A DNA stretch of 64,000 bases from Candidatus Hodarchaeota archaeon (lineage in GTDB: Archaea > Asgardarchaeota > Heimdallarchaeia > Hodarchaeales > Hodarchaeaceae), in contig JAEOTM010000143.1 of assembly GCA_016839815.1 (NCBI GenBank), positions 1-64,000 on the forward strand, given 5' to 3'. Below the pieces are notes generated by a model that saw only the letters and a list, made by a program, of their open reading frames with translations, made no database searches and was not told the DNA's origin. The first letter of the stretch is position 1, and each line of letters begins with the position of its first letter. This document shows, one piece after another, positions 1 to 64,000 of this stretch. Both the position numbers and the translations under genes were made by a program.

Positions 1-300
1 ACTTCGTTGAGTTGGAGAAATCATAGTGGTTGATCTTTGATGGGACTTAATGAAAAGTGTTTATCCAGTTATTATTTGAGGGTTTAGTGTTGAGGTATAA
101 AAAACATTAATATTACTCTTTTCTCATCCCGATTTTTGAGGACCAAAACTGAATAAGCTTAAGAATGATTGGAGGAGATAAATAACACAAGAAAAATAAA
201 ATCTACTAAATTTCGATCTGAATCGAATCTTTATAAAATCTAAATTCATCAGAGATTTAACTGACTCTTTGGGTCTCTTTTCATCAACAGAGGTTTTAAC

Positions 301-1302
301 ATGGAAGAATCAGAGTTACGTGAACTAATTCGGGAATATGCGATGCAAGTACGACTTGATCAAGGTGAAGCATCATTAACATCAGTTCTTAGGCAAGTGA
401 TTGCGGAAAACCCCGATACAAAAACTCAAGTGCGATCTTCGGTTGCTTTAATCAAAGAAGTAATCGGAGAGGTCAATTCTATGGAAGAGGATGACCTGAG
501 TGAAGGTTCAACGGGAATTTCAGTTGATCAAGAAGCTTCTGAGTATGAAATGCTTGTGAGATTAGTCTCTCAAAAGTTATTAGAGGCTCCTGAGTTAAAA
601 AAGGACATTAAAAGCTTAATGATCTATGGATCCTATGCAAAAAAATTACATGTTGTTGGAGAAAGTGATATTAACTTCTTGATCGTGCTCACAGAGGAGA
701 TAGACTCTGAAAAAGCCATTGAAACAATATCTAAGATTGCAGAGGAAATAGTAACTCCTGAACTTGCTCATATTTTTGATCTAATGATTTTAAAAGAAAA
801 TGATATTGCAGAACTTGAAAAATTTGGTCCCGATTTTACTCATATTCATGCTCTCTATGCAAAAGATGGAGATCTCCTTTTTGGAGAAAACTTATTCAGT
901 GATCTGAAATTTACAGACGAACAAATTCAGGAATCAGCAAAACTACTAATTAAAGACACAATAATCCAGATTGATGAAATAAGAAAAACAGCTAAAGAAG
1001 AAGATTTGCCCGAAGATGAATTGGATTATCTTATTGGGGGTTTTATTATCGATATCGCTTTTGGATTGTCGTGCTATAAAGCAGGAGTAAATTCTGTACC
1101 AATGGATCTGGTAAAACCCGATATTCATGAGGAAATCATGGAGGTATGGGGAACCGAGTCAGAATTTTCTTCATTTTATCCGCTGTTAGAGAAAGCTCAC
1201 GCTTTTAAACTTGGAATCAAACTTCCTGAATCTGATAACTTTTTAACAAACAGTATCGAATTTATCAATAAAGTTATCGAATATACTGGATTAAGCGAGT
1301 GA
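301..1302 (+). CDS. Acidic pol-beta-type nucleotidyltransferase domain protein with an N-terminal helical domain resembling the archaeal GluRS N-terminus
   Basis: Motif LMIYGSYAK...ESDINFLIVL...FDLMIL (GS-x-D-x-N). The N-terminus ELRELIREYA...VLRQVIAENPD...IKEVIGEVNSM resembles the archaeal GluRS N-terminal extension. SD GAGGT upstream. Confidence 0.6.
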   Translation: MEESELRELIREYAMQVRLDQGEASLTSVLRQVIAENPDTKTQVRSSVALIKEVIGEVNSMEEDDLSEGSTGISVDQEASEYEMLVRLVSQKLLEAPELKKDIKSLMIYGSYAKKLHVVGESDINFLIVLTEEIDSEKAIETISKIAEEIVTPELAHIFDLMILKENDIAELEKFGPDFTHIHALYAKDGDLLFGENLFSDLKFTDEQIQESAKLLIKDTIIQIDEIRKTAKEEDLPEDELDYLIGGFIIDIAFGLSCYKAGVNSVPMDLVKPDIHEEIMEVWGTESEFSSFYPLLEKAHAFKLGIKLPESDNFLTNSIEFINKVIEYTGLSE

Positions 1303-1313
1303 GAAAAAGAATC

Positions 1314-1919
1314 TTACTCATCATTTTTTCTAAGAAATCCTTCCCTCTCGAGAAAAGGTGCAAGGAATTCAAATTCATTAATATGAGTTTTTAGTTCCTT
1401 AAGAGCATATTCTTGAAAAGAATGAAATTCATTGGCAGAAATCCAATGTTTATCCGAATATTGGATGGCTTGGTTTAAAACATCAATATGATCTGCAACT
1501 CGAGCGATCCTAGATTCAGCACTACTATGAATTCCAATGACCGATAGGAATGATGCCCTGAATTTTTCATTTAGTTGTTTACTAATCTTATTTACCGCTC
1601 CCTCTTCAATATTTTCAAGAAATTTAGTAATCTTGGGGGATTCTGATAGATTGTACAAACTTTTATCTATATCCATATACTCTGATTCAGGGAAATCATG
1701 AAAAAGGGCAAATAAGACCGCTTTTTCAACGTTTAAGGGAGTTTTTTTATTATGTTTTTCTCTCAAAGCATTTTCTTCTAAACAAAAGAAATATGTGAGC
1801 ACGCTTACAGCCCAAGAATGGTCTGCTAAAGATTCAATATCACATTTAGGTACACCAGCACGAATCCAGCCAGTACGCAATAAAGACTTCATTAATTGGA
1901 TATTCTTCAACAAAACCAA
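1314..1919 (-). CDS. HD-domain 5'-deoxynucleotidase (YfbR/HDDC2 family)
   Basis: LRTGW...ESLADHSW, HDFPES..DI and ADHID motifs. Confidence 0.8.
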   Translation of the reverse strand: MVLLKNIQLMKSLLRTGWIRAGVPKCDIESLADHSWAVSVLTYFFCLEENALREKHNKKTPLNVEKAVLFALFHDFPESEYMDIDKSLYNLSESPKITKFLENIEEGAVNKISKQLNEKFRASFLSVIGIHSSAESRIARVADHIDVLNQAIQYSDKHWISANEFHSFQEYALKELKTHINEFEFLAPFLEREGFLRKNDE

Positions 1920-2085
1920 GGTATCACTTCTTGAAATCGGAAGATCTAACTCAATTAGAAATTTATATCTAGTAAATTAAAGATTCGAAAAACGGGAATC
2001 TTCTGATTTCTTTAACCCTTCTCCCCAAAGGAATTACTATAAATTAAAAAGATGAGTGTCTTAGAGTAATGAATAGAGTAAAAGA

Positions 2086-2376
2086 CTATGCTTTGACGTA
2101 GACACATAAACGTCGATTTGAAAACGCTTTTTTAACAATCTTTTTCTCTTCCAAATCTGTAAGTAACTGTTTAGCTGCTGATACTCGGATATCATTTCGT
2201 GCCGCTATTTCTTGTGGAGTGACAACGATAGATTTTCGTTTTTTATATTCAGTGGTTAAATCTTTCAACATAGCGTCATATTCGTCACCCACGAGTAGTG
2301 AGCGCTCATAGCTAGTGTACTCGAAGACTTTACCCCATCGTCGTTTTTTACGTACTCGTTTATCAGATATGCTCAT
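2086..2376 (-). CDS. rps25e: Small-subunit ribosomal protein eS25
   Basis: Basic KKRRWGK segment plus winged helix VTPQEIA...IRVSAAKQLLTDLEEKKIVK...VY. ATG at 2376, preceded by GGAG, preferred over TTG at 2391. Confidence 0.8.
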   Translation of the reverse strand: MSISDKRVRKKRRWGKVFEYTSYERSLLVGDEYDAMLKDLTTEYKKRKSIVVTPQEIAARNDIRVSAAKQLLTDLEEKKIVKKAFSNRRLCVYVKA

Positions 2377-2526
2377 TTTGATTGACTCCAATCAGCCTAC
2401 TTGACGTGTACTGAGCTTTTTTTATCTGATATATGAAGGCGTCGATTGTATTGCCTAATTGTTTTTAAATCACAATTCTAGATTTTATATCCTCAAGAAT
2501 ATTAGCGAACTAAAAAGGGATCAATC

Positions 2527-3237
2527 TTGCTAGGTACAATAATTAACTGTGTGGCAGTTATTTTAGGTACATTAATTGGAATAACAATAGGTAAGACAAT
2601 TTTTACAGATGAAATGAAACACATCACCATCACAAGTATCGGTTTGTTAACCATGCTTCTTGGAGTTGAAATGTTCATCTCTTATAACCTATCAAATGTT
2701 GAATTTCTAATCTTATTATTTTCATTAGTTCTGGGGGGTATGATAGGTACTTGGGTAAAGATTGAACAGAATGTTGAAAAACTAGGAGAATGGTTTAAAA
2801 ATAAAGCAAAAAGTTCAGAGAGTACCTTTGTTGAAGGATTCGTAGTTGCGTCGATCATCTTTGAAACAGGGCCAATGGCAATTCTTGGTTCAATAAAGGA
2901 TGGAATAGGGGAAGAAATTGACCTTTTACTCATAAAATCTGGGTTAGATGGGATTATGTCCATAGCGTTATCAGCATCACTGGGAATCGGAGTGATTTTC
3001 AGTGTTGTACCAATATTGCTCTACCAAGGATCAATAACTCTACTCTCTGCTTTAATCGGAGCCCAATTGAATGAACCAGTTCAAGGGATGATCACTGTAA
3101 TAGGGGGAGTTCTAATCCTAGGGTTGGGAATACGTATACTAGAGATAAAAGATATACCAGTTGGAGATCTTACTCCCTCTATTTTAATAATATTGCCCTT
3201 CACTATACTTGTCGAAACCATTCAAGCAGTATTATAA
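2527..3237 (+). CDS. DUF554 (YdfK-like) membrane protein
   Basis: MLGTIIN start, GFVVASIIF..GPMAILGSIKDG, KSGLDG and YQGSIT motifs; multiple TM segments. Confidence 0.85.
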   Translation: MLGTIINCVAVILGTLIGITIGKTIFTDEMKHITITSIGLLTMLLGVEMFISYNLSNVEFLILLFSLVLGGMIGTWVKIEQNVEKLGEWFKNKAKSSESTFVEGFVVASIIFETGPMAILGSIKDGIGEEIDLLLIKSGLDGIMSIALSASLGIGVIFSVVPILLYQGSITLLSALIGAQLNEPVQGMITVIGGVLILGLGIRILEIKDIPVGDLTPSILIILPFTILVETIQAVL

Positions 3238-4110
3238 CGTATATTTGAAAAGATTGATGATACCTTCTGACATAAAGCCTACAACGCCAATAGTCATGCA
3301 AATTTTGAGAATACGCTTAATAGCGGTTGTATTTTGGATTATCTTCTCTTCAGGATGGTTAAACAACATCGGAACAGTATAGAAAATAATTCCCATTATC
3401 AAAAAAACTGCTATAAAGAAAGGGATACTCTTATAATAACCTAAAAGAACTGGGAATGGGATTATAACTACAAGAGAAAATAGAATGATGTATGCAAGGT
3501 TTCTAGCAGGTTTAACTCCATAACGTAAGGCAATGGATTGGACATTTTCTAATCTATCACCATGAACATCCTCAATATCTTTGATCAGCTCCCGTCCTAA
3601 GTTGATGAGGAAGGCAAATGAAGCAGGATAGATAAGGGTGGTATAACTCTTAGTAACAAAACCACCAAAAACGAAAGGAATGGCAGCTAATAAGGCTACA
3701 ATTAAGTTACCTGGGAAACCAGACCGTTTAAACCGCTCAGCATAAAAATAAAGAAGGATTCCACCGCTTAACGCTAATAATACTGCAACTAAATCGATCA
3801 AAACTGCGCAAAACAAACCTAATACAAATGTAATAATTGAAAACCATTTTGCCCCTTGTAAGCTCACATTACCAGAAGGAATAGGGCGATGAGGAACATT
3901 AATTTTGTCTATTTCAATATCGAAAATATCATTAATGGCATACCCATATGCAGATATAAATCCCGTAGTAATACATCCTAATACGATATACCACAGTTGA
4001 GTATCAGTTAAAGGAGCTGAAAGAGCAGCTAACGCACCAATAGCTACTGCTGAGCCAGCTAGCACAGAATTTATAGGTCTACCGAGAACAAAATAGGCTT
4101 GAACGGACAT
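3232..4110 (-). CDS. Digeranylgeranylglyceryl phosphate synthase (UbiA family)
   Basis: RPINS, NDIFDIEIDKINVPHRPIPSG and RELIKDIEDVHGD aspartate-rich motifs. Start set at ATG 4110. Confidence 0.85.
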   Translation of the reverse strand: MSVQAYFVLGRPINSVLAGSAVAIGALAALSAPLTDTQLWYIVLGCITTGFISAYGYAINDIFDIEIDKINVPHRPIPSGNVSLQGAKWFSIITFVLGLFCAVLIDLVAVLLALSGGILLYFYAERFKRSGFPGNLIVALLAAIPFVFGGFVTKSYTTLIYPASFAFLINLGRELIKDIEDVHGDRLENVQSIALRYGVKPARNLAYIILFSLVVIIPFPVLLGYYKSIPFFIAVFLIMGIIFYTVPMLFNHPEEKIIQNTTAIKRILKICMTIGVVGFMSEGIINLFKYTL

Positions 4111-4408
4111 TTTAGTGCATCCAGTTCTTCTTCGTAGTGAAGAAAGCAATCTTTCGATTATATATATTCTTAGCGTTTTTTTTAAATTTTAAGTTAAAAA
4201 AAAATTTTAATCCCTTCTCCATCTTTTTTCATGGTTATAATCTAATGTACATTTTAGAAAAAGGAAGAAAAAGAAAAAAGATTCAGTTAAATGGGAAACC
4301 GTTGAAATTTATTCTTCTTTCTTCTTCTCTTATTTCAGAATGACGAAGAAGTCTGAATAATAATTTAACAGGAAATGAAAAAAAGGAAGAAAAAAGAGGT
4401 AGCGAGTG

Positions 4409-5302
4409 TCATTCCTCAGGTTTTTTCTTTTCTTTAACGGGTAGGGGGTTTACTCCATACACTCCAACGGGTGGTAACCCTCCATCTCCAGATGTCCTTC
4501 CCAGATCACTACTTGTTCCTGAAAATCCAGCAATAGGAATATTTGTTGGGATCAGCATTATAGTTGCTCCACCTTCAGTTGCGGCTTCAAATAGTAAGTT
4601 TATCCACCGTAATTCCATTGCGAGTGGCACTTTTGCATATTGTTCCGCTGCCTCTATCATACCTTTTGCTGCTTCTTTTTCTGCTTGAGCAAGAGTGATT
4701 CGCGCCCGTCTTTCCCTTTCTGCTTCTGCTTGACGAGATATTGCTTCCTGTAATCTTCCTGGAACAACCACATCACGAATTTCCACACTCATGATTTTGA
4801 TTCCCCACATTACGGTTTTCTCATCAACGATTTCTTGCATGTGGTGTGCAATCTTTTCTCGTTCTGCTAACACTTCATCGAGTTCGACTTGTCCAGTTAC
4901 CTCTCGCAGTGTTGTTTGGGCAACCCACTGGGTAGCAGATTGGTAATGTTCAACTTCTAAGACTGTTTTTTCAACATCTACAACCTTAAAGAATAACACC
5001 GCATCAATAGTAACAGGAACATTATCTCTAGTTAAACTCTGTTCTGAACGAAAAGAATACGTTTGGATTCGAGTGGAAATAACAGAGGGTATCTTATCAA
5101 TCCCTGGAATAATCCAGAATATTCCAGGTCCCTTTAATCCTGTGTACCTTCCAAGACGAAGTACAGGGGCTCTTTCCCATTCCTTAATTATCTTAATTCC
5201 ACTTACCAGATAAATAATGACAAGTATCAATCCAAACAGTGCAAAAAACATTAACATAACATCTAAACCGTCACTTTGGGCGAAAAAATTCATAATTTCC
5301 AT
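4409..5302 (-). CDS. SPFH/band-7 stomatin-like protein
   Basis: N-terminal TM, ERAPVLRLGR..GPG, TRDNVPVTIDAV, QTTLREV, QAEAERERRA coiled coil. Confidence 0.92.
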   Translation of the reverse strand: MEIMNFFAQSDGLDVMLMFFALFGLILVIIYLVSGIKIIKEWERAPVLRLGRYTGLKGPGIFWIIPGIDKIPSVISTRIQTYSFRSEQSLTRDNVPVTIDAVLFFKVVDVEKTVLEVEHYQSATQWVAQTTLREVTGQVELDEVLAEREKIAHHMQEIVDEKTVMWGIKIMSVEIRDVVVPGRLQEAISRQAEAERERRARITLAQAEKEAAKGMIEAAEQYAKVPLAMELRWINLLFEAATEGGATIMLIPTNIPIAGFSGTSSDLGRTSGDGGLPPVGVYGVNPLPVKEKKKPEE

Positions 5303-5450
5303 TTTTTTAACCTACCTATCAGTCTTCTTGAATATCAGTCACATTTTAACTAGAAAATGATATATTTTAAATCCTCACTTCACGGAAAGTAACACAATCA
5401 TCTTTATCCTACCTGATACTTTCCCATGTTTGAATACAGGATACCTTCTA

Positions 5451-5864
5451 ATGGCTCCAAATCGCGTTCTTGTGGAATTTTCAATAGTAGGTCAGGATGA
5501 ATATGGCCGTGGTATATTAGATCGAAACATTGCATCTCGTACAATCGCTTTGATTAACTATCAACTTCGGGATGCGATTCAAACACGAATTGTGGTTCGG
5601 GATGGAGAAGTGAGTTTCCCTTTTAAAATCGGTAGGGCAGGCCCTGAAAATGCAAAGAAGTATGTTAAGAAAGGGGATATTGGGTACTGGACACAAAGTA
5701 ATGTGCTGATTATCTATTTGGTTGACAAAGAAATTGCATATCCAGTCAATATTGTTGGTCATATTCAACAAGAGGATTTTAAATTCTTTAAAAGTCTTAG
5801 AATCGGCCGTTCCATAAAAATTGAAAAAGTTCAGAGTGCCATTGATGAGGAAGATTATTTCTAA
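5451..5864 (+). CDS. Cyclophilin-like fold protein (TM1367/DUF369-like)
   Basis: ENAKKYVKKGDIGYWTQSNVLIIY...PVNIVG motif. Confidence 0.7.
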   Translation: MAPNRVLVEFSIVGQDEYGRGILDRNIASRTIALINYQLRDAIQTRIVVRDGEVSFPFKIGRAGPENAKKYVKKGDIGYWTQSNVLIIYLVDKEIAYPVNIVGHIQQEDFKFFKSLRIGRSIKIEKVQSAIDEEDYF

Positions 5865-5868
5865 ACTT

Positions 5869-6600
5869 TCAATGCCCAAAAAACAATCTTTCAGCCAACC
5901 GTATGGGTAAACCGACTTTTTGAATTTCTCTGGCAACATCTCTGATGTCATATGCTACACGAATCCAGTCCAGTTTTACCGAAGAATCAGGATTTATCTC
6001 CATTATACCCGCAGAAGCCCTCGGATCATTATCACGAGGTTGACCGACGCTCCCGGGATTAAAAATGACTTTTCCATTTTCATTTTGATAGATTAAGGGG
6101 ATATGGGTATGTCCAACTATCATTATGACACTCTCCCCAATCATCCCTAGTAGCTCATCCTTTCGTTGTTTAGAATCTTCAGGATAGATATAATCTGTTA
6201 AATATTCTTTAGGGGAGGCATGTGTTAGGTACATTTTGATACCATTTTCCTCGATCTCTTTGTATTCATTCTGAGCGACTATTGAAATGTATGTTTTATT
6301 GTAGGTCGTTAATTGGTCAAATGTCCAAAGTACGGCTTTTTGAGCCTCAGGGTTGAACCCATCTGCGTTTCCTGTAGCACAGGCTATATCATGGTTACCT
6401 ATGATAGTTAAATCAAAGGCTTCTGAAATTTTTACCATTTCATTGGGATGAGGTCCATAACCAATAATATCTCCAAGACAGATGGTGTAATCAATATTTT
6501 TTCCAAACTGTTCTTCGACTTCATCTCGGATTGCATTGTAAGCAGTCAAATTACTATGAAGGTCTGCCAAAAATAAAATCCGCATTGGTCTACTAGACAT
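5869..6600 (-). CDS. Calcineurin-like metallophosphoesterase
   Basis: DLHSN, GDIIGYGP, GNHD, HASP, GHTH and NPGSVGQPRD motifs. Start set at ATG 6600 because the upstream extension overlaps a terminator. Confidence 0.88.
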   Translation of the reverse strand: MSSRPMRILFLADLHSNLTAYNAIRDEVEEQFGKNIDYTICLGDIIGYGPHPNEMVKISEAFDLTIIGNHDIACATGNADGFNPEAQKAVLWTFDQLTTYNKTYISIVAQNEYKEIEENGIKMYLTHASPKEYLTDYIYPEDSKQRKDELLGMIGESVIMIVGHTHIPLIYQNENGKVIFNPGSVGQPRDNDPRASAGIMEINPDSSVKLDWIRVAYDIRDVAREIQKVGLPIRLAERLFFGH

Positions 6601-6684
6601 AAAATATCCCAAAATAACGTTTGTAACCCAACTTATTTCAGTAAAAATAGCATTTACCTTTAAATATTTTTTTTCAAAAGACAG

Positions 6685-6723
6685 AAAAAAAGTAGTGTAA
6701 GGGGGAAATTTCCACACTTACAC
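6685..6723 (-). terminator. Hairpin plus U-tract terminator after the proteasome beta-alpha pair
   Basis: Minus strand GTGTAAG-tgtGGAAATTTCCcc-CTTACAC followed by tacTTTTTTT. Confidence 0.6.
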
Positions 6724-6738
6724 ATGTGAGAAATTTCA

Positions 6739-7401
6739 TCAATCTGCTGTTAGAATTTGAATTTCTAATTCTTTCTCTGTGAGAGTTTCTTTTTTGTTTA
6801 AAGCAGATGTGATGATATCTAAGACTAATTTCTTTGCAGCCTCTACATCAATGCCTTGCTTGTATTCCTTGCGAAGAGCATCTATTATTCGTTCATTCCC
6901 ACTTCCAGCGGCATATGCATTTACTGCGAAATGCGAACCTCCATTATCAACAAAGAATAATTCTGCTTCTTTAGAGATAGGATTGAAACCTGCTAGGAGT
7001 AAAGCGGTTCCAAAGGGTCTAAGGCCACCTTGAATAGTATGTCGAGCCATTAAATCTCCTAATCGTTGAGCTAATGCTCTTACAGATATTTTCTCTCCGT
7101 AGATTAACCGATGTTGTTGAGCAACGAGACGTGCTTGCCCAATTAATAAGTTTGAATCTGTGGAGAGTCCTGAGGCAATGAGGAATAATTTATTATCAAT
7201 TTGTTGAATCTTATCAGGTTTTACAACCAATGGATCAAAGAGTGTTTCTCCTGCTAGTAGAATAGTTTTATTATCTAAAATCATTCCTAAAGCAGCTGCT
7301 CCTTTCTCAGATGCCTTTCGAGCATAGGATAATTGGACTAATTCACCATCAGGACTCCATATTGCTGCGGATTTATCGTAGGGTATTCTAGAATCGTACA
7401 T
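6739..7401 (-). CDS. psmA: 20S proteasome alpha-type subunit (divergent)
   Basis: YDKSAAIWSPDGELVQLSYA (canonical [20 protein letters not shown]), DKIQQID, SGLSTD, GGLRPFGTALLLAG. Confidence 0.88.
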   Translation of the reverse strand: MYDSRIPYDKSAAIWSPDGELVQLSYARKASEKGAAALGMILDNKTILLAGETLFDPLVVKPDKIQQIDNKLFLIASGLSTDSNLLIGQARLVAQQHRLIYGEKISVRALAQRLGDLMARHTIQGGLRPFGTALLLAGFNPISKEAELFFVDNGGSHFAVNAYAAGSGNERIIDALRKEYKQGIDVEAAKKLVLDIITSALNKKETLTEKELEIQILTAD

Positions 7402-7411
7402 GGTTCATTCC

Positions 7412-8071
7412 TCACATATCAATATGGATTTCTTCAGTTACTACTTGATCTCCGTCCTTCACGAAGATCAATCCATCTATTCCATTCCCAGTAGCATTAT
7501 CTCTAGCTAGAGCGGTTTTTATTGCTGCAATAGCAAGGTCTTTTGCTGATTCCTTATCAAGATTAGGTTTCCACGCATGTTCTAATACACCAATGGATAA
7601 GAGTGTTCCTGATCCAATGGCAAAGAAATCCTCATCAGATAGTGATCCGTCAGGTCCAAGAACGTAAACATGTGCTCCACGACGATCGACACCAGCCACT
7701 AAGAGCTGAACCCACCATGGTTGATATCTTCGAAATCCTCCATGCATAATTGTAGCGAGTAAACTACCTGCAACCTTTATACTTGGATCAAAATTATTTT
7801 CAAGCTGATAAAGGCGTAATTCACTTCGTAGTAAATCTACAAGGGCTTGTGCATCGGATACAGATCCTGCTATACCAATACCAGTGTAATCATTGACTTT
7901 ATGGATCTTTTTTGCTTGTTTACTTGCAGTAAAAGAGCCCATAGATGCACGACGATCAGCGACAACTAAAGCGCCATCTTTAAATTTCATAGCAACTCCT
8001 GTTGTCCCTTTTAATCGATTCATCTGATCTTGGTGTGAATCATTAAATATGGGGTTTGTAGGATAATTCAC
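7412..8071 (-). CDS. psmB: 20S proteasome beta subunit, with propeptide and catalytic Thr
   Basis: 22-aa propeptide ending LKG|TT; Asp17 (ADRRAS), Lys33, GSG and RDNATG all present. Confidence 0.92.
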   Translation of the reverse strand: MNYPTNPIFNDSHQDQMNRLKGTTGVAMKFKDGALVVADRRASMGSFTASKQAKKIHKVNDYTGIGIAGSVSDAQALVDLLRSELRLYQLENNFDPSIKVAGSLLATIMHGGFRRYQPWWVQLLVAGVDRRGAHVYVLGPDGSLSDEDFFAIGSGTLLSIGVLEHAWKPNLDKESAKDLAIAAIKTALARDNATGNGIDGLIFVKDGDQVVTEEIHIDM

Positions 8072-8298
8072 TGTATATTTCTCCTTTATTTCGATTTTTT
8101 GTAATGTAAATTCTTGTTTTGTTTCATATAGAGCATTTCAAGACCCCAATAATATGACTGGCTTTTCGGTAAAAAAGGAAATTATAGTTTAGCTCTATAG
8201 TAATCTGTAAGGAGTCTTCTATTTCCTTCCATATTTTAGCTAGTGATACTACTTCGGCTTTAAACCTGACTTTCTGGCGGATTCTCAGAAGAATTTCA

Positions 8299-11262
8299 TT
8301 AAAAGTCTATATAGAGAGCTGGCTTCATTGGTTGAGCTTTTGAAGCCTTTTTTAGTGGATCATTGATCGATTCAGATTCTGCAGCATACACCTCAATCTC
8401 ACAATTGAAATGTTGGGAAAGATATGGTTTATAGCCGTTAACTGCATCTAATTCCTTTTCTGTACCAACAAAGTCTCTCCTGAATACTTTAGCATCTCCA
8501 CGAATAGCTTTAAGCTCTTTTGCGATTTCTTTCATTTTAGGAGTGAATTTAGGACTTGCCTTCAGCGTTCCCATAATTTTCCCCATATTAAACGCACCTT
8601 CACCTAAGATTTGCGAGATTTCTGTGTATAATTCTTGCTTCCAATCTGAAGCAACGTAGATTATAACTTTTTGTGGATTCTCTCGTTTTAAATCAATAAT
8701 TGCCTGAATATCATCCGACAGGTTCTTGATGAAGTCTGTTTGAAGCATTAAATCAACTGCTTCGTCCGTTACCTCTAGTTGTGGAATTAATCTTAAAGAA
8801 CAAAAATCTTTATTCCCCAATTTTTCATTTATTTCCTCACAGACGTGTGGAATCATTGGACTGAGAACAACATTCCAATGATCGACTATATAGCGGAGTG
8901 CGGCTTGTCTTTCCTTCTTTGATATCCCAATGGATGACTTCTGATAGAATTCAATTTCTCTTAACATTAGATGAAAGGCATGTGTGACAAAATCACGACC
9001 ATTATATTGATCCAATTGATTTACAGCTTCCTTTAAATGAGATGTGCAAGCTGAAATGAATGATCGGGTCATAAAGGATGATTTTTCAACATCAAACGAC
9101 TTTACTTTTGGATACGAAGTAATCTCATTAATTAAGATCCAAAATTTTCTGAATCGAGTAACTAAGGTGTTAATACCCTCATCTGTCCAATTCAAAACGG
9201 TATCGGCAGATCCAGCTGAAACCAAATACATTCGTGTGACATCAACTGAGTATTTCTTTGGTAAATGTGCAATAGGGATCACATTTCCTGCGGATTTAGA
9301 CATCTTATCACTTTCACGAATTAGTAATTCATTCAAACTGATACATTGCAGCCAGTGTTTCTTAGGGAAAATGGCTGCATGATGAAAGATTGCGAAGGAT
9401 AGATGATTCCCGATATGTGCAATCGCTGTGTGTCTTAAATCATTAGGATACCAGTAGTGAAATTCTGTTTGCATATCAACTAAAGTCTGGGGATCGATAC
9501 CGCTCTTATTGGAGACTTTTGCTTTAGCTCCCTTCTTCAAGAAAACATAATCAAACACTTCGGGTATTAGTTTATCAGGACTAATTTCATGCTTACGAAT
9601 ATGGTGAATAATGGTATAAAACGCCATATAAATGACACTATCACTCAACGATTCAATGATCCATCCTTGTCCTTTGGTTAAAGGAAATTCTGTCCCAAGT
9701 CCTCGTTTTCTCACACAGGGGCGTTTATCTAACCATTCGAACGTTCGTTCGAATGATTTCCTGTATTTTTCAGGCGTAATTTTCATGCTGGATAGAGCAT
9801 CAACTGCTTTTGCATTCCACTTTTCATTTCCATAATGTAGAAAGAACTGATCTGGTAATACCGCGACCACAATTTCTCCACCACATCTACAGGAAGCTTT
9901 TCTTGAAGTTTCATAAAAGAAAGAAGCACGTTTTTCCTCAATTAAGGTGTGAGCTACATTATCTTTAGCTTGCTCAACTCTTTGACCTGCAAATTCATCT
10001 GTGAAGTCCATCATGATTCCATTGTAAAATTCTGCAGAGTATATCTCTTGGGTAGCAGTTTCGAGTTTGTTGGCATCATTCTGATTCTCGACACCTAATC
10101 GTTCAACTATTTCAACAGCTGGAAATTCTCCATAACCTTCAAGTGAGATCAAAGCAATTGGTTTTATTTCAGCTACTTTGTTAGCTAATCCCTTATATTG
10201 CTTAATGGGAGTAGGATTCTCCTGCAAATCTTTTAGTGCAACATAATCATAAGGAGCATGTGCAGGAACAGAATACACAACTCCTGTTGCATGATCAGGA
10301 TCAACAAACGGTGCAGGAAGGATCGGTAATGGTCGATCAGGAACACGAGGAGCGAACGCATCCATTCCTATAAAATTGGATCCTGGAACCTCCTCCAATT
10401 CTTCAATTTCGTGGTTCTGTTGGTGTAATTTGGTGACAGCATGTGAGGATACAATCCAAATTTCATCATCAATTCGAATACGTTTATATCTAGCCTCAGG
10501 ATGAATCCAGATATTAGTGGCCCCATAGATAGTCTCAGGTCGAAATGTTCCTGCAACCAGAAATTCGTCTCCTATTTGGAATTTCAACGCTACAAACTCT
10601 TGTACTTCAACCTCATTGACGTCAGCATCTTGAATATCATCTTCTCCTACTGCATTCTTATCATTCTGACACCATAGAATGGGAAATTCCCCCTGAACAA
10701 TCAGATTCTGGTCAATTAAATGTTTATATTGCCATTCAATGAATTTATTATATTCGGGATCTCCAGTTGTAAATTGTCGATGCACATCCAGTGAATATCC
10801 CATTGCTTTAAAATCATTAATCATATTCTTGGCAAAATACATAGCAACATTCATAGGTTCATTAAATGATTGTACAATCTTTTTAATCTTCTTTTCATCT
10901 TTTTCATAAATTTGAACATATTCTTCATATAGTGATATAGTGTGTTGATCCCCTTTTTCGATTTTAGCGGATACAGATAGTACCGGAGTTCCAGTGATAT
11001 GGAATGCCATTGGCCAAAGTGTATTTTTTCCCAATTGCCTCTTATACCGGCAAAACATATCTCCTAGTGTATACGTACGAGCATGTCCGACATGCAGTGG
11101 TCCCGAGGAATAGGGATAAGGGACAGTAAAGAAGAACTTTGGTATCTTCTTATCCACAACCCCTTTGAAGATATCTTCTTCCGTCCATCGCGACTGCCAC
11201 TTCTCTTCGATCGATCGTAGCTTTTCGAAAAAATCACTAATTACACTCTGTCGTTCACTCAT
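8299..11262 (-). CDS. leuS: Leucyl-tRNA synthetase, archaeal/eukaryotic type
   Basis: PYPYSSGPLHVGH, KMSKS, editing domain TFRPET / GVVYSVPAHAPYD, C-terminal KAQPMKPALY. Confidence 0.96.
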   Translation of the reverse strand: MSERQSVISDFFEKLRSIEEKWQSRWTEEDIFKGVVDKKIPKFFFTVPYPYSSGPLHVGHARTYTLGDMFCRYKRQLGKNTLWPMAFHITGTPVLSVSAKIEKGDQHTISLYEEYVQIYEKDEKKIKKIVQSFNEPMNVAMYFAKNMINDFKAMGYSLDVHRQFTTGDPEYNKFIEWQYKHLIDQNLIVQGEFPILWCQNDKNAVGEDDIQDADVNEVEVQEFVALKFQIGDEFLVAGTFRPETIYGATNIWIHPEARYKRIRIDDEIWIVSSHAVTKLHQQNHEIEELEEVPGSNFIGMDAFAPRVPDRPLPILPAPFVDPDHATGVVYSVPAHAPYDYVALKDLQENPTPIKQYKGLANKVAEIKPIALISLEGYGEFPAVEIVERLGVENQNDANKLETATQEIYSAEFYNGIMMDFTDEFAGQRVEQAKDNVAHTLIEEKRASFFYETSRKASCRCGGEIVVAVLPDQFFLHYGNEKWNAKAVDALSSMKITPEKYRKSFERTFEWLDKRPCVRKRGLGTEFPLTKGQGWIIESLSDSVIYMAFYTIIHHIRKHEISPDKLIPEVFDYVFLKKGAKAKVSNKSGIDPQTLVDMQTEFHYWYPNDLRHTAIAHIGNHLSFAIFHHAAIFPKKHWLQCISLNELLIRESDKMSKSAGNVIPIAHLPKKYSVDVTRMYLVSAGSADTVLNWTDEGINTLVTRFRKFWILINEITSYPKVKSFDVEKSSFMTRSFISACTSHLKEAVNQLDQYNGRDFVTHAFHLMLREIEFYQKSSIGISKKERQAALRYIVDHWNVVLSPMIPHVCEEINEKLGNKDFCSLRLIPQLEVTDEAVDLMLQTDFIKNLSDDIQAIIDLKRENPQKVIIYVASDWKQELYTEISQILGEGAFNMGKIMGTLKASPKFTPKMKEIAKELKAIRGDAKVFRRDFVGTEKELDAVNGYKPYLSQHFNCEIEVYAAESESINDPLKKASKAQPMKPALYIDF

Positions 11263-11369
11263 TGCATAACACCGTCATTTGATTTAAATTTAGGATAGAT
11301 TTACAGAAAAAATTAGATTTATCCGAGGATATTTCAATAGAGCGTCCTCTAATCAGTGAAAAGAAAGTT

Positions 11370-11396
11370 TTAGGAAAGAAGAACGCAATTCCTCAT
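11370..11396 (-). promoter_or_regulatory. Candidate leader peptide uORF MRNCVLLS upstream of leuS
   Basis: ATG AGG AAT TGC GTT CTT CTT TCC TAA, preceded by SD GTGAGGTAA (11401-11409) and a TATA-like TTATAAAA (about 11429-11436). Confidence 0.4.
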
Positions 11397-11678
11397 TGAA
11401 TTACCTCACGTCCTTCCATTTTACCCTTTTTTTATAAGAATTTGGCTTTTGGTGACCGCTTTTCATTCTTAGATAATTTAATCAGAAAAACTGGGTTGAT
11501 AATACTGATTGAAGACAGTATAAAGAATAGTTTCAAACTTGAGGGAGGCATCAAGAAAAGCGATATTTTCTTCTAATTAGTTTGGACTTAAAGCTCTTAA
11601 TTGCCTTCAAACCCATTAGTTAAAAATTGAAAACTTTGCTTTATACCAATAACTCTCAGATATTTAGTCTTTACACAT

Positions 11679-11870
11679 ATGAAATCAACTCTTCGCTTAA
11701 TATCAAATCTTTTGTTACCAATAGGGTTATGTTTGCTAGCGATATATTTAGATTTTACTTATCAAGATTGGACTGTGAATGCGGGTTTTATTACGTTTGT
11801 TATTTTTGTAGCTTTCTTGAGGGGGATTGTCTCTAAGAGAGAAAATATTAAACCAATAATTAAAGCGTAA
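11679..11870 (+). CDS. Small two-TM membrane protein
   Basis: 63-aa ORF with two hydrophobic segments and a basic tail. Confidence 0.5.
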   Translation: MKSTLRLISNLLLPIGLCLLAIYLDFTYQDWTVNAGFITFVIFVAFLRGIVSKRENIKPIIKA

Positions 11871-11937
11871 AAGTAACCATTCTGAATAAACTTTGAAGTA
11901 GAACTATACTTCCAATAAAAAAAATTGATATTGGTAA

Positions 11938-12570
11938 TTAATTGGGACGTGAAGATGTAATATCGTGGATCTGGAGAAAAATGTGTTGATTTACGAGCAT
12001 TTGTCGAATAAGTTGAATAAATCGTTCAATAGTTTCTTTTTTTACATTATAACTTTCTATCTCGATTTCTGACTGTGAAATTGTTGAAATTAATATTTTC
12101 GAATGATCTTCAACATGAATCCACTCTAATCGTCCTTTTTTGTCTGTAGAAAAGTGGCCAACGAAGCGGTAGTAACCGAAATACTTTCCTGCTAATCTTT
12201 TGATCAGATCCTCTGCAGGAATTTCTTTCTCTGGGGTGATCGTAGTGAGAATCTTGTTTTGGGTTTTATTTTGGTCTTGATAATGATCTACTAACCCTCG
12301 ATTACCATAGTGTTCTCTTACTTTATCATAAGAATCATTACCCAGCCCATACCCACCATCAGGGGATTGTTGAATTAATCGATCTTCTTGCAGCCGTTCT
12401 AATGCTCGAGTCAGTTTTTGTTGATGTACATCTCTAAGTAATCGTCGAAGACCATTGAAACGAAAATTATAATTTTTTTCCCGTAAAGATAATTCCTCTA
12501 GTACGGATTCTTCTAGTCTTGATAAATATTCGGGAACAAATTCCTCGTTGTCAGCTCGGTATTCATCCAA
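11938..12570 (-). CDS. Winged-helix domain protein downstream of hsp20
   Basis: FRFNGLRRLLRDVHQQKLTRALERLQEDRLIQ...GGYGL wHTH pattern plus an alpha/beta C-terminal domain. Confidence 0.6.
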   Translation of the reverse strand: MDEYRADNEEFVPEYLSRLEESVLEELSLREKNYNFRFNGLRRLLRDVHQQKLTRALERLQEDRLIQQSPDGGYGLGNDSYDKVREHYGNRGLVDHYQDQNKTQNKILTTITPEKEIPAEDLIKRLAGKYFGYYRFVGHFSTDKKGRLEWIHVEDHSKILISTISQSEIEIESYNVKKETIERFIQLIRQMLVNQHIFLQIHDITSSRPN

Positions 12571-12663
12571 AATTACTCACTTCTTTCCTCATTACTTTGT
12601 TGATGCTCTGAAAACAAGGTTAAGGGGTAGATATTCATCTGCCCTTGTAACTTTATTTATTTC

Positions 12664-13239
12664 TTATTCTATACTCAATTTATGTCTTTTCTCAGTGGTT
12701 ATTTGTTTTTTACTACGTATTTCGAGAACTCCATTACGTATTGTGCTTTTTGTTTGCTTCGGTTCAATTTTCGAGGGGAGTTGTATTATTTGATTAATCT
12801 CTCTAGAATCAGCTTTCCCTTGAAGCGTTAATTCTTGTCCATTTTCATCAATTTCAATGCCTAGGTTTTCTTTTGTAAAGCCAGGAACCTCAACTATGAT
12901 CTTCAATGAGTCATCTTCATCTAAAATATCAACAAATCGGTCTGTACTAGATGTCTTCGTAGGTATATGAGATCGGTTTTCTAGTGATGGGAACATTTCA
13001 AACTGAGGCAATCCTTGCTTCTTACGATAGTCATTCAAGTTTCCCCATTGTCGAACTTCTGGTTTGTAGTCAGTATCTGGACCAATTCTCATTGAATACC
13101 CAAAAGTGATTGGTCCCCCATCAGTAAATTCATTTTTCTGTTCTCCGATAGATGTTTCAAAATCTTCATTGAAAGATCTAAAGATATCTGTTAAGTCAAA
13201 ATTCCAAAAATCATCAAACAATCGTCTTTTTCGATTCAT
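12664..13239 (-). CDS. hsp20: Archaeal small heat-shock protein Hsp20
   Basis: GPITFGYSMRIGPD..PEVRQWGN (archaeal Hsp20 N-segment), alpha-crystallin VEVPG...NGVLEI, C-terminal LSIE. SD AGGTGA precedes ATG 13239. Confidence 0.9.
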   Translation of the reverse strand: MNRKRRLFDDFWNFDLTDIFRSFNEDFETSIGEQKNEFTDGGPITFGYSMRIGPDTDYKPEVRQWGNLNDYRKKQGLPQFEMFPSLENRSHIPTKTSSTDRFVDILDEDDSLKIIVEVPGFTKENLGIEIDENGQELTLQGKADSREINQIIQLPSKIEPKQTKSTIRNGVLEIRSKKQITTEKRHKLSIE

Positions 13240-13461
13240 AACTGTCACCTTTTGGTAATTATTTCTGATTAAAATATATTCACGTATTGTTTATAAATTT
13301 TTTGTTAGTGAATAAATTTGAAATATAAAGAAATTTCAGTCTAAAATCCACTATAAGGACATAGAATCTATCTAATAACTTGTGAATAAATTGATTCCTC
13401 GTTTTTGCATACTCAACCTTTTGAATTCATGTCCGAATGATAATTTGAGGTTAATTATCGG

Positions 13462-14310
13462 ATGATTGATCTTCTAGCTGCCATACTCATGGCTCTATTC
13501 CAAGGAATTATCGAATGGCTTCCGATTTCCTCAGAAGGGCAATTGTCTTTGCTCTTTGTAACGATATATGGCCTTGAGGAAATACCTGCCGTCACTTTGG
13601 CATTATTTTTACATCTTGGTACAATGATATCAGTCATCTGGTATTTTAGAAAAGATCTAATAGAAATGGTTAATTTAAACTCTCCAACTTTAGAAATAAT
13701 GGTCTTAACGACAATTGGAACTGCTTTGACTGCCGTACCGATAGTTTTAGTCTTCAAAAACTACTGGGAATCCTTTACAGATTCGTTATGGCTTCCCCCA
13801 GATTTACTTTTCACTTCAATTGTAGGTTGCTTGCTTATCATCACTGGGATCATACTATCAAAACAATCAGATCAAGGAACTAGAGAATTCCTTTCATTGA
13901 CAAGAACAGAGGCTATCTTTCTTGGCCTTGCCCAAGGAATAGCTGCTTTACCAGGGATAAGTCGGAGTGGAATGACAATTACTTTTCTACTCATCATTGG
14001 CATTATGCATAAAGACGCATTTAAGCTCAGTTTCTTAATTTCCATACCAGCTGTCCTAGGAGCTACTGGATTAGAATTTATATTGGAGGGATTTCAACTA
14101 AAATTAACAGGCATGTCAGTAAGTACAGTGTTCTTTCCCTATCCATTGCTTATCTTCACTATTGCTTTAACAGCAATAATTGGGATTCTTACAATGGACC
14201 TCTTACTTTCTTTGAAGGATATTCCTTATGACAAATTTTGTTACAGTTTTGGAGCAGCAACAATAATTTTAGGTTTTTTATTTTTCTTAATTAGAGTAGT
14301 GAGTGCTTAA
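13462..14310 (+). CDS. uppP: Undecaprenyl/polyprenyl-diphosphate phosphatase (BacA/UppP)
   Basis: QGIIEWLPISSEG, HLGT, PGISRSG and SFLISIPA motifs. Confidence 0.88.
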   Translation: MIDLLAAILMALFQGIIEWLPISSEGQLSLLFVTIYGLEEIPAVTLALFLHLGTMISVIWYFRKDLIEMVNLNSPTLEIMVLTTIGTALTAVPIVLVFKNYWESFTDSLWLPPDLLFTSIVGCLLIITGIILSKQSDQGTREFLSLTRTEAIFLGLAQGIAALPGISRSGMTITFLLIIGIMHKDAFKLSFLISIPAVLGATGLEFILEGFQLKLTGMSVSTVFFPYPLLIFTIALTAIIGILTMDLLLSLKDIPYDKFCYSFGAATIILGFLFFLIRVVSA

Positions 14311-15677
14311 TGACGATACTTACAACACATTTAAGTTTAGCAGGGATTGTCTTTTGGACCTTCCTCTCCCCAACAGAGAAAAACAACTTCAAGGAGAAGA
14401 AATATCTATTTTGGATTGTTTTACTTTTTTCCATCCTTCCTGATATTGACATCTTCTTTGGAGTACATCGTGGACTGTCTCATAGTCTTATCCCTCCATC
14501 GTTATTAGTTATCAGTGGTATTATTATCCATATACTCTGTCAGTATCGAATTATTTTTGAAAAGAATGATGAGACGAGTTTAATCCATCGAGAAAGTGCA
14601 TTTAAAGGCCGAATCTTTTTATATGCAGGACTATTATGGATTTTTCATCTGTTACTTGATTTTGAATATCCGTTAGCAATTTTTTATCCGCTCTCAGATC
14701 GGTTATACCAATTCGATTTTGTTTATCTTTTAAGTTTAGTTCCTTGGTTATTTTTCCCAGTAATGATTGTAGGTGCTGAATTTCATCTAACTGGAATCTC
14801 CTATTTACAGGGAATTGCCAGTTACTTCGTTAATTTGACTCCTTCTGAAAGAATTGAAGTTTTTGGCTCAGATGTGATCAAAATTGGAATAGATGACATT
14901 TTTCTTCATATATTCCTCCTAGTCACTTTCATTCATCTCACACGTCCAATATTACCCAAAGTATCTCTTGAGAGAGTGAAAAACCTAAGAACTCGTATTC
15001 ATTATGATGGATATGTACTAGTAACTGGACTAGTTCTAGTATTAATTGGAGGGACTATGGGGCCAATGATTGGATTAGAGGTTGTAGATTCTAGTACTAA
15101 CAATTCTTACTTCAGGATCTCGCAAACCACTTTTTCTCCTGCAATTGCATTATCGATAGATCCTCCTAATTACTTTTTACAATCAGAAACGATTATGAGA
15201 ATATCTGGTTCTTTCAATGTTGAACCTCAGACTGGAAATTTTGACCATGTCCTCCTTGTTTCTTCTAGACAGAACTACAATAATTTTAACCGAGATTTAT
15301 CAGCATTATTCAAAGAGACTCCTCCTAATTCAAGTCAAAATCTTGAAACATTTAAGGGGAATTACTCAATTCTTCTAGACCGGTTATTTAGCACTGCACT
15401 AGCGATGAATCTATCGAATTTAAATGAAACGACAATTTACACGGAAATATTAAGTAAGCCAATAATCGTTATTGGTGTGATGGAAAATTGGAATGATACT
15501 ATTCTTGTAAGCGGAGGTGAGCAGCAAATGTCCGTTCACCTATCAATAACAGTTAGGACAAGTCGTTTATCTCTTTTTATTATTGGATTAGGCACAATTG
15601 GAGTGGGAATCGTGATAATGATCTTTTCCGTTATATTAAAAAAGCCCAGTTTCATAAATTCGCCTCAGACTGACTAA
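14310..15677 (+). CDS. Membrane-bound metal-dependent hydrolase (YdjM-like) with an extracellular domain and C-terminal TM
   Basis: SILPDID, HRGLSHS, HLLLD..YPLS motifs; NxS/T sequons in the soluble domain; translationally coupled to uppP (TAATG). Confidence 0.7.
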   Translation: MTILTTHLSLAGIVFWTFLSPTEKNNFKEKKYLFWIVLLFSILPDIDIFFGVHRGLSHSLIPPSLLVISGIIIHILCQYRIIFEKNDETSLIHRESAFKGRIFLYAGLLWIFHLLLDFEYPLAIFYPLSDRLYQFDFVYLLSLVPWLFFPVMIVGAEFHLTGISYLQGIASYFVNLTPSERIEVFGSDVIKIGIDDIFLHIFLLVTFIHLTRPILPKVSLERVKNLRTRIHYDGYVLVTGLVLVLIGGTMGPMIGLEVVDSSTNNSYFRISQTTFSPAIALSIDPPNYFLQSETIMRISGSFNVEPQTGNFDHVLLVSSRQNYNNFNRDLSALFKETPPNSSQNLETFKGNYSILLDRLFSTALAMNLSNLNETTIYTEILSKPIIVIGVMENWNDTILVSGGEQQMSVHLSITVRTSRLSLFIIGLGTIGVGIVIMIFSVILKKPSFINSPQTD

Positions 15678-15714
15678 AGAATCCTCGTCGAAATTTAAAT
15701 TAGGTGCGATAAAA

Positions 15715-15900
15715 ATGCCTTCTTATCGTTGTCAAAGCTGTGGTAAAGTTGTATCCCCCATCCCACAACACTGCGGAAAAGATATGGTAATTGGGGAAAT
15801 TAATGGTTCTCCTAGCTTAATATGTGTTAATGGTGAAGACTGCCATCATGAACCCCTCCCAAAATGCTGTTCTATGCCTGGTTACACTCGTTGGATCTAA
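15715..15900 (+). CDS. Small Cys/His-rich metal-binding protein
   Basis: YRCQSCG...QHCGKDM and C-x5-C...CC motifs; SD AGGTG upstream. Confidence 0.65.
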   Translation: MPSYRCQSCGKVVSPIPQHCGKDMVIGEINGSPSLICVNGEDCHHEPLPKCCSMPGYTRWI

Positions 15901-15908
15901 ATCCGCAA

Positions 15909-17126
15909 TTATTTTATAAAGAGATTAATATATTTTATAAAAGGGAATCCGAGGGTCACTTTTAGGGGTACACGACAGTGTACCACAGCATTTACGTCTG
16001 ATGATCTTAAACGATTAAGGTACCATTGAACTCGTTCATCACTTCCAGAGGAGATTTTGTCAAATAATCGTCTTAGTTTGTATGCACGAGTAAACATTGT
16101 CATCATCTGATTCTTCCATAAGACCTGATAATCCAAAAGGGTACCTTTTCCAGTTAGATAGCTATAGATAGTATCTGCAGCAATGGATCCAGCTACCATG
16201 GATGTAGGAATACCCCCTCCAACACTTGAAACAACTTGACATGCCGAATCTCCAACCAAAACTGTTCCTGATCTTTCATCAACAGTTCTTTTAAAAGGTA
16301 ATCCTACAGGAACAAGACCACCAATAGTAGATTCGATTGTAGCATTCTTAACAAGGTTACTGACATGAGGATGTCTTGTAATGAAGTTTTCAAGAGTTTG
16401 GGAAACAGTAATTCTACCTTTACTCATTGGAGTACGTAACCCAACTCCAACATTCGCAGTGTTTTCATTCTTCGGGATTACCCAAGCATATGCTCCTGGA
16501 GCGTAATTCCTACCAAAGAACATCTGAATATCTGTGGGATCATATTTCTGGGAGTCAATATTTGTCATTACGTGTTGTTTTACATATACGAAATGTTCCG
16601 AATTTCGATTTTCCGCCAACTCAGACCCTCTAGCGACTCGTGATCGTGCACCATCTGCTCCAACAATTACTTGCGCCTGAATACATTCTGGAGATGATCC
16701 TTCACGAGAAATCCAAACAGAATTATTATCCTTCCTTATAACTCGTGATTCTTTCCAAACTTTAGCTCCTTCTCGCCCGGCAGATTTCAGTAAATCTTCA
16801 TTCCAAGCTCCCCGATGTAAGGTATACCCTTCAAAAGGAGTTTGGATGATCTTTCCTAGAGGGGAATGGAAGCTGATTCGATTTGTCCTAGAACTGATGT
16901 ACTTCTGATCAAAAGTGAAGAAGTGTCTTGCATCAGGAACATTAGGAGTGAGAAGCGCCATTTCCTCAGGTGAAGGCATAAATTCCCCACATTGTACAGG
17001 AAAACCAGGTCGTTCCCGTTTGTCAACACCTAGTATCGATAGCTCACTATCTGCAATTTCTGCTAACTTCTTTAGTGTGGTAGCTCCTGCAGGCCCTAGT
17101 CCTACAACTAGCACATCGACTTTCAT
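15909..17126 (-). CDS. Geranylgeranyl reductase family flavoprotein
   Basis: GLGPAG FAD motif, CGE, GADG, PGAYAWVIP, GDSA...GGGI. Confidence 0.88.
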   Translation of the reverse strand: MKVDVLVVGLGPAGATTLKKLAEIADSELSILGVDKRERPGFPVQCGEFMPSPEEMALLTPNVPDARHFFTFDQKYISSRTNRISFHSPLGKIIQTPFEGYTLHRGAWNEDLLKSAGREGAKVWKESRVIRKDNNSVWISREGSSPECIQAQVIVGADGARSRVARGSELAENRNSEHFVYVKQHVMTNIDSQKYDPTDIQMFFGRNYAPGAYAWVIPKNENTANVGVGLRTPMSKGRITVSQTLENFITRHPHVSNLVKNATIESTIGGLVPVGLPFKRTVDERSGTVLVGDSACQVVSSVGGGIPTSMVAGSIAADTIYSYLTGKGTLLDYQVLWKNQMMTMFTRAYKLRRLFDKISSGSDERVQWYLNRLRSSDVNAVVHCRVPLKVTLGFPFIKYINLFIK

Positions 17127-17171
17127 AACGATTGTTCCTAAGAGATACTAACGAATTCTATCTTAATTATT

Positions 17172-18722
17172 TTAGGGAATGTTTAGATTTTCAGCCCCAT
17201 TCATTGCAAACTCGAATATCGCTTCTGGAATAACCCCTATAAGTATGATTAATATAACACCTATCCCAATTGCCATTGCATATGACATTGGAATTCTGTA
17301 CGTTCTCATAGACTCGACAGAGACAGTATGAGATTCAATTAATTCCTCTGCAGGTGGATCAAGGATCATTAGTTTTATTACTCGTATGTAATAATAGACT
17401 GAAATTGCACTATTTATTACACCAATGAGAGCTAACCATATCAATTCAGCGTAAATTGCTGAAAAGAAGATTAGTAATTTCGAGATAAAACCTGCTAGAG
17501 GGGGAACCCCTAGTAAACTTAGAAGAGCTATAGTGAGTGCAAAGACAATCCAGGGGTGTCGTTTTCTAAGACCAGCATAATCGTTTATTTCCTCACTTCC
17601 GATGGAGAAAGAAACCACTATAACAACCGTGAATGCAACAATCTTCATTAAAGCGTGTGTCAGAATATGAAATTCTGCTGCCGCCACTGAAAACCTACTA
17701 ACAGTATATCCAGCGTTTGCTGCCGCTGCCAGCGCAATTAGAATGTACCCGGCATGTGCAATGCTCGAATATGCAAGCATCCGTTTGATATTAGTTTGTA
17801 CTAATGCTACTACATTCCCAAGAGTCATTGTAAGTATTGCTAGGAATGCAAATATCATTCCCCATACTTCACCTAAATCTTTTAATCCTACAACCACTAT
17901 TCGCATAACTGCTGCAAAACCCATCGCTTTCGATCCAGCGGCCAGATATGAGGTAATAACGGTAGGAGTACCTTGATAAACATCTACTGCCCAGGCATGA
18001 AATGGTACTGCAGCCATTTTATACCCAAATCCTACAAATAAGAACATTAAAGCCAGAACGTGCAGAGGAGTAAAGCTCGAAACATCTGAAAAGGATGCTA
18101 TGACTACTGCAAGATTAGTAGGGGCTGTAGAACCGCTTGAGCTTGTAATACCATAGACGAGGGAAATTCCAAATAATATGAAGGCTGAAGACATTGCACC
18201 AATTAAAAAGAATTTCAAAGCACTCTCACTGGTTTCAGCTCTAGCTTTTTGGTATGCAGCAAGAGAATATACTGGAAGAGATGCCAGTTCCCATGCGACA
18301 AAAATCAATAGTAAATCATTTGCTGCAGCAAGCATTAGCATACCTAAAGTACCAAGACTCAATAATGAGTAATATACACCTAGATTATGATCTGTTTTCA
18401 TGTAATCTGTACTAGAAATTGCCACAAAGATCAAGACAATGAGAAAGATGATTGCAAAGAAGCGATAGAAATCATCGACAACCATTAATCCAGTGGGAAA
18501 ATCGATATCTAGAAAATCATCGGGATTTCCGAAGAGAAAAGTTATATCACCATTTACTGATAAAATCACACTATAGAGGGCAAGAAAACCTCCTATAATT
18601 GTGATAGGAGGAGATAATCTCCTCGCAACGGTGAATGCTTCTAGAAGAAGGCATAAGATCGTGGTTCCTACTAAGATTAGGAACGGAAGTAGTATTATGG
18701 CGATATTACTCATGTTGTTCAC
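17172..18722 (-). CDS. nuoN: Complex I-like subunit N
   Basis: ELASLPVY, ESALKFFL, KMAAVPFHAW, KRMLAYSSIAHAGY, GVPPLAGFISK. Confidence 0.95.
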   Translation of the reverse strand: MNNMSNIAIILLPFLILVGTTILCLLLEAFTVARRLSPPITIIGGFLALYSVILSVNGDITFLFGNPDDFLDIDFPTGLMVVDDFYRFFAIIFLIVLIFVAISSTDYMKTDHNLGVYYSLLSLGTLGMLMLAAANDLLLIFVAWELASLPVYSLAAYQKARAETSESALKFFLIGAMSSAFILFGISLVYGITSSSGSTAPTNLAVVIASFSDVSSFTPLHVLALMFLFVGFGYKMAAVPFHAWAVDVYQGTPTVITSYLAAGSKAMGFAAVMRIVVVGLKDLGEVWGMIFAFLAILTMTLGNVVALVQTNIKRMLAYSSIAHAGYILIALAAAANAGYTVSRFSVAAAEFHILTHALMKIVAFTVVIVVSFSIGSEEINDYAGLRKRHPWIVFALTIALLSLLGVPPLAGFISKLLIFFSAIYAELIWLALIGVINSAISVYYYIRVIKLMILDPPAEELIESHTVSVESMRTYRIPMSYAMAIGIGVILIILIGVIPEAIFEFAMNGAENLNIP

Positions 18723-18724
18723 CT

Positions 18725-20305
18725 TTAGAACATAAATTGATTCTCAAAGAATACTGTTGCTTCATTCATCATATCCATTAGCCAAGAGGGGAAAATACCC
18801 AGAAGTAGGGTAAAAAGACTTAGAAGTCCAAGAACAGTAAATTGGGTCCAGTGATTAACATCGTGTGCATGTGCTAGCTCAGGATTCTTATCTCCAAATA
18901 CAGTTCTTTGCAGCATCCATAGATAATATGCGGCTGTAAACACAATACCGAAGATTCCAATAAATGCTAAGATCATTTCCCATTCAAAAAGTGCAAGAAA
19001 GACTAAAAGTTCTGACCAGAATCCAGCTAATCCAGGTAAACCTGCACTTGCGAATGAAGCAAATACTAACACCGCTGCAGTAATTGGCATATTTTTAGCA
19101 AAGCCTCGCAATTTGGGTATATCACGTGTGTGTGCAGAATGGCCAATTGTTCCAGCTAAAAAGAAGAGCAACGGTGAAATAACTCCATGTGCAATCTGCA
19201 TGTATTGTGCACCAGCAAATCCTTCCTGAGTCTGAGTAGCAACACCAAGTAGAACAATCCCCATGTGTCCTACACTACTGTAAGCTACAAGAGATTTCAT
19301 ATCTACTTGTCTTAAAGCCACCCAAGCACCATATAATAATGAAATAACACCAATGAGGGCCACTAACCATGCAAACTCAGCTAGAGCTTCTGGTAAAAAC
19401 CAACCGCTCATTCGCATTAATCCATAACCCCCCATTTTGAGTAACAAGCCAGCCAAAATCATAGATCCAGGAGTAGGGGCTTCCACGTGAGCTAAGGGCA
19501 ACCATGTATGGAATGGAACACTAGGTACTTTCACAATAAACCCGAATAATAGTGCTAAGAAAACTAGTAAAATAAACCAGCCATTTCCAAATCCAGAATC
19601 GACAGAGATTTTAGTTAAAGTGGCAAAAGAGAATGTTCCTCCTCCTCCAGTTATATCGTTAAATTTAGGTGAAGCTGATTCCAACCAGATACCAATTATT
19701 CCTAAAAGCATGATCATCGATGCTACATGGGTATAGATGAAGAAGTATATTGCCGCATATTCACGTCTTGGACCACCCCAAATCCCTATGAGGAAGAACA
19801 TGGGTACTAATACCAATTCCCAGGCAACATAAAAGATAACAAAGTCAGTTGCAAGGAATGTGCCCATTACACCTGTTTCCAATAGAAGAATCATGGCGTA
19901 ATAGGCGGGTTCTCTTTCATGGATATCTTTAAATGATGCAAGGACCGCAACAACAAAGATAAATCCACTTAGAAGAACCAAAGGTAAGCTTAATCCGTCT
20001 ATTCCAAGAGAATAATTCATACCTATTGATTTGATCCACACGATGTTCTCTACAAGAACCCATTGACCGCCAGCTGCATGACCTACATGCAGACTTGTGG
20101 GCAAAAGTGGATTGTTTTCATACATCATCCAAACCAATATAGCAAGCGCAAACGTAATCAAGCTTACAAATAAAGCTAAATAACGTGCAAACCCTTCTCT
20201 CACACGGCCGAAAAACCATGTAGGTAGTGCTGCTAGAATTGGTAGAAGAAAAATTAGAGATAATACTCCAATTCCATTTTCACCAAATAATATCTGTGAT
20301 ATCAT
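18725..20305 (-). CDS. nuoM: Complex I-like subunit M (single copy)
   Basis: WELVLVPMF, KVPSVPFHTWLPLAHVEAPT, LLKMGGYG, GLPGLAGFWSE. ATG 20305 chosen over TTG 20314. Confidence 0.95.
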   Translation of the reverse strand: MISQILFGENGIGVLSLIFLLPILAALPTWFFGRVREGFARYLALFVSLITFALAILVWMMYENNPLLPTSLHVGHAAGGQWVLVENIVWIKSIGMNYSLGIDGLSLPLVLLSGFIFVVAVLASFKDIHEREPAYYAMILLLETGVMGTFLATDFVIFYVAWELVLVPMFFLIGIWGGPRREYAAIYFFIYTHVASMIMLLGIIGIWLESASPKFNDITGGGGTFSFATLTKISVDSGFGNGWFILLVFLALLFGFIVKVPSVPFHTWLPLAHVEAPTPGSMILAGLLLKMGGYGLMRMSGWFLPEALAEFAWLVALIGVISLLYGAWVALRQVDMKSLVAYSSVGHMGIVLLGVATQTQEGFAGAQYMQIAHGVISPLLFFLAGTIGHSAHTRDIPKLRGFAKNMPITAAVLVFASFASAGLPGLAGFWSELLVFLALFEWEMILAFIGIFGIVFTAAYYLWMLQRTVFGDKNPELAHAHDVNHWTQFTVLGLLSLFTLLLGIFPSWLMDMMNEATVFFENQFMF

Positions 20306-20328
20306 TGTCTTCAACCTTCAATTTTGTT

Positions 20329-22590
20329 TTAGAGGGGTAACTCCCCTGCAAATAATAAACCGATGATAATAATTATAATTGCACCTAATAATGTATAAAG
20401 TGCGTAATTCTCAACTACTCCAGTTTGAATTCGTCTAAAGTATCCCCCAGTCTTCATAACTCCTTTAGCAGAGCCTCGGATAATTCCCTGATCAATAACA
20501 CGTTCGTCTGTTGCTTTAGCTAGACCACATAATGCTACAGATGCACGGCCAGTTAAACGCACCAAACCATCAATCACTGTATCATCCCACCATCTGGAAA
20601 AACCGCAAAGCTCGTAACCAATTCGTCCAACGAACCTTACTGCATTATCGAAGATGTTTCTCTCGATCCAATTCATTGCTTCACAAAAGTATGCGTAAAT
20701 GATGTGAACTAAACCGAGGTAAAGGTCATCAATATAATAGCCCTTTTCGAGTAATCTTTGAACTCCTCGACCAATAAATGTCGATTTTACTCCTCGAATG
20801 ACTGAACGAGAGGCCTGCTGAATCCCTACTATTGAATCCTGTTCCTCAACTTCAAATTTAAACGTACCATCCTCTGGAAAGGTTACTGTGGCATTCTTTC
20901 TTGGATAATAGACCAAATATGCAAGGCCTATACCACATAAAGCGATAATAATAGAGGAAAGCTGAGTCATTACTATAAGGCTCTTTTCAATATGAGGAGC
21001 TACACCTTCTAGCCACACAGCCATGTGATGTTCTATATTCAATTGAGGAATTAGTTCAAAATTTAATACTGGGATATTTCCTAAAAGATAGATTCCAGAT
21101 AAGACTAATGACACAATTGCTAGTGTCCACAATGGTCTGGTCATCCAGCTATCAGATTCGTGTGCATGATGCTCTGGTTTTCTAGATTGTCCAGGAAATA
21201 CCAGGAACCATAATCTAAAAATGTAAAACGCTGTAAGAAATGCTGTAATAATTGATGATAACCATACAAGATAAATTAAAGGTTCGTGGGAGGCATGGTC
21301 AAGCGCATGAAGAATTATAGCGTCTTTACTGAAGAAACCATTGCCAATCCCAGCAAGGGAAAGGGATCCTATCAACATCACGATTGAAGTATGAGGCATC
21401 TTATCTCGCAATCCACCCATCTCACGAATATCTTGCGTACCTGCGCCGTGAATTACAGATCCTGCGGATAAAAATAACAAGGCTTTAAATATACCATGAT
21501 TAATGATATGGAAGACAGCTACTGCCATACCTCCAACCCCTAACCCAATAGTCATATAGCCTAATTGACTTATAGTAGAAAATGCCAATACTCCCTTAAT
21601 ATCTGTTTGAACTAAAGCAATAGTTCCAGATAAAATAGCTGTAATCCCACCTATGAGTGCAACTACAAGAAGTGCTTCAGAACTTGCGTGTTCAAAGACA
21701 AAGTAACTCCTGGCAACTAAAAAGATTCCAGCTTTGACCATTGTCGCACTATGGATCAAACAACTTACTGTTGTCGGTCCAGCCATAGCGTCTGGTAACC
21801 ACACATGCAAAGGAAATTGGGCAGATTTACCAACTGCTCCTGCAAAAATTAGCAACGCGATTACAACAGACCACATTGGATCAAATTGAATGGTTCCTTC
21901 ATGCAAATAATCGCGAATAGTAATAAAATCAAAGGTTGGACCAACATCTAATGTTTCAAGATAGAGTAGAATAATTCCAGCAAATAGAAATATATCTCCT
22001 ATCTTGGTTGTCAAAAAAGCCTTTTTCGCAGCTGATGCGGGATGAGGTTGGCCCTCAGGAACAACTTCTTTATCATAGAAATAACCAATTAGTAAATAGC
22101 TACAAACCCCCATGAGTTCCCAGCCAATAAAGAGTTGGATGAAGTTTGGGGAGAAACATAGAGTTAACATGGCGGCAGCGAACAGATTTATTTCAGCATA
22201 ATAGCGAGGAGAGCCATCATGAGACATGTAACTTCTACTATAAACAACTACAAGAAACGCAACAAGTGCTACAAGTAAGCTGACAACCGCAGATAAGGGG
22301 TCAAGTAAAACTCCTATTTCGAGATCAATATCCCCAACATGGAACCAAGTAAAAGCAATCTTTTCCTCAATATGTGCATGATCCAAAAGAAGTCGTAGGA
22401 CGATTTCTCCTGAAACAAGGAGTGTCAGTATAAAACTTCCACCTGTCGCACCAAGAGCAATTAAATTTCCATGTGCTTTTTTATCAAAGTATTTTCCGAA
22501 GAAAAGGACGATAAATGATGCTACTATCGGGATAGCTGGAATTAAGATTGCAAGATTCCCAAATATTAAATGTGTTACTTCATCAGCCAT
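20329..22590 (-). CDS. nuoL: Complex I-like subunit L with extended lateral helix
   Basis: WELMGVCSYLLIG, GKSAQFPLHVWLPDAMAGPT, HGIFKALLFL, FFSKDAI, C-terminal QTG..NYA. Confidence 0.95.
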   Translation of the reverse strand: MADEVTHLIFGNLAILIPAIPIVASFIVLFFGKYFDKKAHGNLIALGATGGSFILTLLVSGEIVLRLLLDHAHIEEKIAFTWFHVGDIDLEIGVLLDPLSAVVSLLVALVAFLVVVYSRSYMSHDGSPRYYAEINLFAAAMLTLCFSPNFIQLFIGWELMGVCSYLLIGYFYDKEVVPEGQPHPASAAKKAFLTTKIGDIFLFAGIILLYLETLDVGPTFDFITIRDYLHEGTIQFDPMWSVVIALLIFAGAVGKSAQFPLHVWLPDAMAGPTTVSCLIHSATMVKAGIFLVARSYFVFEHASSEALLVVALIGGITAILSGTIALVQTDIKGVLAFSTISQLGYMTIGLGVGGMAVAVFHIINHGIFKALLFLSAGSVIHGAGTQDIREMGGLRDKMPHTSIVMLIGSLSLAGIGNGFFSKDAIILHALDHASHEPLIYLVWLSSIITAFLTAFYIFRLWFLVFPGQSRKPEHHAHESDSWMTRPLWTLAIVSLVLSGIYLLGNIPVLNFELIPQLNIEHHMAVWLEGVAPHIEKSLIVMTQLSSIIIALCGIGLAYLVYYPRKNATVTFPEDGTFKFEVEEQDSIVGIQQASRSVIRGVKSTFIGRGVQRLLEKGYYIDDLYLGLVHIIYAYFCEAMNWIERNIFDNAVRFVGRIGYELCGFSRWWDDTVIDGLVRLTGRASVALCGLAKATDERVIDQGIIRGSAKGVMKTGGYFRRIQTGVVENYALYTLLGAIIIIIIGLLFAGELPL

Positions 22591-22601
22591 AACTTGTCAC
22601 C

Positions 22602-22913
22602 TTAGCCTTTCAATGTTTGAAAGTTAGTTGCCTCCACGGTACCATGATTCCGGTAAACTGATAGAATTATTCCCAGTCCCACCGCAGCTTCTGCTGCAGC
22701 TAATGCTATACTGATAATGACAGCTACTTGTCCTGTAACAAAGCCCACATCATTGTACAGTGCAAAAATTGCAAAGTTAATATTTGCAGAATTCAACATT
22801 AATTCGATTGCAATTAGCATGCGTACCGCTGACTTCGATCTGATAAATCCAGCAAAACCAATCAGGAATAGCATCAGAGCAACACCAAGAAAAATTGACG
22901 AATCGAAACTCAT
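22602..22913 (-). CDS. nuoK: Complex I-like subunit K
   Basis: IELMLNSANIN, AAAEAAVGLGI. Confidence 0.95.
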   Translation of the reverse strand: MSFDSSIFLGVALMLFLIGFAGFIRSKSAVRMLIAIELMLNSANINFAIFALYNDVGFVTGQVAVIISIALAAAEAAVGLGIILSVYRNHGTVEATNFQTLKG

Positions 22914-23497
22914 ACATCCTCAACCTCCTTCTTAACAAGATATACGCTACCAAGCATTGCTCCTAAAATTAGTAATCCTAAGGTTATTATTGTTATACCG
23001 TGCGTAGTAAATAATGATGTAGCTAAAGAACCAATTACTTCAGTTTCCACTCGGTAACCTTGAGAATCATAGAATGGAGCTCTACTAGTTAAATCTGGTA
23101 ATGTCCAAAAAGCATTGCTGACTTGAAAAATTGTATATACTGATATTAACAATAATAAAAATGCTCCCGCGAAACTTAGACGCCAATCCATTAATTTTTC
23201 TCTACCAGAGGATTCAAACATTGCTTCTCGCCCTGAAAGAGTAATCGCAAAGAGCAATAATACAGTAATCCCTCCTGCATAAACAATGATTTGAATCACA
23301 AATAATATAGAGGATTCAGCGTAGAGAAGGAACATCATTGCAATACCTAAAAAGCAAAAAACTAACCAGAGAACTGCATGATATACACTTTTGACATGAG
23401 TTGCTAGGAAAGCTGAACCTAATGTATAACCCACTAATAGATACAAAATAACAATATTAAATACTTCAAATAGTTCAGATGGAATTAAGAATGCCAT
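22910..23497 (-). CDS. nuoJ: Complex I-like subunit J
   Basis: QIIVYAGGITVLLLFAI; operon position. Confidence 0.92.
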   Translation of the reverse strand: MAFLIPSELFEVFNIVILYLLVGYTLGSAFLATHVKSVYHAVLWLVFCFLGIAMMFLLYAESSILFVIQIIVYAGGITVLLLFAITLSGREAMFESSGREKLMDWRLSFAGAFLLLLISVYTIFQVSNAFWTLPDLTSRAPFYDSQGYRVETEVIGSLATSLFTTHGITIITLGLLILGAMLGSVYLVKKEVEDV

Positions 23498-24135
23498 TAT
23501 TCGTTCTCCTTTTTCTCGTTTGAGTCCTTTTTCAACTCTAAAGAAATATCAAAATCAGAGTAAAAATCACCATACTCCTCTTCGTATTCTTTCTTTTGCT
23601 TTTTATATTCCTCTGGATAATAGAGTTGATAGATCTCGAATAATTTTTGGTAATTATGATAAAGTTCTGTTTTATTTTTTGTAGCAGCATCAAATCCTGG
23701 AGTATGATATAATGAATCGAATCGACAGGATTCTACACAAATACCGCAATACATACATCTTCCTGCAAAGATTTGAGGATGTTCTAAAGGTCTATCTTTC
23801 TTCCAGTGGGGAGGTTGAGGGTCAGCTGTGACCATCTCAATGCATTTATTAGGGCAATTACGCGCACAGAGTTTACACCCTGTACAATTGTAGATATTCA
23901 TACCTATTAACCCGCGTGCATTTGGGGTTAAGTGTGGTGTATGTTTGAATACATCAGATAAACTTAGATCACGATCAAGAATGGTTAGGCCTTTCTCTGC
24001 CAATTTCTCAGGGAAATAAATCGTGTCCTCATTTCTCCTATCCCCATCAGGTATAGTGAAAGGTTTTTTCCGAACCAATATTTTTCCGACATATGCCATC
24101 GGACGAGTTATCAAAAAACTGGGAACCAAACGCAT
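23497..24135 (-). CDS. nuoI: Complex I-like subunit I (2x[4Fe-4S])
   Basis: CTGCKLCARNCP and CMYCGICVESC. Confidence 0.92.
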   Translation of the reverse strand: MRLVPSFLITRPMAYVGKILVRKKPFTIPDGDRRNEDTIYFPEKLAEKGLTILDRDLSLSDVFKHTPHLTPNARGLIGMNIYNCTGCKLCARNCPNKCIEMVTADPQPPHWKKDRPLEHPQIFAGRCMYCGICVESCRFDSLYHTPGFDAATKNKTELYHNYQKLFEIYQLYYPEEYKKQKKEYEEEYGDFYSDFDISLELKKDSNEKKENE

Positions 24136-25292
24136 TAAATCACCACTAAATCTCCAAAAATAGAGGGTTCAATTAAATATAAAGCGATAACATATAGAAT
24201 ATTGATTATAGCCAATGGAATCAGCCTCTTCCATCCAATATCAAGGAGTTGATCAATTCGCACTCTCGGTAGTGCGCTTCTGATCCAAATAAACAGAAAT
24301 ACAAAAATCCATACCTTTACAGTAATGATAATGGTTGGAAGTAATGGCCAAAACTCAAAGAAATCTGTCATTACATCTACTGGGATAATTGGAAGATAAG
24401 AACCTCCCAAGAATAATGATACTCCTACAAAGGCCCCTATAAGAAGAATGAAATATTCAGTAGCCATTGACATCATGTACCGAAAGCCCGTGAGTTCTGT
24501 ACGCCATCCCATAACCAATTCTGCTTCTGCTTCGGGAACATCAAACGGAACTCGTTCGGTTTCAGCCGCTAAAGCCGTAATATACACTATAAAACCAATT
24601 GGCATTAAAACAGCAAAAGGAAGACCGAAAGCAGTAGTGGTTTGTTGTTTCGCTATCGAAAGCATCGAAAATGAATTAGTAACAATAACAACTGCTCCAA
24701 TCGAAAGTAAAAGGGGAATTTCATAAGAAATCATTTGCGCTGCTGATCTAAATGCTCCTAATAACGAATATTTATTGTTAGAAGACCATCCTGTTACTAA
24801 GACACCGATGGGATATAAAGAAAACACTGCAAATATTAAAAGGAATCCAACAGCTGGATTAGCAATGACTGCTTCTCCACCAAGAGGTAATAGTGCTCCA
24901 AGCATAAAAGGTGGTGCAACCACAAAGGCAAAGAAGCCAATATTGAAGGGAAATTTATCAGCTTTTTCTGGAACAATGTCCTCTTTTGCGAAGAATTTTA
25001 GAAATTCTGCAATATTTTGTAAAAACCCAAATTTCCAAGTGCGTCCAAAGAAATGCCCATAATTAAAATCAACGAATGTAATACCCCTCATGTTCATCAT
25101 CCTTGGCCATGCTTTGCGTTCGAGCCAAATTAACATGATTGTATTGACAATTAGAAACAGAAGAATAGTCGTCATTTCCAGGGAATCAATCAATGTAGAG
25201 CGAAGTGAATCTTGAATTGAATCGGTTAATCCTAAAAACTCAAGGAGAGTATCAACCAAACCATCGTATATTCCATAACCCATGAATCTCAC
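24135..25292 (-). CDS. nuoH: Complex I-like subunit H
   Basis: WLERK, SNNKYSLLGAFRSAAQMISYE, AETERVPFDVPEAEAEL, PRVRIDQL. Confidence 0.95.
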   Translation of the reverse strand: MRFMGYGIYDGLVDTLLEFLGLTDSIQDSLRSTLIDSLEMTTILLFLIVNTIMLIWLERKAWPRMMNMRGITFVDFNYGHFFGRTWKFGFLQNIAEFLKFFAKEDIVPEKADKFPFNIGFFAFVVAPPFMLGALLPLGGEAVIANPAVGFLLIFAVFSLYPIGVLVTGWSSNNKYSLLGAFRSAAQMISYEIPLLLSIGAVVIVTNSFSMLSIAKQQTTTAFGLPFAVLMPIGFIVYITALAAETERVPFDVPEAEAELVMGWRTELTGFRYMMSMATEYFILLIGAFVGVSLFLGGSYLPIIPVDVMTDFFEFWPLLPTIIITVKVWIFVFLFIWIRSALPRVRIDQLLDIGWKRLIPLAIINILYVIALYLIEPSIFGDLVVI

Positions 25293-26381
25293 CTATCTAT
25301 CTATTTCTCCCATACATAAATCAATACTAGCTACTATGGGTGCGATATCTGCGACTTTCACTCCTCTAAGTAAATGAGAAGACAAAGCTAAGTTGCTATA
25401 TGCTGGAGATTTAATTTTAACACGATAAGGGATTTTATCGTCGTTTCCAATAATATAAAAGCCTGCTTCCCCGCGCGGATCTGATGTCCTGAAATAAACT
25501 TCGCCTTTTGGTAGTTTTCTGGGAGCTTTTTGCGATATCTCTCCTTCACTTGGGAGTGCGTCCAAAGCTTGACGAATAATCTTTGTAGATTGAAGCATTT
25601 CATCCATTCTAACTCTATAACGAGAAAAACAATCTCCATGAGTTCGCATAGGAATCTCAAAATCTAGTTCATCATAAACAAGATAGGGTTCAATCTTTCT
25701 AATATCACCTTGGACTCCAGACGCTCTTAGTACTGGTCCAGTGGCACCCATATTTAGGGCGGTCTGTCTATCTAAAATTCCAACATTTTCAGTCCTCATT
25801 CTGAATACCTTGGAATTATCACACATATCCTCATATTCACCTATACGTTTATCTAAAAAGTGAGAAAGGCTTCGTGCATCTTCTTCAAATCCCTTTGGTA
25901 CCTCATGCTTCAATCCGCCAATTCTGAAATAGTTATACATCATTCGTGAACCAGCGACATGCTCTAACAAATCTAAGATGTATTCTCTTTCACGGAATGT
26001 TAGTGCTTGCATTGTAACTATACCTACATCCGCAGTAAATGCTGATAACCAAGTCAAGTGAGAAGCAATACGCTGTAATTCTAACATAATTACACGTAAA
26101 TATTGGGCTCTTTTACTAACCTCTAATCCCATTAATTTTTCTATTGCTAGAATATAACTCGCTTCCCAAGACATTGCACTCACATAACACAACCGGTCGG
26201 CTAATGGTTGAAAAGTATTAAAAGGACGAGATTCAGCCATTTTTTCAATCATCCGAAAAATGTAACCAATCATAATTTCGGCATCAATAACCTTTTCACC
26301 TTCAGTTCTAACTTTGAGGGTCCATAATCCGTGGTTTACTGGGTGTTGAGGGCCCATATGGATAAACATTTGTTCACTCAT
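25293..26381 (-). CDS. nuoD: Complex I-like subunit D (quinone-site type, not a [NiFe] hydrogenase)
   Basis: GPQHPVNHG, DRLCY and C-terminal DLCMGEIDR; both NiFe CxxC pairs are incomplete. Confidence 0.93.
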   Translation of the reverse strand: MSEQMFIHMGPQHPVNHGLWTLKVRTEGEKVIDAEIMIGYIFRMIEKMAESRPFNTFQPLADRLCYVSAMSWEASYILAIEKLMGLEVSKRAQYLRVIMLELQRIASHLTWLSAFTADVGIVTMQALTFREREYILDLLEHVAGSRMMYNYFRIGGLKHEVPKGFEEDARSLSHFLDKRIGEYEDMCDNSKVFRMRTENVGILDRQTALNMGATGPVLRASGVQGDIRKIEPYLVYDELDFEIPMRTHGDCFSRYRVRMDEMLQSTKIIRQALDALPSEGEISQKAPRKLPKGEVYFRTSDPRGEAGFYIIGNDDKIPYRVKIKSPAYSNLALSSHLLRGVKVADIAPIVASIDLCMGEIDR

Positions 26382-26399
26382 GTAAATACTACCTCTATT

Positions 26400-26918
26400 C
26401 TATTTTTTCGGTTGTGGTTTATATGAGAAGGGTTTTTCTGGTAATTTGTAGCTTCTTCGCATCGGGTAAAGTTCAGAAATATGCTTATGATCAAATTCAT
26501 CCCAATCGTCTGGAAGTAGTAATCTTTTCAGATTTGGATGGTTCGATACATGGATCCCGTATAAATCGAAAAGTTCCCTCTCGTGCCAATTAGCTGAAGC
26601 CCAGATAGATGTAATTGATGGTACTTCTGGATTATCACGATTTTCCAATTTGACATGTATTTGAATAACGGTTGAATCCCCATCCCACCTATCAATATGA
26701 TATACAACTTCAAAATGGGTTTCCCAGTCAACTCCCGCAATTGATTCTAATGAGGGGAAATTCAATTCATTTGCAATAAAATTCATTATTTTTAATAAGT
26801 TTTCAGCTTCAACCTGTAATTTTAATCGATTGTTTTCAGGTATTTCAGCTTGAATCAGCTTATCTCCAAGCACTTCTTTCAGTTGGGTAAGGTGAGATTG
26901 AGAATTTGACATAATCAC
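26400..26918 (-). CDS. nuoC: Complex I-like subunit C
   Basis: PSITSIWASANWHERELFDLYGI..HPNLKRLL. Confidence 0.93.
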   Translation of the reverse strand: MIMSNSQSHLTQLKEVLGDKLIQAEIPENNRLKLQVEAENLLKIMNFIANELNFPSLESIAGVDWETHFEVVYHIDRWDGDSTVIQIHVKLENRDNPEVPSITSIWASANWHERELFDLYGIHVSNHPNLKRLLLPDDWDEFDHKHISELYPMRRSYKLPEKPFSYKPQPKK

Positions 26919-27541
26919 TCGTCCTTTTGTGGTTTAGCAATACGAATTCTGTGATCAACAGGTGCAGGAGTACGATCATAAAATTCAGGTACTTCATCAA
27001 GTAATGGTTCTGGCACAAATATATTATCTTCTTTAATTTTTTCTTGCAACCGATGAAGTCCAGCCCACATTGCTTCTGGACGAGGAGGACATCCAGGAAC
27101 ATAAACATCAACAGGAATAACTTGATCTACACCTTCTAGTATCGTAGGAGCTTGCCAAAAAGGTCCACCACTAATTGCACATTCCCCTGTTGCAAGTACC
27201 CATTTCGGACTAGGCATTTGATCGTAAACGTCTCGCAATCTCGAAGCAAATTTAGTACTTACTGGTCCATTGATCCATAAAACGTCACAATGTCTCGGGC
27301 TAGCTCTGAATAAGACACCTATTCGCTGGGTATCATACCGTCCCGCTGCAGTAGCACCCATTTCAATTGCACAGCATTTCATTCCTAGATACACTGGATA
27401 TAGACTGCATCGTTGGGCCCAATTTCTCAACCAATTTGCGACAACCGTAACAAAACCACGGGATTTTGTCAAGACAACATTAGGCATTGGTTCATAGATT
27501 TCGAGCTCTCCGAGAGCTTTTAATTCATCATACTTGGCCAT
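26915..27541 (-). CDS. nuoB: Complex I-like subunit B (cluster N2)
   Basis: CCAIEM, RASPRHCD, GECAISGG, VPGCPPRPE. Confidence 0.95.
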   Translation of the reverse strand: MAKYDELKALGELEIYEPMPNVVLTKSRGFVTVVANWLRNWAQRCSLYPVYLGMKCCAIEMGATAAGRYDTQRIGVLFRASPRHCDVLWINGPVSTKFASRLRDVYDQMPSPKWVLATGECAISGGPFWQAPTILEGVDQVIPVDVYVPGCPPRPEAMWAGLHRLQEKIKEDNIFVPEPLLDEVPEFYDRTPAPVDHRIRIAKPQKDE

Positions 27542-27544
27542 TGT

Positions 27545-27913
27545 TCACACCCACGATAAGGTTCCTTTTTTTATCCAGAAAAATACGCCAAAGAGTATTA
27601 AGGCTGAGAAAATTCCCATAACGATTAGAAGAGGAGTTAAGTCCGTGACCAAACGAAATGAGTATGCCCAGAGTAAAAAGAGTATTGTGAGAATATCAAA
27701 GACGACAAAAACTACTGCAAAAGTAAAAAATTGAACATTGAATCTAACTTGAGCTGACCCAATCGGTTTTTCCCCACATTCGTATGTAGTTGATGCTTGC
27801 CGTAATCGTGGAATGCTTGGGGCCAATAGATACTGTATCAGTTTAATGGCAATGGGGCTAGCTAATCCTGCAATTAAAAAAAGTCCTAAATGAGTCATTT
27901 CTAATTCAAACAT
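27545..27913 (-). CDS. nuoA: Complex I-like subunit A
   Basis: YECGE, FVVFD, C-terminal KKGTLSW. Confidence 0.93.
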   Translation of the reverse strand: MFELEMTHLGLFLIAGLASPIAIKLIQYLLAPSIPRLRQASTTYECGEKPIGSAQVRFNVQFFTFAVVFVVFDILTILFLLWAYSFRLVTDLTPLLIVMGIFSALILFGVFFWIKKGTLSWV

Positions 27914-28200
27914 CTTTATCTCACATTATTATTGAATCAAAATTTGTAATAATTCTCTATTTCTGATCAATGAAGAAAATCCATGCTTTTTGTGAAAAGC
28001 TGGTTTCCGAGGTGTTGATTTTTTTCTAGATCGGCGTTTTCCCTTCAAACACCCTATTTATTAATATCTTTCTCGAAATGAATAAAAAGTAAACAATAAT
28101 TAACTATTCCGTCACGCTTGTGTAATTAGGATTCAACTTGTAAACAGTGTAAACACATCATTTTATTGATCTAGTAATAAAGGCTCTTCATGATGTTAGA

Positions 28201-29640
28201 GTGAAAATTCTTCTTGTTGTACCCCCATCAATTCAGGAGAAAACAATTTCAAAATATCAACTTGCTTTCCTTAACTTTACTGCACCACCACTTGGATTAG
28301 GGTACATTGCTGCGGTTTTAGAAGAACAGGGTTATTCTAATATTAAGATCCTTGATTCACAGGTATATAACTTAACCCCAGATGACTATCGCAGGTATCT
28401 AAAGCGTTATCACCCTGATTTCGTAGGTATCCAGACACTTACACCAAATTTTATGGATGCTTTAAACGCAGCGCGGATAGCAAAAGAAGAAAATGTACCA
28501 ATTGTTGCTCTTGGAGGTTATCATCCGACCGCAATGCCTGATGAAAGTCTTTTACTTGGGAAAGAAAAAGTAGACCTGATCTTTCGGGGTGAGGCTGAAT
28601 ACTCTATGTTAGAATTCCTTCAAAAGTACGAACATGGTAATGATTGGTCAAATATTAAAGGAATATCCTTTTTGACTGATACACCTCAACATAATCCACC
28701 TGCACCCCTAATTAAAGACTTAGATTCCTTACCATTACCTGCACGGCATTTACTTCCCATGGATAAATATAAAATCTTTGGATCGGCCTTCCCAGCTACT
28801 TCAATTATCACAAGCCGAGGGTGCCCATATTCATGTGATTTTTGTAGCGTATCAGCTTTTTATGGAGCTAAATGGCGTCCAAGATCTCCAGAGAAAATCG
28901 CGGAAGAAGTACGATTCTTAAGAGAACAAATGGATATTAAGGCGACAGCATTTGTTGATGACCTGTTTTTCATCTCAAACAAACGAGTAAAAAAACTCTC
29001 ACTTGCTCTTTCACAAATTGACGATATTTACTGGGGAGCTACAACTCGTGCTGATAGGGGAGATCTTGAATTATTGACTCTAATGCGAAGAGCTGGTTGT
29101 CGATTAGTTTTTGTAGGAGTAGAATCTGGAAATCAAGCAATCCTTGATCAAATTCACAAAAAAACCACATTAAACCAGATAGAACAATATTTTGATAATA
29201 TTAAGAAATCTCGGATGGATTCTCTTGCATCTGTCTCGTTTGGATTCCCAGGGGAGACAAAAGAGACCATATCTTCAACTGTGGATTGGATTATTGATAG
29301 ACTTGATCCTTCACTAGCACTATTCACGCTAGCTACCCCTTATCCTGGAACTGAATTTTATGAGAAGATGCTTGCAGAAGGAAGGATAAAGGAACAAGAT
29401 TATTCTAAATATAATCTCTTCTATCCAATCACAGAATTATCTGGTTTAACAAGAGATGAGATGAAAACACTAACAAAAAACGCCTACAAACGATTTTATA
29501 TGCGTCCACGGAAAATATTGCAAAATACAGTCCGTGAATTAAGATATTCCATGGAAAGTTACGGATTTAGTCAATTTCTTTACAATAGTCAGGTCTTTGC
29601 AAAAGGTATTATCAATATGAAAATACTAACATCCATGTAA
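28201..29640 (+). CDS. B12-binding (class B-like) radical SAM protein
   Basis: N-terminal PPLGLGYIAAVL / GGYHPT cobalamin-binding domain; SRGCPYSCDFC; GVESG; TPYPGT. Confidence 0.9.
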   Translation: MKILLVVPPSIQEKTISKYQLAFLNFTAPPLGLGYIAAVLEEQGYSNIKILDSQVYNLTPDDYRRYLKRYHPDFVGIQTLTPNFMDALNAARIAKEENVPIVALGGYHPTAMPDESLLLGKEKVDLIFRGEAEYSMLEFLQKYEHGNDWSNIKGISFLTDTPQHNPPAPLIKDLDSLPLPARHLLPMDKYKIFGSAFPATSIITSRGCPYSCDFCSVSAFYGAKWRPRSPEKIAEEVRFLREQMDIKATAFVDDLFFISNKRVKKLSLALSQIDDIYWGATTRADRGDLELLTLMRRAGCRLVFVGVESGNQAILDQIHKKTTLNQIEQYFDNIKKSRMDSLASVSFGFPGETKETISSTVDWIIDRLDPSLALFTLATPYPGTEFYEKMLAEGRIKEQDYSKYNLFYPITELSGLTRDEMKTLTKNAYKRFYMRPRKILQNTVRELRYSMESYGFSQFLYNSQVFAKGIINMKILTSM

Positions 29641-29645
29641 AGATC

Positions 29646-29891
29646 TCAAAGATAGTTTTTCCCTTCTGCAGTTATTGCATAGGATATAGGCTTTGTGTTC
29701 AGTTTTTTAATGAAACCTTCATCTTCTAAGTGTTGAACAGAAAGGTTAAACGCAGAATCTTCCACATTAATTCCCATACTCTTGTTCATTTCCTGAAGCA
29801 ATCCCTTAACTAGTAATATGGGGATATCCCTTTGCTCTGCAATTATTTCCAATATTGTAATTGATAGATTTGATAGTTCTCTTTCAGTCAC
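29646..29891 (-). CDS. Small winged-helix protein
   Basis: 81 aa; LEDEGFIKK...YAITAEGK wing motif. Confidence 0.6.
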   Translation of the reverse strand: MTERELSNLSITILEIIAEQRDIPILLVKGLLQEMNKSMGINVEDSAFNLSVQHLEDEGFIKKLNTKPISYAITAEGKNYL

Positions 29892-30063
29892 TTAGATTCA
29901 TCCTTGTTTTGGGGAGGTAGGTCACTTCCAAGTTAACAAATTAAGACATTTGTTCCGCATTTACACAGCTTGTTTGCTTAATATAAAAAACAATAAAAGG
30001 TTATAAGGAAATATTCATACGAGCTTCCAAGAACTTCAAGCTGCAAAACAGAGGTGATTTTGG

Positions 30064-30651
30064 TTGAAGGACATAAAAAGTTTAATTATCAAAGCAAAAG
30101 CCTTAAAGCAAGATAAACAGGTTTCAGAAGCAATAGGTATTCTTAACCAAGCCCACGAGATTGGAATTGCAAATAATGAAGTTGAAAATCTTGTGGATAT
30201 TCATAATCAGTTAATGTTACTCCATTATCAGAATAATGATTCTGAATCCTTTCAAAAATCCTTCAAATTTGCACGGACTTTAGCAGCTAGAATTAATTAT
30301 AATAAAGGTCTTGTAGAAAGCTATATGAATAAAGCATGGATCGAAACCGATAATAAAAACTTTATTGAAGCCATAACACATGCATCTCAAGCTTTAGCGA
30401 TTGATGAAATCTTAGAAAGTGCAACTGCCTTTACAACAGCCTTGTATATCATTTCTGAAGCCAATTATAGTGTAGGAGACAATGTGAAGGGGGATAAATA
30501 CAAACAGCTTTACCAACAAAAATTAATGAAGTTAACCGAGAGCGAGGAACAGGTACTCAAAAGCATCGAAGGCTTATCTGTTGGTATGACCAAGGAAGAA
30601 GATTTGGACTCACGCGTTAAACAGGCTTTACAAGAATTAGATTCCTTTTAA
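30064..30651 (+). CDS. TPR-like helical repeat protein
   Basis: Repeated A..A..I helical pairs (EAIGILNQAHEI, EAITHASQALAI); SD GAGGTGA before TTG. Confidence 0.6.
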   Translation: MKDIKSLIIKAKALKQDKQVSEAIGILNQAHEIGIANNEVENLVDIHNQLMLLHYQNNDSESFQKSFKFARTLAARINYNKGLVESYMNKAWIETDNKNFIEAITHASQALAIDEILESATAFTTALYIISEANYSVGDNVKGDKYKQLYQQKLMKLTESEEQVLKSIEGLSVGMTKEEDLDSRVKQALQELDSF

Positions 30652-30731
30652 TTTCTCCTGCAAGTTGATCTTCTGCATGGAGCAATGCTCAGATCTGTTA
30701 TCATGCAGTGTAGTACCTATGAGGTACCTCC

Positions 30732-31913
30732 GTGGATTCTAGTTACTCTATTGTACCAAAAAGTGAAATCGAACACAGACTTGCACGAGTAAAAGAAGTT
30801 CTATCCACACTCGATTTATCTGGACTTCTTTTATTCTCGAATGTCGAAATGTTTTACTATTCAGGAATAGGGCTGGAGGGTGCAGTATATATTCCTCAAG
30901 ATGGAGAACCAATCCATTTAGTAAAACGAAATAAAAAATTAGCAAAAGAATATTCTTCAATTCCTAACATTATACATTTAGATCGTTTATCTCAGATCTA
31001 TAGTATTCTAAATATCAGTACTGAAGCTAAACTTGGAGTCGAGCTGGATTTTCTTCCTTTTTCATATGTTAAATACCTTGAATCCCTAAAGGAAGGTATA
31101 ATCCTAGAGAATTTTAGTTCCCGATTGCGATTACTACGAGCATTAAAATCTCAGTTCGAAATATCTCAAATAGAAAAAGCCGCAAACGTGGTTGATCGAT
31201 CATTTGAACACTGTGCTGAAATAGCAGCACCTGAAATGACAGAAATCGAATTAGCAGCAAAATTGGATAAATGGTTACTTGATAATGGACATCATGGATA
31301 TATCACTACACATGCGTTCAACTCAGCATTATTAAATTTCTCCTATGTGATTTCTAAATCATCTTCAACCCTCAATATTCATTTTACACCAATATCGGGT
31401 TGGGGGTTATCATTAAAGTATCCGTACGGACCATCAAAGAAAAAAATTGGTACATCTCCATTCTTTGTTGATACGTGTGGGAATCATAATGGATATATTT
31501 CTGACACAACCCGAACTTTTTCTCTTGGACGACTTGATACTGAAACAAAAAATCAAATTGACGCTTTACAACAAATAAAACACTATTTAAAGAAAAATCT
31601 ACGCCCAAGCGTAAGCTTAGGAGAAGTTTATGCTAATGTAATGAGTTTGGCTAAAGAATTGGGGATTAGTAACAATTTTATGGGAGAAAACGGGGATAAA
31701 GTGAAATTTCTTGGTCATGGAGTCGGTTTAGAGCTAGATGAACTACCTATACTGTATGCAAAAGGAAACCAAGCGGAAAAAGGTAATGTTCTCGCTTGTG
31801 AACCGAAATTTATTGAGAAAGGACAAAAAGTCTTGGGGATTGAAGATACATACGCAATCACTAAATCTGGAGTTAAATTATTGTCACACTCTCCGGATTA
31901 TTTTCAAATATAG
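30732..31913 (+). CDS. Xaa-Pro aminopeptidase/prolidase (M24)
   Basis: Creatinase-like N-domain; metal ligands in D..GYISD, GHGVG, EPK, GIED. Confidence 0.88.
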   Translation: MDSSYSIVPKSEIEHRLARVKEVLSTLDLSGLLLFSNVEMFYYSGIGLEGAVYIPQDGEPIHLVKRNKKLAKEYSSIPNIIHLDRLSQIYSILNISTEAKLGVELDFLPFSYVKYLESLKEGIILENFSSRLRLLRALKSQFEISQIEKAANVVDRSFEHCAEIAAPEMTEIELAAKLDKWLLDNGHHGYITTHAFNSALLNFSYVISKSSSTLNIHFTPISGWGLSLKYPYGPSKKKIGTSPFFVDTCGNHNGYISDTTRTFSLGRLDTETKNQIDALQQIKHYLKKNLRPSVSLGEVYANVMSLAKELGISNNFMGENGDKVKFLGHGVGLELDELPILYAKGNQAEKGNVLACEPKFIEKGQKVLGIEDTYAITKSGVKLLSHSPDYFQI

Positions 31914-31924
31914 AGGTTTAACAA

Positions 31925-33202
31925 ATGGAAGACACCCAAAACTCGCTCAAATCAATTTTTTTTGATCTGTACTTGAATCCTAACTTATTAATGATCGCTT
32001 TTTACCAAATAATAGCTACTGGAGCTTTCACTGCGCAACAACTATTATTAGCAGCATACTTGGACGACCTTGGATATTTAGAAACTCATAGTCTAGAGAG
32101 TGGATTGGTTCTCGCAGTGTACTTTGTGTTTTGGTTCATCTTAGGGCCAATCAGTGGGTCTCTTAGTGATCTTCATGGAAGGAAATTTCTAATAATTTCT
32201 GCAAATATTGTCAGTGGTTTGGGATTTATTGGCCTCGTACTATTTCAAGACTTATTGTTCCTTTTCATGGTAAATGGGATCTTGGGAATAGGAGCTGCCT
32301 TACGTATCGGCTCAGTTATGGCCTTATGGGTTCAACACAGTCCAAAAGATCGTATAGGAGAATCAATGGCTTATATTAATATTATTTTAGGAGTAGGAGG
32401 AATAGGAACAACAATTATTGGCTTTCTCCTCTGGACAGAGGTGAAAGAAGCCTCATTTATAGTATTTGGGCCTTTATTGCTCATTGCAGCGGTGTTAATC
32501 TTTCCTATTTCTGATGAGGGTGAATACATCCCATTTTCATTTATAGGCACAATTGATATGGTAAGAACAATGGTTAACTCAAAAAAGGCCGATAATTTTT
32601 TTCTCTCTCCCCCAATACTTAAACTTGGGATCCATTGGTTAGCTATATCAGCAATCGTTTCTTTTGGCACATTTTTAATTCCTATACTTGACAGAATATT
32701 AGAGGAATTACCCTCAGATGTTGAGATTCCAGTAGTTCCAATATTAATTATTGGTATGGCTGTCATAATTGCAACATTTACCGGATTACTTTTTTGGGGA
32801 AGAATTTCTGACAAGTGGGCAAGACGACCAGTTTTAGTAATTGGTTTTGGGAGTACAGCCATATTAGTGGCTCTAATCTATTTAATATTCCAATTCGATC
32901 AAATTCCGGTTATATTAGATGGTCTTAATTCTGTAGATATTATTGTAGTCAGTTTTGTAGCTGTCTTGATAGTGTTACTCTTTTCAATGACTTCTCTCAT
33001 TCCTGCTCCTATGGCTTGGATTGTGGACATTATGGGAAAAGAAAATATGGGGAAAGCCATGTCATTGCGTCAAGCACTAATTGCTATTGGAACCATAATT
33101 GGAACTTCGATAGGAGGATTTGTCATCGGATCATATGCGATTCCAGGACTAATTCTGGTAATATTACTCTTCTTATTGATCTCTGCAGTAATAATCGTGT
33201 AA
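31925..33202 (+). CDS. MFS transporter
   Basis: Motif A GSLSDLHGRK and GRISDKWARR; about 12 TM. Confidence 0.88.
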   Translation: MEDTQNSLKSIFFDLYLNPNLLMIAFYQIIATGAFTAQQLLLAAYLDDLGYLETHSLESGLVLAVYFVFWFILGPISGSLSDLHGRKFLIISANIVSGLGFIGLVLFQDLLFLFMVNGILGIGAALRIGSVMALWVQHSPKDRIGESMAYINIILGVGGIGTTIIGFLLWTEVKEASFIVFGPLLLIAAVLIFPISDEGEYIPFSFIGTIDMVRTMVNSKKADNFFLSPPILKLGIHWLAISAIVSFGTFLIPILDRILEELPSDVEIPVVPILIIGMAVIIATFTGLLFWGRISDKWARRPVLVIGFGSTAILVALIYLIFQFDQIPVILDGLNSVDIIVVSFVAVLIVLLFSMTSLIPAPMAWIVDIMGKENMGKAMSLRQALIAIGTIIGTSIGGFVIGSYAIPGLILVILLFLLISAVIIV

Positions 33203-33268
33203 AATACAGTCAAAAAAAAAAGTATCTAATCAAAAATCATTAATATTGATCCTTAATCCAATTTTTTT

Positions 33269-34654
33269 ATGGGACAATGGTTTGGAAGTTCAGGTGTTCG
33301 GGGTACCTTTGCTCAAATATCACCCGCATTTGGATTTAAATTAGGAACTGCAGTCGGAGAAACTTTTAAGCTAGATAAACCTGTGTATATTGCCTCTGAT
33401 ATTCGTGCTACAGGTGATCTTCTCAAATTTTGTTTTATGAGCGGATTTTCTAGTGTTTCTGGTAATATTATTGACATTGGATTGAATCCCACCCCTGTAC
33501 TATCCTATATCTCGGATATCAAAAACACTTTAGGTATAATGATAACAGCTTCTCATAACCCCCCAGGAAACAACGGTTTTAAACTTTTTTGGAAAGGAGG
33601 GGAATGTAACGAATCCATTGAGGCACAAATCGAGGAAAAAATACGATCTTCTGTTATTCCGGAAACCTATTACTCGCCAAACCAATCAGAATGGGATTCG
33701 GTTGGTACTGGATCATTTGTTCTTCCAAAACCTATTGTTGACGACTATATTTCTCTATTAATAAAAAAACTCACTATAAAGAATACTGATATCAAATTAG
33801 TCATTGATTGTGCTAATAATACTCCGAATCTTGTAACTCCTTTCACACTAAAGAGATTGGGGTTTAGAAATGTAATAGCGATCAATGAAACTTTGGACCC
33901 TACTTTTCCTGGAAGACCAAGTGAACCAACAGCTGAGAATTTACAGGACCTAATTTCCAGAGTTGTGGGTGAAAACGCAGATCTAGGAATTGCTCATGAT
34001 GGCGATGGGGATCGATTCGCAATAATAGACGAAAAGGGTAATTTAATCAGAGCTACAACCCTCATTAATTTTTTTCTGGATCATCTGAATTATCCAAAGG
34101 CTAAAAACGGAATTGTTTATCTCACAAGTGATTGTACCAGTGAAGCTGCAAGTATCGCTGAAAATCATGGAGCAGTTGTAAAAGCCAGCCGTATTGGTAG
34201 AAATAGAGAACACGTGAATGAGGCTAGAGTAATCTTTCTTGCTGAACCGAATAAACTTGTATTTCCTGAATTAGGAAAATGGATAGACGGTTTATATCCA
34301 GCATTAAAACTTCTCGAAATAGTAGGCACAGATAAATTGTCTACTGTCCTGAGCAGATATGAAAAAAGAAAGACCTTAAGAAAAGCATTCAAATACAGTC
34401 AAAACGACAAAAGACAAATTCATGATTATATTCAGAATTTACCCTCATTGTGGTCGAAGCAAATTGAGAAGGTAATCAAGGTAGATGGTATGAAACTCTA
34501 CCTAAAAGATAAATCAAGTATACTCATTAGGTTTTCAGGGACTGAACCCAAAGTAAAATTCTACATAGAATCTAATACTCACCCACGGAATGCAGAAATA
34601 TTAACTCAATTAAAGTCGGAACTTCACCTCGAAGGCCAAGGATTAGACTGTTAA
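33269..34654 (+). CDS. Alpha-D-phosphohexomutase family enzyme, probably archaeal phosphopentomutase
   Basis: TASHNP, DGDGDR, RFSGTEP. The sugar-binding loop is AEPNKLVFP..GKWID instead of GEESG, like Thermococcales phosphopentomutase. Next to a nucleoside phosphorylase. Confidence 0.78.
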   Translation: MGQWFGSSGVRGTFAQISPAFGFKLGTAVGETFKLDKPVYIASDIRATGDLLKFCFMSGFSSVSGNIIDIGLNPTPVLSYISDIKNTLGIMITASHNPPGNNGFKLFWKGGECNESIEAQIEEKIRSSVIPETYYSPNQSEWDSVGTGSFVLPKPIVDDYISLLIKKLTIKNTDIKLVIDCANNTPNLVTPFTLKRLGFRNVIAINETLDPTFPGRPSEPTAENLQDLISRVVGENADLGIAHDGDGDRFAIIDEKGNLIRATTLINFFLDHLNYPKAKNGIVYLTSDCTSEAASIAENHGAVVKASRIGRNREHVNEARVIFLAEPNKLVFPELGKWIDGLYPALKLLEIVGTDKLSTVLSRYEKRKTLRKAFKYSQNDKRQIHDYIQNLPSLWSKQIEKVIKVDGMKLYLKDKSSILIRFSGTEPKVKFYIESNTHPRNAEILTQLKSELHLEGQGLDC

Positions 34655-34682
34655 TGTTTCTATTATACATAATTGAAGTGAA

Positions 34683-35558
34683 GTGATCATATTGAATGCT
34701 AAAAAAACTGGGAATATCAAAGGAGCAGATGTTGTTTCAGATAAAGTGGGAAGACAATATCATATAGGACTGACTAAAGGTGAACTAGCTGAAAATATAA
34801 TTCTAGTAGGAGATCCAGCAAGGCCGAACCTAGTAAAACATCTGTTTTCTGAAATTTATTTCGAAACACAAGTCAGAGAATTTCGTACAATTACTGGAAG
34901 AATCGAAGATACAGATATTTCTATAATGAGCACTGGGATCGGACCAAGTAATATTGAGATTTCTATGGTTGAAATCATGCAAATATGTAAATCTCCTACC
35001 ATTATTCGAGCAGGAAGTTGCGGAGGGTTACAACTCTACATAAATATTGGTGATCTGGTGATATCCACTGGTTCAGTTCGTTTTGAAGATACCAGTTTGT
35101 ATTTTATTCCCGAGGGTTATCCCGCTGTTGCAGATTGGGAGGTTATTTTAGCTCTAAGTGAAGCCGCAAGGAAGGAGAACTATACTTATCATATTGGCCT
35201 TTCAGCCTCAGGATCAGGATTTTACGGGGCCCAAGGGAGGGATATTCCAAGATTACCTGTGAAGAATCCAAACGCTATAAATTATCTAACGCAAGTAAAA
35301 GTATTAAATTTTGAAATGGAAGCTTCTACACTTTTTAATTTAGCCCAAATTTTCGGTTTTCGATCTGGTATGGTCTGCTCCGTGTTTGCGAATCGGATTA
35401 CAAGTGAATTTATTACAAATGAATCTAAACATGATGCCGAAATCAACTGTGTAAAGACTGCGATTAGTGGATTAAAAGTCCTTGAACAGATGGATAAAGT
35501 CAAAAAACATCAGAAGGTGAATTACTGGTCACCAGCAATGAAAATTTCAAACCCCTAG
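34683..35558 (+). CDS. udp: Uridine/nucleoside phosphorylase
   Basis: YHIGL, VGDPAR, REFRT, STGIGPSN, FYGAQGR, NFEMEAS. Confidence 0.85.
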   Translation: MIILNAKKTGNIKGADVVSDKVGRQYHIGLTKGELAENIILVGDPARPNLVKHLFSEIYFETQVREFRTITGRIEDTDISIMSTGIGPSNIEISMVEIMQICKSPTIIRAGSCGGLQLYINIGDLVISTGSVRFEDTSLYFIPEGYPAVADWEVILALSEAARKENYTYHIGLSASGSGFYGAQGRDIPRLPVKNPNAINYLTQVKVLNFEMEASTLFNLAQIFGFRSGMVCSVFANRITSEFITNESKHDAEINCVKTAISGLKVLEQMDKVKKHQKVNYWSPAMKISNP

Positions 35559-35577
35559 TCAATAAAGGTAATATCAA

Positions 35578-36537
35578 ATGAGTTTACAACGTGTTTTCTG
35601 TTTAGGTCATATTTCGGTTGATGTTTTCATCCATAGAAAAGATTTAAAAGCTCTTAAAATCGGAGGGTGTATTTCATCACCGAATTTGTCCATGCAAGGT
35701 GGTGGGGTCGCAGCCAATGTATCTTATTGGCTTGGGACTCTTGGTACCAATGTTTCAATGATAGGAGTAATTGCAGATGATCCTGCTGGCTTCTTTTTGA
35801 AAAAGGATCTTGAAAGAGTTAATGTAAAATGTTACCTGAAAACTTCAACTAAGAATCCATCTGCAAGTATTCTAATAGTTGTTGAAGATGGAGGGGAACG
35901 ATCTTTCATAATCAACGGGGATTGTTTAGACGAGTTAACAATGAACGACATTCCCTTAAGAGAGATTCAGGGAGGAAATCTATTGTACACCTCTGCATAC
36001 AATATAGAAAATTCTCCCATTGATCAAACAATTTCTGAATTAGTAGAAAAATCTAAAACATCGAATCCTTTGTCTTTCGAGGTAATTTTTAATTTAGCAG
36101 CCTATACAACGGTAGAGAATTATAGAGAAAAAATCAGATCAAAAATTCTACCTTATATTGACATTCTACTTGGAAATCTTGAAGAGTATGAAATACTCTT
36201 AATGAAATCTAACAAGAGAGAATCACCCCTTCGATTATTATCGGAGCTCATAGAAGATTTTCCAAACATTAAGATTGCATTACTTACTGATGGTGAGAAA
36301 GGATGCTACTATAAATCAAAAGAAGACGATGGACACATTCTAGCACCGAAAATCTCTGTAGTCGATACTACAGGAGCTGGAGATGGATTTGCTGCAGGTT
36401 TCATTAGTGGATATGTAAAGGGCTTTCCTCTAACCCAATCAATAAAGAATGGCATTGAACTAGGGTCGTATATATGCCGAGGATTTGGTGCAAGACACGA
36501 TTCAACCAATTTTCATAGATTTTTAAAGAAAAAATGA
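35578..36537 (+). CDS. PfkB-family carbohydrate/nucleoside kinase
   Basis: GGVAANV, GERSF, VVDTTGAGDGF. Confidence 0.9.
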   Translation: MSLQRVFCLGHISVDVFIHRKDLKALKIGGCISSPNLSMQGGGVAANVSYWLGTLGTNVSMIGVIADDPAGFFLKKDLERVNVKCYLKTSTKNPSASILIVVEDGGERSFIINGDCLDELTMNDIPLREIQGGNLLYTSAYNIENSPIDQTISELVEKSKTSNPLSFEVIFNLAAYTTVENYREKIRSKILPYIDILLGNLEEYEILLMKSNKRESPLRLLSELIEDFPNIKIALLTDGEKGCYYKSKEDDGHILAPKISVVDTTGAGDGFAAGFISGYVKGFPLTQSIKNGIELGSYICRGFGARHDSTNFHRFLKKK

Positions 36538-36884
36538 TTATATTTGACGAAAATATTTCTGGCTTCTGTTATTTCCATAAAAGTGTGGGATTTTAGAATA
36601 AATCAATCGAATAACAAAATCTCATGATTCTCTCTGCGAATACGGATTTTTCATTAGAGAATTGACAGTTTATCTTGATATGGTAACTGTGAAATTTTAA
36701 TTGTAACGATTTATGAAAGTAAAATATAATCCGAAATACTTATAGACGTTGCGAAATTCGAAATTATCAGATTTTTACCCCCGTTTACCTTGGTAAAAAT
36801 TCAATCTATTGTATCTATCATAACTATTTCTTCTAGGAAATAGGATGATACAATCTAGTATAAAAAATTAATAGAGGTATTTAG

Positions 36885-37925
36885 TTGAATAAATATAGAA
36901 ATTTAGTCTTAGTATGTGTACTCTTAGCCTCCATCCTCGCTTTCTCTGGATGTACCGAAGAAGCTGGAGTGAACAAAATTGGTATTATTTTCGCTACTGG
37001 CGGACTTGGAGATAAATCATTCAATGATGCTGGATATCGAGGTTATGAACAGGCAAATGAGACATATGGGGACGAAATCGATGTGGATTATGTCGAACCT
37101 GACGATATTCCTGAATTTGCTACCTATCAGAATCAGATGGCAACTGATGGAACATACGATCTCATTATTTGTATTGGATTCCTTCAAGCTACAGCGTTAA
37201 ACGAATCAGCTGAAGATTTTCCTGAACAGAACTGGGTTATAATTGACGACGATACTATTAATCGAACTAATGTTAAGTCAATAACCTTTAAAGAACATGA
37301 AGGAAGCTTTTTAGTCGGCGCAATGGCTGCAATGACAACTCAATCGGGTAAGCTTGGTTTCCTTGGTGGAATGAATATCTACCTAATAAATAAATTCCTT
37401 GCAGGCTATCAACAAGGAGCCGACTATATTGATGACTCCATTAATGTAACTGAGACATACATGCCAGTACCACCCCCAGCATGCTGGTTTGATGCTCCAA
37501 CCGCAAAGAATGTTGGAGAAAACCTTTATAGTCAGGGCATAGATATAATATACGCTGCCGCTGGTGGAGCAGGCCAAGGTATTTTCCAAGCAGCTAATGA
37601 AACTACTGGTGTCTATGGTATTGGTGTAGATAGTGATCAAGATGGAGACATGCCTGGAAAAGTTCTCTGTTCAATGTTGAAATTAGTGGAAACTGCGGTA
37701 TTCAATTCTATTCGGGATGTAGTTGAAGATACATGGACTGCTGATCCTGTTTCTTTGGGACTAGCAGAGGAAGGTGTTGGAATTTCCCCAATGACCTATA
37801 CTGATGCGATAAAGACTGGTAACTTCGAATTTGGTGGAGTTACAAAAACACGCTGGGAATGGATTCAAGATATTAAAGGAAAAATAGTTGATGGTACTAT
37901 CGTTGTAAGCGATACGCCTAGCTAA
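36885..37925 (+). CDS. BMP-family nucleoside-binding lipoprotein
   Basis: Lipobox LAFSGC; GGLGDKSFND, EHEGSFLVG, AAGGAG, IGVDSDQ. Confidence 0.92.
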   Translation: MNKYRNLVLVCVLLASILAFSGCTEEAGVNKIGIIFATGGLGDKSFNDAGYRGYEQANETYGDEIDVDYVEPDDIPEFATYQNQMATDGTYDLIICIGFLQATALNESAEDFPEQNWVIIDDDTINRTNVKSITFKEHEGSFLVGAMAAMTTQSGKLGFLGGMNIYLINKFLAGYQQGADYIDDSINVTETYMPVPPPACWFDAPTAKNVGENLYSQGIDIIYAAAGGAGQGIFQAANETTGVYGIGVDSDQDGDMPGKVLCSMLKLVETAVFNSIRDVVEDTWTADPVSLGLAEEGVGISPMTYTDAIKTGNFEFGGVTKTRWEWIQDIKGKIVDGTIVVSDTPS

Positions 37926-37939
37926 GTTCCCTTCAATAA

Positions 37940-37970
37940 ATCCCCCTCTTTTTTTTATCCACTTTTTTTG
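37940..37970 (+). terminator. Oligo-T terminator after the BMP gene
   Basis: Two T-runs of 7-8 nt in a pyrimidine tract just after the stop codon. Confidence 0.45.
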
Positions 37971-38053
37971 ATGATGTCTCCCAAAAGTATATTATAAATT
38001 TGTCTTTGTTAATGATTATTTCAATTCTTGATTGATTATAAGTTAGAGTTAAT

Positions 38054-39649
38054 TTGACATCGAGCTCACGGAGAATAGCTGGCATGACCGTTGAAGACAA
38101 GATAGTTCCTGATGATAATTATTCCATTCAAATGAAAAATATAAATAAAACGTTTCCTGGTCCTGTTTATGCCAATAAAGGAGTTAATTTACATATACGC
38201 AAGGGAGAGATACATGCATTACTGGGCGAAAATGGAGCTGGAAAAACAACTCTTATGAATGTATTGTATGGCCTTTATGGTCCTGATGACGACTCTTCAC
38301 AGATTCTGATCAATGGCCGTGAAGTGAAAATTAAAGAACCAATGAATGCGATGGAAGTTGGAATTGGTATGGTTCACCAGCATTTTATGTTGGTACCAAT
38401 AATGACTGTAGCTGAAAACTGTGGATTAGGCGCAGAATCTACTTTTCAAGGAATCAGGTTAGATGAAACCAAGATGAGAAACAAGGTTCAAAAGATCTCT
38501 CAGGAATTTGGCTTAGAAATAGATCCCGATTCTATTGTAGAAGATCTACCAGTTGGTCTGCAACAAAGAGTCGAGATATTAAAAATCCTCTATCGTGGTG
38601 CAGAAATCTTAATTTTAGACGAACCAACCGCAGTTTTGACTCCTCAAGAAGTTAATGCATTATTCGAAACATTGAAAGCATTACAGGCTCAAGGGAAAAC
38701 AATAATTATAATTACACATAAACTGAAAGAACCTATGTTTCTAGCTGACAGAATTACAGTTCTCCGTCAAGGACAAGTAATAGGTACGATTGACAAAGAT
38801 AATACTACCTTAGAAGAACTAGCAGAAATGATGATTGGGAGAAAATTATTGAAGATAAAACGTCCGGAATTATCAACAGGGGATATTCATCTAGAGCTAG
38901 ACAATATATTTGTTACAGATGACCGAGAGCAGGAAGCAGTTAGAGGTGTTTCACTAAAAATAAGAAAAGGTGAAATTTTAGGTTTAGCTGGAGTGGTCGG
39001 AAATGGCCAACGAGAATTAGCTGAAGCGATTACAGGTCTTCGTTATGTAAAGGAAGGAAAAATCCTAATGGGAGGACGGGATATAGCTAATAAATCACCA
39101 CGATTTTTGTACGATTTTGGTTTAGCCTACATCCCAGAGGATCGTCAAAAAACAGGTTCTGTTGGTGACTTTACAATCGCAGAAAATATGATTCTTGGTA
39201 TTCATCATCGAAAAGAATGGTATTTAACTGGAGCTCTTTCTAGCTTTCTGAACTGGGAGAAGATTTACGGAGAGGTAAACAAAAATGTTGAGAACTATGA
39301 TATTCGTACACCTTCAATTACTACACCATTACGATATTTGTCAGGAGGGAATCAACAGAAAGTTATTGTTGCACGAGAATTATCGAAAAAACCTTCAGTA
39401 ATTGTTGCAAGTCAACCTACCCGAGGACTGGATGTTGGAGTTATAGAATATGTACATACAAGATTATTAGAACTTAGGAAAGAAGGAAAGGCAATCCTTT
39501 TAATCTCAAGCGATCTAGACGAAATTCTATCAATATCTGATAGAATTGCTGTAATATATGAGGGAGAAATAATTGCGATCGAAGATCCATCAGAAACTAA
39601 TGAACAGAGATTAGGACTACTAATGGCTGGACAAAATTTAGGTGATTAA
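38054..39649 (+). CDS. Nucleoside/sugar ABC transporter ATPase, tandem domains (NupA-like)
   Basis: GENGAGKT, VHQHF, LDEPT, LSGGNQQK, QPTRGLD; true start may be ATG 38084. Confidence 0.92.
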   Translation: MTSSSRRIAGMTVEDKIVPDDNYSIQMKNINKTFPGPVYANKGVNLHIRKGEIHALLGENGAGKTTLMNVLYGLYGPDDDSSQILINGREVKIKEPMNAMEVGIGMVHQHFMLVPIMTVAENCGLGAESTFQGIRLDETKMRNKVQKISQEFGLEIDPDSIVEDLPVGLQQRVEILKILYRGAEILILDEPTAVLTPQEVNALFETLKALQAQGKTIIIITHKLKEPMFLADRITVLRQGQVIGTIDKDNTTLEELAEMMIGRKLLKIKRPELSTGDIHLELDNIFVTDDREQEAVRGVSLKIRKGEILGLAGVVGNGQRELAEAITGLRYVKEGKILMGGRDIANKSPRFLYDFGLAYIPEDRQKTGSVGDFTIAENMILGIHHRKEWYLTGALSSFLNWEKIYGEVNKNVENYDIRTPSITTPLRYLSGGNQQKVIVARELSKKPSVIVASQPTRGLDVGVIEYVHTRLLELRKEGKAILLISSDLDEILSISDRIAVIYEGEIIAIEDPSETNEQRLGLLMAGQNLGD

Positions 39650-39651
39650 AA

Positions 39652-42558
39652 ATGAGTTTAATGAAGTCAGAGAAGCTAAATATAATTATTGTCCCTATAG
39701 TGTCAATTATTTTGGCACTTCTATTAGGAACTGGCTTATTAATTTGGATGGAGTTTGACCCACTAAACACATGGGCTTACTTGGTAGTAAAAACCATGAC
39801 ACCCAATAATATTGCTAATACTCTTTTTAATTCGGCTCCCTTATTATTAACAGGACTTTCAGTGGCTGTAGCGTTTAGAGGAGGAATGTTTAACATTGGA
39901 ACAGAGGGACAAATGATGTTTGGTGGATTCGTGGCTGCTTTAGCAGGATTTGGACTGGGTCAATATTTTGATATTAAGTTACCACCCTATATCATGATTC
40001 CATTAGTATTAATTATGGGTATGATAGGGGGAGCTCTTTGGGCTGCTATCCCAGGATTACTAAAAGCAAAACGAGGAGTTCATGAAGTTATAACGACTAT
40101 TATGATGAATAACATTGCAGTTCTGCTAATGATTTATTTTGTTGGTGATCCTGAATTTTCACCCTTCATTGACAAATTTGGAGGAAATACCTCCCCACTT
40201 ACACCAAAAATTGCTGAATCGGCTCGTTTTGAACATATCGGTGATACATTAACTAATTCGCCTCTAGACTTCTTAGTAGTGTCGTTTAGACGTTCTCTTT
40301 TACATTGGGGTATACTAGTTGGCTTATTAGCATGTATAGTCGTGTACATCTTATTATGGAGAACAAGATATGGATATGAAACACGAGCAGTCGGATTTAA
40401 CAAACAGGCAGCGGAATATGGTGGAATAAACGTTTCGAGAAATATTATTAAAACAATGATGATATGTGGAGCAATGGGAGGACTTGCTGGGGCAATAGAA
40501 GTAATGGGGACTCATTATCGATTTATAGATGGTTTTACAGCTGGTTATGGGTTTGATGGTATTGCAGTAGCCCTTTTAGGTGGGAATCATCCTTTTGGAA
40601 TAATTTTTGGTGCAGTCTTATTTGGATGGTTGACTACTGGAGGAGTAGTTCTAGATATTGGAACTGATGTACCTAAAGATGTAGCAAACACGCTAAAAGG
40701 ATTTATCGTCTTTTTCGTAGCTGTTCCATTAATTGCACAACAATTACTTAACTTTTCTCAAAAAAGAGGGTGGGATCGTCGAATAAAATCAAAATTCACA
40801 GGAGTGCTAGCAATCATAAAGGATCAATGGAGATCGATTCTCGTAGGTCTTTTAACTGTGTTTATGTTATTTTACGTTCCTGAAATTATCTCTTTGATTT
40901 CTCAACCGCTTCAAGAAATAGGAGATTCAATCTTTGAACCTGTCTCGAATTTTTTTGTCAGCTTCGAATTTCTTGAACCAGCAGTAGAATTTTTGGAAAG
41001 CGTATTTTCGATTAGACTCATTTTTACAGTTTCAGTAATGGTTATTATCGTCTTCGGTCTGTTTAAAGGACGACAGAGAGGATTGCATCGATATAGTCAG
41101 TATTTGCTTATAATTCTTAGTGGTATCTTGTGTATCGACACAATATTCCAAATTTACAGGATTTTTGGGCAAGATATTACGCTTTTCGGCATGATCTTGT
41201 TAATTTTAGGATTCATAGTCTTTCAAGAAATTAAAGTAAGAGGTAGTGATATAGAAACACAAGAAATGCTTGAAAGAAAAGCACATCTCAGGAAAGATAC
41301 GGAAGAAAGTCTTAGAAAATATTCTTTTATTATAATACTGACAGTTATCATTATCATTGTAATGATAATAACTTCATCGTTACCGTTAACAAATCCTATT
41401 GATTTACCACCTTCAAATCTAATTAATATTCCTCCATTCATTACAATTAGGAATTGGGGATCAGTGGTAGCTCTTGCAGGAATTATTGTCTTAATATTAA
41501 GTGCAATTTATATATCAAAACTCCACCTTCCTGAAACTCATAGTTTATTCTATCTTATGACTGGAATAAGAATCCTGTATGGATTTACCGCTGTTTCAAT
41601 GATTTTCGGGTTGAACTCATCGAATTTATTACGTCAAACACTTGAAATGGCAGCTCCCATTGGCATGGCATCCCTTGGAGGTATGTTTTCAGAAAAATCA
41701 GGGGTCGTAAATATTGGATTAGAGGGGATGATGTTATCTGGAGCCTTTGTCTCTGTATGGATAACCTTCGAGACGGGTAACCCCTGGTTAGGAGTTCTAG
41801 GTGCCATTATTGGTGGTGGACTGATGGGTTTGTTGCATGCAATCGCCTCCATTCGCTTTCGTGCTGATCAGGTCGTTGTTGGTGTAGCAATCAATCTTGT
41901 AGCTTCAGCTTTAACAGCTTTAGGAATCCTAATTGTCTGGGATGTCCAAGGTACAAGTGAAAGAGCTGTACCTTTTACAAAGGTTAAATTAGATATTCTT
42001 ACAGAAATTCCCATCATAGGTGACTTACTTTTCGAGCTTTCTGGTGGAGTAAAAGGTCTCTCCCCAATCGTCTATGTCTTCATTTTTGTGATTATAGTAA
42101 GCGCCTGGGTTATTCAACGAACAGCTTTTGGATTAAGAATTAGAGCAGTCGGTGAACACCCCAGGGCAGCTGATACATTAGGAATTAATGTTTATCAAAT
42201 CCGTTACATATGTGTAGTTCTTTCAGGAATTCTAGCAGCAGTAGGTGGAGCTCAACTTACTCTAGGGACAGTACCTAATTTTAGGACTGATGTTACTTCA
42301 GGGCGAGGTTTTGTTGCACTTGCTGCATTAATTTTTGGTGGTTGGACCCCAATTGGAGCGGCACTAGCTAGTTTACTTTTTGCATTTGCCTATGCTTTCC
42401 TAGCTCAATTTGAATTACGTGATATTACTTGGATCTGGAACGCAGAGAAGCTTGTTTCCACACTTCCCTTTGTAATCACAATCATAACTGTGTCAACAGT
42501 AGCTAAACGCGCAAGAGCTCCTGCAGCTGATGGGATACCCTATGTTAAGGAAGGTTAA
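39652..42558 (+). CDS. Fused ABC permease (NupB-like + linker TM domain + NupC-like)
   Basis: FNIGTEGQ...HEVITTIM...GFDGIAVALLG in the N-half; NIGLEGMML...DQVVVGVAIN...GRGFVALAA in the C-half; continuous 968-aa frame. Confidence 0.88.
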   Translation: MSLMKSEKLNIIIVPIVSIILALLLGTGLLIWMEFDPLNTWAYLVVKTMTPNNIANTLFNSAPLLLTGLSVAVAFRGGMFNIGTEGQMMFGGFVAALAGFGLGQYFDIKLPPYIMIPLVLIMGMIGGALWAAIPGLLKAKRGVHEVITTIMMNNIAVLLMIYFVGDPEFSPFIDKFGGNTSPLTPKIAESARFEHIGDTLTNSPLDFLVVSFRRSLLHWGILVGLLACIVVYILLWRTRYGYETRAVGFNKQAAEYGGINVSRNIIKTMMICGAMGGLAGAIEVMGTHYRFIDGFTAGYGFDGIAVALLGGNHPFGIIFGAVLFGWLTTGGVVLDIGTDVPKDVANTLKGFIVFFVAVPLIAQQLLNFSQKRGWDRRIKSKFTGVLAIIKDQWRSILVGLLTVFMLFYVPEIISLISQPLQEIGDSIFEPVSNFFVSFEFLEPAVEFLESVFSIRLIFTVSVMVIIVFGLFKGRQRGLHRYSQYLLIILSGILCIDTIFQIYRIFGQDITLFGMILLILGFIVFQEIKVRGSDIETQEMLERKAHLRKDTEESLRKYSFIIILTVIIIIVMIITSSLPLTNPIDLPPSNLINIPPFITIRNWGSVVALAGIIVLILSAIYISKLHLPETHSLFYLMTGIRILYGFTAVSMIFGLNSSNLLRQTLEMAAPIGMASLGGMFSEKSGVVNIGLEGMMLSGAFVSVWITFETGNPWLGVLGAIIGGGLMGLLHAIASIRFRADQVVVGVAINLVASALTALGILIVWDVQGTSERAVPFTKVKLDILTEIPIIGDLLFELSGGVKGLSPIVYVFIFVIIVSAWVIQRTAFGLRIRAVGEHPRAADTLGINVYQIRYICVVLSGILAAVGGAQLTLGTVPNFRTDVTSGRGFVALAALIFGGWTPIGAALASLLFAFAYAFLAQFELRDITWIWNAEKLVSTLPFVITIITVSTVAKRARAPAADGIPYVKEG

Positions 42559-42613
42559 ACCCTTCTTTTTTATTAGTTTGATATCACTAAAAAGTCAATT
42601 GGATTGAATTGAA

Positions 42614-43849
42614 ATGGAAAAAACGCTTGTCTCCTTTTTTTCCCCAATTTCAGATGAAAAAAGTAATTTGAATTTAATGGAGAAGTGTAAGATAGGAGGA
42701 TGGAAAGCTATCCTTCCTTCTGAGGCAAATCAAATTTCACTTGAACAAGAATACGATGTCATATGGCTTTTTATAGGAACAGGAGGAACTGAAAAGTTAG
42801 TGATTGATTATCTTGAAAAAAACTCTAATAAAATCATACCCCTCATTGTAACCCATGACCATTACAATTCTCTTCCTGCAGGAATGGAAATTAGACGATA
42901 TCTTGAAGATAATGGAGTCAATACGAGGATAATTCATATCGATATGAATAATGTAACTGAAACTCTAGATCAGGAGCTGTTAATACACGAAGTTAGGCAG
43001 AAATTACAGAATTATAAGCTTGGGTTGATAGGAGAGGTGTCAGATTGGTTAATCGCTTCTAGAATAATTCCCGAGAGTGTAAAGGATATATGGGGATTAG
43101 ATTTGATTTCAATTCCCATGTCAGAACTAATTGATTCACTTTCCACCCATCGTAGTGAGACATTTTCTCATACTACAGAGGAGTTTCTTAATAAGGCGAA
43201 AAACTCCGATCGCTCCAAAAAACAAATCCAGGAAGCCCAATATGTAGTTCGCGCAATTGAAGACCTAGTTCAAAAGTATTCTCTAGATGGATTCTCCATT
43301 GAATGCTTTTCCTTGATTCAAGCAACGAATAGTACATCGTGTTATGCTCTTTCATATTTTAACGATATCGGACTTGTTGCTGGTTGTGAAGGAGATATTC
43401 CCTCAACTTTTACTATGATTCTTGTCAGACTTTTATTGGATCAACCATCTTTTATGGCCAATGTCGTAACTGTCAATCAAGAGGAAAATTCAGTGAATTT
43501 AGCTCATTGCACGGTACCCTTAAGTATGACAGAGAATTATACAATCCGCTCGCACTTCGAATCTAATAAAGGAGTAGCGCTTAAAGGTGAATTCAAAGAA
43601 AATGAACCTATTACACTCATAAAAGTTGGTGGGAGCTCCTTAACTGACTGGTGGGTATCCTCTGGAACCATTATAAGTAATCAGGACGATGAGGGGTGCT
43701 GTCGAACACAAGTAGAAGTTCATCTCAGGAATTCAGTCGATTACTTTTTACACAATTCCTTAGCTAATCATCATATTATGGTGATGGGAGATCATCAGAG
43801 GAAATTTGAGAATCTCCTTACACAATTCTCAAAGAAGGAGAATGGTTAA
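42614..43849 (+). CDS. L-fucose/L-arabinose isomerase-like protein
   Basis: IECF, AGCEGD, LAHCTVP, CRTQ and ANHH motifs of FucI-related proteins. Confidence 0.72.
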   Translation: MEKTLVSFFSPISDEKSNLNLMEKCKIGGWKAILPSEANQISLEQEYDVIWLFIGTGGTEKLVIDYLEKNSNKIIPLIVTHDHYNSLPAGMEIRRYLEDNGVNTRIIHIDMNNVTETLDQELLIHEVRQKLQNYKLGLIGEVSDWLIASRIIPESVKDIWGLDLISIPMSELIDSLSTHRSETFSHTTEEFLNKAKNSDRSKKQIQEAQYVVRAIEDLVQKYSLDGFSIECFSLIQATNSTSCYALSYFNDIGLVAGCEGDIPSTFTMILVRLLLDQPSFMANVVTVNQEENSVNLAHCTVPLSMTENYTIRSHFESNKGVALKGEFKENEPITLIKVGGSSLTDWWVSSGTIISNQDDEGCCRTQVEVHLRNSVDYFLHNSLANHHIMVMGDHQRKFENLLTQFSKKENG

Positions 43850-46332
43850 GACGCCCGAAGCCGTGAGTTAATCGTTAACCGTTCCAATGTCATTTTAACT
43901 GTATCTTTCACAAATTCGTTCTCTTTGACATATTCCTCTAAGTATTTCTTGACTTGCTCAGGATTTTCCAGACCTGCTAAGGAAACCACATTGCTGATTA
44001 CACTTTCAAAATGTGTTGGATGAAGTTTTTCCAATTTTGATCTATTTTTCTTGAACCAGTTCCATAAGTGATCGATAATGAACAGATTCCTTGCTGCAAT
44101 TATAACAGGGAAGATTTTATTCTTATTAGGCACGTTTTCTACAACGTAATCTAATGATTTAAGCATGAGATCTTTATCTTCGAAACTACCAATGGCGCGT
44201 AAGATATTCATTACTTCAGGTTCAGGAGTGTCTCCATCTTCGAGTTTTTGAAGTAAATCTGGAAATGATGATGGATTTTGGGCAGCTCCAATTCTCATTA
44301 TACTTGATAATAGATCTGGATGAACAGTTTGCCCTTCAAGATAGTCATTAAACTTCTGTAAGCCAAATTCGGCGACTCCTTCATCATTAAAGAGATAACT
44401 TGAAAGTAGGAGCGAACTCCTTAGGCTTGTTATCTTATGTGATTCTTTCTCTTTAGGCTCATATCCAATCTGTTCCAACACTTTAAAGAATGTATTAAAT
44501 CCAATTGTACTAATTCTCTCTCGTCTTGATTCAATTACTCGGAAGGCATGCACTAAATTAGCACTCATAGCAACAAGCGGTAAATACTCATCTTCATGAG
44601 TATAATATTCCATAAAATCTAAATAATCATCGATAGAATAATCCTCACTTCTCACAAAGGCATATAGATCGTTGTGGAGCCCATAACGGTCTCTTGGTGA
44701 AAGAATTTTTTGTTTTACTAAATTTCCCAACGCGTGAAGGTTCTCTTTTTCATATTTTACTCGGTAGAAACCTGTTTGCTCATAATTGAATTTATATGCA
44801 GTCATACCGTCTGGGATAGGGATTTCAATTGATTTTTCGCTGAAAACCAATCGTTTCGTCTCGATCAGTTGATTTTCTTGATAAAACGAAACAGTAAGAG
44901 GAATTATCCAAATCTCACTTGAAGATATATCGAGAAATGTAAAGCGACTTTGTTCACAGTGTAAGTTATTTCCAGTCTTCTGGACAGTTATTAACGGATA
45001 ACCAGGCTGATAAATCCATGTTTTCATCATTTCAGAAATAGGTTCCCCTGTAGCTTCTTCTATCCCTTGCCAATATGCGCTACTTTCAGCACACTCGAAT
45101 TTATACTTATTCAAAAAGTGTTGTATTCCTTTCTTAAATTTGGTTTCACCAAGGTATCCTTGAATCATTTGTAAGATTGCCCCACCTTTTGAATATATAA
45201 TTGGAGCTGTTGCAGCAGTAATTTTTGTTACTTCTCCTTTTCCTGGAAGTTCTATTGGAAATGTTTCAATTAATGAATCTCGTTCGAAAGCGGAATCGAC
45301 TTCACCAACCAAAAATCCTTCCCAAATTTCCCATTCAGGATGATAATGATCAGCAATTGCATAACCAAACAGTGTGGCAAATGATTCATTTAACCAGATA
45401 TATTTCCAATCTGCAGGACTTACTAAGTTCCCAAACCATTGGTGAGCTACTTCATGTGCGATTACTTCCGCAATTCTCTCAACACCAACTTTTGAAGTTA
45501 TGCCAGGATAAACTAGTAGGATATTTTCTCTATAGGTTATAGCAGCGTAATTTTCCATTGCCCCAAATGCAAAATCGGGAACAGCAATTTGATCTAGCTT
45601 GTCAATGGGAAATTTGATCCCAGTATATTGTTCTCCAAATTCAATACTTTTTCTACCAAAATCTAATGCATAATCCGCATACTGTGCTTTTCCTGGAGTA
45701 GTGGCAATACGATAGCGTATAGCCTCGGAGGAAGATTCAAGATATTCAAAATCTCCAATTCCAAAAAATAATAAATAACTCGACATTTTGGGAGTAGTGT
45801 TAAATTTTATTAGCTTTTTATCATTCTCTAAATCAGTTTCTGACTTAATACGGGTGTTAGCTATTCCGGAAAGCTCTTTATCAATAATATATTCTATATC
45901 GAATGTTGCTTTCTTGGAGGGATGATCAAAACAAGGAAAAACTTGTCGTGCATGTTCTTCTTCGAATTGTGTGACTGCAATGAATTTTTCCTCTCCATTG
46001 TCAATGTATTTACTTCTATAAAGACCCAATAATTGATCATTGATGCTTCCAACAAAATCAATCTTCAGATTAATCCAATTTTCTTTCTCTGGGAGGTTTA
46101 TAGAAAGTGTTTGTTTTTGAGGATTGACATTGAAGGAGCACTCCACGTCTTTTTCATCTTTTTTTAATAGACACTTCCAGATAGCAAGCTCATGTACATT
46201 CAGTTCAATTTCGTTGACAGGTTCTGTTGAATTAATATGTATTTCTGTTGAACCATTGAATTTGAATGTCGACAAGTCTGGCTCTAAATGTATATTATAA
46301 TGTATAGGGAAAATTTCGACCATAATTCTCAC
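43846..46332 (-). CDS. M1 zinc aminopeptidase (tricorn factor F2/F3 / PSA-like)
   Basis: GAMEN, HEVAHQWFG-x-NESFA, YSKGG, ERAP1-like C-domain. Confidence 0.93.
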   Translation of the reverse strand: MRIMVEIFPIHYNIHLEPDLSTFKFNGSTEIHINSTEPVNEIELNVHELAIWKCLLKKDEKDVECSFNVNPQKQTLSINLPEKENWINLKIDFVGSINDQLLGLYRSKYIDNGEEKFIAVTQFEEEHARQVFPCFDHPSKKATFDIEYIIDKELSGIANTRIKSETDLENDKKLIKFNTTPKMSSYLLFFGIGDFEYLESSSEAIRYRIATTPGKAQYADYALDFGRKSIEFGEQYTGIKFPIDKLDQIAVPDFAFGAMENYAAITYRENILLVYPGITSKVGVERIAEVIAHEVAHQWFGNLVSPADWKYIWLNESFATLFGYAIADHYHPEWEIWEGFLVGEVDSAFERDSLIETFPIELPGKGEVTKITAATAPIIYSKGGAILQMIQGYLGETKFKKGIQHFLNKYKFECAESSAYWQGIEEATGEPISEMMKTWIYQPGYPLITVQKTGNNLHCEQSRFTFLDISSSEIWIIPLTVSFYQENQLIETKRLVFSEKSIEIPIPDGMTAYKFNYEQTGFYRVKYEKENLHALGNLVKQKILSPRDRYGLHNDLYAFVRSEDYSIDDYLDFMEYYTHEDEYLPLVAMSANLVHAFRVIESRRERISTIGFNTFFKVLEQIGYEPKEKESHKITSLRSSLLLSSYLFNDEGVAEFGLQKFNDYLEGQTVHPDLLSSIMRIGAAQNPSSFPDLLQKLEDGDTPEPEVMNILRAIGSFEDKDLMLKSLDYVVENVPNKNKIFPVIIAARNLFIIDHLWNWFKKNRSKLEKLHPTHFESVISNVVSLAGLENPEQVKKYLEEYVKENEFVKDTVKMTLERLTINSRLRAS

Positions 46333-46450
46333 ATTGAGGTTAGAGTTTAGTTGAATAACCCGATTCAGAAAGAATTCTAAAATCCATATGATTGTTTTTC
46401 AAAAAAAAGGAGCACAATGCTACCATGTGAGGTTTAGTTCTAGATTTAGT

Positions 46451-47452
46451 TCAGGATTGAAGCTGATTATTGCTCCTCATCCACTCAATTGTAGTTGCTA
46501 CTCCTGTTTCAAAATCAACGGTGGGAACAAATCCTAACTCATTTTTAGCCTTGGTATTTAAATAGTTTCGACTGGTAGGTATTTTCTTTAATGCATTAGG
46601 TACATAAGGATACCCAAAACCCCTCCAGCGATAGTATTTCACTATAAAAGGCCAAAATGGTCGTGCAAGAATTAAAGGAAATGGTGAGATAAAAATAGGC
46701 TTTCTTCTCCCTAGTTTTTGCGCTATAGTAGTAAATATACTGCGATAGGTCTGAGGTTCATCCGAAGCTAAAATATAGATTTGACCAATGGATTTTTCTC
46801 TGTTGTTTACAATTTTAAGGAACCCTTGGATGATATCATCAATAAATGTAAAATGAAGTAAGGTTTTTGCTGAAGTTGGGAAGAATTTATTGATTATTGT
46901 TTTATCTACTGATTCGATCATCTCTTTAAAGACGTATCGATCACCAGGTCCAAATACCCCTGTAGGACGCACAATAGTGACAGGAAACTGATTTTGTTCA
47001 TACATTTGAATCAGTGCCCTTTCAGCCTCCATTTTACTACGTCCATATTCTTCATCGGGATTGTAATCTGATTTTTCTGTTCCATCAACAACTTTTCCCA
47101 TTGCCTCGGTAGTTGAACAATACACAAAATGTTTCACCTTAGCATTCATGCACGCCTCAGCTAGCTTTAATGTAGCAACTACGTTGTGTTCAAATAACGC
47201 CTCTTTTGAAGCTAAAAAGTTAAAATTAGCTGCAAAGTGAACGACACATTCTTTCCCCCCAACGGCATGTGAAAAGTCATCAGGTTTTGTTAAATCAAAT
47301 TCAGTAAACTTAACAGTAAGAGAATTTAGTTCATCAATATTAGAAGTCTTTCTGATTGCACAATAAATTTCAGCGGTTGGTTGTTCTTTGATTAAAGCCT
47401 TAACAAAAGCTTTACCGATAAATCCACTTGCTCCTGTAACTAAAATGCGCAT
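46451..47452 (-). CDS. NAD-dependent epimerase/dehydratase (extended SDR)
   Basis: TGASGFIG, YGRSK, RPTGVFGPG. Confidence 0.88.
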   Translation of the reverse strand: MRILVTGASGFIGKAFVKALIKEQPTAEIYCAIRKTSNIDELNSLTVKFTEFDLTKPDDFSHAVGGKECVVHFAANFNFLASKEALFEHNVVATLKLAEACMNAKVKHFVYCSTTEAMGKVVDGTEKSDYNPDEEYGRSKMEAERALIQMYEQNQFPVTIVRPTGVFGPGDRYVFKEMIESVDKTIINKFFPTSAKTLLHFTFIDDIIQGFLKIVNNREKSIGQIYILASDEPQTYRSIFTTIAQKLGRRKPIFISPFPLILARPFWPFIVKYYRWRGFGYPYVPNALKKIPTSRNYLNTKAKNELGFVPTVDFETGVATTIEWMRSNNQLQS

Positions 47453-47591
47453 ATAAATCGAAAACGAGAAATTAGATTTATCATAAAAGGCATTTGGGTT
47501 TTTAGTCTATTGAGATTAATCGAAGTCTTAATCAATTTGAGAAAGTATGAAGGATCACGATAAAGCTGAATACTGACACTGAGTTGAACCT

Positions 47592-48758
47592 TTGGATATG
47601 AAAAAAATTGGATTCTTGATAAACCCAATAGCTGGTATGGGGGGAAAAGTGGCGTTAAAGGGTACTGATGGTAAAGAAATATTAGCTGAGGCGATCATCC
47701 GGGGAGCAACTCCTATTGCAGAAAAAAAGGCCGAACAATTCTTTACTGAACTGATAAATTCCTCTCTGAACAAACAGTTAAAGTTCATCATTCCACAAGG
47801 AAAAATGGGATTGGATATTCTCCAGAAGAATTCTAAACTGATTGATGCGATTAATTATTCTATTTTAGAGCGTATTTCAATCCCAAACACAACAACAAGT
47901 CTGGATACAGAAGCTGTAGTTAAAGAATTATTACTTGAGAAAGTAGAGCTAATTATATTTGTGGGGGGTGATGGGACAGCACAAGATATTCATTGTGTAG
48001 TAGGTCTTAATTGCCCGATTTTAGGAATCCCATCTGGTGTAAAAATTCATTCAGGTGTCTTTGCTCAGTCTGTTTCAAAATCAGTTACTATCATCAGTAG
48101 GTTCCTTCAAGATCAAGTCGAGTTTAACGAAGCAGATATTATCGACCTTGATGAAGCTGCATTCCGAGAAGGTTCTCTCAATTCACGACTCTATGGTTCT
48201 TGTATTGTTCCACAAGCTCCTAGTCTAATGCAGCTTACTAAAACACATATGAAGTACACAGATAGTGAAGAGAATAATATTCTCGGTATAATTAGATATT
48301 TGAATGAAGAAATAAAACCAGAGATCTTATATTTTTTGGGAGGAGGGTCTACAATTTATAAAATTTCTCGTGCTTTTAATTCAAATGTTCAAAATAGTAA
48401 AACACTCTTGGGAATCGATGCAGTATTAGATGGAAGGATTATCCAGACAGATCTAACTGAATCGGATATTCTTAGTTTATTAGATAAGTATTCCGCTAAA
48501 TCTATCAGAATCGTTGTTACTCCAATTGGAGGTCAGGGATTCATTCTTGGGAGAGGGAATCAACAGCTAAGTCCTGAAGTAATTAGGAAAGCAGGATTGG
48601 ATTCAATTTTTATAATTTCAACAAGATCAAAAATTGACAATCTTCCTTACAGAACATTGCATGTGGATACAGGTGATTCTAAGCTAGATGCCCAACTGAT
48701 AGGTTATCAAAAGGTGTTAGTTGATTATAATGAGTATTGGGTATTGAAAATAGAATAA
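47592..48758 (+). CDS. ATP-NAD kinase-like protein (COG3199-type)
   Basis: NPIAGMGG..ALKGTDG, GGDGT, PSGVKIHSGVF, GGQGFILGRGNQQ. Confidence 0.85.
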   Translation: MDMKKIGFLINPIAGMGGKVALKGTDGKEILAEAIIRGATPIAEKKAEQFFTELINSSLNKQLKFIIPQGKMGLDILQKNSKLIDAINYSILERISIPNTTTSLDTEAVVKELLLEKVELIIFVGGDGTAQDIHCVVGLNCPILGIPSGVKIHSGVFAQSVSKSVTIISRFLQDQVEFNEADIIDLDEAAFREGSLNSRLYGSCIVPQAPSLMQLTKTHMKYTDSEENNILGIIRYLNEEIKPEILYFLGGGSTIYKISRAFNSNVQNSKTLLGIDAVLDGRIIQTDLTESDILSLLDKYSAKSIRIVVTPIGGQGFILGRGNQQLSPEVIRKAGLDSIFIISTRSKIDNLPYRTLHVDTGDSKLDAQLIGYQKVLVDYNEYWVLKIE

Positions 48759-48761
48759 ATA

Positions 48762-49448
48762 TTAAGTTTCAATAACATCTAAAACTTTTTTCAAGGATAC
48801 AGGGAGGTTGAAATCTACAACCGAATCCAGTTCAGTCTCAGAAATTGATTTCAATTGATTCTGTATTCGGTTATATATTGGATCAAGAATTTCTCTTTTC
48901 CCTCGAGTTTCAGGGTACTTGGGATTAACACTGCAACATCCTCCAGGGAGAATCGAGAGGTCATAATAGCCCCATTTTTTTGATAAACTCACTACTTCTT
49001 CCTTATTATATCCAATTAATGGACGAAGTGCAAGTATATCGGTCTTAGATGTCACTATAGGTAAATTATCGAGTGTTTGACTGGCCTGTTCTCCCATTAT
49101 TTCACCTGTAATAATTGCGTCTGCTCCTCGTAACTTTGCGAACATTTGGCCTTTGTAGAACATTTGCATTCTACAAAATAAGCATGTTTGTTGAATCTCT
49201 CTTCCTTTTAATCCATTCAGAATATTTTCTTGAGTTCTTCCATGAGTCATTATTGAGAGACTTATGGGTATATGCTTGTTACGAGCAGCAATTTGATTTG
49301 CTAAAGCTACTACCTTCTCCAATGTACCAGGCGAATGAAAAGGGTAATTATGATAATGTAAGAGTAAAGGTTGAAATCCGTTTTTTATCGCAATCTCGGT
49401 AGCAACTGGACTATCAATTCCACCAGAGAGGAAACATACAGCTTTCAT
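48762..49448 (-). CDS. Stand-alone ThiI-type PP-loop sulfurtransferase domain (no THUMP)
   Basis: SGGIDSPVA at residue 8, CLFC, TGEIMGEQASQTLDNL, RPLIGYNK, GGCC. Confidence 0.82.
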   Translation of the reverse strand: MKAVCFLSGGIDSPVATEIAIKNGFQPLLLHYHNYPFHSPGTLEKVVALANQIAARNKHIPISLSIMTHGRTQENILNGLKGREIQQTCLFCRMQMFYKGQMFAKLRGADAIITGEIMGEQASQTLDNLPIVTSKTDILALRPLIGYNKEEVVSLSKKWGYYDLSILPGGCCSVNPKYPETRGKREILDPIYNRIQNQLKSISETELDSVVDFNLPVSLKKVLDVIET

Positions 49449-49692
49449 TTGAAGTAGAATCCACGAAAATTTTCAAAAAGGCATTATCCTTTAGTATCGC
49501 AACAAAAATTTCAAACATAAGGAACTATTGGTATGAAATTGAGAATAAATAGCTCAAAAAGTGACACAAATCCCCATAATGGATGATTATAAGGAAATTT
49601 TAAATGGATCCGCAGATTAATGTGTACATTCAAGGCTAAACTGAAATTCACTTTAAATTTTCAAGTTAATTAAAAAAAAAAGTGCGTTTATA

Positions 49693-50010
49693 ATGGTTTT
49701 TAGTTATTCCATAAAAAAATGTGATAAAAATCCATTTCGGTGGTATATTTCTTTTAAACAGACAAAACCATTCTCTCTACGAAAAATAAAACAAGTTTTA
49801 GAGAGAAATTCTTATCGAACTTTGGCTACAACCCCAACCGTAATGGTATTTGAATCAAATTCCCTACGATTGACATGGAATTCTTATGGTTTGTTACAGG
49901 TAGATTTTAATGATATACAGGAGCGAAATGTTAATATTGTAGATGGTTTTGTTGTAGAACTTCTTGGATTATTATATCCAGATGAGGATTCGAGATATTT
50001 ACCATCGTAA
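49693..50010 (+). CDS. Hypothetical protein
   Basis: 105-aa ATG ORF filling an intergenic gap; no recognised motif. Confidence 0.5.
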   Translation: MVFSYSIKKCDKNPFRWYISFKQTKPFSLRKIKQVLERNSYRTLATTPTVMVFESNSLRLTWNSYGLLQVDFNDIQERNVNIVDGFVVELLGLLYPDEDSRYLPS

Positions 50011-50203
50011 GTGGGATATTTCTTACTAAACGACGAATAGACCCAATTCTTCTTTCTACCTAGCAACCAGTTTCATCAATTTCAAAAACATTAAAAACAA
50101 GGATAATGGTTTTTACCCTAGAATCAAAATCTACAAAGTAATTGTTCATAAAACAGAGAATCCTTAAATAATAGCTATTTATCCGGGAAAATTAGTGTAA
50201 TCG

Positions 50204-50686
50204 GTGACAATCTTGGGAAGTAAACCACTAGAAATAACTACTGAAAATAAAACTTACCTTTTCCCTTTAGACAGATACTATTTTACTCAAGAACCAGGAC
50301 ATATCTGGTTAAAACCAGAGGAGGATCTTTTTAAAGTAGGATTTGATGATTTTGGACAATCACAAGGTCCTATTCTACATATTAGAACTCGTCCTTTAGG
50401 AAAAGAATATTCCCAAGGAAAAGCTTTTGGAACTGTTGAAACAAACAAATTTATTGGACAATTGCGATTTCCCGTTTCTGGATCTATTATTGAGATTAAT
50501 TCTAAAGTCTTTGATGATCCTCAATTAATTAATACAGCACCTTATAAACAGTGGATAGCAAAAATTAAACCAACAAACTTAGATGAGGATCTTAAATCGA
50601 AGTATATTATTCCTATTGGGGATCGGGAGATTTTGGAAAAGTATATTACAGCAGAACTCATCAAATATGAGGATCCACCTATTTAG
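50204..50686 (+). CDS. Divergent GcvH-like lipoyl-carrier protein
   Basis: HIWLK, VGFDDFGQ, VETNKFIG (Lys at the lipoylation position), PVSG, INTAPY..WI. Confidence 0.8.
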   Translation: MTILGSKPLEITTENKTYLFPLDRYYFTQEPGHIWLKPEEDLFKVGFDDFGQSQGPILHIRTRPLGKEYSQGKAFGTVETNKFIGQLRFPVSGSIIEINSKVFDDPQLINTAPYKQWIAKIKPTNLDEDLKSKYIIPIGDREILEKYITAELIKYEDPPI

Positions 50687-50893
50687 TCATACGTTCCAGA
50701 TTACTCTCGTAGTACTTTGAAAATTTCTTCACTCTTTTATCTAATGTCCCCCAATCAGGATGAGTATTGAATTGTTTTTTTCCTCATCAAATACTCCGCG
50801 GACTTCTTCACTAGTAACTTTTTTATACTGGGAGAAATTAGGATCAACCGGAATATCATTTTTGTCGTTTCAGCTTTTGAAGGGGACAGTAAA

Positions 50894-51019
50894 ATGGATA
50901 TTATTACGATTCTACTCTCACTACTCGGACTCGGGCTAGTAGTGATACTTGGGGGCTTTCTAATAGTTGGAATTCTTGCTTTGATATATTTAATAATTAC
51001 AGGTAAGCGGTGGGATTAG
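50894..51019 (+). CDS. Small single-pass membrane protein (41 aa), below the ORF-track cutoff
   Basis: MDIITILLSLLGLGLVVILGGFLIVGILALIYLIITGKRWD*; purine-rich GAAGGGGA upstream. Confidence 0.55.
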   Translation: MDIITILLSLLGLGLVVILGGFLIVGILALIYLIITGKRWD

Positions 51020-51029
51020 GAAAATCCTT

Positions 51030-51527
51030 TTATTCGGTGTTAGATGAATAAGAAACCTTATTTCCTACGCTTTCGCTTAAATTTATTGTTATATTCGTTA
51101 TTACTTGGAGAATACTTGATTCTTTGAGTTTTTCTTTCATTTTCTGGTGAAGATATTTAGCGATACTTTCACAAGTAGTTTGATTTACGCCCTCAAGTAT
51201 TTTAACATCGTTTTGAGGGAAAGAATATATTTTTTCATTGATATGGATGTTCCAATTTCTCCCCTCTCGAGCTGATTGGAATTTGATCTCGGAGGAATTT
51301 CCTGGTAATAATATCTTATGATCCAATTCCGTAATTATTTGTTTTATCCACAAGTTAACTGTTCGAAAATCTAAAGTTTGGTCGGTAATATTCGACTGAT
51401 ATTTGAGTTGACATTCTACCGAATAATCGTGACCGTGGAGTCTATTACACTTTAAATAACCAACGAGAAAGTGACATGCCGAAAAATAATTACTTGGGCG
51501 TGAGTAATATTGCTCAATACTTGTCAT
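51030..51527 (-). CDS. queD: 6-carboxytetrahydropterin synthase / PTPS family
   Basis: FSACHFL...CNRLHGH, DFR..LDHK, TCESIA, LSES. Confidence 0.8.
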   Translation of the reverse strand: MTSIEQYYSRPSNYFSACHFLVGYLKCNRLHGHDYSVECQLKYQSNITDQTLDFRTVNLWIKQIITELDHKILLPGNSSEIKFQSAREGRNWNIHINEKIYSFPQNDVKILEGVNQTTCESIAKYLHQKMKEKLKESSILQVITNITINLSESVGNKVSYSSNTE

Positions 51528-51696
51528 GTTATTATTCTCTTAATTTTTCTTTCCTGCTTTCCTTATTTTTATAGTCCTTCATAAGCCCTTTTCGTCTATT
51601 TATACCGAGACTAAGCTGTCATATTATGATTGTGACATGGGATCTTTAATTTCAAGATGTGTATCCTTTATCTAGGGAACCAAAGGAGATTCAATC

Positions 51697-52221
51697 TTGG
51701 CCATTGAGAATATAGCAACTAAACTCATCCTAATTGGAGATGGTAGAGTCGGAAAAACATCCTTATGCTCTCATCTTCGAACTAAATCCATTCCTGGACA
51801 ATATAATTTAACTGTTGGATTAAATATTGAGGTTCACGAAACTTTAATGAAGGGTACATCAGTTAAACTTGTTTTATGGGACTTAGCAGGACAACATCGG
51901 TTCGGGTGTATTAGAAGCGATTTTTATCTAGGAGCGCGAGTTGCATTAATTGTTTTTGATGTACAGAATAGAGGCTCATTCTTTGATGTCAAACATTGGA
52001 TTAGAGAATTAAAACGTCACAGTCCAAACACACCTTTTATTCTTGTAGGTAATAAGAAAGATCTACACAAACGTGAAGTCTCACCTGAAGAAGCAAAACG
52101 AGTTGCCCAAGAGTTTTCAGCCTTTTACTTTGAAACTAGTGCACTCCAAGGAGAAAATGTTGAGGAATTGTTTCAGATGGCTACACGGCTTGCATTACAA
52201 GGAACTGCGGTAGCTTATTAA
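51697..52221 (+). CDS. Rab-like small GTPase (Ras superfamily)
   Basis: GDGRVGKTS, TVG, WDLAGQHRF, NKKD, ETSA; no C-terminal Cys prenylation motif. Confidence 0.92.
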   Translation: MAIENIATKLILIGDGRVGKTSLCSHLRTKSIPGQYNLTVGLNIEVHETLMKGTSVKLVLWDLAGQHRFGCIRSDFYLGARVALIVFDVQNRGSFFDVKHWIRELKRHSPNTPFILVGNKKDLHKREVSPEEAKRVAQEFSAFYFETSALQGENVEELFQMATRLALQGTAVAY

Positions 52222-52427
52222 TACAGAATTTCCATTTTTCGACTATCATCAGAACCTGAACCTGCACATCAAGAAACTGTTTTGATTAGCTTTATACAGG
52301 ACTCTCTCGAAAGTTACTTTAATCCAATCATATGCGGTTTTTTTTGTAATATTTCCCAATTCACTCTATTTAGAATGAATTAAAACGAGGGTAGATCACC
52401 TCTTAGGATATTCTTGGTGAAAGTTCA

Positions 52428-53063
52428 ATGGTTAGGAACTCTAAAGCTCAACGTTGTGCACTTTTTGTATTCACTGTGTTCATATTAATACTAAATAGTT
52501 CAATTCTTCAATCAAAAGGTTTTACTCAAGACAATGAAAATTATCCTTTTCAACTTTATATGGTTGCTAGTCCTGAGAATGTTTACCAAAACGATCATCT
52601 TAATATGAGTCTGTCAATTACCAATATCCATTTTGAGGAACTTCTCAATATTACTCTACAATTTAAAGTTCATAATGACTTACAATTGATAAAAAGTACA
52701 ATTCCAGAGTTAGATATAGAGAATGATACGAAAAAACGAGAATATACGATTGGAAGTTTGGACGTTGATGAAATTTATCTATTCCAGGTAGAATACAATG
52801 TAACAAGTTCTGACACAAAAACAATAAGTGTAGATGGCATGAATGTAAGTTATCAACTCCATAATGGATTATCCTCATTTGTCATTTCAAATTCAGTAAA
52901 TATCCTCCTTAAAGGTGCACAAATTACATCCGAAACTAACACTCTTCCTGACTTACCATCAAATTTAACAACTCCTGATGATAGTTTAGTTTATTTTGCG
53001 TTTTTATTTCCAATTGTTATGTTTGGAATAAGTATATTTGTACTTAGACGTCTTCGTCGATAG
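52428..53063 (+). CDS. Surface protein: signal peptide, Ig-like beta domain, C-terminal TM anchor
   Basis: Hydrophobic N-terminus, beta-rich core with NxS/T sequons, TM followed by RRLRR. Confidence 0.65.
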   Translation: MVRNSKAQRCALFVFTVFILILNSSILQSKGFTQDNENYPFQLYMVASPENVYQNDHLNMSLSITNIHFEELLNITLQFKVHNDLQLIKSTIPELDIENDTKKREYTIGSLDVDEIYLFQVEYNVTSSDTKTISVDGMNVSYQLHNGLSSFVISNSVNILLKGAQITSETNTLPDLPSNLTTPDDSLVYFAFLFPIVMFGISIFVLRRLRR

Positions 53064-53344
53064 TCATTGACAATAAATCTACCTTAATTCGTTAACTTTA
53101 GTCGATTAGAAGATATTTTGTACTTGTATGGTTTTTTAATGACAAAAATTGCATTCAAATTTTATTTCATTGCACTTATTGTTATTAAAAGATAGTTTGG
53201 CTCCATTATAATTGACATCAGAATGAACTTATACCTGTAATAAGAAATATCTATATTTTAATCATTCTTACCAAATGATTTAAATTTGACAGATGATCTA
53301 ATCTAAAAATGATAAGATCCTCGATTTAGGAGGTACTACCAGTT

Positions 53345-54763
53345 TTGCACTCTATACAGCACTTCACTCATCCATTTCTGCCCCAAACCAAATCTCAAAT
53401 CAAGACCATGTTAAAAACCATGAATATTTCAACAATTGAAGATCTTTATTCGGGAATTCCCAAAGAATTACGTTTTGAGGGAAAATTAAATCTACCTCAG
53501 ACTCATTCAGAACAGGAAACATTAAGTAAAATAAGGTCGATACTGGGAAAAAACGAGACTACTGACGATTTAACCTCGTTCTTAGGGGCAGGGGTTTATT
53601 CACATTATATTCCCTCGGTTGTACCTTCAATTGTGAATCGATCAGAATTTATTACCTCCTATACTCCTTACGCCCCTGAAGTCTCACAGGGTATGTTACA
53701 GGGTTTGTGGGAATATCAGTCGATGATAGCAGAATTAACACAACTTGACCTAGTAAATTCATCTATGTATGATTTTGCGACAGCCTTAGGTGAAGCTGCA
53801 TTGATGTCAGCACGTGCTACGAAAAAAGGAGTCTTTGTTGTCCCAGATTATTTACAGCCAGAGAGATTTAGTACTTTAGTGACGTATATGACTGGACCAA
53901 ATATCAAAATCGTAACTTATCCCTGTGACAAAGATACTGGCCAAGCTGATATGGAAAAACTGAAGAGTATTATTGAAGTGAATAACAATAAGATTAGTGG
54001 AGTTTATATTGAAAATCCTAATTTTTGGGGAGTAATTGAAGAACAAATTCAACAAATTGGAGAATTAGCTCATCTACAGAATTCCCTATTTATTATTGGA
54101 TTTGATCCAATATCATTGGGACTGCTAAAATCACCAGGAGAGTTAGGAGCTGATATAGCAATTGGAGACGGACAGTCTTTGGGCCTATCAATGAACTTTG
54201 GAGGTCCTCTATTAGGATTATTTGCAGTAAAAAATGACAAAAAATTAGTAAGATCGATGCCAGGCAGAATTATCGGATTAACGGTTGAGCAGAATTCTAC
54301 AAATAGAGCGTTTACGATGACCCTCCAAACTCGGGAACAACATATCAGACGAGAACGCGCCACATCGAATATATGTACAAATAATGCATTATGTGCTCTT
54401 ACTTCGACTGTTTATTTAAGCTTGCTCGGACCCAAGGGATTAAAAGCATTAGCAGAATCATGCCTTGCCAAATCCCACTACTTAGCAGAGAAATTGTCAG
54501 CGTTTGATGAGATCTACTCGCCACACTTTGATGGACCTTTTTTCAAAGAATTTGTGTTTACTTTGAAATCTCCCTCCCTAATGAAAGATTTCACACCATT
54601 TATGAGAGCGAGAGAAATTCTCCCTGGATTCTCTTTGCACAAGAACTTTCCATCATTAGAAGGGAGTTACCTCGCAAGTGTAACAGAGATGACGACTAGT
54701 AAAGATATTGATAGTTTTCTTGAGGCTGTTCAAGAATTCTTTCATGACCATGGAGGAAAATAA
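53345..54763 (+). CDS. gcvPA: Glycine dehydrogenase subunit 1
   Basis: FLGAGVYSH, YTPYAPEVSQG, NSSMYD, TREQHIRRERATSNICTN; SD AGGAGG before TTG. Confidence 0.95.
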   Translation: MHSIQHFTHPFLPQTKSQIKTMLKTMNISTIEDLYSGIPKELRFEGKLNLPQTHSEQETLSKIRSILGKNETTDDLTSFLGAGVYSHYIPSVVPSIVNRSEFITSYTPYAPEVSQGMLQGLWEYQSMIAELTQLDLVNSSMYDFATALGEAALMSARATKKGVFVVPDYLQPERFSTLVTYMTGPNIKIVTYPCDKDTGQADMEKLKSIIEVNNNKISGVYIENPNFWGVIEEQIQQIGELAHLQNSLFIIGFDPISLGLLKSPGELGADIAIGDGQSLGLSMNFGGPLLGLFAVKNDKKLVRSMPGRIIGLTVEQNSTNRAFTMTLQTREQHIRRERATSNICTNNALCALTSTVYLSLLGPKGLKALAESCLAKSHYLAEKLSAFDEIYSPHFDGPFFKEFVFTLKSPSLMKDFTPFMRAREILPGFSLHKNFPSLEGSYLASVTEMTTSKDIDSFLEAVQEFFHDHGGK

Positions 54764-54764
54764 G

Positions 54765-56291
54765 ATGTTTAAACAGAGTAAATGGCCAAAAACTTTGATA
54801 TTTGAAAAATCGACAAATGGTCGACAGGGTTTCCAAGTACCAAAATTATCCGCTCTGGAAAATAGCTTGCTGGAAAAGGCCAAAAAATCGCTTCCAAAGA
54901 ACTTACTCCGTGAAAAATCTCCCAATCTTCCTGAAGCTACAGAACTTGAAGTAGTACGTCATTTCACAAGACTCTCTCAAATGAATTACGGAGTTGACAC
55001 AGGATTTTACCCTCTAGGGAGTTGTACAATGAAGTACAATCCTAAAGTCTGTGATGCAGCTGCATCAATACCTAATGCTCTAAATGTTCATCCTTATCAA
55101 CCAGAAGAAAGTATTCAGGGCAACCTACAAATTATGTATGAATTATCGAATTGGTTGGCCGAACTTTCTGGAATGTCGGGAGTTACTCTACAACCAGCCG
55201 CAGGTGCTCATGGAGAATATACTGGTATAATGATTCTTCGAAAATATCATGAAACACAAAATAATCAACCAAAAAAATCTGAAATAATTGTACCAGATAG
55301 TGCTCATGGTACTAATCCTGCAACCGTTTCAATGTGCGGTTTTAAAACAATTGTAATACCATCAGATAACGAAGGTTGTGTAAATATTGAAGCACTTAAG
55401 GCTTCTGTTACTGAGAAGACAGCTGGTATGATGCTGACCAATCCAAATACCTTAGGTATTTTTGAACCCAATATCAAAGAAATTACCAAAATTATCCATG
55501 AGGTTGATGGATTAATGTATTATGATGGTGCTAATTTCAACGCTATTATGGGTAAGGTCAGACCAGGTGATATGGGATTTGATATTGTACATTTCAATCT
55601 TCACAAAACCTTTGCTACACCTCATGGAGGTGGAGGCCCTGGTGCTGGTCCTGTAGGAGTGATATCACGTCTCATTCCATTTCTTCCAGTTCCAACTGTT
55701 GCTTACAACTCAATGGATAATGCTTATTATTTCGACTATGAACATTCCCAAACTATAGGGAAAGTAAGAAGTTATTATGGAAATTTCTCCACATTATTAC
55801 GAGCTTATACATATATTCTTAGATTAGGACAATCTGGGTTAACACGAGTGTCAGAAATGGCAAATCTCAATGCAAACTATATGAAAACCCAGTGTGGGAA
55901 GATTGAAGGATTTAAGGTTCCTTATGGAGAAAAATCATCCTGTATGCATGAATTCGTTCTTTCTGCTAGAAAGATCTGTAAGGAGACAGGAATCTCAGCA
56001 CTAGACATATCAAAATATATACTTGACCATGGTCTTCATCCACCTACAGTATATTTCCCATTGATCGTTCCAGAGGCTATGATGATAGAACCAACTGAAA
56101 CGGAATCAAAAGAAGTCATTGATGACTTTATCGATGTACTACGTGAGGTTTCCAACTTAGCATATTCGAATAAATCTGATAGAATTCAGAAAGCACCAAC
56201 AAACACTTCTGTTGGAAGAATTGATGATGTAAAAGCTGCGAGAGAACCAATCATTAGTTACCGAATGCTGAAAGAGCTCCAAGAACAGTAA
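54765..56291 (+). CDS. gcvPB: Glycine dehydrogenase subunit 2
   Basis: PLGSCTMKYNP, QPAAGAHGE, SAHGTNPA, NLHKTFATPHGGGGPG (PLP Lys); ATG 54765 follows GGAGG. Confidence 0.95.
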   Translation: MFKQSKWPKTLIFEKSTNGRQGFQVPKLSALENSLLEKAKKSLPKNLLREKSPNLPEATELEVVRHFTRLSQMNYGVDTGFYPLGSCTMKYNPKVCDAAASIPNALNVHPYQPEESIQGNLQIMYELSNWLAELSGMSGVTLQPAAGAHGEYTGIMILRKYHETQNNQPKKSEIIVPDSAHGTNPATVSMCGFKTIVIPSDNEGCVNIEALKASVTEKTAGMMLTNPNTLGIFEPNIKEITKIIHEVDGLMYYDGANFNAIMGKVRPGDMGFDIVHFNLHKTFATPHGGGGPGAGPVGVISRLIPFLPVPTVAYNSMDNAYYFDYEHSQTIGKVRSYYGNFSTLLRAYTYILRLGQSGLTRVSEMANLNANYMKTQCGKIEGFKVPYGEKSSCMHEFVLSARKICKETGISALDISKYILDHGLHPPTVYFPLIVPEAMMIEPTETESKEVIDDFIDVLREVSNLAYSNKSDRIQKAPTNTSVGRIDDVKAAREPIISYRMLKELQEQ

Positions 56292-56312
56292 AAGTGCCCA
56301 GATTTGGATCTT

Positions 56313-56963
56313 TTATGGTTTTTTAGTTACGATCGAAGATTTATGCTCAAGAATTTCTTTGAATGTCTCTACTAATTGAAGTCGATTTAATGCGAGAGTT
56401 ACATCTCCACGAGTTCTCTCTGTTAGATTTCGCACAAAATCAGTTTTTTTTCGGAGATTATATGTTAGACTATCAGGAAAATCGATTGTAAGTAATAACG
56501 TGTATAGGTCATCCATAAGATCTAATGCACTAACTACAATTTCAATATCATCTTCCTTTCTTAGAGTGTCTAAAACAACACGTCGTAATTCACCCACGAA
56601 ATCAGTAATACCATGGATGTATCCCAAATATGGGATTTGTAAATCGGTATAAGTGGGAAAAGGAGTTTGAGTGAGAAAAGAATGAAGAAAAACAGCCTCA
56701 GCATATTCTTGATTGCATGTTAATATCATCCCAAACCGTATTTGATCCATTTGGTTTGATAGTTCATTAATTTCAATAATTAGCGCTTTATTCTCGGAGA
56801 TTAACTTTTCAGCTTCTTGGAGATCACCCCGATGTAAGTACTTGATTGCGTGAGATGATTTCTGAACAGATAATCGAGAGAGGGATAATATTTTCTCACG
56901 AACATCATTTGCTTTGGTTAACTCCCCACAAATTTCATTAAATATTGTTTGCAATTCTTCCAT
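56313..56963 (-). CDS. Translin/TRAX (C3PO) family RNase
   Basis: REKILSLSR, QEYAEA, YIHGITDFVGELRR, LRKKTD; acidic catalytic residues intact. Confidence 0.88.
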   Translation of the reverse strand: MEELQTIFNEICGELTKANDVREKILSLSRLSVQKSSHAIKYLHRGDLQEAEKLISENKALIIEINELSNQMDQIRFGMILTCNQEYAEAVFLHSFLTQTPFPTYTDLQIPYLGYIHGITDFVGELRRVVLDTLRKEDDIEIVVSALDLMDDLYTLLLTIDFPDSLTYNLRKKTDFVRNLTERTRGDVTLALNRLQLVETFKEILEHKSSIVTKKP

Positions 56964-56992
56964 AAATTTTCACTGGAATCCTAAGATAAAAA

Positions 56993-57077
56993 TGCGGGGG
57001 GTGAGATTTGAACTCACGAACGCCTATGCGACTGGATCCTAAGTCCAGCTCCTTTGACCTGGCTGGGAAACCCCCGC
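56993..57077 (-). tRNA. tRNA-Leu(UAG)
   Basis: GCGGGGG acceptor; CTGGA-CTTAGGA-TCCAG anticodon arm; long variable arm; GTTCAAATC; CCA not encoded. Confidence 0.95.
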
Positions 57078-57084
57078 ATCCACA

Positions 57085-57399
57085 TCAAAATTCTAATTTG
57101 ATGCCAACTGCTTGTCGTATTAATTCTGCAACAGGATCTTTTGAACCTTTCACCTGTGATGGAATTTCAAGTATAACTGGATATAAATTCTTTGCCATAT
57201 AATTGCTAATTGGTTGATGATTTCCCTCTGCAATTTTTGAAGTGATTAGAATAATACTTACATCCTCCCGTTGCCATAAATCGGTTAGTATCGATAATGC
57301 AGTTCTTTCTGTTTCATCTTCGATAGGATAAATTTCACCAACCCCTGCAAGTTTAAGCCATGAACACGTCTCTGGGTCACCAACAGCGGCAATATTCAT
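57085..57399 (-). CDS. atpF: A/V-type ATP synthase subunit F
   Basis: IAAVGDPET..WLKLAGV, ILITSKIA, PVILEIP, LIRQAVG. Confidence 0.9.
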   Translation of the reverse strand: MNIAAVGDPETCSWLKLAGVGEIYPIEDETERTALSILTDLWQREDVSIILITSKIAEGNHQPISNYMAKNLYPVILEIPSQVKGSKDPVAELIRQAVGIKLEF

Positions 57400-57412
57400 A
57401 ACTTTTCACTTC

Positions 57413-57727
57413 CTAACTATCTAAAATCAACTTCAAAACAGTTTCAATAGCTTCTTGTTTATTATTTACTACTTTCTCTTTCAAAGCTGATTCTTTTGCT
57501 TGAAAATCAGTCATTAGTTCATTTTTTTTACCAGTAATTTTACCTTGAATAGCTGATTGCGAATCCTCTTCACTACTTTTTTTTATAACCACTGATTCTT
57601 GTAATAATCGCTTTGCAGATTCTTTAGCACGGGAAATAACCGCTTTTGATTCAACGGTTGCTTCCTGTACGATAACTTCAGCTTTCTTTTCCGCGTCCCG
57701 AATGAGATGTAAAAGGTCACCAGCCAT
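57413..57727 (-). CDS. atpH: A/V-type ATP synthase peripheral-stalk subunit H (G-like)
   Basis: LIRDAEKKAEVIVQEA...A coiled-coil pattern; about 100 aa; adjacent to subunit F. Confidence 0.7.
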   Translation of the reverse strand: MAGDLLHLIRDAEKKAEVIVQEATVESKAVISRAKESAKRLLQESVVIKKSSEEDSQSAIQGKITGKKNELMTDFQAKESALKEKVVNNKQEAIETVLKLILDS

Positions 57728-57758
57728 TTAAAATGCCTCATAATTTCTATAGGAAGAA

Positions 57759-57832
57759 TGGGCCGGAGCAGATTTGAACTGCCGACTTCCACCTTGTAAG
57801 GGTGGCGTCATACCGGGCTAGACCACCGGCCC
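57759..57832 (-). tRNA. tRNA-Val(UAC)
   Basis: GGGCCGG acceptor; CCACC-CTTACAA-GGTGG anticodon arm; GTTCAAATC; CCA not encoded. Confidence 0.95.
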
Positions 57833-57930
57833 AAATGAAAAAACTCCTTATTTGTATGGTAATTCTAAATTTATTTAATATTTTTGAGAAGTCTTTTTAA
57901 TTCAAAATACTCTTTTATTTTTGAGAGATT

Positions 57931-58983
57931 ATGGGAACACAAATAGGGCAATTATTCACAAGTAGCCGTCAAGTTATTTCTATAGATGCTTTATCTGGCA
58001 AAAAAATTGGATTTGATGCTTATAATACTATCTATGCCTTTCTAGCGAGGATTAGAGATAAATCTACTGGGGGAGGTTATTTTACTGATTCAGATGGAAA
58101 TGTTACTAGTCATTTGATAGGATTATTTCCCAGGCTCATTCATTTTCTAATCTATGATGTGAAACCAATATTTATCTTTGATGGTAAACCTCCTGAATTC
58201 AAAAAATCAGAAATAATCACACGGAAAGAGAGGAAGAGGGATGCAAAGTTAAAGCGAGAGGTGGCAATTGCTGCTGGAGATATGGAAGAGGCATCAAAAC
58301 ATGCACAGGCTACATCCCGAATTACACCAGATATTTTAGATGACACAAAGCAATTACTTCGCTACCTGGGCATTCCAATCGTAAAAGCTCCTTCAGAAGC
58401 GGAAGCACAGGGTGCATTAATGACAGATAAGGGATTAATTAGCGCAATGGCATCTCAAGACTATGATTCCTTTTTATTTGGGTGTCCAACAGTTATCCGC
58501 AACCTTGGAGTATCACAAAGGCGGAAAATTCCAAACCAACAGCGATTTGTTGAAGTAAAAACAGAACAGATTCATCTAAATCAGCTACTTTCTGAAATGC
58601 AACTTAAAGATAGAACTCAGTTAATTCTGGTTGGATTACTTGTAGGTACTGACTACAATCCAAAGGGGATTAAAGGGATAGGCCCAAAAACTGCTTTAAA
58701 GCTAGTTCACAAGTACCCGAATTTTACTTCTTTATTTACATATCTCGAAGCACAGTATGACATTGATGAGATTTTTCCTTATCCTATGCAAGAACTCCTC
58801 AATTACTTTCTAAAACCAGAAGTAGAGGAAAGTATCGAGATTTCCTTTGATAGTGCAAAGCCTAAGAAAGTAGAAGAATTTTTAGTTGAGGAACGTGGAT
58901 TTAAACAGGAACGAATTCAAAAGCAAATCAAAGCTTTGAAGAGGATCACCAGTCAAAACACGCTTGATAAATTTTTTAGTTAA
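57931..58983 (+). CDS. fen: Flap endonuclease 1
   Basis: DAYNTIYAFL, TSHL, FDGKPP, APSEAEAQ, SQDYD, GTDYN..GIGPK, PIP box QNTLDKFF. Confidence 0.96.
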   Translation: MGTQIGQLFTSSRQVISIDALSGKKIGFDAYNTIYAFLARIRDKSTGGGYFTDSDGNVTSHLIGLFPRLIHFLIYDVKPIFIFDGKPPEFKKSEIITRKERKRDAKLKREVAIAAGDMEEASKHAQATSRITPDILDDTKQLLRYLGIPIVKAPSEAEAQGALMTDKGLISAMASQDYDSFLFGCPTVIRNLGVSQRRKIPNQQRFVEVKTEQIHLNQLLSEMQLKDRTQLILVGLLVGTDYNPKGIKGIGPKTALKLVHKYPNFTSLFTYLEAQYDIDEIFPYPMQELLNYFLKPEVEESIEISFDSAKPKKVEEFLVEERGFKQERIQKQIKALKRITSQNTLDKFFS

Positions 58984-59648
58984 ATACCAAATTTTCCCCT
59001 AAGAGGTACAAAAGCAACAGATGATAGCGCTTCTTGAGAGTATTCTGTCTCAGATGTCTTTCTAAATTTGGTCATAACTTGCCACATCCTTGGTGTTCCA
59101 ACAGGCATAACTAAAATCCCTCCTATTCGTAGTTGGTTGAAAAGCGGAGGCGGTAATTCGGGTCCAGCTGCAGTGAGAATTATTCGATCATATGGAGAGG
59201 CTTCCTCAAAACCAAGTGTTCCGTCGCCTGAAATAACGGTCACTCGTTTTTCAAATCCCGTTTCTTCCATGTTCTTTCGTGCAAATTCTACTAATTCTGG
59301 GACAATTTCGAGGGAATAAACATGACCAGTCAATTCAGATGATGTAATAGCTGCTGCTATTAAAGCAGCTTGATATCCTGAACCAGCACCAACTTCTAAA
59401 ACTTTCAGTCCTGGTTCGAGCTCTAAATATTCCAGGATCATTATAGTCATATGTGGAGCTGAAATTGTTTGCCCTGTTTTCATGAGTGGTAAGGGATGGT
59501 CTGAATATGCTGAAGATCGATAATTTGCCGGAAGAAAACTTTCTCTTGGTACTTCCCTAAAAGCTTCGAATGCTAATTCATCTTTTACAAGTCCCCTTAC
59601 CCGGTAATTTTGAATCAATCTATCTTTTTCCGCTTGGAGAGTAGACAT
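58980..59648 (-). CDS. pcm: Protein-L-isoaspartate O-methyltransferase
   Basis: VPRESF, GQTISAPHM, LEVGAGSGY, GDG..G...PYD, FVPL. Confidence 0.93.
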   Translation of the reverse strand: MSTLQAEKDRLIQNYRVRGLVKDELAFEAFREVPRESFLPANYRSSAYSDHPLPLMKTGQTISAPHMTIMILEYLELEPGLKVLEVGAGSGYQAALIAAAITSSELTGHVYSLEIVPELVEFARKNMEETGFEKRVTVISGDGTLGFEEASPYDRIILTAAGPELPPPLFNQLRIGGILVMPVGTPRMWQVMTKFRKTSETEYSQEALSSVAFVPLRGKFGI

Positions 59649-59678
59649 CGATTCTTTACTCCTTTAGGTCTTGAGAAA

Positions 59679-60746
59679 TCAACCATTCTTAAGTATGTTT
59701 AAGTCAACATTCATCTGAACTTTGGATGGAGAAACCTCTCTTCCAACACGACATGTAAGTATTTCATAATCACATTTTTTCCCCAATTGCTTCGATATTA
59801 ATGCACTAATAAATTCATCTGGTTTATCCATTTTTCTGATAAATTGATAAAAAGTAATGATTCCTCCATTCTTAACAAGATTCATCGAATATTCTAAATA
59901 TTCAATCGAACTGTCAGGTAAATTCATAATAATCCTATCAAAGTAATTTTTGATTCCAAAAATACTTCCAGCGTCACCAATAATTGGAATAATTGTACCA
60001 TTGAGTTTATTTCGGTTTATACTGGTAGTAAGATTCTGAATCGCATAGGGATTGATGTCTACTGCGATACTTGTACAATTCGTAGCTTTAGCACAATGTA
60101 AAGAAAAAGGCCCCACTCCAGCAAATAGATCTAATATTCGATCTCCCGATTTTACTTCCTTAGATAGACGCCGGTGTTCTTCAGCAAGACGGGGATTGAA
60201 ATAAGCTCTTTGTAAATCTACTTTTATTAATACTCCGTATTCTTTATGCCAACTTTCAAATTTTTTTTCCCCAGCCAAATGTTCTATCGGAAAAATTCTA
60301 TTTATTCCTTCTGTAATATCAGATTTATTCAGTACAGATGTAATCTTAGGATAAGAGTTTAATATTTCATTTCCTACTTGGATTCGGAACTCTCTAGTAG
60401 TTTTTTGGGGATCCAATCGTAATAATCCAATCTCCCCTATTTGATCAAATTTAATGGAGATTTCATTCCATGGTTCGTTAGGAAAAGAAGATCTCAATTT
60501 ATCTATTACTTTAGGTTTGAGATTCTCTTCTGGAAAGTCAAAATAATCCAATTGGTATTCATAATCCTTTAGGATTTTTGTTATATTTGATGAATCAGTA
60601 ATTGGAAAATAAACATAATTGTGATTCCTGATTATCTTCTTTGTCTTTGACAGTAAACCCGCTTTTATTAACTGGAGACGAGAATTTTCTGCTTGAATAC
60701 GAGGAAGTTTTACTCCCAAAGAAGGATTTTCATTTATGAGCTTCAT
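59679..60746 (-). CDS. trm5: Trm5-family tRNA G37 methyltransferase
   Basis: HKEYG, YFNPRLAEE, DLFAGVGPF, DINP, IMNLP; N-terminal D1 domain. Confidence 0.82.
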   Translation of the reverse strand: MKLINENPSLGVKLPRIQAENSRLQLIKAGLLSKTKKIIRNHNYVYFPITDSSNITKILKDYEYQLDYFDFPEENLKPKVIDKLRSSFPNEPWNEISIKFDQIGEIGLLRLDPQKTTREFRIQVGNEILNSYPKITSVLNKSDITEGINRIFPIEHLAGEKKFESWHKEYGVLIKVDLQRAYFNPRLAEEHRRLSKEVKSGDRILDLFAGVGPFSLHCAKATNCTSIAVDINPYAIQNLTTSINRNKLNGTIIPIIGDAGSIFGIKNYFDRIIMNLPDSSIEYLEYSMNLVKNGGIITFYQFIRKMDKPDEFISALISKQLGKKCDYEILTCRVGREVSPSKVQMNVDLNILKNG

Positions 60747-60857
60747 CTCCTAAATTGCATGATTTTCGATTTACTGCATTTTTATAAGGCAATGTTGAGC
60801 AAAATCCTCTACTAAATCTTAGATTAAGATAGAAGTGCATCAATAAATTTTTTTTAA

Positions 60858-60992
60858 CGGGCGCAGAGGGACTTGAACCCCCGACCAATGGGTCTCTCTA
60901 AAAGAATTCATTGATATTTTTAATTAGAAGTAAAATATTTACTAAATCCTTTTTTAAGAGCCCACCGCTCTACCTTGCTGAGCTATGCGCCC
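60858..60992 (-). tRNA. tRNA-Lys(CUU) with a 61-nt intron (60894-60954) at position 37/38
   Basis: GGGCGCA acceptor; GTGGG-CT-CTT-A^...^A-CCCAT; canonical bulge-helix-bulge (CTCT/AGAG helix, TAA and AGA bulges); 74 nt spliced. Confidence 0.92.
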
Positions 60993-61124
60993 TTTTACTT
61001 TCGTTTTATTCGTTTTAATAGAAAATATAAAAATTCTAGGTATATTCCTGAAAATTACTCACACTCTTACGATAAATTAACCCTAGAGGGTGGTTATTAT
61101 TCAAATCCCTTTAGGTAGTCACAT

Positions 61125-61142
61125 TTACTCAGAATCAAGTAA
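61125..61142 (+). promoter_or_regulatory. Imperfect palindrome abutting the TATA-like box of the wHTH-riboflavin kinase gene (candidate autoregulatory operator)
   Basis: TTACTCAGAATCAAGTAA immediately followed by GTATATTA. Confidence 0.4.
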
Positions 61143-61195
61143 GTATATTAGATATCGTGTAAATAGGTGTAAATACCGATAGGAGAGTATTAAGC

Positions 61196-61909
61196 TTGAG
61201 TACTGTTCCAAAACGTTCTAAAAACAATATATTTACCTATCTAGACATACTTATTGCACTCGGTAAAATGGGTGGAGGTAGACGACTTGTAACGTGTACA
61301 ACTTCCGAATTAGGGAGCTCTATCGGAATATCTCAACAATCAACGTCACGAAAACTAGTAGAAATGGAGAATATGAACTTAATTGTTAGAAAGTATTCTC
61401 AAAGGGGAAATTCTATCAAGATTACTCCAGAGGGGATTGCTAGTCTTGAACAAGTATTTACAGAATTGTGGATGATTCTTACGACGAGTGGACGGGAAAT
61501 ATCAGAAAAAATAGTCTTACGAGGCAAAGTAATTACTGGTATGGCTGAAGGAGCATATTATATGGGTCAAAAAGCTTATCAAGATCAATTCTCTATGATC
61601 CTTGACTTCACTCCTTTCCCAGGAACTTTAAATTTGCAGATATTAGATGAAGATACTATTCAGAATTTTGAGCGATTATTACGACTTCCTGGAAAATTTA
61701 TTTCTGGTTTTAAAGATGGAGATCGTGTGTTTGGTAAAGTGTTCATATGGCCTACATTTATTTTATTAAATGGAAAAAAAATCCCTGCAGCGATAGTACG
61801 TCCTGAAAGAACCCATCACACAAATCAAATTGAATTAATATCCCCAGATCATATCAAGGAGAAGTATGGAGTCAAAGATGGGGATGAATTAGAAATTATT
61901 CTTGAATAG
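61196..61909 (+). CDS. ribK: CTP-dependent riboflavin kinase with N-terminal wHTH (RbkR-type)
   Basis: ELGSSIGISQQSTSRKL wHTH; GMAEGAYY, PFPGTLN, ERTHH..IELIS. Confidence 0.92.
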   Translation: MSTVPKRSKNNIFTYLDILIALGKMGGGRRLVTCTTSELGSSIGISQQSTSRKLVEMENMNLIVRKYSQRGNSIKITPEGIASLEQVFTELWMILTTSGREISEKIVLRGKVITGMAEGAYYMGQKAYQDQFSMILDFTPFPGTLNLQILDEDTIQNFERLLRLPGKFISGFKDGDRVFGKVFIWPTFILLNGKKIPAAIVRPERTHHTNQIELISPDHIKEKYGVKDGDELEIILE

Positions 61910-61930
61910 ATATTCTATTAACACTGGCAT

Positions 61931-62632
61931 CTATTCAAATGAGTGTTGATCTAAATTTTGAAACTTCAGTGAAGATTTTTCATTTGGGACCTGTTCGTCT
62001 AATTTAACTATCTCAATATTTTCTAGCCCTGAATTCTCCAGCTGTTCAAGGAGCATCTTTTCGGTAGAAGCCTGATCGTAACCCAAAGCAATAGTATCGG
62101 GTTCATATTCGATTACAGTCTCTAGGAATTTGGATTGGTCAGGGCTTCCTTTAGCGGTAATATCTACGACTAATAATTCTTCTAAGAGTTTCATTCGATT
62201 GACTTGACTATTCAATGGTAATCTTCCTTTGGTTGATTCTACCATCTCATCAGAAGCCACTACAACTATAAGAATATCTCCTCCCTTTTTAGCCGCTTTC
62301 AAAGTTTTAATATGCCCTAAATGTATGATATCAAAAACTCCTCCAGTTAAAACGACTTTTAAATTATTTTTTCCTCCTTGAGTCAACTTGAAATGATTAG
62401 TGGGTTTAGCTAGTCTTTTAATTAGATTCATACTTGTTAAAACTGAAAGTAGTGCTTTTCCTTCCTCTAAAGTGCGGTCAAGCTTAATTGAAAAATCTTC
62501 AACCGTAAATGAGCCTTTTTCAACAGTTAATAAGTATGCTACCTTCAAAAACTCTTTTAACAAAGATTGAAATAAGCTTCCTCTTTCTACACCAGCATTC
62601 ACTAAATTGACACCTTCAATTTCAATTTTCAA
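61931..62632 (-). CDS. ribL: Archaeal FAD synthetase (RibL-like cytidylyltransferase fold) with N-terminal wHTH
   Basis: GGVFDIIHLGH, VVVASD, IALGYDQ, KSS; about 85-aa N-terminal wHTH ending FKLTQGG. Confidence 0.72.
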   Translation of the reverse strand: MKIEIEGVNLVNAGVERGSLFQSLLKEFLKVAYLLTVEKGSFTVEDFSIKLDRTLEEGKALLSVLTSMNLIKRLAKPTNHFKLTQGGKNNLKVVLTGGVFDIIHLGHIKTLKAAKKGGDILIVVVASDEMVESTKGRLPLNSQVNRMKLLEELLVVDITAKGSPDQSKFLETVIEYEPDTIALGYDQASTEKMLLEQLENSGLENIEIVKLDEQVPNEKSSLKFQNLDQHSFE

Positions 62633-62650
62633 AACTATTACATAAATCTA

Positions 62651-63469
62651 CTAGTCATTTCTAGTGTTTTTAATTGGATTTTTTACTCCCCATAAAACTG
62701 CAAGAGCTTCAACCTCTGCGAAATGCAATTTATCCGCACAGATTATTAGTGCTTGAGGGGGCCCAATGTTTAACCATGAGGTTGAATTCGCTACATCCTC
62801 CAATGAGCCTGCTTTAGTAAATTCATCCTGATACCCTAATTTTGCTAGACCAATTCCTATATTAAAATCATTGATGACATTTTCTTGAATTTCTGTTTCT
62901 AGATCAAATAATATTGAGATGGCCTCATCAATGGACAGAAATTTGTTTTCAAGAATATCTATATCAAGGAGAACTAGTGTATGAGCATCAATAGTTTTGT
63001 TCTGTTGAATGATTCTGTAAGGAAATTCACTTTTATTAGTACGGAAGGGACAGGTTACTGTTCGACCAAAACTATAAGAAGAAAGACCAGAAACAGAAGC
63101 AGCGGCAGAAATAACCGATGAATTATGAATAAGCTTGCAATTATAGTCCCTTTTCATAGCAGCTATACGTATGGAATTATGAGTTGTTGCGACAAAGGGA
63201 TCACCAGAAATGAGAATAGCAGCGGATTTTCCTTTAATCTTCTCAAGAAAAGTATCTTCTTCATCTTCTATGTCTTTTCTAGTTATGGGGATGATCTTTG
63301 CGGGAATCTGTTTCCAAACTTCAGGTTTTTCTTGAGAAAAGAAATTTGTATATGATTCCACAAAGATAAAGTCTACGTTTTTCAAAACTTCGAGAGCTTG
63401 TAGTGTACAGCTATTAAATCCATTAAGACCCATTCCAATAAAGTATAAATTGGTATTGGAGACTTTCAA
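62651..63469 (-). CDS. dph5: Diphthine synthase
   Basis: LYFIGMGL, ESYT, GDPFVATTH, GLSSYSFGRTVT, HTLVLLDI, GPPQALII..LHFAE. Confidence 0.93.
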   Translation of the reverse strand: MKVSNTNLYFIGMGLNGFNSCTLQALEVLKNVDFIFVESYTNFFSQEKPEVWKQIPAKIIPITRKDIEDEEDTFLEKIKGKSAAILISGDPFVATTHNSIRIAAMKRDYNCKLIHNSSVISAAASVSGLSSYSFGRTVTCPFRTNKSEFPYRIIQQNKTIDAHTLVLLDIDILENKFLSIDEAISILFDLETEIQENVINDFNIGIGLAKLGYQDEFTKAGSLEDVANSTSWLNIGPPQALIICADKLHFAEVEALAVLWGVKNPIKNTRND

Positions 63470-63511
63470 GAGAGATCATCTAATACGAAGAACTTTTTTT
63501 GTATGATACTC

Positions 63512-63904
63512 CTATTCTTCGGAGCAATGACTACTATAATCTTCTGGAGACATTAGTTTATTCCAATCAGATTCAAGATCGGAAGGTTTCATTTTAACCA
63601 GCCAAGCCGAGTATGGATCTTGGTTAACTTTTTCAGGAGCACCTACAACTTCTTCATTTACTTCAATTACTTCTCCACTAATTGGAGCGACAAGATCTGA
63701 CACAGCTTTTACACTTTCAATCGAACCAATAACCTCTTTGAAGCTAAATGTTTCTCCCACTTCAGGGAGTTCAATATAGACTACATCCTTGAGAGTTTTT
63801 TGAGCAAAATCAGTTACTCCAACTAAAACGAATTCCCCGTCACGTTTCGCCCAATCATGTTCTGGTAAATATCTAAATTCAGGTAAAACTTTGTAAGACA
63901 TCAA
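63512..63904 (-). CDS. gcvH: Glycine cleavage system H protein
   Basis: HDW, GVTDFAQ, IESVKAVSD (lipoyl-Lys), VNQDPY. Confidence 0.95.
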   Translation of the reverse strand: MMSYKVLPEFRYLPEHDWAKRDGEFVLVGVTDFAQKTLKDVVYIELPEVGETFSFKEVIGSIESVKAVSDLVAPISGEVIEVNEEVVGAPEKVNQDPYSAWLVKMKPSDLESDWNKLMSPEDYSSHCSEE

Positions 63905-64000
63905 AATACGTCCTATATTTAATTTTATTAGGAAAATGATCTACGACCAGAAAAATAACGAGAATATTTATCTGTTATTAGAAAATAACAATGATATTCT

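Follow-up and report, generated by a model that had tools for sequence, protein, structure and literature searches.

The window, meaning the whole 64,000-nucleotide stretch of contig JAEOTM010000143.1 that was analyzed, carries on its minus strand an 11-gene operon, nuoA-B-C-D-H-I-J-K-L-M-N (17172..27913), identified from open reading frames and Pfam searches of every gene. It belongs to a Hodarchaeales MAG (G000, contig C112) of 4.24 Mb that is 89.5% complete and 7.8% contaminated; near-identical proteins bear public names that assign it to Hodarchaeales/Kariarchaeaceae, class Heimdallarchaeia. By its genes, with nuoABCDHIJKLMN contiguous, the operon encodes a headless, 11-subunit complex I, and Pfam detected no nuoE, nuoF, or nuoG between nuoD and nuoH or on the operon flanks. 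The nuoL gene (20329..22590, minus strand; 753 aa) lies between nuoK and nuoM, as in nuo operons, and its product matches PF00662 (Proton_antipo_N, 9.1e-15) and PF00361 (Proton_antipo_M, 9.8e-71); NuoL proteins of 740-775 aa are the norm in the genus. Pfam and a genome-wide PF00361 search identify nuoN (17172..18722, minus strand; 516 aa) and the sole copy of nuoM (18725..20314, minus strand), which encodes 529 aa from a TTG start with an ATG 9 nt downstream. Ribosome-binding-site strength, taken as a proxy for nuoM dosage, showed nothing distinctive. A preliminary description of this DNA, made from the sequence, had the complex lacking its NADH module, which holds for the operon but less clearly for the genome, where two NuoF-like genes lie on other contigs.

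The unusual part of this NuoL is its lateral helix (HL), encoded at 20419-20730 on the minus strand. It comprises residues 621-724, a span of 104 that opens with the first Asp of YYIDD and closes at QTG, and divides into four units of 26 residues if a motif-less anchor unit is included. This anchor unit, module 0 (residues 621-646; 20653..20730), begins with an Asp that aligns with E. coli D542. Module 1 (647-672; 20575..20652) is extra, with a D-x4-D-G-type motif that has partly decayed and with a conserved Cys662; module 2 (673-698; 20497..20574), also extra, has a conserved Cys688 and is the unit absent from a three-module paralogue, La, discussed below. Module 3 (699-724; 20419..20496), the canonical last one, ends in RRIQTG and has the same consensus in proteins with two, three, and four modules. 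The terminal anchor helix, TM16 (725-747; 20350..20418), follows, and between TM15 and the HL lies a clade-specific insertion (562-616; 20743..20907), predicted to form a beta-hairpin and two short helices (pLDDT ~90), whose 55 residues have no counterpart in E. coli or in any other Heimdallarchaeia family that was aligned. All of these features are on the minus strand.

The 26-residue period of the HL is far beyond chance. Counting the first Asp as 1, Cys falls at +16/+42/+68 and Asp at +28/+54/+80, and three motif units start at residues 641, 667, and 693, with pairwise identities of 9/26, 6/26, and 3/26. The BLOSUM62 autocorrelation over the 104 residues is +0.59 at lag 26 and between -0.2 and -1.7 at all other lags from 8 to 59; shuffled helices score -1.11 +/- 0.25 at lag 26, none of 5000 reaching +0.59, and the peak is also present in the mean of 51 orthologues. 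Since no tandem repeat is left at the DNA level in this stretch, the duplication must be old, and the extra modules would be ancient in-frame duplications of a module bearing the motif D-x2-(V/I)-(I/V)-D-G. Much of this had been anticipated in the preliminary description: translation of 20329-22590 gives the 104 residues it had counted from YYID-D to QTG, the Cys and Asp positions are as it listed them, and the alignment of C-termini that it had called for confirms both its standard length of about 50 residues (48 in E. coli and 50-53 in 69 cluster representatives) and its excess of about 52, which is exactly two 26-residue modules over the canonical helix. Its three exact 26-residue units stand as a period, but the third unit as quoted contains 27 letters.

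AlphaFold2, run with 150 homologues, models the full-length protein with a mean pLDDT of 89.9. VIA-align superimposes its core on solved NuoL, Nqo12, ND5, and NdhF1 chains (3RKO, 4HE8, 8E9G, 6HUM) with Z of 45-48 and rmsd of 1.9-2.4 Å over 540-590 residues, pairing, for example, model residues 9-669 with T. elongatus NdhF1 3-630 (2.4 Å over 575 residues) and 9-668 with M. smegmatis NuoL 5-600. Because E. coli residue 562 is matched to model residue 641-643, where structural and sequence alignments agree, and NdhF1 residue 630 aligns to model residue 669, the start and path of the HL are those of the solved enzymes, which also share the starting Asp and the QTG-TM16 anchor. This pairing rules out an HL that starts farther out owing to the 562-616 insertion, which would have absorbed one module. 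The difference is one of length: the solved chains have about 48-52 HL residues and one motif unit (a single unit in both NdhF1 and Paracoccus NuoL), whereas this protein has 104 residues, three units, and the 55-residue insertion before the HL, and searches of PDB sequences returned no solved structure with three or more HL modules. In the model, modules 0 and 1 would already take up the canonical path, along which the HL of solved enzymes spans NuoM and NuoN, and the last two modules with TM16 would overshoot the canonical end by about 78 Å (an estimate from 52 residues at 1.5 Å each). The modeled HL is a continuous helix over residues 617-688; after a break of low confidence come a second helix (703-723) and TM16 (725-747). 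The block-mean pLDDT stays at or above 86 up to residue 670, is 75 over 671-680, and lies under 50 over 687-709. When residues 560-753 were modeled separately from orthologues only, the result, at low confidence (pLDDT 58.8, pTM 0.21), was one long helix from 619 to 698. Folding back of the extra repeats, named in the preliminary description as one outcome that would count against extra pumps, is seen neither as a hairpin nor as a bundle in the full-length model or in the low-confidence fragment. The hydrophobic moment of modules 0-2 has the same local phase throughout (295-325 degrees). A complex prediction of NuoL 673-753 with NuoH, NuoJ, and NuoA scored 0.00, below the mark, which is evidence neither way.

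Since 2018, the length of the NuoL HL has served as a marker, readable from sequence, for complex I enzymes with additional proton pumps. In 2M complex I (Chadwick et al., 2018, ISME J 12:2668), as summarized in PMC9040806, a 26-residue HL insertion accompanies a second, distinct nuoM, and according to the same summary, such complexes are often associated with presumed non-NADH donors or acceptors. The HL described here has been lengthened in frame by the same kind of 26-residue module and by whole modules (104 residues versus 48-53), but where 2M complexes have one extra module and a second nuoM, this one has two extra modules, and no additional NuoM/MrpD-like gene was found in the genome. 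A PF00361 search of the whole genome returns three genes only, L, M, and N, and a search with the HL and TM16 found no second copy or stub of that piece. A second genome of the genus, G009, which is a single contig of 4.9 Mb and 96% complete, has the same operon, an HL of 104 residues, and again only three PF00361 genes. These searches found no orphan nuoM/mrpD-like gene in either genome and so do not support the nuoM paralogs that the preliminary description had suggested might lie elsewhere in the genome, while the nuoL-nuoM-nuoN order without duplication that it reported is borne out by reading frames, Pfam, and the PF00361 search.

An HL insertion without an extra NuoM gene in the cluster has a precedent in Ca. 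Manganitrophaceae, where a 26-aa insertion occurs in the one-nuoM Complex_I_1 and Complex_I_2, and where the authors leave two options, capacity for extra pumps or an evolutionary transition (Yu et al., 2022; PMC9040806). Both cases have insertions in multiples of 26 residues; there, a single extra module is found in genomes with other nuoM/mrpD genes, whereas here there are two, with only L, M, and N. HL insertion with a second nuoM, a five-pump complex, and insertion in some one-nuoM clusters were thus already known (PMC9040806); new here are two extra modules, order-wide, without extra pump genes found. Our literature search on Hodarchaeales and NuoL showed that Heimdallarchaeia complex I has been modeled, with the lateral helix unmentioned in the work found.

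The preliminary description had read the locus as a candidate "3M-like" complex, and the two-module excess, its conservation throughout the order, and the straight extension past the canonical end speak for that reading, while gene content speaks against it. Extra pumps could still be accommodated if each 26-residue module lay over one antiporter-like subunit and the single NuoM were built in repeatedly, as L-M-M-M-N, or, in a variant, if the arm held another repeat of M or N and HL length set the copy number; such an arm could represent a homo-oligomeric stage before the gene duplication seen in 2M complexes. We consider repeated incorporation possible but doubtful. In its favor, the first two modules of the model fill the canonical HL path and the remainder continues straight, and in independent lineages every extra module keeps the Asp/Gly motif. 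On the other side, we know of no complex I in which one antiporter subunit occurs more than once, and the 2M complexes, as far as they are described in PMC9040806, encode distinct NuoM paralogues.

Comparisons within the class and across the NuoL family pull in both directions. Hydrogenase-like clusters of the same genus encode NuoL and one antiporter gene, with an HL of 24 residues, and family f3 (G028; J-K-B-C-D-H-I-M'-L-M-N) has four antiporter genes and an HL of 76 residues. These one-module and three-module cases both fit one module per subunit spanned, and the same relation holds in the published five-pump complex and, as summarized there, in 2M complexes (PMC9040806), which favors repeated incorporation of NuoM and counts against an HL that is longer than its arm requires. 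In family f5 of the same class, however, the HL has 78-79 residues with L, M, and N only. Genes between nuoL and nuoM in f5 were considered as hidden subunits and rejected, as they differ among genomes, are unrelated to one another, and are in some cases on the opposite strand.

Across the NuoL family, HL length rises in steps of about 24, 50, 78, and 104 residues, as expected if each module spans one pump. Among 149 further representatives (50% clustering), 69 have 50-53 residues, 58 have 76-79, and seven have 101-105. None of about 330 NuoL has an HL longer than 105 residues, except three bacterial proteins with a hydrophobic hairpin inserted in the HL; apparent helices of five to seven modules proved to be artefacts of the start-anchor regex, with a motif count of three or four, or to contain such a hairpin. 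Whatever the length class, a single consensus describes the final module, the QTG turn, and the first part of TM16, an agreement that could be read as a shared docking site on NuoN and, to that extent, suits additional pumps better than a helix running past NuoN. Four-module NuoL genes with readable context have a single nuoM: P0104 lies in an 11-gene nuoA-N operon followed by an ATP synthase operon, P0177 in K, L, M, N and then an unrelated gene, and P0123 in L, M, N. Every member read of the P0104 clade, one of which is named Caldisericia, has an HL of 103 residues. The four-module proteins of that clade and of P0063, P0076, P0123, P0176, and P0177 have in common with the Hodarchaeales an HL of 101-105 residues with three motif units but are without the periodic Cys and the pre-HL insertion. 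On a FastTree phylogeny of the protein core (114 rows, excluding the HL columns), at least 21 changes in module number are required, and the Hodarchaeales clade adjoins three-module sequences, the nearest outgroup, P0056, being encoded in a stand-alone L-M-N block; other four-module proteins are scattered, and on this tree a four-module HL arose independently in those lineages. Because a single nuoM commonly accompanies three or four modules in lineages that are unrelated, HL length alone is no proof of extra pumps; were it one, four- and five-pump enzymes would be widespread yet unnoticed. Judged from these sequences and gene contexts, HL length appears not to be a reliable pump counter.

The reading that we favor, though we put it slightly below an even chance, is an unchanged three-pump arm of one NuoL, one NuoM, and one NuoN held by an over-long HL. 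The stretch encodes the lateral strap helix of NuoL in a headless 11-subunit complex I, and module number would be a property of the strap rather than a count of pumps. Arguing for it are the presence of only L, M, and N in G000 and in the one-contig G009, where the HL is also 104 residues, the f5 and P0056 proteins with three modules beside L, M, and N, the recurrence of four modules with a single nuoM in the P0104 clade, P0177, and P0123, the frequent changes in module number, the Ca. Manganitrophaceae precedent (PMC9040806), and the finding that E. coli tolerates most small HL insertions (PMC3274701). The additional ~78 Å would continue beyond NuoN, following either NuoK/J/A and NuoH or the membrane surface, tying the whole membrane arm together and presumably leaving the H+/e- ratio unchanged. 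This contact with NuoK/J/A/H is a proposal, and the continuous predicted helix (617-688, or 619-698 in the fragment) without fold-back is more readily expected if the added modules span additional pumps.

If the HL is an over-long strap on a three-pump arm, its strict 26-residue step could be intrinsic to the helix. Because 26 residues at 100 degrees each leave a drift of 80 degrees, lengthening probably proceeds by whole modules with one local distortion each, and since the helix is amphipathic and terminates in a transmembrane anchor, whole modules would keep its face and TM16 in register. Quantization thus may not reflect a partner subunit. The ceiling of four modules would match the length of the arm (M + N + K/J/A + H) and, equally well, an energetic limit of about 6 H+/2e- from ferredoxin to quinone, as repeated incorporation of NuoM would predict: from textbook potentials, the driving force of a ferredoxin-driven enzyme would exceed that of an NADH-driven one by roughly 130-180 mV. 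By the same reckoning, six H+/2e- with ferredoxin and menaquinone would be near the thermodynamic limit, which weighs against so many pumps.

Conservation within the order bears on whether the extra modules have a role at all. They could be left over from an ancestor that had more pump genes, or be roleless duplications, bulging from the arm as neutral slack, and the frequent change in module number on the tree, the loss of exactly one module by La, and the tolerance of E. coli to most small HL changes (PMC3274701) are what such slack would predict. We nevertheless think this improbable. The HL is exactly 104 residues in all 51 Hodarchaeales/Kariarchaeaceae NuoL that have the region, although C-terminal identity falls to 57% in a near-identical NuoL set; the extra modules 1 and 2 are about as conserved as modules 0 and 3; none of the three Cys, which lie 26 residues apart, varies among 48 orthologues; and no hairpin or bundle is predicted. 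The same invariance is unexpected of idle length and so is also a difficulty for an over-long strap on three pumps, while conservation equal to that of the canonical modules, with one anchor consensus for all classes, suits repeated NuoM.

The conserved modules could instead cover non-antiporter-like membrane proteins, one or several, whose genes lie outside the operon, much as cyanobacterial and mitochondrial complex I have small lineage-specific subunits. Such a partner would account for conserved modules without an extra PF00361 gene and might involve the clade-specific structured insertion at the start of the HL, and the hairpin within the HL of three bacterial NuoL indicates that other membrane elements can sit along the strap. 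We judge it unlikely, if slightly less so than neutral slack: neither within the operon nor next to it was a conserved additional membrane gene found, whether in the window, in five further genomes of the genus, or at P0104 and P0177, and ~78 Å of arm would need many transmembrane helices.

The evidence on extra pumps thus pulls both ways, with quantized length, the gene-matched cases, and conserved, motif-bearing modules that are straight in the model on one side, and on the other the lack of a gene to fill the arm even in a one-contig genome and a mismatch that is common and of many origins. Because of this, and because quantization is ambiguous, we hold the strap on three pumps as a leading but tentative reading, several copies of NuoM as a weaker candidate, and a separate partner and neutral slack as outside chances, slack the more remote of the two. 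The locus is the strongest form of the HL signature, with two extra modules throughout an order and no extra pump gene found in a one-contig genome. Either the signature is unreliable, and metabolic reconstructions that derive H+/e- from HL length need revision, or complex I can take up several copies of one subunit, which would amount to a novel principle of assembly and would give Hodarchaeales a five-module, ferredoxin-driven complex I pumping about 6 H+/2e-, up from 4. Hodarchaeales are among the closest archaeal relatives of eukaryotes. They are central to bioenergetic models of the archaeal ancestor of eukaryotes (10.1101/2024.07.04.601786).

Two genomes of the same genus, G007 and G014, contain both HL lengths side by side. 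They encode two full NuoL paralogues, La and Lb, in tandem away from the operon, with a single nuoM and nuoN shared between them. The HL of Lb is 104 residues long and that of La 77-78, without exactly module 2, and La nests inside the four-module clade on the NuoL tree. Three- and four-module proteins served by one nuoM and one nuoN are expected of an over-long strap on a three-pump arm and count against repeated NuoM incorporation, under which a single in-frame 78-nt duplication or deletion, as between La and Lb, would change the number of pumps. In both genomes, the nuoL position of the operon holds only a 73-codon ORF corresponding to the last HL module, QTG, and TM16, with a dN/dS between the two of 0.19 at a dS of 0.55 over 58 conserved codons.

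The lateral helix of the NuoL encoded in the window carries one cysteine in each of modules 0 to 2 (C636, C662 and C688), at an exact spacing of 26 residues, and these three positions are invariant across 48 orthologues. The periodic cysteine is absent from the last module of the helix and from the four-module NuoL proteins of other lineages. About 55 residues between TM15 and the helix (residues 562-616; window 20743-20907, minus strand) form a clade-specific insertion, which is predicted to fold as a beta-hairpin and two short helices (pLDDT about 90) and has no counterpart in E. coli or the other Heimdallarchaeia families compared.

The operon nuoL of G007 and G014, two genomes that share the genus of the window's source, is reduced to an ORF of 73 codons (L012:7046-7267 and L013:7951-8172, both minus strand) that contains only the last module of the lateral helix, the QTG turn, and the terminal anchor TM16; dN/dS for this ORF is 0.19 over the 58 codons compared. 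The start of the G007 ORF is a copy of the last helix of the 562-616 insertion. Away from the operon, this pair of genomes encodes two full NuoL paralogues in tandem (L004:1747-3915 and 4352-6601; L005:6001-8163 and 8564-10822; all plus strand), whose lateral helices measure 77-78 residues as against 104, a difference of exactly one 26-residue module. These tandem genes adjoin genes for a pyridine-nucleotide-disulphide oxidoreductase and a flavodiiron-like protein.

Four genomes of the same genus (G012, G002, G010, and G007) have a second, hydrogenase-like cluster (L015, L016, L017, and L018) comprising B, a fused or long D, H, I, K, L, and one antiporter-like gene, and the lateral helix of its NuoL-like subunit is 24 residues long, or one module. 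The operon of G028, a genome of family f3 in the same class, is ordered J-K-B-C-D-H-I-M'-L-M-N (L006:2184-13042), with an additional NuoM-like gene ahead of nuoL and a lateral helix of 76 residues, or three modules. In three bacterial NuoL proteins of 746-752 residues (P0296, P0317, and P0323), about 60 inserted residues interrupt the helix after its first motif unit and ahead of its last module, and two hydrophobic stretches within this insertion resemble a transmembrane hairpin.

Directly after nuoN in the window, and likewise in G009, G007, G014, and G012, is a gene for a flavoprotein of the geranylgeranyl-reductase family (15909-17126, minus strand), and a B12-binding radical SAM gene (28201-29640, plus strand) also flanks the operon. 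Both gene types adjoin the stand-alone L-M-N block (L030) of P0056, the nearest three-module outgroup NuoL. The nuoM ORF opens with a TTG at 20314 (start region 20305-20314, minus strand), and the true start may be the in-frame ATG (MISQ...) three codons downstream. Two NuoF-like (Complex1_51K) genes lie elsewhere in the source genome, on contigs separate from the headless operon (C182:28130-28639, plus strand; C135:47951-48370, minus strand).
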